Below are positions 1 through 27,219 of a stretch of 27,219 nt of DNA, piece after piece. Made by a program: the position numbers and the translations under genes. The notes under the pieces are model-generated. The model saw only the letters and a program-made list of their open reading frames with translations, had not been told where the DNA came from and did not search any database. The first letter of the stretch is position 1; every line of letters starts with the position of its first letter. Source of the DNA: a virus (taxonomy: Duplodnaviria; Caudoviricetes); the IMG/VR virus record IMGVR_UViG_3300009095_000062, positions 1 to 27,219 of that record; one strand, given 5' to 3'.

Positions 1-233
1 AACACCGGCCAACCGACCAAAGACCGCGCATTCCCCTGCCCGCCACCACAACTTGATCATTACGGGACAACCTTTACGATTGGAAATTGAGTACCCCGGC
101 GAATCCGATTGCTCTCTGTCACGGCAGCATCATATCGCGTGGTGATCTTCCACTCGTTTTGGTTCAGTTTGCGCCGATGAGCAGCGCAGATGCGCCGCGG
201 AGGACACCGGCTGGATCGCACTTCAAGCGCCTC

Positions 234-297
234 TGTGTGACGGACGGTCTGCTCGCCGGGCGGAAGGTCGCGGCGGGCACTGCTCGGTCTCCACCCT
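234..297 (+). promoter_or_regulatory. Putative late promoter 1 (GTGTGAC box plus -10-like CACCCT)
   Basis: TGTGTGAC at 234 and CACCCT at 292 (offset 58), the same geometry as the sites at 14195 and 20865. Followed by GGGAGG and ATG at 323. Confidence 0.45.
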
Positions 298-322
298 TGC
301 GGTTGGGCAAGGGAGGTAGAAG

Positions 323-553
323 ATGGCCACGCGCAGGACCGACAGCACCGCCATGACCACCGCGGCGAGCGGCAGCAGGAGCACCAGCCGCGAACACGAC
401 ACCAGCGGGATCGTGTTCACCGCCCACACCAAGACCGAAGGCGGCACCCCGCAGCAGCGGGACTTCTCCAGCTCGCGGCAGGTCAGCAGCGGCGAGTGGA
501 ACCCCGAGACGCACGGCGAGCCGCCGGATGTGCGTCCGGCCCGGAGCTTCTGA
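323..553 (+). CDS. Hypothetical protein, 76 aa, Ser/Thr-rich
   Basis: Strong SD GGGAGG upstream of the ATG, GC3-biased codons, first of three closely spaced small ORFs. Confidence 0.7.
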   Translation: MATRRTDSTAMTTAASGSRSTSREHDTSGIVFTAHTKTEGGTPQQRDFSSSRQVSSGEWNPETHGEPPDVRPARSF

Positions 554-564
554 AGGTGGCTCTG

Positions 565-651
565 ATGGCGAAGGGCAAGCCCAATTCCGGCACCCCGAAG
601 GACAAGCGGCTGAAGCCCAACCGGCGCGGTCGACGCAAGACCAAGACGTAG
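565..651 (+). CDS. Very small basic peptide, 28 aa (MAKGKPNSGTPKDKRLKPNRRGRRKTKT)
   Basis: Not in the ORF track. ATG 565 to TAG 651, GAAGGTGG upstream, fills the gap between neighbouring ORFs, GC3-biased codons, 12/28 K+R. Confidence 0.65.
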   Translation: MAKGKPNSGTPKDKRLKPNRRGRRKTKT

Positions 652-663
652 CGAGGCCCGCTC

Positions 664-873
664 ATGGCGCGTAGATCAAGCATCAAGATCAACCCCGCGA
701 ACAAGGGGAAGATGCGGAAGACCGCCGGAGCGAAGAAGGGCCAGAAGATCGCGATCTCGACCCTGAAGCGGTTGCAGAAGTCCAGGAACCCCACGACCCG
801 CAAACGGGCCACCTTCGCGCTGAACGTGCGGCAGGGCAAGATCGGTGGACGTCGCCGGAAACGCCGCAGATAG
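664..873 (+). CDS. Small highly basic phage protein, 69 aa
   Basis: GAGG upstream, 26/69 K+R and no D/E. The IKINPANKGK...RKRATFA pattern resembles small basic phage proteins (recalled, not searched). Confidence 0.8.
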   Translation: MARRSSIKINPANKGKMRKTAGAKKGQKIAISTLKRLQKSRNPTTRKRATFALNVRQGKIGGRRRKRRR

Positions 874-908
874 CGAAGCTCCCCCGCCGGGCCGCGCTCG
901 GGTTCGGC

Positions 909-914
909 TATACT
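909..914 (+). promoter_or_regulatory. Putative sigmaA-type -10 element TATACT
   Basis: Near-consensus hexamer in a GC-rich intergenic region, just before a structured leader and the 1095 gene. No clear -35. Confidence 0.4.
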
Positions 915-916
915 GA

Positions 917-1068
917 GATCAGCCGTGCGGCTCCGGCAGTACCGGAGCAAGCAGCGATCACCATCCCGGTCATACGGCCTTGGCAGTACCTCGGCCGATA
1001 CGCCACCCCCGAGCACAGCCCTAGTCCCTGCACGCGCTCGTGCGCCGGCCAGCCGTGGCCGGAGCGCG
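917..1068 (+). other. Structured leader / candidate ncRNA with two GG-CAGTA-CC hairpins and a third hairpin
   Basis: GCTCCGG-CAGTA-CCGGAGC (930-948), CGGCC-TT-GG-CAGTA-CC-TC-GGCCG (975-997), and CCGGCCA-GCCG-TGGCCGG near 1045-1062. Confidence 0.4.
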
Positions 1069-1094
1069 TCGCGTCCTGCCCACCAGGAGAAACC

Positions 1095-1826
1095 GTGTCA
1101 CGCACGATTGATCGTTTCCTGCTGCACAAGGCCCCGAGTAAACACCGCATCTTCGCGCTCGTCCTCGACGGCGGCACCGAAGAACTCGAAGCCGTCGCGA
1201 CCCTGCACAAGGACGACCTGCACCTCAGCAGCGAGCTGCTCGGCGCGATGATGACCACCCTCGGAACCGGCGACCCCACGCCCGTCGAGGAAACGCTGGA
1301 GTCCCTGCCCGAAGCGGTGGCCGCTGGCGTCCGGCAGTACTTGCCCTCCGACCACGCTCCCGAACCCGGCAGCCGCCGCTACTCCGGTGCGCTGAACTCG
1401 TCTCTGAACAAGATCTTCGTCCCGGACGAGCCCAGCGACTTCGACCGAGGACAGATCAGTGCCCTCCTGGAAGCCGCCTGGACCATCCCGGTCGCCGTTC
1501 GGGCCGACAACATGATCACCGAAGAAGGCGGGCTCTATTGGCGCGTCCACTTCTTCCAGGAAGTCCCGTTCATCGAGGACAGCGAGCAGGAACCGCGTAG
1601 CTGGGCGCTCCCCGACGGCGTCCCGCTCAACCGCACACTCATCAATGATGATCTCGACGAGGTATGGGACCACGTTGTTCAGGCCGCGGACGAAGGCAAG
1701 TGGGTCCGTATCCACCTGAGCGAACACGACCCCGACGATGAGGGAATTGGGGACAACGTGTGGCTGGTGGACATCTTCGATGCACCGCCCCCGCCAATCA
1801 GCGACGAGCGCGCTGACGTTCTGTGA
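1095..1826 (+). CDS. Hypothetical acidic protein, 243 aa
   Basis: SD AGGAGA before the GTG and normal coding bias. No motif recognised. Confidence 0.8.
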   Translation: MSRTIDRFLLHKAPSKHRIFALVLDGGTEELEAVATLHKDDLHLSSELLGAMMTTLGTGDPTPVEETLESLPEAVAAGVRQYLPSDHAPEPGSRRYSGALNSSLNKIFVPDEPSDFDRGQISALLEAAWTIPVAVRADNMITEEGGLYWRVHFFQEVPFIEDSEQEPRSWALPDGVPLNRTLINDDLDEVWDHVVQAADEGKWVRIHLSEHDPDDEGIGDNVWLVDIFDAPPPPISDERADVL

Positions 1827-1831
1827 AGTCA

Positions 1832-1865
1832 GCCTGGCCCCGACCGGATCTGGCCGGGGCCAGGC
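1832..1865. terminator. Bidirectional hairpin between convergent genes
   Basis: 11-bp inverted repeat GCCTGGCCCCG / CGGGGCCAGGC between the stops at 1826 (+) and 1868 (-). Confidence 0.65.
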
Positions 1866-1867
1866 CG

Positions 1868-2506
1868 CTATCCGGCGGCGTTGAGGAAGTCCATCCCGGT
1901 CTTGATCACCGTGAAGGTGGAGCTGAGCGCGGTCACGCTCGTCACCAGCCCGTCCCGCAGCCGCCGGAGCCGCCCGGAATCGCGATCGGGCTTCTCGGCT
2001 TCCTCCAGCAGCGCACCGACCTGCTCCTCCACTTCGGCGCGGGTGTCCTCCGGGACCCCGGGCAGGAACTCCTTGATCAGCGTCGCGCCCTTGATCAAGC
2101 TCTCCAGGTCCAGCGAATCGCCCTGGGCTTGGTTCTGAGTGACGTCGCGGTTGTTCGCAGCGACCTGCCCGTAGTTGTCCCCACCAAAGGAGATCGACTG
2201 GTCGATGTTCGCGGAGCCCCGGTTGGCCCAGGCGTTTACGTCGGCGTCGTAGTCGGTCACGCAGATCAACCCTTCGTCGGTGAGCCAGGTACGGAGCGGG
2301 ATGCTGCTGCCCCAGGCGCCCTTATCGGCGATGAGCTGGTGGGATACCAGGCTCTGAACCGCCTTCTCGAACTCGGCGGTGGTCACCTCCTGGCCACCAA
2401 CTTCCGGCGGGGACGGCTTTAGGAACTTGCCCGGCGGGGGCTTCTCGTCGTTGTGCTCGTACAGCCAGCCCAGGAAGGCCGTACGGACAGCGGCTATCCG
2501 TGACAT
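1868..2506 (-). CDS. Hypothetical protein, 212 aa (possible N-terminal winged helix, N/Q/G-rich linker, helical C-terminus)
   Basis: SD AAGGAG. FEKAVQSLVSHQLI...WLTDEG resembles a wHTH helix and wing, and ISFGGDNYGQVAANN is a typical low-complexity linker. Confidence 0.8.
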   Translation of the reverse strand: MSRIAAVRTAFLGWLYEHNDEKPPPGKFLKPSPPEVGGQEVTTAEFEKAVQSLVSHQLIADKGAWGSSIPLRTWLTDEGLICVTDYDADVNAWANRGSANIDQSISFGGDNYGQVAANNRDVTQNQAQGDSLDLESLIKGATLIKEFLPGVPEDTRAEVEEQVGALLEEAEKPDRDSGRLRRLRDGLVTSVTALSSTFTVIKTGMDFLNAAG

Positions 2507-2531
2507 CGCGCTTCTCCTTCACCCTGATCAG

Positions 2532-3272
2532 TCATACTCCGTTGTACGCCAACGAGCCGACGTCGGGCGTCTCGTCAGCGGGTGCGGTCTTCAGCTCCTC
2601 GCGCCACGTGCCGATGTGTTTCTTGGCGTAGCTTGTCGCGCCGATCGCCCGGTCTACCTCTGCCGGGCGGATCTCCTCCGGGTCGCGGTGATGCACGAGT
2701 ACCTGCTCCCGGAACCACGCCCGCCCCTGCTCCCGCTTCGACATCGCGGCCGGGCGTAGCTCGGTCACGTTGGTCTCGGTGGGCTCCGGCGGCTGCTCGG
2801 TCGGGGTGGCCGGCTGCGGCTCGGGCGCCGGGGCCGCGGGACGCTTCGGCGCGGGCCGTCGCGAGGCGGGTACTGCCTTGGGGCGGGAGAGCACCAGCAG
2901 GTGCACCATCAGCCAGCAGGTGATCGGGTAGACGGCGCTGACCCCGATGACAAGGCTCCAGTGCACGGAGAGCAACCCGAGCTTGATCAGGTGCGCGAGC
3001 ATGTTCCCCAGCAGCGACACCACCAGCGACCCGACCGCGACCGTCCGCGCCCAGCCGCGTACCGCGGCCGGGCCGGTGAGCCAGAGGACCGTGGCGACCG
3101 CGCCTCCGGCGTCGACGGTGATCGGTAGCGACCAGGCCATCAGGCCGCTGATCCCTACGCACTCGGCCAGCCCTCGCAGCCACAACGCGGACATGCCGAG
3201 GGTGACCGCCCCGACGATCCCCGTCCCGCCGTAGGTGACATACGGAACCCACGCTTCGCGGCGGGTTTTCAC
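2532..3272 (-). CDS. DUF2637/SpdA-like membrane protein, 246 aa
   Basis: Start revised to GTG 3272 after GGAGG. About four hydrophobic segments with AWSLPITVD and SLLGNMLAH patterns, a Pro-rich linker and a small C-terminal helical domain. Confidence 0.75.
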   Translation of the reverse strand: MKTRREAWVPYVTYGGTGIVGAVTLGMSALWLRGLAECVGISGLMAWSLPITVDAGGAVATVLWLTGPAAVRGWARTVAVGSLVVSLLGNMLAHLIKLGLLSVHWSLVIGVSAVYPITCWLMVHLLVLSRPKAVPASRRPAPKRPAAPAPEPQPATPTEQPPEPTETNVTELRPAAMSKREQGRAWFREQVLVHHRDPEEIRPAEVDRAIGATSYAKKHIGTWREELKTAPADETPDVGSLAYNGV

Positions 3273-3475
3273 ACCGACCTCCGGCGAGCCCCGGCGAGCG
3301 TGAACGTTCGCGCTTGATTCTCCTGAACGTGCATGGGCGGCATCTTCACCCGCCCGGCCCGGAAACCCCATCACCCGCGTATGACGTGTCCACTGGACAA
3401 CGTCTGCAATCATCGGTACTGAGCTGGGTAAACACCGGTACGAGAAGCGCGCCAACCGAAAGCGAACTTTGCGGC

Positions 3476-4141
3476 ATGGCTGACGCGCACACGCTCGAAG
3501 TCACCCGGTTCCCGGTCGCGGAGCTGCACACCTACCACCGCAACCCGCGGGTCGGGAACGTCGCGGCGATCCGCCAATCGCTGCGGGTCAACTCCCAGTA
3601 CAAGCCCATCGTCGTCAACGCGGGCACCTACACCGGCCGCCCCAACGAAGTCCTCGCCGGGAACCACACGCTCATCGGTGCCCGCGAGGAAGGCTGGGAG
3701 ACCATCCAGGGTGTCACCGTCGACGTCGACGAGGACCAGGCCGGGCGGATCGTCGCGGCAGACAACCGCACCAGCGACCTCGGTTCCTACGATGACCGGC
3801 TTCTCGCCGAGCTCCTGGAAGACCTCCCCGACCTGGACGGCACCGGCTACGACCCCGGCGACCTGGATGACCTGCGGGCGAAGCTGGAAGAACTCGCCGA
3901 TCCCGCCACCGGCGGTTCTCCCGACGACAACGTGCAGCAGTTCAAGTCGCTAGAGGAGAAGTACGACAGCTACGAGACCAGCGACAAGCGGATCGTGCTC
4001 CTGGCCTACGAAGGCGCCCAGTACGTGTGGGTGGTGGACAAGCTCGCCGACCTGGGCAAGCAGTACGGCGTCGACACCAACGCCGAGTGCGTCCTGAAGC
4101 TCATCGAGGCCGCCACCAGCGACCACGCCCCGGAGCCGTGA
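3476..4141 (+). CDS. Phage ParB/Srx-like N-terminal domain protein, 221 aa
   Basis: YHRNPR, SLRVNSQYKPIVVN, VLAGNHTL, RIVAADNRT and YDDRLLAELL motifs. ATG 3476 has no SD and may be leaderless. Confidence 0.9.
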   Translation: MADAHTLEVTRFPVAELHTYHRNPRVGNVAAIRQSLRVNSQYKPIVVNAGTYTGRPNEVLAGNHTLIGAREEGWETIQGVTVDVDEDQAGRIVAADNRTSDLGSYDDRLLAELLEDLPDLDGTGYDPGDLDDLRAKLEELADPATGGSPDDNVQQFKSLEEKYDSYETSDKRIVLLAYEGAQYVWVVDKLADLGKQYGVDTNAECVLKLIEAATSDHAPEP

Positions 4142-4992
4142 TCCCGATGAGCGACTACCAGGTCACCACGCTCCAGCGGGCGCTGTCCCCGGAGCAGGCC
4201 AGCGACTACGTGGGGCACAAGGTGCCGCAGCTCTCCCCGAACATTACCAGCGCGGTGGTCGCGGCCGACGCCGACACCGGCGAGCCCGCGTTCGCGTACC
4301 TACCGGTGGGGCCTGTGGCGGAGCTGCGACGAGCGGTGCTCGGGTTCAGCTACGACTCCACCACCCAGCGCGCCAACGGCTCCTCCAACACCTCCCGCAC
4401 GTTCGGGTACGCGCCGCGGCGCCCGGTCTACGGGCGGGAAGGCTGCGGCTCCACGCGGCTGTGGTCCGAGTCGCCCGCCGGCCACCACGTCTTGATCGAG
4501 TTCGGGCACCGGATGCGGGATCAGCTCGCCGCGATGTTCCCGCAGGTCGCCCAGAATGACACCGAAACCATGCAGGCGGTCGCGGCGGACTGGCGGCTCG
4601 GTGAGACGAACTGGACCAGCGGCGTCGTCAACCAGTCCAGCTCCCTGCCGTACCACCGGGACAGCTTCAACTTCCCGGTCTGGACCGCGATGCCCGTCGT
4701 CCGCCGCGGGATGCGCGGCGGCTACCTGCACATCCCGGAGTACGACGCCTGCATCGAGAGCCGCGACGGCTGGGCGGTGTTCTTCCCCGGCTACCAGCTC
4801 GTGCACGGGGTGACCCCGATGCACGCCACCACCCCGGGCGGCTACCGGTATTCGGTGGTGTATTACGCGCTGCGCGGGATGAAGGACTGCTTCACGCACG
4901 CGGTCGAGACCGAGTACGCGCTGCGCCGCCGCACCGAACGCGAGCGGGAGATGGCCGCGAAGCTCGCGGGACGCACCGGAGGCGCCTCGTGA
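4138..4992 (+). CDS. TET/JBP-family 2-oxoglutarate/Fe(II) dioxygenase (DNA pyrimidine hydroxylase), about 284 aa
   Basis: HxD (YHRD), GGYLHIPEY, distal His (LVHGVTP) and RxS (RYSVVYY), preceded by WTSGVVN and SRTFGY segments that match the JBP/phage-TET layout. GTGA overlap with the ParB gene; alternative start ATG 4147. Confidence 0.85.
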   Translation: MIPMSDYQVTTLQRALSPEQASDYVGHKVPQLSPNITSAVVAADADTGEPAFAYLPVGPVAELRRAVLGFSYDSTTQRANGSSNTSRTFGYAPRRPVYGREGCGSTRLWSESPAGHHVLIEFGHRMRDQLAAMFPQVAQNDTETMQAVAADWRLGETNWTSGVVNQSSSLPYHRDSFNFPVWTAMPVVRRGMRGGYLHIPEYDACIESRDGWAVFFPGYQLVHGVTPMHATTPGGYRYSVVYYALRGMKDCFTHAVETEYALRRRTEREREMAAKLAGRTGGAS

Positions 4993-5777
4993 TGCCCGCC
5001 CCCGAGGACTACCAGGTCGCGGTCCCCAGCTACCAGCGGCCGGAGCTGTGCGCCTCGGCGACGCTGCCGCTGCTGGCGGAGCGCGGCGTCGACCGCGAGC
5101 GGATCACGGTGTTCGTCGCCGACGAGCACGAAGCCCGCACCTACCGGCGCGCCCTGAACCCCCACCACTACGGGGAGATCGTTGTCGCCGAGCCCGGCAT
5201 GAGGGCCGTCCGGAACTTCATCAACCGGCACTACCCCGACGGGACGCTGCTCGTGCAGGCCGACGACGACCTCCGCGAGGTGTACCGCAAACACCACGGC
5301 AACCAACGGCAACCGCTGCCGGATCTGCACGAGCTGTTCACGATGATGTTCCGCCGCATGACCGCGGCCCGGTTGTCGCTGTGGGGCATCTACCCCGTGG
5401 ACAACCCGTTCTTCATGAAGCACCGCATCGAGGTCGGGCTGCACTACATCGTCGGGGCGTTGTGGGGCGTGCACAACCGCCACGCCCCGCACTGCCAGGT
5501 CAGTCTGGACGACAAGGAGGACTTCGAGCGGAGCCTGCGGCACTTCGAGGCGTCCGGGGCAGTGATGCGCATCGCCGATGTCGGGATCGTGACCCGCTAC
5601 TACACCCAGCCCGGCGGAATGCAGGTCACCCGCAGCGAAGACCGCGTCACCGCCTCCGCCGTCGAGCTGCACCACCGCTACCCCACCCTCACCCGCCTGA
5701 AGCGCCGCAAGTCCGGGCACATGGAAGTCGAGCTGCTCAACCCGGCACGTCAACTCGCAGGAGGCCGCCATGCCTGA
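4989..5777 (+). CDS. GT-A fold TET/JBP-associated glycosyltransferase (TAGT/JGT/GREB1-like), 262 aa
   Basis: VAVPSYQRP, AVRNFI, DxD (QADDDL), LWGIYP, KEDFERS and PGGMQ motifs. Translationally coupled to the dioxygenase. Confidence 0.8.
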   Translation: MMPAPEDYQVAVPSYQRPELCASATLPLLAERGVDRERITVFVADEHEARTYRRALNPHHYGEIVVAEPGMRAVRNFINRHYPDGTLLVQADDDLREVYRKHHGNQRQPLPDLHELFTMMFRRMTAARLSLWGIYPVDNPFFMKHRIEVGLHYIVGALWGVHNRHAPHCQVSLDDKEDFERSLRHFEASGAVMRIADVGIVTRYYTQPGGMQVTRSEDRVTASAVELHHRYPTLTRLKRRKSGHMEVELLNPARQLAGGRHA

Positions 5778-6264
5778 CGGTGCCCGCTCTGCCACCACCC
5801 CGAAGCGGATCGCTGATGAGCAGCGCCGCGAAAAGGCGCTCCAGCTCCGGCTGGGCGGGGCAACTTTCCAGCAGATCGCCGAGCAGTGCGACTACATCGA
5901 CAAGGCCGCGGCCTACCGGGCGGTGCTGACTGGGTTGCAGCGGATCGGCGCGGACGAAGCCCGCGAACTCCGCGATCTCGATCTCGCCCGGCTGGATCGG
6001 CTGCTCATGGCGGTCTGGTCGCAGGCCATGCACGGCGAGCTCGCCGCGGTGGACCGGGTGCTGGCGATCATCCAGCGGCGGGCACGGATGCTCGGCTACG
6101 AGGGCCTGCAGATCGACGCCACCGTCCACGCCGAGACCACCCCGAACCACGCCCGTATGAGCCTGGCCGATGCGCTCGGTAGCGACATCAGCGCCGAGCT
6201 GGAGCAGCAGATGGCTCGGGTCCTCAACGACGCGCTCCCGCCCGTGGTGGAGCCCGCCGAATGA
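5770..6264 (+). CDS. terS: Terminase small subunit, 164 aa
   Basis: N-terminal HTH (ALQLRLGGATFQQIAE) and LARLDRL...AVDRVLAIIQRRARMLG, typical of actinophage TerS. SD AGGAGG; lies upstream of TerL. Confidence 0.8.
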   Translation: MPDGARSATTPKRIADEQRREKALQLRLGGATFQQIAEQCDYIDKAAAYRAVLTGLQRIGADEARELRDLDLARLDRLLMAVWSQAMHGELAAVDRVLAIIQRRARMLGYEGLQIDATVHAETTPNHARMSLADALGSDISAELEQQMARVLNDALPPVVEPAE

Positions 6265-6297
6265 TCACGGCAGCACCAAGGATGAAAGGGGCCAGGG

Positions 6298-6639
6298 ATG
6301 GGTCGCGGGCAGGACTCGATGGTCAACGTCCGCATGTGCGACGACTTGATCGACAAGGTCGACCAGGCAGCGGAGACCGCGCACCTGCGGCGGTCGGCAT
6401 GGTGCCGGGAGGTGCTGACCGCCGCCGTGGAAAGCGGGATGCCGCTGCATCGCATCACCGAACTCCTCACTTCTCCGCCCGAACCCACCGTGGCCGTCAG
6501 CGTCGGAGCTGGCTCGGCCGATCAGCTCGGTGCACGGCGACTGCTCACCGGGCGGTGCCTGCACCCGCCGCACGCCCGGCTCCGCTACCCCACGCAGGAC
6601 GTGTGCGCCGCCTGCGACACGGTGCTCGCGCGTCGATGA
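6298..6639 (+). CDS. Ribbon-helix-helix protein with C-terminal Cys/His cluster, 113 aa
   Basis: MVNVRM strand followed by LIDKVDQAA and RSAWCREVL helices; C-terminal CLHPPH...CAAC. Stop overlaps the next ATG. Confidence 0.75.
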   Translation: MGRGQDSMVNVRMCDDLIDKVDQAAETAHLRRSAWCREVLTAAVESGMPLHRITELLTSPPEPTVAVSVGAGSADQLGARRLLTGRCLHPPHARLRYPTQDVCAACDTVLARR

Positions 6640-7415
6640 CCACCACCCAGCAGCAGCCGATCCTGGAACGGCTCCGGCATCTGCCCGCCGGCCAAGCCGA
6701 AGAACTCGCCTGCGCCGCTCACCTCGGGGTCTGGACCCAGCGCCGCCGCGGGCTGGCGATGTCGCCGCTGCATTGGGAATGGGCCGAGCTCGCGATGAAC
6801 CGCCGCCGTCTGGCGCTGGTGGCGCCCCGCGAACACGGCAAGTCCGAGGCGCTGAGCGTGAACGCGACGGCGTGGCGCTGCATCTACCAGCCCGGGATCT
6901 GGAGCTACCTGTTCGCGCAGACCGCCGACCAGGCCGAAGCGCTCCTCGGCCGGATCCGAGCCGTGATCGAGGAAGTCCGGCCGGAGCTGGTCGAGTACGC
7001 CACCACCGACAAAACCACCCGGCTCGTCCTCGGTAACGGCTCTCGCGTCGACTGCGCCGGTGCCGGGAAACGAGTACGTGGCGCTCACCCCGACGTGATC
7101 ATCGGGGATGACGTACTGGACGACGACAACACCGCCACCAGCACCCAACGCCGCAAGATCAACCGTTGGTGGTTCGGGTCCGTCGTACCGATGGCGCACC
7201 CTGGCACGATGCGCCGCCTCCGACACCCCGACGGCACCACCGACACCGTCCACATGCCCGCTACCCGCGTGCACCTGGTCGGGACGCCGTTTCACGCCGC
7301 CGACCTCCTGCTGTCGATGCGCGACAACCCCGTCTGGACGTTCCGGCGGTACGCGGCCGAATTCCACCCCGACCAGCTCGTGTCCGGCTCGCTCGCTGTG
7401 GAGGCCCGACGATGA
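6636..7415 (+). CDS. terL: Terminase large subunit, ATPase domain only, 259 aa
   Basis: Walker A APREHGKS, Walker B DVIIGDD, coupling motif LVGTP. Start revised to ATG 6636 (ATGA overlap). Ends at TGA 7415. Confidence 0.9.
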   Translation: MTTTQQQPILERLRHLPAGQAEELACAAHLGVWTQRRRGLAMSPLHWEWAELAMNRRRLALVAPREHGKSEALSVNATAWRCIYQPGIWSYLFAQTADQAEALLGRIRAVIEEVRPELVEYATTDKTTRLVLGNGSRVDCAGAGKRVRGAHPDVIIGDDVLDDDNTATSTQRRKINRWWFGSVVPMAHPGTMRRLRHPDGTTDTVHMPATRVHLVGTPFHAADLLLSMRDNPVWTFRRYAAEFHPDQLVSGSLAVEARR

Positions 7416-7681
7416 CCAACCCCCAACACCAGCCTTACCTGGGTGCGCGGCTGCATCTGGCGGCGCTGCGCGGCGAGGTGACCGTGATCGCGCGGCAGCT
7501 CACGCAGGAGCCCGCGTGCACCCTGCGGGAGCTGGCCGCGTGCTGGATCAGCAGCACGATGGAGGAAGCAGCCGCGGTGTTGCGGGGGTCGTTGGCGTGG
7601 TCTCAGGAGGAACGCGCTCAGCTCATCACGGACCTCGAATGCGCAGCGGAAGCCCTGTTCCAGATCGAGGACGGCGCATGA
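7412..7681 (+). CDS. Hypothetical helical protein, 89 aa, between the terminase halves
   Basis: SD GGAGG, ATGA overlaps at both ends, GC3-biased codons. Confidence 0.75.
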   Translation: MTNPQHQPYLGARLHLAALRGEVTVIARQLTQEPACTLRELAACWISSTMEEAAAVLRGSLAWSQEERAQLITDLECAAEALFQIEDGA

Positions 7682-8646
7682 GCAGCGGGACCTTGGGGCG
7701 GCGGATCGTCGGGACCAGCAGCACCGAACCCACCAGCACCGGCGCGGCGGTGCCGTCGGTCAACACGCGGCACAGCTTGTGGCCGGAGCGGTGGCCGGCG
7801 ATCGCGCTGCAGGAGTGCATCGACACGATCGAAGCCGCACCTCCCGAACAGCAGCCGGAGGTCCGGCGGAACCTTCCGTGCGCGGACTGCCCCGAGAACG
7901 CCCGCTGCCTGAACGCGAAACGCAAGGAGATCGGGCCGCTGCTGTTCGACCGCGAGATTCAGACGAGCCCCCGTGCCGCCGAATCCTCGCTGTTCCCGCG
8001 GGAGTTGATGGCCCCGATGCTCGACGCCGACTCGGAGTGCCTGCCGCACTACCGCAAGCCCTTCGGCGTGGAGGAGCGCTACCTGGTTGTGTCCGGGTGG
8101 GACTTGGCGTGGAGCGAGAAGGTCGGCGGCGACTACCTGGTACGGGTGACGGCGCTCGCCGACCGGCGCACCGGCCGGTTCCGGCTGCTCGACCTGTACC
8201 GCGAGCGTGGGCTCCGGTACACGCAGCAGTGCGAGCTGATCGAAGCCGACCACTACCGGTACTCCACCGACCTCGTCGTTCTCGAAGGCGACGCCGCCCA
8301 GACCATCTGGCGGCAACACCTGGAGGAATCGACCAGCGTCCCCGTCGTCAGCCACAACGTCGCCGGCCAGAAACGCGACCTGCACGTCGGCGTGCCCGGG
8401 CTGTTGATCGACTTCTCCAACCGGCGCTGGACCCTGCCCCATCGGCCCGGAGGCCGCGGCTACGAGCTGGTCGAGGTGCTGCTCGACGAGTTCGAGGCGT
8501 TCGGCTGGCAGGACGACAAGCTCGAAGGCAGCGGCGAACACGACGACACCGTGATGGCGTTCTGGCACTGCTGGTGGGGGCTGCGGCTGATGCTCGGCGG
8601 CGCCGGAGACGAGGTGTATCGCGGAATCCAGCCAGGACGCGCCTAA
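7678..8646 (+). CDS. terL: Terminase large subunit, RNase H-like nuclease domain only, 322 aa
   Basis: SLWPERW, FDREIQTSP, SGWDLA...GDY, VVLEGD and EHDDTVMA motifs. Own SD (GAGG) and ATG 7678. Confidence 0.88.
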   Translation: MSSGTLGRRIVGTSSTEPTSTGAAVPSVNTRHSLWPERWPAIALQECIDTIEAAPPEQQPEVRRNLPCADCPENARCLNAKRKEIGPLLFDREIQTSPRAAESSLFPRELMAPMLDADSECLPHYRKPFGVEERYLVVSGWDLAWSEKVGGDYLVRVTALADRRTGRFRLLDLYRERGLRYTQQCELIEADHYRYSTDLVVLEGDAAQTIWRQHLEESTSVPVVSHNVAGQKRDLHVGVPGLLIDFSNRRWTLPHRPGGRGYELVEVLLDEFEAFGWQDDKLEGSGEHDDTVMAFWHCWWGLRLMLGGAGDEVYRGIQPGRA

Positions 8647-8664
8647 CAAGGGAGGGCACCAGCG

Positions 8665-10293
8665 ATGACCGCCGCCACGATCGGGAGCCGGGAGAAGACC
8701 TGGCCGACCCGAGACGACTACGAACGCGACCAGGAGCAGCAGCGTCGCGATGCCGTGATCGAGCGCCGCGCCTACTACGACGGCACCCAGTACAACGACG
8801 ACAACGCCGACTGCGCCCGGCAGCTCGAAGCCGGCCAGGTCGGCAGCGGCGAGAAGAGCCTGGTGCGGTTGCTGTTCGAGAAGTTCCAGCTCCCCGAACA
8901 CCTCCGCAAGCACGCCTACTCCACGCAGATCCGCGAGTGCATCGACTTCATCAGCGACCGGCTGGCGCAGGGGTTCGCGGTCGATGCCTCACCTGCCCCG
9001 GTGCAGGAGGTGATCAGTGGGTGTCTGGATGCGACGCCGGAGCTGTCCGCATCGGACGAGGACGAGCAGCGGTCGATCACGACGGTGCTGCGGGAAGCGA
9101 CCAAGTGCGGCGATGTCCCCGTCCTCATCCGGTGGGATGCGGCAGCCGGGGCGTGCTGGCTGGAGTTCTGGGACTCCGAGCAGGTGGAGATGCGGTTCAC
9201 CGACGGCCGCCCCAACCGCCTGGAGAAGGTGAGCGTGCGGCAGATCGACTGGCGGGTCCTCGATGGTGAAACCCGGCAGGTCACGCTCCGCCGCGAATGG
9301 ACCCTCGACGGCGAGCCCGGCGCGACCCGCTGTGTGGAGCGGGTCTACATCGAGCGCGACGACGACCAGGAGGACCAGCTCGCTGAAACGCACGAGTGGG
9401 GCGTGCCGGTGTTGCCTTGGTGGCCGATCCGGGCGCACACCGAGGGACTTCGCGCGACCCGCGGCACGAGCTTGATCAGTGAGCAGGCGATGCGCACTGC
9501 CGACCGCTACAACGCCGTGGAACAGGTCTCCTGGTTGATCGCGCGCTACAACTCGCACGGCAACCTCGTGGTCACCGGTGATGCGGCCATGATCCAGAAC
9601 GGGGACAAGCCCATCCACAAAGACGTCGCCGACGTGCTGACCTTCCCAGGCGGCACGAGCGCCGAAGTGATCACGCTGCCAACCGATCCCGCCATGATCG
9701 AACACCAGCGGGCGGTGCTGCTGGAGGCGTTGTACTCCTCGTTCGGGCTCACGCGGGTCGACCAGGAAACCGTCACCAACCTCGGTGCGATCAGCGGCTA
9801 CGCGCTGGAAATCCTCAACCAGCGCAGCGAGGTCACCTTCGCCCGCACCCGCGCTCAACTGATCAAGGACATCAAGGCGCTGCTGATGCTCGTCGTGGAC
9901 TGCCACACGGCATGGTCGACGAGCACCCCCGACGAGGACTCCGGAGACGCCGAGCCGGCCACCCCCGCCGCGAGCCTCACCGACACCTACCCGCAGCGGG
10001 AGATCACGGTCCACCTGGGCACCGGGTACGTGGTGGACAAGGCCCTCATCCGCGACGACTACCTGTCGGGGCTGATCAGCCAGCGGGAGGCACTGCGGCA
10101 GCGCGGCTACACCGACGAGCAGATCGACGACATCGAGAACGAGCAGGCCGAGGAACGCGACGTCCGCTCCCCGGCCCAGCTCGGCGAGACGCAACCGTTC
10201 GCCGGTGCCGCAACCCAAGCCGGGCGGACGGTCGGCACCGCGCAGCGCCAGGAACCCAACCGCAACGGTGAACCGGTCGGAGGTGCGCTGTGA
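8665..10293 (+). CDS. Portal protein, 542 aa
   Basis: Follows TerL, SD GGGAGG, RRAYYDG near the N-terminus and ISGYALEIL motif, appropriate size. Confidence 0.88.
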   Translation: MTAATIGSREKTWPTRDDYERDQEQQRRDAVIERRAYYDGTQYNDDNADCARQLEAGQVGSGEKSLVRLLFEKFQLPEHLRKHAYSTQIRECIDFISDRLAQGFAVDASPAPVQEVISGCLDATPELSASDEDEQRSITTVLREATKCGDVPVLIRWDAAAGACWLEFWDSEQVEMRFTDGRPNRLEKVSVRQIDWRVLDGETRQVTLRREWTLDGEPGATRCVERVYIERDDDQEDQLAETHEWGVPVLPWWPIRAHTEGLRATRGTSLISEQAMRTADRYNAVEQVSWLIARYNSHGNLVVTGDAAMIQNGDKPIHKDVADVLTFPGGTSAEVITLPTDPAMIEHQRAVLLEALYSSFGLTRVDQETVTNLGAISGYALEILNQRSEVTFARTRAQLIKDIKALLMLVVDCHTAWSTSTPDEDSGDAEPATPAASLTDTYPQREITVHLGTGYVVDKALIRDDYLSGLISQREALRQRGYTDEQIDDIENEQAEERDVRSPAQLGETQPFAGAATQAGRTVGTAQRQEPNRNGEPVGGAL

Positions 10294-10972
10294 CCACCAC
10301 CAGCAGCCGCACCAGCCACGCCCGTCAGGTGGTTGGTGCGTCGCAGACGCTCATGGACGGGCTTCTCGACGCCGAGGACACGTGCTTCACGAACCTCGAC
10401 GCCGGGCTGCAACGGGTCGCCGATGCCACCCGCGAACGCATCATCGCGGCGGCGCGGTTGTCGGGGGCGCGGTTGCTGCGAGCCGAACTTCTCCCCGAGG
10501 ACCGGTGGCTGGCGGGCGTGGTTCTGCCCCCGATCTCCGAGCTGGTCGCGGTCGCGCGGGAACGAGCGCTGTCGGTGGTGGGACGGCAGATGCAGCTCCT
10601 CGCCGGGACGCTCGGTACCGCTGCCCGCGATGCCGCCACCGCAGGCCGCACGGCCGCCGCTCGCGACGCTCCCGACGTCGAGCGGATCGTGTACCTGGCC
10701 GCGACCGACGCCCTCATGAACGCCACCCCACCGGTTCGGGCCGCCATCACCGAGCAGCGCCGCATCTGGCAGGCCCGCCACGAACCGCTCGACGCGCTCA
10801 CCGCTCGCGTGTGCTCAGCCGAGCGGGTCGGGCTGCCCGGCGCGTCCCGCGGGGTGTGTGGAGGCTGCGGGCGCCGCTGCACGCCGCAGCCCGCTCCGCG
10901 AGCGTGGACACCTGCAACGCGCTGCTGCTGGCGGGAATCCGAGGCTGGAATGACCACCCCGACACCCCGTAG
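10290..10972 (+). CDS. Putative MuF-like minor head protein, N-terminal helical part (apparent 1-nt frameshift near 10851-10862; about 227 aa if corrected)
   Basis: GTGA overlap with the portal gene. Coding-like codon bias moves to the -1 frame after GGGGTGTGTGG (WRLRAPLHAAARSASVDTCNALLLAGIRGWNDHPDTP*). Confidence 0.55.
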
Positions 10973-11912
10973 GCCCCGGCTGCCGCGGCTGCGGAAACAA
11001 CTGCTGGCCGTCGTCGACAGCCGGACCACGATGGTCTGCTTGGACTGCGCCGGCCAGATCCGCGAGGCGGACGAACCGTTCGAGACGCTGATGGGCAGCT
11101 TCGCGGCGCCACCGTTTCACCTGCATTGCCGGTCGATCGTGGCGCCCTACACCCCCGACATGATCAACGAGCAGCGCGACGCCGCCAACGCGGAGATCCG
11201 CGCCCGGCCCCGCAGCGAGAAGCGTAAAGGCCCCCACGGCTACGAAGGTCCTCTTCCACCTCCGGCTCCGGCATCGGCCGCGGTGCAAGTGCTCCGGCCA
11301 CGACCGGACACGCTGCCCCCGGCGGCGGGGGCGCGGTTGCCCGGCGCGCACCGGCAGCTCACCGACTGGACTCCGCTACTGGCGCGGCTGGTCCGGGTCG
11401 CTCGCGACCGCGCAACCCCCGGGACCGATCCGGTGCTCGCGGCGATCGCCGAGGAGCAGCGGTTCGCTGCTCGACCTCGGGTAGTCTCCGCCGGCCAGCT
11501 CACCCGCCTGATCCACCAGACCGGGGCGGTGGAGGTGTGGCGCGGGGTCACCGGGCCGGACGCGGCCACGCTCGCCGAAGAGCTGCGCACAGGCGCCTAC
11601 ATGCCCACGCTCGGGATCTACGGGGCGGGGCTTCAGTTCACCACCAGCCGCAGCACCGCAGCTCGCTACGCTGCGGGAGGCGTACTCGTGCGGGCGACGC
11701 TGGTCGCCGAGGCCCGCACCATCACGTGGGCTGAGCTGGAGGAGCTGATGAAGACGATCGCCGACCAGCTCTCGCCCGCTCGGCGACGGCGCTTCGAGAT
11801 CCTGTTCACCGACCCCGGCCGGTTCGCCGCCGCGCTCGGCTACGACGCCGTTGTCCTTCCCAACGGAGAGCTGCTGGTGCTGAACCGGACCGCGTTGGTG
11901 ATGACCCGATGA
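10950..11912 (+). CDS. MuF Cys/His domain fused to an ADP-ribosyltransferase-like C-terminal domain, 320 aa
   Basis: DSRTTMVC...PPFHLHCRS is the MuF/SPP1 gp7 signature. The C-terminal WRG, GIYGAGLQFT, AARYA, GYDAVV and GELLVLN motifs follow ART-fold order. GAGG before ATG 10950. Confidence 0.75.
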   Translation: MTTPTPRRPRLPRLRKQLLAVVDSRTTMVCLDCAGQIREADEPFETLMGSFAAPPFHLHCRSIVAPYTPDMINEQRDAANAEIRARPRSEKRKGPHGYEGPLPPPAPASAAVQVLRPRPDTLPPAAGARLPGAHRQLTDWTPLLARLVRVARDRATPGTDPVLAAIAEEQRFAARPRVVSAGQLTRLIHQTGAVEVWRGVTGPDAATLAEELRTGAYMPTLGIYGAGLQFTTSRSTAARYAAGGVLVRATLVAEARTITWAELEELMKTIADQLSPARRRRFEILFTDPGRFAAALGYDAVVLPNGELLVLNRTALVMTR

Positions 11913-12100
11913 ACCCCGACGTGTCCCGCCGGGTCGCCGCCGCGATTCCCCGCATGGACGACCTCACGCTGCCCGACCGGCACATCATCGCCCGCCACGT
12001 CGACGAAGCCGACAGCTTCGAGTCCCTGCCGGAATGGCTCCGGGCTCGGGTTCTCCGCGCCGAACGAAGTGCTACGTCGTGGCGGGCCGCGCCTCGATGA
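11909..12100 (+). CDS. Small helical protein, 63 aa; candidate partner or immunity protein for the MuF-ART
   Basis: ATGA-coupled directly behind the ART-like domain; GC3-biased codons. The function is inferred from position only. Confidence 0.65.
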   Translation: MNPDVSRRVAAAIPRMDDLTLPDRHIIARHVDEADSFESLPEWLRARVLRAERSATSWRAAPR

Positions 12101-12266
12101 AGACGAATGGCACCTGCTCGTTCAGATGCCAGGAATGGTCAGCGACGATGTACTCGTCGTCGTCTTCGTCGCCGGTGTAGATCCGTTCACCGACACGAGG
12201 CAACAGTGAGAGGTCGCCCGTCCACAGCGTGTTGTGGGTGTCGTAGTCGACGATCTTGACCATCAT
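12072..12266 (-). CDS. Hypothetical small beta-rich protein, 64 aa
   Basis: SD AAGGAG; LPRVGERI...YIV pattern; last gene of the minus-strand cassette. Confidence 0.7.
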   Translation of the reverse strand: MMVKIVDYDTHNTLWTGDLSLLPRVGERIYTGDEDDDEYIVADHSWHLNEQVPFVFIEARPATT

Positions 12267-12293
12267 CGCGCTCTCCTTGGTGCAGCTCTGCGG

Positions 12294-12599
12294 TCAACGA
12301 GCTTGATGCCCCAACGCTTTAAGGACATCGGAAATCCACACCAGAGCGTAAGGCGGGACCGGCTCACCGCGAGAGAGCAGCTGCGCAAGATTGTTCCAGG
12401 ACTCCGAGAGCTGGCCGACGGTCAACTGGTCCGGGTTCGGCTGCGTGTAGATGTCGTAAGCCGCTTCCGGCGAAATCGACCAAAAGAAGTCCTTGTCGAG
12501 TTCGACGGTTTCCCCTACCTGCTGTTCCAGGTTGTCTAGCGCTTGGTTGAGCACCCGGCGCAGAACCTCGACCGAAACCACGGACTCGTCGTCGCTCAT
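12294..12599 (-). CDS. Putative immunity protein, 101 aa
   Basis: Small, acidic and ATGA-coupled to the toxin stop; VELDKDFFWSI...YD...LTVGQLS pattern. Confidence 0.7.
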   Translation of the reverse strand: MSDDESVVSVEVLRRVLNQALDNLEQQVGETVELDKDFFWSISPEAAYDIYTQPNPDQLTVGQLSESWNNLAQLLSRGEPVPPYALVWISDVLKALGHQAR

Positions 12600-13762
12600 T
12601 TTGCACCCTTGTAGATCTTGTCGATGTTGTCCCGGAACGTCTGGATCTCCTTGTCCAGGTGCCTGACGCGGCCGTCGATGATCCGCTGCCGGACTTCGTC
12701 GTTCGGGGCGTTCTTGAGAATACCTTTGTTGTCGTAGGCTTCTGGGTCGCGCTTGTACGCCTCCAGCTTTTCTTCGTGCTCCTTGATGAGCCGTTCATAC
12801 GACTCGACGGAGCGTCGATCTGACGGCGACAGCTCCGAGGGGTCTCGCGTTGATTCTTCGGCCGCAGCGTCCGACTCGTCGGTGTCGACAACCTCCGTAG
12901 CGTCGTCGCCGGCCGCCTCGGCGCCCAGGCCAGCCATCGCGACGCCCATCATCCCCACGCCAGTGGCGATGCCCGCAGTTGAGACGGCCCCAAGCGGGAC
13001 TCCGGCAACCGCTCCTGCTCCGGTGGCATCCAGGACCACTCCGGCGGTCTCTCCCGCGGCGCTTACGGTGGTGAGCGCCGCACCACCCACCACGCCAAGC
13101 ACCATCTCCGGGTGGTTGAGCGCGGCGTTGCCGAAGGAGGCAACGGCGTTGACCGCGGCTCCCGCGGCGTTGCCAATGGCTTCCCCGGCTTGTTCCAGCC
13201 AGCTTCGTTCGGGGGCTTTATCGCGTGCCCGACCGACAACATCGGCGGCTTGCTCGGCTGCGGTCTTGAGCTGGTCGCGAGCACGATCAAGCAGGGCTCG
13301 GGCTTGTTGCCGTTTCGCCTCCCCCGGGTCTTGGAAGGGGATGTTGACCGGGCCGGACCCCGGCGGTGCTTGTTGCTCGGCCTGCGAGACGGCACGGTCG
13401 TGCTGCTTCTTGGCGTAGCTGGTCTCGGCTTCGCCCTCGTTCCACAAGGCGATCGCTTCCTGGGCCTGCTCTTGCGCCCAGGCCAAGGTCCCGCTGTAGC
13501 GCTCCAACGCCTGGGCGGCTTGATGGAAGCAGTCCCCAGCTTCCAGCCACTTCGTCGGCTCACCGTCGAACGCGGCCCGGAACTGTTCGGCCGCCTCGCC
13601 CTCCCAGCCCTCGGAGCTGTCGATGCGTTTCAGCCCGTTGCCTGCTTCGTGCAGGTTGTCGCCGTAGGACTTCATCGCGGCAGCGGTCTCAGCAACCGCG
13701 TCCGGGTAGCCGGGAACGAGAGCCCTGGGGTCGGTGGTGGTTCCGAGTTCGGCTGCCATCAC
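12596..13762 (-). CDS. Putative type VII-secreted polymorphic toxin, about 388 aa
   Basis: ELGTTTDPRALVPG N-terminus, helical hairpin with WxG (GWEG), Gly/Ala-rich hydrophobic pre-toxin stretch, then a charged helical tip (IKEHEEKL...YDNKGILKNAP...RHLDKEI). Confidence 0.8.
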   Translation of the reverse strand: MMAAELGTTTDPRALVPGYPDAVAETAAAMKSYGDNLHEAGNGLKRIDSSEGWEGEAAEQFRAAFDGEPTKWLEAGDCFHQAAQALERYSGTLAWAQEQAQEAIALWNEGEAETSYAKKQHDRAVSQAEQQAPPGSGPVNIPFQDPGEAKRQQARALLDRARDQLKTAAEQAADVVGRARDKAPERSWLEQAGEAIGNAAGAAVNAVASFGNAALNHPEMVLGVVGGAALTTVSAAGETAGVVLDATGAGAVAGVPLGAVSTAGIATGVGMMGVAMAGLGAEAAGDDATEVVDTDESDAAAEESTRDPSELSPSDRRSVESYERLIKEHEEKLEAYKRDPEAYDNKGILKNAPNDEVRQRIIDGRVRHLDKEIQTFRDNIDKIYKGAK

Positions 13763-14082
13763 TGCGCCGCCGGGTCGTCGCCACCGTCGCGCTGCACCAT
13801 GCCCTCGAAGTGCGCTCGGGCTGCTTCGTCGGTGTGCCGGTAGACCTCAACGCAGTGGGCCAGCCGCCCCGAGATCTCCTTGGCGTCGTCGGTCAGGTTG
13901 GTCACGCCCTCGTTCCAGCGGTCGCAGAACTCGGCGACCGTCGTTGCGAGTCGGTCGTGTCCGAAGGCATCGGCCGGGCAGTCGATGTCGCTGACCTTGT
14001 GCCTGTTCATCGAGTCGATCGTGTCCTGCACACCTTTTGAAGCGTGGGTCAAGGCAGTCAGGTCGACGCGAAATCCGTCCAT
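13759..14082 (-). CDS. WXG100-like/EspC-like type VII secretion partner, 107 aa
   Basis: GFRVDLTAL N-terminus, FGH...FCDRW centre and C-terminal YxxxD/E signal (YRHTDE). Overlaps the toxin start. Confidence 0.82.
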   Translation of the reverse strand: MDGFRVDLTALTHASKGVQDTIDSMNRHKVSDIDCPADAFGHDRLATTVAEFCDRWNEGVTNLTDDAKEISGRLAHCVEVYRHTDEAARAHFEGMVQRDGGDDPAAQ

Positions 14083-14194
14083 CAGGGTCAGCTCCGTCCT
14101 CGGGGTCGTCTACAGGCCACGGCACACCCTAGAGACGCCGCCGAGCGCCGTCCGCCAGATGGAGATCATTCCCACGAACGGCCGAACCCAGTCT

Positions 14195-14258
14195 CGTGTG
14201 ACACGTGCCCGGTGCCGCGGGCCGTGGTGTGCGCCGGTTGCGTGATCGCGCTGATGAT
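14195..14258 (+). promoter_or_regulatory. Putative late promoter 2 (CGTGTGACAC box plus -10-like GATGAT)
   Basis: 10-mer identical to 20865-20874, with a NAnnnT hexamer at offset 58. Located where the + strand operon resumes after the toxin cassette. Confidence 0.55.
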
Positions 14259-14280
14259 CCGGGACGACCCGACCAACCAC

Positions 14281-14873
14281 GGGGACACCACCACCGGGCA
14301 CCACCCCGCACGCGGCACCGGTTCCGGGGCCAGGGGCACAGGTGAACGGGACACACAGGTGGACCAGACACCGGGGACAGGAAGGCAACGATGGCAGACC
14401 ACAACGCGGACACCGGCCCCGACTGGGACGGGGACACCCCCAGCCCGAGCACCGCCCCCGACCACACCGGCAACCCGGATACCGGCGGGGACACCAACGG
14501 GGACGCGAGCGGGGAACCCCTGCTCAACGATGGGGACACCGGGCAGCCGGCCAACGCCCAGGAGGACAAGCCGCTGACCCGCGCCGACCTGGAGGACGCC
14601 GCACAGCGCATCGCGGACAGGCAGGTCAACGCGCTGCTGAAGGAGCTCCGCGGCGGGAAGAACCGGCGCCGGGAGCGCGACCCCGACGGGGACAACCGCG
14701 GGGACAACGACCGCGCCCGCACCACCGACGACCGCTACGACATCCGCGAGGCGCGGATGGCGTATCGGGAATACCTCGGGGACCGGCACCGGTTCGTTGA
14801 CCCCTCGGAGCGGGAGCTGGCCAACACTCTCGGGTCCTCACTGATCGGGACCGAACTCGCCGAGCACGGGGAC
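14281..14873 (+). repeat. Dispersed GGGGAC direct-repeat array
   Basis: Exact copies at 14281, 14373, 14430, 14487, 14499, 14532, 14688, 14700, 14778 and 14868, all on the + strand. Confidence 0.7.
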
Positions 14874-15128
14874 CCCGATCGCGCCGGACGCCGCGCCGCC
14901 GAGCAGGTCGCCGGACAGCTCTCCGCGTACCGGAAAGCCATCGAGACCGCGACCATCAACCGGCTCCGCACCCGCGGTGCCCTGATCACCGAGCCCGGCC
15001 GGGGCGGGGAGTCGCCGCCACCGGGATCGGGACCGTCGCAGTCGACCACCGCTGATCTGCGCGCTGCGGCGCGATCGATGGCGGAGGAGTTCAACCGCGA
15101 ACAAGGACACCCCACACCCACGGGGTAA
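14391..15128 (+). CDS. Capsid scaffolding protein, 245 aa
   Basis: Acidic low-complexity N-terminus, helical core and Pro/Gly-rich C-terminal region. Sits before the decoration and capsid genes. Confidence 0.78.
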   Translation: MADHNADTGPDWDGDTPSPSTAPDHTGNPDTGGDTNGDASGEPLLNDGDTGQPANAQEDKPLTRADLEDAAQRIADRQVNALLKELRGGKNRRRERDPDGDNRGDNDRARTTDDRYDIREARMAYREYLGDRHRFVDPSERELANTLGSSLIGTELAEHGDPDRAGRRAAEQVAGQLSAYRKAIETATINRLRTRGALITEPGRGGESPPPGSGPSQSTTADLRAAARSMAEEFNREQGHPTPTG

Positions 15129-15148
15129 CGAACCAGTTGGAGGCAGTC

Positions 15149-15547
15149 ATGCCGGGTGGCGGTTTCACCGCCGGGCTCACCACGCAGCGCGATCCGTTGT
15201 CCGGGTCGGTGGAGTTCCTGGCGTCGCAGAACTACACGGTCAAGCGCTCCGGGATCACCCTCGACGCCAGCGCGGTCACCGCCGACGCCGACGGCAACAA
15301 GATCGTCCGCGGTGGCACGGTGCTGTACCTGAACTCCAGCACCGGCAAGTACGCCCCCACCCCCGCCGAAGGCGCTACCGGCGACGTCGCCGCCCCCAAG
15401 GGGCTGCTGTTCGCCGGGGACATCAACCTCGCCGATGGCGACACGGTCGCCGGGCTGCTGATCCAGGGCTCCGTTGTCGAGGCCCGCTGCACCGGCGTCA
15501 CCGCCGAGGTGAAGGCCGCACTCGGCGACCGGATCATCTTCCAGTAA
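15149..15547 (+). CDS. Head decoration protein, 132 aa
   Basis: Start revised to ATG 15149 after GGAGG. GITLD...GNKIVRGGTVL...GKY...GLL and terminal IIFQ patterns; directly before the capsid gene. Confidence 0.8.
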   Translation: MPGGGFTAGLTTQRDPLSGSVEFLASQNYTVKRSGITLDASAVTADADGNKIVRGGTVLYLNSSTGKYAPTPAEGATGDVAAPKGLLFAGDINLADGDTVAGLLIQGSVVEARCTGVTAEVKAALGDRIIFQ

Positions 15548-15559
15548 GGAGGCGCACTC

Positions 15560-16666
15560 ATGGCTGGTGCTCAGCTCTGGCAGCTGGAGGACTTCGCGCC
15601 TCCGGTGTTCCTGGACTTCGTACGGAACCTGCTTCCACCCCCGACGTACCAGGGCGCGAACTGGCTGCCGAACCAGACGATCGACGACATCGAGTACGAG
15701 TACATCAAGGGCCAGAACGATCAGCCGGTGATGGCGCACATCATCGGGTGGGACTCCGAGGCCCCCATCGCCGGACGGCCGCCGCTGGGTGAGCGGGTCC
15801 GCGGGGAGCTGCCGCCGATCAAGCGGAAGCAGCGGATCAGCGAGAAGGAGATCATCCGGTTCCTGAACCCGCGGCGCGGCACCGCCGACCAGCAGGCCGC
15901 CATCCGGCAGGTCTACAACGACACCGCCCGCCTGGTGAGCAGCATCCAGGCGCGGATGGAGTGGCTGCGGATGCAAGCCCTCTCCGAGGACACCGTCCGC
16001 TACAACGAGGGCGGCGTCATCATCGAGTTCGACTTCGGTGTGCCGGACAGCCAGCAGATCACGCTCGGGTCGACCGCGGGCTCCGCGACCGACGGCACCG
16101 GTGCCACGGTCAGCGCGTACGGCCCGCACTGGTCCGACGTGGAGAACGCGACGGTGCTCACCGACCTGATGACGATCTGCGACCAGATCGAGCAGGAGCG
16201 CGGCGAGCGGCCGGCCACGATGGTCATGTCCCGCAAGCTGCACAACCATCTCCTGGTCAACGCACAGATCAAGGGCTGGACCTACGCGCAGTACGCCCCC
16301 GACCGGCCGATGCAACCCGCCGAGGTCAACCAGACGCTCGACCGGTACAACCTGCCGCGGCCGGTGGTCTACGACGTGAAGGTCGGCAGCGAGAACGCCG
16401 ACGGCACCAGCACGCAGGTGCGCACGATGCGGGAGAACGTGGTGGTGCTGCTTCCGTCGCAGCCGGTCGGTCGGACGTTGTGGGGGCCGACGGCGGAGTC
16501 CATTCGGACCCTGAACGGCACTAGCTACGCCGCGCAGGCCCCGGGAATCTGGGCGAGCACCTACTACCAGGATGAGCCGCCGTCCGAGTGGACCAAGGCC
16601 GTCGCCGCGGCGTTCCCGTCGCTGCCGAACGTGGACAAGCTCGGCCAGCTCACGGTCGCTCCGTGA
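15560..16666 (+). CDS. Major capsid protein (lambda gpE-like family), 368 aa
   Basis: SD AAGGAGG; WDSEAPI, ELPPIKRK, RMEWLRMQAL and FDFGVP motifs, terminal AFPSL. Confidence 0.9.
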   Translation: MAGAQLWQLEDFAPPVFLDFVRNLLPPPTYQGANWLPNQTIDDIEYEYIKGQNDQPVMAHIIGWDSEAPIAGRPPLGERVRGELPPIKRKQRISEKEIIRFLNPRRGTADQQAAIRQVYNDTARLVSSIQARMEWLRMQALSEDTVRYNEGGVIIEFDFGVPDSQQITLGSTAGSATDGTGATVSAYGPHWSDVENATVLTDLMTICDQIEQERGERPATMVMSRKLHNHLLVNAQIKGWTYAQYAPDRPMQPAEVNQTLDRYNLPRPVVYDVKVGSENADGTSTQVRTMRENVVVLLPSQPVGRTLWGPTAESIRTLNGTSYAAQAPGIWASTYYQDEPPSEWTKAVAAAFPSLPNVDKLGQLTVAP

Positions 16667-16667
16667 T

Positions 16668-17119
16668 ATGCGGCTGTGGCTCCGTGACGACCCGCCACCC
16701 CGCCCACCCCGAAACGGCGGGGCGGCGTGGTCGGCGCGGGTGCTCCTCGCGGAGGACAACCCAGCGGGCCGCTGCGCCTCGTGCTGCGAAGCCGACGACA
16801 CCTCCCCCGACGCACGGTCCTGACGGTGCACGGGCGCGGCCGGAAGATGTTCGACGCCGATGGCAACCCGCACTACACCTGGACCCCTCTGGCCAGCGGG
16901 CGCGGCATCGTCAGGGAACAGCGCCGCGAAACCGACGACACTACCGGCATCACCTCCATCTACGGGGAGGCGGTGATGGCGTGGCCGGCGGACGCTCCAC
17001 CCCCGGCCGAGACCGCCACGCTCACCGACCAGCACGGCACCCGCTGGGCCATCACAGCGGTGGACCCACTGCCGGAGGTGCTGCGGCTGACCGTGGAAAG
17101 GACCGAGGATGCCCCGTAG
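16668..17119 (+). CDS. Head-tail connector (stopper-like); possible 1-nt frameshift near 16760-16770
   Basis: The C-terminal frame has DADGNPHYTW and GTRWAITAVDP, typical of head-closure proteins. The natural start (ATG 16668, next to the capsid stop) is in a different frame. Confidence 0.55.
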
Positions 17120-17489
17120 GCACGTGGACATCATCGGCGCGCTGGACGGCTGGATCTCGGGGATGGATCGGCTCGGGGAACGTGTCGGCGAGCACCAGGT
17201 CGCCGAGTGGCGGTACGCGACCGAACGGTTCTACGACCGCACCCAGCAGTACGTCCACGTCCTCGACGGGAATTTGAAAACCTCCGGCCGGTGCGCCGTC
17301 GATCCGCACCGGCTCGACATCGAAGGCTCCGTCACCTACGGCGGCACCCCGGAGTGCGACTACGCGATCTACGAGTTCGGCCGCGGCGGCAACCACGACG
17401 CGCTCACCCGGGGCTTCGTCGCGAACGTGGAGACCTTCGAGCAGGCGATCGTCGATGGGATCGCCGCCGAGATCGACTCCTGGAGGTGA
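17109..17489 (+). CDS. HK97 gp10-like neck/tail-completion protein, 126 aa
   Basis: TQQYVHVLDGNLKTSG and YAIYEFGRG motifs; position in the head-tail cluster. Confidence 0.75.
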   Translation: MPRRHVDIIGALDGWISGMDRLGERVGEHQVAEWRYATERFYDRTQQYVHVLDGNLKTSGRCAVDPHRLDIEGSVTYGGTPECDYAIYEFGRGGNHDALTRGFVANVETFEQAIVDGIAAEIDSWR

Positions 17490-17494
17490 TCACT

Positions 17495-17983
17495 GTGGAG
17501 CTGGCGGCTGCCGCCCGGCGGCACCTCCAAAACGATGTGACCCTCCGCGGCTACGTCCAGGGCCGGGTCTACACGTTCACCCTGCACGATCACGTCGCGC
17601 CACGCGGACGCCGAGCGCTGGTGGTGCGGCCGTCGGGCGGCTGGGCGCAGCCGGAACGCCGCTCCGGCGCCGAATTCCCCATCCTCTACGTCGACTGCTG
17701 GGCGGATGTCTCCCGCACCGACACCGGCGAACGCGCCGCCGACGACGCGATCAGCAACGCCTACGCCCTGTACCGGGCGGTTGATCGGCTGCTGCAGGGC
17801 GTTCGGGATCAGCGCTGGGGTGCGCTCGGCACCCAGCCCGGCCTGCCCATCGTGTCGTGCGAACGCTGGGCGGAACCGTTCCACCAGACCGCAGCCGAGT
17901 CCCACGGCGGCACCGCCTACGGCGTTCCGCTCGGGGAAGCCGCGGTGGTCACGGTCTCCTACGCGGTGCACACCTTCCATTAG
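17495..17983 (+). CDS. Tail terminator-like protein, about 162 aa
   Basis: GGAGG 8 nt before GTG 17495 (alternative GTG 17486); YVQGRVY and LYVDCWA patterns; position. Confidence 0.7.
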   Translation: MELAAAARRHLQNDVTLRGYVQGRVYTFTLHDHVAPRGRRALVVRPSGGWAQPERRSGAEFPILYVDCWADVSRTDTGERAADDAISNAYALYRAVDRLLQGVRDQRWGALGTQPGLPIVSCERWAEPFHQTAAESHGGTAYGVPLGEAAVVTVSYAVHTFH

Positions 17984-17992
17984 GAGGTCCTG

Positions 17993-18169
17993 ATGCCGAG
18001 GCGACGAGGCCGCAGCCACGGCCCGTTCCGCTCGAAAGCGCAGTGGCGAGCGATGCACGCCCGCTACGGGCATCGCGGCTGGGTGAAGCGCTGGAGCCAC
18101 CAGAACCAGCGGAAACGCCCGTACAAGTCGCTGCCGAAGCGTGTTCGTCGTCGGAGGAGGCGCCGGTGA
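17993..18169 (+). CDS. Arg-rich small protein, 58 aa (MPRRRGRSHGPFRSKAQWRAMHARYG...SLPKRVRRRRRRR)
   Basis: Not in the ORF track. SD AGGAGG, ATG 17993, and a TGA that overlaps the GTG of the next gene. 24/58 K+R, no D/E. Confidence 0.8.
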   Translation: MPRRRGRSHGPFRSKAQWRAMHARYGHRGWVKRWSHQNQRKRPYKSLPKRVRRRRRRR

Positions 18170-19266
18170 AGATCATCGTGCGGGGGCCGGTTGATCCGTG
18201 GTCGGGGTACGGACGCGATGTTCTCGGACTCGTTGGTGCGCTGCTCGACATGGACGTCGACGTGTCGCTGTGGCCGTTGTCGGTCGCGCCGGGGATCCCC
18301 GAGCGGATCGCTCGGCTGCTGAGCCGGCCAGTAGACCCGCCGTACGACTGCCTGCTGTGGTACGCGCCGCCCGACCAGATCACCCCGTGGAACATGTACG
18401 GCTGGGCCACGACGCAGCTCGGCTGGACGATGTGGGAGCGCACCCCGTTCACCTCAGCGAACCTGCCGTGGTGGGACGCCGACGACCCCGATCTTCAGCG
18501 CGGCCACGTGTGGTCGCACCGGCATCGGGACCGGGCTACCCCTACCAAGGGCTGGCTTGATGCGCTCGTGGTGACCTGCCCCATGAACGTCGAGGCGTTC
18601 CGGCACGTGGAGCGGCACCTACCGATCGAGGTCATTCCGCCTGGGGTAGATGTCGAGAACTACCCGTTCGCGACCCGCCCGGACCGGGGGCCGGTGCGGT
18701 ATGGCTGGGTGGGGATGCCGTCGCAGCGGAAGAACCTGCCCGCACTGCTGGATGCATGGATTCGGTTCCGCCGGGAGTACGTCACGATCGACGCGCACCT
18801 GGAGATCAAAACGACCGGGATCGGGGCAGGAGTGGTGGAGGCCAGCCGCATTCCCGACGTGACCGTGTACCGGGACACCTGGCCCATCGCGAAGCTCTGG
18901 GAGTGGTACTCCAGCCTGGACGCGCTCGTGTCGGTGTCGCGGGGTGAGGGCATGAACAAGCCCGCAGTGGAGGCGATGGCCACCGGGGCGCCGGTGATCG
19001 CACCGCCGTGGGGCGGGCACGAGAACTGGCTCCACCCCGACCTCGGCTACCCGGTCGACTACCGGCTCATCGAGTCACCGTTCGAGCCGGGCACCTACGA
19101 CTGCGAAGTAGACCCGGGCGATCTTCTGCGGGCTCTGGTCGCGGCAGCCGACGCCCCCGAACAGCGCCGCCGGAAAGGCCACGCCGCCGCGAACTTCGTA
19201 CGTTCCGCCCTCACCTGGCGCGGTGCTGCAGAACGGGTTCTCCAGGTTGCTGCTCGGCACCTGTAA
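18166..19266 (+). CDS. GT-B fold (GT4-like) glycosyltransferase, 366 aa
   Basis: SGYG, TMWE, IPPGVD and QRKN motifs plus the Ex7E signature SRGEGMNKPAVEAMATGAPVI. Start revised to GTG 18166 after GGAGGAGG. Confidence 0.88.
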   Translation: MKIIVRGPVDPWSGYGRDVLGLVGALLDMDVDVSLWPLSVAPGIPERIARLLSRPVDPPYDCLLWYAPPDQITPWNMYGWATTQLGWTMWERTPFTSANLPWWDADDPDLQRGHVWSHRHRDRATPTKGWLDALVVTCPMNVEAFRHVERHLPIEVIPPGVDVENYPFATRPDRGPVRYGWVGMPSQRKNLPALLDAWIRFRREYVTIDAHLEIKTTGIGAGVVEASRIPDVTVYRDTWPIAKLWEWYSSLDALVSVSRGEGMNKPAVEAMATGAPVIAPPWGGHENWLHPDLGYPVDYRLIESPFEPGTYDCEVDPGDLLRALVAAADAPEQRRRKGHAAANFVRSALTWRGAAERVLQVAARHL

Positions 19267-19317
19267 CCGACTTACGGGGACTGCCACACAGGCTCAGCCT
19301 CCCGGCAGGGGCCAGAA

Positions 19318-19773
19318 TTACGGGAGTTCGAGTGTTGCCGCGTCGACCTCGACCCAGCCGGTCCGGTTGAAGCGGAAACCCTCCGGCAGATATACCGGCG
19401 GTACCGGCTGCGGTTGCTGGTTGCGCCAGCACGTGAACCAGTGCGGCTGGTGCCAACGCCCGTCGCGGCGACGGGTCTCGTTGAGGTCGTCGTTCAGCCA
19501 GTCGTCCCGGCTGATGTCGTGCTGGACGTGACGCCACGCCTCGTCCAGGTCTTTGACGTCGCCGTGGTACAGGACGTCGTCCACGGTCAGCAGGGACCGG
19601 ACAGTGCGGGTGTCGTCGGCGGCATAGTAGGAGAACCCCTTGACCATGTCGGTCTTCATGGGGTTTCCGCCGGGGTCACGGCGGTACAAGGCCCAGCCGT
19701 AGCTGTCGTCGCGGGTTTCGTCGTCGGCCGGATCCCACCACCAGTGGTTGCGGATCCACACCGTGTGGCTCAT
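19318..19773 (-). CDS. Hypothetical Trp/Asp-rich protein, 151 aa
   Basis: SD GAGGAG and GC3-biased codons. No family recognised. Confidence 0.72.
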   Translation of the reverse strand: MSHTVWIRNHWWWDPADDETRDDSYGWALYRRDPGGNPMKTDMVKGFSYYAADDTRTVRSLLTVDDVLYHGDVKDLDEAWRHVQHDISRDDWLNDDLNETRRRDGRWHQPHWFTCWRNQQPQPVPPVYLPEGFRFNRTGWVEVDAATLELP

Positions 19774-19810
19774 CAAGTTCTCCTCGATCTGTGCGATGAA
19801 GAAAGTAGTG

Positions 19811-19851
19811 GGCCGGGCAGCTCCCCCAGGGGGTTAGGGGTCTGCCCGGCC
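19811..19851 (-). terminator. Intrinsic terminator-like hairpin
   Basis: Perfect 10-bp inverted repeat GGCCGGGCAG / CTGCCCGGCC, followed on the minus strand by CACTACTTTCTT, downstream of the 19936 stop. Confidence 0.55.
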
Positions 19852-19935
19852 GAGCGGGACCGCATTTCGACACGCGGCTCGCCCTCCTCGCCCCGCCCCT
19901 CAGCCAGTAAGCGGGGCGAGGACGACTGGCAGGGT

Positions 19936-20676
19936 TTAGCCGACCTTCTCGAACGGCTGGCAGCCCTGAACCTCAAACAGCTCTCCGGCCTTCACGGTCA
20001 CCCGTGCCGGGCCGTCGTTCAAGCTGTTGGTGATGATGTTGGAGAACTCCGAGGAGCCGTTCTTGTACCGCGCCCAGTAGCAGGGGCGGCCGTCGCCACC
20101 GGCGGACTTGTAGGTGCCGGGTTCGATGTCGTCACCGACGTGGTAGGAGCCGTCGGTGATGCCGCTTGTCTGCGGGCCAGCGGGCTGCGCCGGAGCGGCC
20201 GGGGTCGCGGCGGCGCCGCGCTTCGTCATCGTGACGATCACCGTGGAGTTGGACTTCACGACGGTTCTGGCGGCGGGCTCAATCTTGGTGACGGTCCAGT
20301 TCGCGGGCAGCAGCACCATCGAGTCGTTGCGGTCCTGGCTGGCGGGGGTCACGGCGGTCAGCCCGAGGGCCTTCAGCTCGTCGAGAGCGATCTGGCCGTT
20401 CTTGCCCGCGACCTCGGGCAGCGTCACATCAACAACCGGCGGGGCGGCTGGGGTGGTGTAGCTGGGCAGCGACGCCGGAGCAGCGGTGGTGGTGTTCGTG
20501 GAGTCGGAGTTGCCCGAGTTGACCATCCCGATCACTGCGAGGACTGCGACACCGCCGACGATCCACGGCCACTTCTTGGCCTTCTTCTTGGGGGTGGGCG
20601 CCTGCGGAGCCATCCCGTACGGGGGCTGCGGCGGAGTGGCCGGCTGCTGGGTGTTGAACGGCTGAGTCATGACCAT
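19936..20676 (-). CDS. Membrane-anchored surface protein with a PASTA-like domain and C-terminal beta domain, about 246 aa
   Basis: Pro/Gln N-terminus, KKKAKKWPW plus one TM helix, TLPEVAGKN...ELKALGL (PASTA-like), and DGSYHVGDDIEPGTYKS...CYWAR (common actinobacterial surface domain). Confidence 0.8.
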   Translation of the reverse strand: MVMTQPFNTQQPATPPQPPYGMAPQAPTPKKKAKKWPWIVGGVAVLAVIGMVNSGNSDSTNTTTAAPASLPSYTTPAAPPVVDVTLPEVAGKNGQIALDELKALGLTAVTPASQDRNDSMVLLPANWTVTKIEPAARTVVKSNSTVIVTMTKRGAAATPAAPAQPAGPQTSGITDGSYHVGDDIEPGTYKSAGGDGRPCYWARYKNGSSEFSNIITNSLNDGPARVTVKAGELFEVQGCQPFEKVG

Positions 20677-20864
20677 GTTCTCTTTTCCGCCCCGTGGGGC
20701 GTCCTGCGCCCGCACCTAATGTGCGAGCTTCAACTTCCCATTCGCGCGATCACTGAGAGTCGTTACGAGTTTGCCCAATATAGTTTCCGCAGGTCATGCA
20801 CGGCACAAAGCAGTAACGCTGCGCGGTCGGCCAGCGATTACTTCTGCCCTGTTCCGCTGCCGAG

Positions 20865-20928
20865 CGTGTGACACCGGCACCACGGCAGCGGTACACGATC
20901 GCGTTCCGCCCGCCGATCGCCAGACCCT
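20865..20928 (+). promoter_or_regulatory. Putative late promoter 3 (CGTGTGACAC box plus -10-like GACCCT)
   Basis: 10-mer identical to 14195-14204, hexamer at offset 58, upstream of the major tail gene where the + strand operon resumes. Confidence 0.55.
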
Positions 20929-20983
20929 GAGCCCGACCAGCAGTGAGACCCCGGTGGGGTTCAGCAGCGAAGGGTGGTGCGCG

Positions 20984-21607
20984 GTGTCTTCTCCCGCCCC
21001 AACACAGTCCGCGATCTTCGAGGGCTTCTCCGTCTCCCACGCGCAGATCCTCAACGGGTCGGAGACGTTCCTCGAAGCGCTCGCCCGCACCGACGCCGAA
21101 GGCTGGGACGTCTACGGCGTCAACGAGGCGTCGATGGAGCCCGACACCGACAACTACGACAACGAAGGCGACGACGCGGTCCTCAGCAAGTGGAACTGGC
21201 TGAACTTCGTAGAGCTGTCGGTGCAGGCCGGATACATCAGCTTTCCGCTGATCAGCAACATGACCGGCGCTCCCGTGACCTCCACCAGCGGTGCCGGAAC
21301 CACGAACTACTCGATCGACCTGTGGTCGGAGACGATGTTCAACGTTCCGGCGCGGCCGATGCTGATCCGGATGCCCTCCCGCGACAAGATAGGCAAACCC
21401 TGCTCGCTGGTCGCCGGCCTGTACCGGGTGAACTTCGCGCCGATCACCTTCGACGGGCCGTCCTACAAGGAGGGCTTGAAGGTCAACTACAACGGCCAGG
21501 CCGTGTTGAGCCAGTGGGATGAGACCGGCGCCGAGCTGACCGACAAGGACGAGCTCGGCGCGACGATCAAGAAGGTCGGCAAGCTCATCTCGGTGGTGCG
21601 GAACTGA
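20984..21607 (+). CDS. Major tail protein, 207 aa
   Basis: Start revised to GTG 20984. Beta-rich with DVYGV...NEGDD pattern; immediately before the chaperone and tape measure genes. Confidence 0.8.
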   Translation: MSSPAPTQSAIFEGFSVSHAQILNGSETFLEALARTDAEGWDVYGVNEASMEPDTDNYDNEGDDAVLSKWNWLNFVELSVQAGYISFPLISNMTGAPVTSTSGAGTTNYSIDLWSETMFNVPARPMLIRMPSRDKIGKPCSLVAGLYRVNFAPITFDGPSYKEGLKVNYNGQAVLSQWDETGAELTDKDELGATIKKVGKLISVVRN

Positions 21608-22101
21608 TGGGCGCGAAGACCAACGCGACCAAACCCGCCCAGGACCCCGCCGGTGGCCTGGACACCATCGCGCCATCCGAGGGCACGATCACCGTCGACG
21701 GGATGAACTGCCGCGTGAAGCGGCTGCGGATGCGCGAGCTGATGAAGCTCGTCCGGGTGCTCACGGCGGGACTCGGTGAGGGCTTGACCCGGCTGGACTG
21801 GTCGAGCACGAGCGATGAGGAGTTCGGGCAGCAGCTCTTCGGGATGGCGCTGGTCGGGATTCCCGAGGCCGAAGACGAGTTCGTGGAGCTGGTGCAGGCG
21901 CTCGTGGAACCGGCCGACCCGCGCTACTCCGAGCAGGTCCACGAAGCCCTCGACAACCCCGAAGCCGCCGTCGTTGTGGATGCGATCGGTGTGGTGATCG
22001 AGCAGGAGCGGGAGTCGTTCGGGCTGCTGCTGGGAAAACTCCGGACCCTGGTCGGCGCGGCGAGCGCGCTGCGCACGAAGAAGACGACAGCGGCGAGCTA
22101 G
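21607..22101 (+). CDS. Tail assembly chaperone (gpG-like), 164 aa
   Basis: Position between major tail and tape measure; contains the slippery heptamer near its 3' end. Confidence 0.85.
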   Translation: MGAKTNATKPAQDPAGGLDTIAPSEGTITVDGMNCRVKRLRMRELMKLVRVLTAGLGEGLTRLDWSSTSDEEFGQQLFGMALVGIPEAEDEFVELVQALVEPADPRYSEQVHEALDNPEAAVVVDAIGVVIEQERESFGLLLGKLRTLVGAASALRTKKTTAAS

Positions 22102-22496
22102 ACGACTGGGGCCGTGCCTGGAACCAGCAGCCGTGGGCGGCGACGTTCGATCTGCTCTCGGCCGAGTACGGCTGGACCGACTCCCAGATCCTTGATCTCA
22201 CATTGCCCCGCATCCACCAGGCCCGCGATGTGATCCTCGCCCGCCGGAAACGCGACCACGACAACCAGGCCCGTCTGTTCGAGGCCACCACCAAGCACGT
22301 GGTCAACGCGGTGGCAGGCAGCGCGCTGGGCGCGAAGAAGGGCGCCGGGCAGAAAGCCGCCGAGCGGGTGCAGTTCGTGCGGTCGGGGTCGCGCCGGCCA
22401 CGTGAGGTGACCGTTGGGCAGGGCGCGGCGCTGTTCGGGTCGGAGCCGCTGGTGCCGGAAGGAATGACCGCCGCGGAGGTGATCGCGCATGGCTGA
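21607..22496 (+). CDS. Tail assembly chaperone gpGT-like, about 296 aa, via programmed -1 frameshift
   Basis: G GGA AAA (X XXY YYZ) at 22032-22038. The -1 frame is open to 22496 and encodes FDLLSAEYGWTDSQILDLTLPRI, a typical gpT segment. Confidence 0.85.
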
Positions 22497-25400
22497 GGCC
22501 GGTTCCGCGGTGTTCCGTGCGATCGCTGATTTCTCCCGGCTGCGGCGGGAATCGAAGCAGACCGCCCGCGAGTTGCGCGGCATCAAGGACTCCGCGCACG
22601 AAGCCGACAAGGCGCTGTCGGACACCGAGAAGCATTCCGAAGCCGCCGCCAAGCAGCTCGCCCAGGCGCAGACAGCGATGCGGCGTGCGTCCGAGGCGCT
22701 GGAAGCCGCTCGTCGCCGCGAAGCCGACGCCGCTGGGCGGGTGCGGGTCGCGGAGGAGGCGCTGGCGCGGGTGCGCCGGGCGGGCGGCGACAACACGGTG
22801 CGGCTGGTGGCGGCGGAGGAACGGCTCGCCAAGACCCAGCGCGACCTGTACGCCGCCCAGCAGAACACCATCAAGCGCACCCGCGACCTGGACGTTGCGC
22901 AGGTCGCGGTCACCCGCTCGACCCGCGAACTGGAGACCGCCCAGGAGAGGTTGCACGCCTCGACCAACAAGACCAGCAGCGTGTTCTCTCGGTTGCGGTC
23001 GGTGTTGCGGTCGGCTGGTGACGAGAACAGCCGGTTCGGGCAGACGGTGGATCGCATCGGGGCGCGGCTGCCGCGGGTGATCGGGCTCGTGTCGAAGCTC
23101 ACCGTGGTGTTGGGGGGCGGCGGCGCTGGCATCGGGCGCGCTGCACGCCGGAGCTGCCGGGGTGATGTCGCTGGTCGGAGCCCTGGCGGCGTTGTCGGGG
23201 GCGGTGGGGGTGCTACCTGCGGGGCTGGCCGCGGCCGGAGCCGCCGTCGCCACTCTGAAGATCGGGTTCTCCGGATTCGGCGACGTGATGAAGGCCGTTG
23301 CTGAAGGCGACGCCGAGAAGTTCCAGGAGTCGCTGAAGAAGCTGACACCTGCGGCGCGGGCGGTCGCGCAGGCGTTGTGGGATCTGCGGCCTGCGTTTCA
23401 GTCCATTCGCGACACCGTGCAGGAGCGGCTGTTCGCGGGGCTGGGCGTCGAGGTCCGGGATCTCGCGGGCCGCTACCTGCCGATGCTGGAACGGATGCTC
23501 GGGCGGATCGCCACGAGCATGAACAAGGCCGCTCGGGAGGTCGCGGCGTTCCTGAAGACTTCCGCCGCGACCGACGCTGCTCGTCGCATCTTCGACCGGA
23601 TCGGCGATGCGTTCGAGCGGCTGGTCCCCGCGGCGCGGAACGTAGCCGGGGCGCTGCTCGATATCACCGATGTCGGGAGCGAGTTCCTGGCGCCGATCGC
23701 CGATGAGGTCACCGACCTCACCCGCCGGTTCCGGGATTTCGTCGCGCAGGCCAAGGAAACCGGACAACTGCGTACCTGGATCTCCACTGGAATCGACGCG
23801 GTGAAGCGCCTCGGTTCCACGGTCGGCAACGTCGGCTCGACCATCATGGGGGTGTTCCGGGCCGCCGACAGCACCGGCCGGAACTTCCTGGTCACCCTCG
23901 ACGAGGGCACCGAGAAACTGGCCGCGTGGGTCAACTCGGCCCGCGGCCAGACCGCCCTGGCTGACTTCTTCCGCGCCGCCTCAGACGCGGCGGCGAACCT
24001 CCTACCGATCCTCACCGCGGCGGCCGAGGTCATCGGTACGAAGCTGGCGCCGCTGCTGGCACGGATCTCCGAGCACATCGGGCCGGGGGTCGAGGCGGTC
24101 GTTCGCGGGCTGGGTGACGCGATCGAGCGCGCCGGACCGCAGATCGAGGAGTTCTTCGCCGCGGTCGGTGATCTGCTCGTGGCGCTGGGCGATGCGGGAC
24201 CGCTGGTGGGGGCGCTGGCCGGGGGCGTCGCCGAGGTGCTGACCCCGGCGGTCAAGGCGCTGACCTGGGCTCTTGAAGCCCTGACGGGCTGGTTCAACGC
24301 CCTGCCACAACCCATGCAAGACACCATCGGGCTGCTGGGTGGCTGGGTCATCGCGGGTGGGCTGCTGACGCTCGCGCTCGGGAAGATCGTCCGGGTTGGT
24401 GCGGGCGTCGCCGAGACCTTCGGGTTGATCAAGAAAGCCGCGCAGGGTGTCGGGCTGCTGAAGATGCCCGCGCTCGACGCCGCCGACGCCACCACCAAGG
24501 GACGCGCCGCCGGAACCGCTGCCCGCGGCGGGTTCTTGAAGGCCCTAGGCGAAGGACTGGCCACCGCAGCCGGGGCGGTGTTCTCGGGGTCGTTCTGGGC
24601 GCGGGCGGGTTCCCTGCTGAGTAAGGTCGGCCCGAAGCTGCTCAACCTGGGCAAGTTCCTCGGCCCCTGGGGGCTGGCGACCACCACCGCGATCGGGCTG
24701 GCGTGGGAGCTGTGGAACAACTGGGACACGGTCTCGCAGTGGATCACTGATGCGGCGGGTGCCGTGGGCGACTTCTTCGCCGGCTGGGGACCCACCATCG
24801 GGCAGGCGGTGTCCTCGGTGGGTACGTGGTTCTCAGAACTACCAGGCAAGATCGGCTCGGGGTTGTCGTCGGCGGCGAGCTCCGTGGCCACCTGGGCGTC
24901 GGATCTGGCGTCGTCGATCGCGACCGGACTGGCCGATGCGGGTGCCGCGGTTCTGGCGTGGCTGGCGGAGCTGCCGGGCAAGATCGCCGAGTTTCTGGCC
25001 GGGCTGCCGCAGATGCTCTGGGATCTGCTCGTCAATGCGCTGTCCTACGCGGCCGAAGGCGCCGGATACGGGATCGGGTTGATCCTCGCGCTGGTCGTCG
25101 GGATATCGATGCTCATCGTCACGGCACTGTCCACATTGGGCCAGTTGTTGTGGGATTGGGCCGTTGCCGCTTGGGAATGGTGCAAGCAGGCGTTCATCGC
25201 CGGAACGAACGCTGTGTTCGAGTGGGCGACCGGACTGCCGGGGCGGGTGCTTACCGGGCTGGAGGCGTTCGGCCAGATGCTCGCCGACTGGGCAACGGCC
25301 GCCTGGGAGTGGTGCCGAAACGCGGTAGTCACCGGCGTGAACGCCGCCTACGACTGGATGGTGGCGCTACCGGGCCGGGTGATGGCCGGGCTGGCGTCGT

Positions 25401-26188
25401 TCGGAACGCAACTGGACCGCTGGGCGCGGGATGCGTGGACCTGGGCGAAGAACACCACCCAAGCCACCATTGATTCCATAGTGGATTTTGTGCGGAACTT
25501 CCCGCGCCGGGCGCTCGACGCGATCGGCTCGCTGGGCTCCTCGCTGGACCGCTGGGCACGCGATGCCTGGACCTGGGCACGGAACGCCTTCGTCAACGGG
25601 GCCAACAGCGTCATCGACTGGGTCCGCAGCCTCCCGGGCAAGATCGTCGATGCGATCGGCAACGTGGGCTCGCTGCTCTACGACGCGGGCGAGAAGATCA
25701 TCGGCGGGTTCCTGCGTGGGCTGCGCAACGCGGTCGGCGACGTGTTCTCGTTCGTCGGCAGTATCGCTGGCCGGATCCAGGATTTGAAGGGGCCGATCAC
25801 GGTTGACCGGGTGCTCCTCGTCGAGCAAGGCCGGGCGATCATGTCGGGCCTGGATCGCGGGCTCCGGGAGGAGTTCGGGACCGTCCGCCAGACGCTCCAG
25901 CAGATGACCAGCGACCTGCCCGCGATGACCGTTCCGATCCGCACCGCGGGTGCCAACGCGCTGCTGTCGGCCGCCGCCGGAACGCCCCCGGTACCGGCCC
26001 GTGCTGGCGAGCTCGCTCCGATCAGCATCCCGGTGCTGCGCGGGGGTGGTGGGTCGGCGGTGTCGGTGTCGGTGACCCAGAACATCTACAACCCCGCCCC
26101 CGAGACGCCCTCGGAGTCGCTGACGCGGCGGATGCGGCGGATCTCGGAGCTGGGGCTGCGCGAAGCCCTGGACAGGAGGCAAACCTGA
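22489..26188 (+). CDS. Tape measure protein, about 1232 aa if the +1 frameshift in the G6 run at 23112-23117 is corrected
   Basis: AVFRAIADFS N-terminus, coiled coil, Ala/Gly/Leu-rich body and Trp-periodic repeats. Removing one G joins ORFs 22489-23304 and 23162-26188 as LGAAALASGALHAGAAGVMS. Confidence 0.9.
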
Positions 26189-27012
26189 TGCCGATCACCG
26201 TGGATGGGGTGAGCCTGCAGAACTTCGGGTGGAACATCACCACCACCGGGTCACGGCTGCGGGCGGCGGGGCCTCGCGGCAACAACACCGAGGTCGCCGG
26301 GGCAGACGGTGCCGTGTGGCAGCCGGACAAGCCGCTCGGGGAGCTTCAGTTCGAGCTGTCGATGTGGATCCTCGGCGCGGAAGACGACGGCCAGATGCCG
26401 CCGGACGGGATCGGCCGAGCGCGGGTACGGCAGCGCGTGGACGAGCTGCTCGCGTTGCTGTGGCGCACCGACCGGCTGGTGGAGATCGCCGACACCGATC
26501 GTGGCCGGCGGTGCTTCGCGGAGGTGTTGCAGCCGTTCGACCCGACGACGATGGCCCACGCCAGCCGCGCCGAAGTCGCGGTGGAGCTCAACGTTCCGGC
26601 CGGGTGCTGGGAGGACGTCGCCCTGGCCGACACCGGCCCGGTGCCGCTCACCACCAGCCAAACCACCACCCTGACCGGTCTCGGTGGCGGGAACCTTCCG
26701 CCGGGGCAGCTCATCGTGCGTCTGAACGGTCCCGGCCGCAACATCCGGCTCACCACCGAACGTGGTGCGTGGCTGGCGTTCAACGGTGACCTGCCCACCG
26801 CGGGCGTCGTCATCGACACCGCGGTCCCCGCCGCGTATCCGGCCGACAACCCCACCGTCTCCCTGATGAAGCAGGTCCGGTGGGCACCGCACGCGGCGAT
26901 GCTCCCGCTCGGCTACTCCCCCACCGACCCGGTGCTTCGCGTCACCGCGGAGGCCACGACCACCAATTCCCGCATCCAGATCACCGGCCGGAGGAGGTGG
27001 CGCAGCGCATGA
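26188..27012 (+). CDS. Distal tail (Dit-like) minor tail protein, 274 aa
   Basis: First gene after the tape measure; ITVDGVSL...RGNNTEVAGADG pattern. Confidence 0.8.
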   Translation: MPITVDGVSLQNFGWNITTTGSRLRAAGPRGNNTEVAGADGAVWQPDKPLGELQFELSMWILGAEDDGQMPPDGIGRARVRQRVDELLALLWRTDRLVEIADTDRGRRCFAEVLQPFDPTTMAHASRAEVAVELNVPAGCWEDVALADTGPVPLTTSQTTTLTGLGGGNLPPGQLIVRLNGPGRNIRLTTERGAWLAFNGDLPTAGVVIDTAVPAAYPADNPTVSLMKQVRWAPHAAMLPLGYSPTDPVLRVTAEATTTNSRIQITGRRRWRSA

Positions 27013-27219
27013 CCACCAGCACTCCCGTGCTGCGGCTCATCGAGGACGGGCAACCCGGCCGGGTACTCCCGCAGTGGACGAAGATCCAGATCGGCACTGC
27101 GACCACCGAGGAGTTCTCGCCCCACGACCAACTCCGTCGGGAGCCTCCCAACCGAGCAGCTCGCAGCAGCGAAAACACGGCTGGGACACCCTGGACGCTC
27201 AGCACCGTGACTTCTTCAG
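27009..27219 (+). CDS. Probable minor tail protein, 5' fragment
   Basis: ATGA overlap with the Dit gene, GGAGGAGGTGG upstream, frame open to the window end. Confidence 0.55.
   Translation, partial: MTTSTPVLRLIEDGQPGRVLPQWTKIQIGTATTEEFSPHDQLRREPPNRAARSSENTAGTPWTLSTVTSS

Follow-up and report, generated by a model that had tools for sequence, protein, structure and literature searches.

A ParB, TET/JBP-fold dioxygenase and glycosyltransferase gene trio in an actinobacterial phage fragment, predicted to place a base-J-like mark on thymine

The locus described here raises the question of which base a phage dioxygenase and glycosyltransferase, encoded just ahead of the terminase genes, would modify, and whether packaging has a part in it. 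The window, i.e., the whole 27,219-nucleotide stretch that was analysed, is an actinobacterial phage fragment (IMGVR_UViG_3300009095_000062) and the record is 42% complete, so that all record-wide absences given below are limited to this part of the phage. As the earlier note described, four overlapping open reading frames lie on the plus strand at 3476-6264, encoding a ParB-like protein, a dioxygenase, a GT-A glycosyltransferase (GT) and a likely terminase small subunit (Table 1). Based on the gene identities, intact catalytic motifs, folds and conserved gene order that were directly observed, we consider it probable that the first three proteins work one after the other on completed phage DNA, from T to 5-hydroxymethyluracil (5hmU) and then to a sugar-capped, base-J-like mark. 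The ParB-like protein would likely switch the dioxygenase on, and the dioxygenase, as a predicted Fe(II)/2-oxoglutarate enzyme with polymeric DNA as substrate, would likely turn part of the thymines into 5hmU, a reaction expected to be partial and sequence-biased judging from tested distant homologues. The GT would likely cap the 5hmU hydroxyl with a single sugar, use of the dioxygenase product being suggested by gene context. The position before the terminase small subunit gene (terS) would likely give late, post-replication expression, and the mark would likely serve to protect the DNA from host nucleases.

Table 1. Positions of the cassette and terminase genes in the window
Feature	Coordinates	Strand	Basis and remarks
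ParB-like partner, 221 aa	3476..4141	+	PHROG 723; full-length alignment with ParB175 and ParB182
TET/JBP-fold 5-methylpyrimidine dioxygenase, 281 aa	4147..4992	+	Alternative GTG start 4138; motifs, fold, Tet_JBP match below cut-off
TET-associated glycosyltransferase (TAGT), GT-A fold, 261 aa	4992..5777	+	PF20691; motif; model; alternative GTG start 4989
Likely terminase small subunit, HTH, 164 aa	5770..6264	+	Position before terL; cassette neighbour
Terminase large subunit, ATPase half	6636..7415	+	PF03237; PHROG 28155; 52% to Kitkat gp4
Terminase large subunit, nuclease half	7684..8646	+	PF17289; PHROG 31692; 54% to Kitkat gp11

The ParB stop codon overlaps the GTG at 4138 by 4 nt, the in-frame ATG at 4147 is preceded by GGAG, the dioxygenase stop overlaps the GT start whether GTG 4989 or ATG 4992 is used, and the GT gene overlaps gene 4 by 8 nt; a small gene of 113 aa lies between gene 4 and the N-terminal half of the terminase large subunit gene (terL). 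The left end is bordered by a high-copy repeat. Identical sequence was found in contigs of two public runs (X5 over 47-13000 and X6 over 3844-8895), either of which is possibly the source sample, and RNA runs gave scattered short contigs only, which are not evidence of expression. The promoter scan of 3000-8800 returned 0 sites in comparison to 0.3 expected, the Rfam search gave no matches, the NCBIfam search gave no match for any of the four genes, and the sole PADLOC match was the ParB domain common to type II methylases. Among the 146 open reading frames of the window, no PIG-L, kinase, AADT, FkbM, C5-methyltransferase (C5-MTase) or member of two other slot families was found at another site. 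A second glycosyltransferase at about 18170-19266 was rejected as a pathway member, its 37% homologues occupying the same position in Kitkat and DanielleIgnace, both without a dioxygenase, in a search run without a positive control.

The dioxygenase carries intact H170-R-D172, H220 and R234-Y-S236 motifs, and H170, D172, H220 and R234 were invariant in both 28 and 47 aligned relatives, with S236 invariant in the 28. The Pfam Tet_JBP match (E 1.8e-4, 21.2 bits) was below the 34.9 cut-off. Two fold searches ruled out the AlkB or prolyl hydroxylase identity that the earlier note had named as the alternative and favoured its TET/JBP assignment: ranks 1-26 listed by Foldseek were all TET-family or CMD1, and the VIA Z scores for the model were 19.2 for TET2 and 17.6 for NgTET1 in comparison to 14.2 for AlkB and, among the prolyl hydroxylases, at most 13.3. 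The label 'queuine tRNA-ribosyltransferase' (PHROG 6059, RefSeq), under which many proteins of the lineage are misfiled, was likewise rejected, the fold being a 2-oxoglutarate jelly roll. The enzyme thus belongs to the TET/JBP (5mYOX) superfamily and to the lineage of Cooper and Nigel gp2, which the earlier note had mentioned; for this lineage 1,051 proteins were counted at an E-value of 1e-20 or lower, together with 417 viral loci and 100 phage records. A GTDB scan with the single protein returned one Corynebacterium locus, and the nearest relative, from locus L004, is 68% identical.

The relation of this lineage to the phage dioxygenases with published activity was then assessed. The enzyme is 15-19% identical to the tested 5mYOX175, 182, 98 and 99 (19% to 5mYOX175 and 182), and it is without the variable insertion of 26-52 aa, as the G45-H170 span is 125 aa (123-130 aa in 22 lineage rows) in comparison to 170 aa in 5mYOX175 and 182 and 178-181 aa in 5mYOX98 and 99; the alignment is uncertain inside the insertion region, while the anchor-to-anchor span is firm. 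The tail after C248 is 33 aa and helical in the model, with 22-121 aa in 86 relatives. A branch of 3.1 substitutions with 100/100 support split the lineage from the tested C1 and C2 rows, and the tree placing the dioxygenase with C1 against C2 was not rejected (p-AU 0.126), in trees that are unrooted, include four tested enzymes and contain no clade A/B or D rows, the 87-row tree being a quick version. The Dataset S11 constructs gave 0 matches to four lineage motifs, and TET67, TET79 and the clade D sequences may still include lineage members.

The ParB-like protein matched PHROG 723 (E 4.6e-52), gave no ParB match in the Pfam search, and aligned end to end with the tested ParB175 and ParB182 at 22-25% identity. 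With domain limits read off this alignment, it consists of an N-terminal nucleotide-binding-type domain (N23-P-R25, S35, G62-N-H-T, D96-N97), an acidic linker and a short C-terminal domain; no DNA-binding domain was evident in the same alignment. These motifs are kept in 47 relatives, and the protein has G-N-H-T where most tested ParBs have G-x-x-R by our reading of the Dataset S11 sequences. A ParB gene lies upstream of the dioxygenase in 84 of 87 loci, the three misses being records that start less than 550 nt from the dioxygenase. By analogy with the tested pairs, this protein is likely the activator of the dioxygenase.

The GT passed the TAGT (PF20691) cut-off (E 1.2e-13), retains the R...DDD...EDF motif (R74, D91-D92-D93, E176-D177-F178) and was modelled as a GT-A fold at pLDDT 95.8, in agreement with the DxD GT-A enzyme noted earlier, and its assignment as a DNA GT-A of the JGT-like family is supported. 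The donor sugar is not readable from the fold hits, among which GlcNAc-, rhamnose- and fucose-transferases have comparable E-values, and the suggestion of GlcNAc from PIG-L neighbours was not transferred to the window, those GTs being 35-40% identical and grouped apart from the one in the window. Related phage GT-As attach hexose, HexNAc or heptose, so the product is likely base-J-like, with base J in the strict sense, in which the sugar is beta-glucose, as one candidate. The same GT family stands directly behind C1-like ParB-linked dioxygenases at five loci (L098, L112, L117, L135 and L146) and 8 kb downstream of the tested 5mYOX175. Among the 80 best GT loci, no C5-MTase match was found in the flanks of any, and 40 have no dioxygenase in the flanks.

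To which base the cassette is directed was read from the gene neighbourhoods. The gene right after the dioxygenase in 87 loci is a GT-A (34), AADT (23), T4-BGT-like (12), a family without assignment (7), a P-loop kinase family (5), a divergent GT-A (3) or other (3). Sugar-type partners occur in 54 loci (7 of which rest on the family without a database match), kinase/AADT-type partners in 30, both in 2 and neither in 1, and the tree requires 20 or more changes between them; such near-exclusion is expected if both compete for one hydroxyl, and the independent-pairs test of GT against kinase/AADT was not significant (median p 0.0625). Both AADT and these kinases have been assigned to thymine hypermodification (PMC8989533; PMC13229309), and phage TETs of the 5mC type likewise come with P-loop kinases and GTs (PMC8256090). 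The absence of a C5-MTase from the operon and window, pointed out earlier, extended to the whole 42% complete record by the PF00145 search, and of 33 GT-type records overall a single one had PF00145, with 0 of 11 at least 90% complete and neither of the 2 cultured phages; thymidylate-synthase homologues were found in 0 of 34. In a second, mostly non-GT set, 7 of 50 records and 4 of 11 complete ones carried PF00145. With AADT in the same slot and PF00145 missing from the complete GT-type records, thymine is likely the substrate, as the earlier note proposed. Its premise that the phage TETs characterised so far work on 5mC alongside a partner C5-MTase is outdated, since phage thymine dioxygenases, with one subclass activated by such a ParB, are in print from O'Toole et al. 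(bioRxiv 2025.08.14.668559; PNAS 2026, PMC13229309).

It is quite unlikely, in our judgement, that the dioxygenase acts on 5mC made by a methyltransferase of the host or of the unseen 58% of the phage, with the GT forming glycosyl-5hmC as in clade A/B. The incompleteness of the record and the lack of any clade A/B sequence in the trees leave room for this route, TAGT-type GT-As have been demonstrated on 5hmC only, and in vitro the tested T-dioxygenases oxidised 5mC and T to a similar degree (PMC13229309). The 4 of 11 complete records of the second set also speak for it, but its seven PF00145 carriers are AADT, kinase or unassigned-family loci and not GT-A loci; the complete GT-type records and cultured phages have no such gene, the methylase of locus L024 lies about 5 kb upstream, and the lineage itself is paired with AADT in 23 of the 87 loci. 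Hydroxylation without a sugar is also unlikely, whether by a GT serving another acceptor, a host lacking the donor, or an idle cassette in a decaying prophage, and would leave 5hmU or no mark. Consistent with it, the L004 locus continues directly into terS and its 36-kb record (39% complete) contains no GT, half of the best GT loci have no nearby dioxygenase, a high-copy repeat borders the left end, and the GT was acquired separately from the dioxygenase, as its nearest kin (L258-L260, 47-48% identical, support 93/96) accompany another dioxygenase lineage. Every catalytic motif of the GT is nevertheless intact, its gene is translationally coupled on both sides, and the ParB-dioxygenase-GT order is kept in 34 loci, cultured lytic phages among them.

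The earlier note further raised the possibility that ParB targets the modification and that it is timed with packaging, for anti-restriction or pac marking. Gene 4 is likely terS, a call that stands on position and not on a family match: of the 35 loci with room, 33 have a member of the family immediately ahead of terL, and it alternates with the terS genes of PHROG 4102 and 6299 in the same slot; the top structural match in the Atlas, at TM 0.60 and short of the naming bar, is to a cluster named 'terminase small subunit family', and no terS profile matched, the PHROG 645 match being labelled 'Rnase E'. A mark that ParB steers to the pac/cos region, and that the terminase reads or makes together with the enzymes, has also been proposed by Aravind and coworkers (PMC8256090; PMC4738411), and the idea fits with the 70 of 86 loci that have terL on the downstream side, at a median distance of 1.75 kb, and with the overlap of the GT with terS in the window. 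We hold it to be very unlikely, as up to 25-35% of T is modified genome-wide in E. coli when only the two proteins of a tested pair are expressed, so that packaging coupling is not needed, and tested ParBs of this kind have no DNA-binding domain (PMC13229309). In the Arthrobacter phage Altadena the trio is detached, about 6 kb from the terminase with 11 opposite-strand genes between, and three further loci with more than 7 kb downstream had no terL detected by five clusters. The cassette also adjoins several unrelated terS and terL families, and Kitkat and DanielleIgnace, the closest virion relatives, share the split terL and package without a dioxygenase. Overall, the TET/JBP family, the likely thymine substrate and the JGT-like GT-A of the earlier reading were retained, and the 5mC premise and the packaging link were not.

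Beyond the pathway itself, we lean slightly towards regarding the Nigel/Cooper gp2 lineage as a third, minimal class of ParB-activated thymine dioxygenases without the insert, which together with a TAGT makes glycosylated hydroxymethyluracil, a counterpart of base J in bacterial viruses; the three genes would then be the smallest complete kit, given the predicted activity. The proposed pathway has against it that removal of the variable insertion abolished activity in tested enzymes, that the lineage is distant from these enzymes, that the ParB departs from the usual G-x-x-R and that many tested dioxygenase/ParB pairs gave less than 5% 5hmU (PMC13229309). Cassettes of this type, the part played by ParB and the prediction of thymine as substrate are already in print and the pattern is common, which limits the surprise; the dioxygenase branch and the sugar step appear to lie beyond the tested constructs, and our literature search found no report of glycosylated 5hmU in phage DNA. 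If true, the proposal would fill in the last predicted step of post-replicative thymine modification in phages, sugar on 5hmU, and would add a large lineage to the thymine dioxygenases; it would also have consequences for how the base J enzymes arose and for actinophage resistance to restriction, and could supply two small enzymes with which to label T or 5hmU.

In comparison to kinetoplastid base J (JBP1/2 and JGT), the cassette shares the two predicted steps, T to 5hmU and then a GT-A sugar, and phage GT-As are reported by Pyle as structural matches of T. cruzi JGT (bioRxiv 2023.12.21.572611); the kinetoplastid system differs in being eukaryotic, in having no ParB, in its fixed beta-glucose and in its gene-silencing role. 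The phage C5-MT/TET/GT-A clusters (PMC8256090; bioRxiv 2023.12.21.572611) likewise combine a post-replicative dioxygenase with a GT-A carrying R...DDD...EDY/F, but they require a cognate C5-MTase, which is missing from the record of the window, and form glycosyl-5hmC. Pyle found a methyltransferase in only 20-30% of such contigs and predicted 5hmU for the rest (bioRxiv 2023.12.21.572611).

Clade C1 (5mYOX176/ParB176, PMC13229309) resembles the window in the gene immediately upstream, which encodes a ParB made up of nucleotide-binding and C-terminal domains, the HxD/H/R set, the absence of an adjacent C5-MTase (in a 42% complete record) and the C-terminal extension past the conserved Cys, which counts for ParB dependence because it is diagnostic of ParB-dependent enzymes. 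The enzyme of the window differs by its 19% identity to 5mYOX175/182, its separate long branch and the missing 26-52 aa insertion. The commonest neighbours in the mining of O'Toole et al. were GTs (31%), ParBs (27%) and terminases (19%); the C1 subclass was linked to AADT, kinase and GATase, GT action on 5hmU was outside their tests, and their ParB-dioxygenase pair formed no stable complex (PMC13229309).

The closest likeness in dioxygenase lineage, GT family and ParB-dioxygenase-GT order was seen with the B5 mycobacteriophages Rich, Acadian and Serendipitous and with Indlovu and Altadena. The mycobacteriophage dioxygenases are 47-52% and the GT family 36-42% identical, and their cassettes stand at the genome start ahead of the terminase. 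Rich, Indlovu and Altadena have an extra PIG-L deacetylase, and Rich and Indlovu also a kinase, neither of which is present in the window, while Nigel has a kinase and no GT. Our literature search found no biochemical test for the Rich-type, Indlovu, Altadena or Nigel/Cooper gp1-gp2 cassettes; as cultured phages on laboratory hosts carry the trio, the minimal-class proposal is directly testable in them.

The results showed that four overlapping plus-strand genes occupy 3476-6264, as the earlier note had described, and that the catalytic motifs it listed are intact: H170, D172, H220 and R234 of the dioxygenase are invariant across the aligned relatives, and the glycosyltransferase (GT) carries the R...DDD...EDF motif of phage DNA GT-A enzymes and JGT (Pyle et al., bioRxiv 2023.12.21.572611, accessible portion). 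The GT was assigned to the TET-associated glycosyltransferases (TAGT), and the dioxygenase is nearest to TET folds, with TET-family structures ranked first by Foldseek for its model (pLDDT 85). The VIA-align Z values were 19.2 for TET2, 17.9 for CMD1, 17.6 for NgTET1, 15.8 for CcTet, 14.5 for FTO, 14.2 for AlkB and 13.3 for PHD, so that the clustering with AlkB or prolyl hydroxylases considered earlier was not found. Gene 4, an HTH protein, is likely terS by position rather than by profile, since its family lies directly 5' of terL in 33 of 35 relatives. As claimed before, no C5-methyltransferase (profile PF00145) was found in the record, which is estimated to be 42% complete. Two database labels look wrong: 'queuine tRNA-ribosyltransferase', widely given to the dioxygenase lineage (PHROG 6059, RefSeq records), and 'Rnase E', given to the family of the likely terS (PHROG 645).

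Features of the window and, where an L-number is given, of related loci
Feature	Position	Strand	Observation
Repeat	1-76		High copy
DUF2637-like membrane protein	2532-3252	-	E 0.0018; PHROG 733; divergent from cassette
Gene 1, ParB-like	3476-4141	+	PHROG 723, E 4.6e-52
Gene 2, dioxygenase	4147-4992	+	Tet_JBP E 1.8e-4, under Pfam cut-off
Gene 3, TAGT GT-A	4992-5777	+	Above Pfam cut-off
Gene 4, likely terS	5770-6264	+	HTH protein
terL, ATPase gene	6636-7415		Split terL
ORF between terL parts	7412-7681		89 aa, without family
terL, nuclease gene	7684-8646		Split terL
Single long ORF	10290-11912		Two genes (gp16, gp17) in Kitkat; MuF-like match from residue 236; first half seems frame-changed near 10850; same letters in long contigs of two public sequencing runs (X5, X6); C-terminal part ADP-ribosyltransferase-like by eye, no library match
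Three-gene cargo amid head genes	12294-14082	-	WXG100/EspC-like 107-aa gene; 388-aa protein with T7SS secretion-signal domain (PF21725, E 4.6e-46); 101-aa gene
Second glycosyltransferase, GT4 / GT-B	about 18170-19266		Amid head-tail genes; 37% to Kitkat gp29, same place
T4 beta-glucosyltransferase-like protein, then small gene	L043:2117-3043		Behind dioxygenase; 11 more loci
319-aa family	L024:8876-9835		Same slot behind dioxygenase; 6 more loci; no Pfam, PHROG or NCBIfam match
ParB + dioxygenase as one ORF	L077:7287-8816		Provirus; separate in close relative L086
Cassette with second GT-like gene	L258:723-4352; L260:5301-8899		ParB, GT, dioxygenase, terS-like, second GT-like gene (DDD by eye), then terL

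In the available text of O'Toole et al. (PMC13229309), phage TET/JBP-type 5-methylpyrimidine dioxygenases (5mYOX) without a C5-methyltransferase convert T to 5hmU on DNA, which supersedes the earlier statement that characterised phage TETs pair with a C5-methyltransferase and act on 5mC. One subclass is described there as requiring an adjoining ParB without a DNA-binding domain; when dioxygenase/ParB pairs were co-expressed in E. coli, 5hmU reached 25-35% at most and stayed below 5% for many pairs, no stable complex of the two was trapped in the work as described, and the commonest neighbours in mining were GTs, ParBs and terminases. Both the 5hmU prediction for methylase-free clusters and the packaging idea are also in print (Pyle, bioRxiv 2023.12.21.572611; Lee, PMC8989533; Burke, PMC8256090; Iyer 2016, PMC4738411; as far as their available text goes), and the Tonitrus cassette is called a thymine hypermodification system in the accessible part of a phage announcement. 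What is already published thus includes this kind of cassette, the role of ParB and the prediction of thymine as substrate, and the trio is present in cultured phages.

In the proposed route, ParB would likely activate the dioxygenase on double-stranded DNA, the dioxygenase would very probably convert T to 5hmU and, given 5hmU, the GT would probably attach a sugar to it; the whole route from T through 5hmU to a sugar-capped base is in our judgement reasonably likely, and it is doubtful that the sugar is glucose and the product hence true base J.

The 87 loci whose gene context was compared comprised 82 viral contigs (80 of them the top-ranked among 417), 3 cultured phages, 1 GTDB locus and the window itself, and ParB was upstream of the dioxygenase in 84. 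Directly after the dioxygenase came a GT-A in 34 loci, AADT in 23 and a T4-BGT-like protein in 12; the remaining loci had an unassigned family (7), a kinase family (5), a divergent GT-A (3) or another gene (3) there. With the 7-locus unassigned family counted, by eye, as a sugar transferase, partners were sugar-type in 54 loci, kinase-or-AADT-type in 30, both in 2 and neither in 1. The tree implies 20 or more changes between them, and sugar against kinase/AADT partners gave p 0.0625 in the independent-pairs test. AADT carries most weight for thymine, because kinases and GTs are also found alongside TETs of the 5mC type (Burke et al., PMC8256090, available text). Among the other 33 GT-A records, 1 had PF00145 (0 of 11 near-complete ones, 0 of 2 cultured phages), and PF00303 was found in none of the 34 GT-A records. 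A further set of 50 records combined 44 of the 53 non-GT-A loci with 6 others; PF00145 was present in 7 of these, including 4 of the 11 that are complete, and each carrier was an AADT, kinase or unassigned-family locus. A 5mC route, for which the comparable in vitro oxidation of 5mC by the tested T-dioxygenases speaks (PMC13229309, available text) and against which these PF00145 counts for GT-A records stand, is quite improbable.

The GT is an exchangeable part of the cassette. In L004, which has the closest dioxygenase (68%), ParB, dioxygenase, terS and terL are present and a GT is absent from the record, and the nearest GTs (47-48%, support 93/96) are those of L258-L260, in cassettes ordered ParB-GT-dioxygenase-terS with a different dioxygenase lineage. 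The window's GT family is also located behind C1-like dioxygenases and, on the contig of tested enzyme 5mYOX175, 8 kb from that dioxygenase. Among the best 80 GT loci, a dioxygenase was in the flank of 40 and in none of the flanks of the other 40, and no C5-methyltransferase match was found in these flanks. That the GT is idle or acts on another target would accord with the 40 loci lacking a flanking dioxygenase; weighed with the 34 loci where a GT-A directly follows one, it appears unlikely. Cultured carriers of the trio have an additional PIG-L deacetylase, which suggests GlcNAc as their sugar; since their GTs group apart from that of the window, this was not carried over to the window.

The earlier note also coupled the cassette to packaging, and terL is indeed downstream in 70 of 86 loci (of the 16 without it, 12 run out of sequence within 4.3 kb and 4 continue for more than 7 kb). 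This coupling is not supported: in the cultured phage Altadena the cassette stops 6 kb short of the genome end and 11 leftward genes separate it from terS, several unrelated terminase families adjoin the cassette, and the published dioxygenase/ParB pairs are active in E. coli on their own. The proximity therefore seems better explained by a common late transcript than by a mechanistic link, and a pac mark is very improbable.

The 27,219-base record (68% GC) is related in its portal, split terL, capsid and GT4 gene (37-54%) to Arthrobacter phages Kitkat and DanielleIgnace, which are annotated with the same terL split (52-54% identity) and from which a dioxygenase of the window type is absent. 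The cargo resembles a type VII polymorphic toxin and its immunity gene, and the second glycosyltransferase may serve in virion-protein glycosylation. The two small cargo proteins fall into 90% clusters with proteins from Saccharopolyspora, which hints at that host genus, and near-identical DNA is present in soil, plant and food-fermentation metagenomes. The repeat at 1-76 (in run X5 its contig depth reaches 750, in comparison to 18.7 for the phage) is likely an insertion-sequence end, which would fit a prophage broken at such an element.

By motif scans, four tested enzymes were traced to their contigs (5mYOX175 = L160, 182 = L115, 98 = L242, 99 = L230). The window dioxygenase is 15-19% identical to these and 46-66% identical to three sequences from its own Nigel/Cooper gp2 lineage, and in a 23-row tree, which holds no 5mC-type row, a branch of 3.1 substitutions (100/100) sets the lineage apart from all four; grouping it with clade C1, the ParB-dependent class, against C2 was not rejected by the tree test. 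From G45 to H170, 22 rows of the lineage span 123-130 aa; the figure is 170 in 5mYOX175 and 182, 178-181 in C2 and 147-171 in the remaining C1-like rows, so that the lineage is almost without the variable insertion, which the tested enzymes need. It shares the C-terminal extension of the ParB-dependent class. By context, the window dioxygenase would work like a ParB-dependent T-dioxygenase, with clade C1 as a candidate membership. In the literature covered, where subscription journals are thinly represented, neither an assay of a Nigel/Cooper-type dioxygenase nor a report of glycosylated 5hmU in phage DNA was found. Activity of this insert-less lineage and a sugar step on 5hmU are what would be new beyond the published cassette, and would be notable if a phage counterpart of base J were shown.
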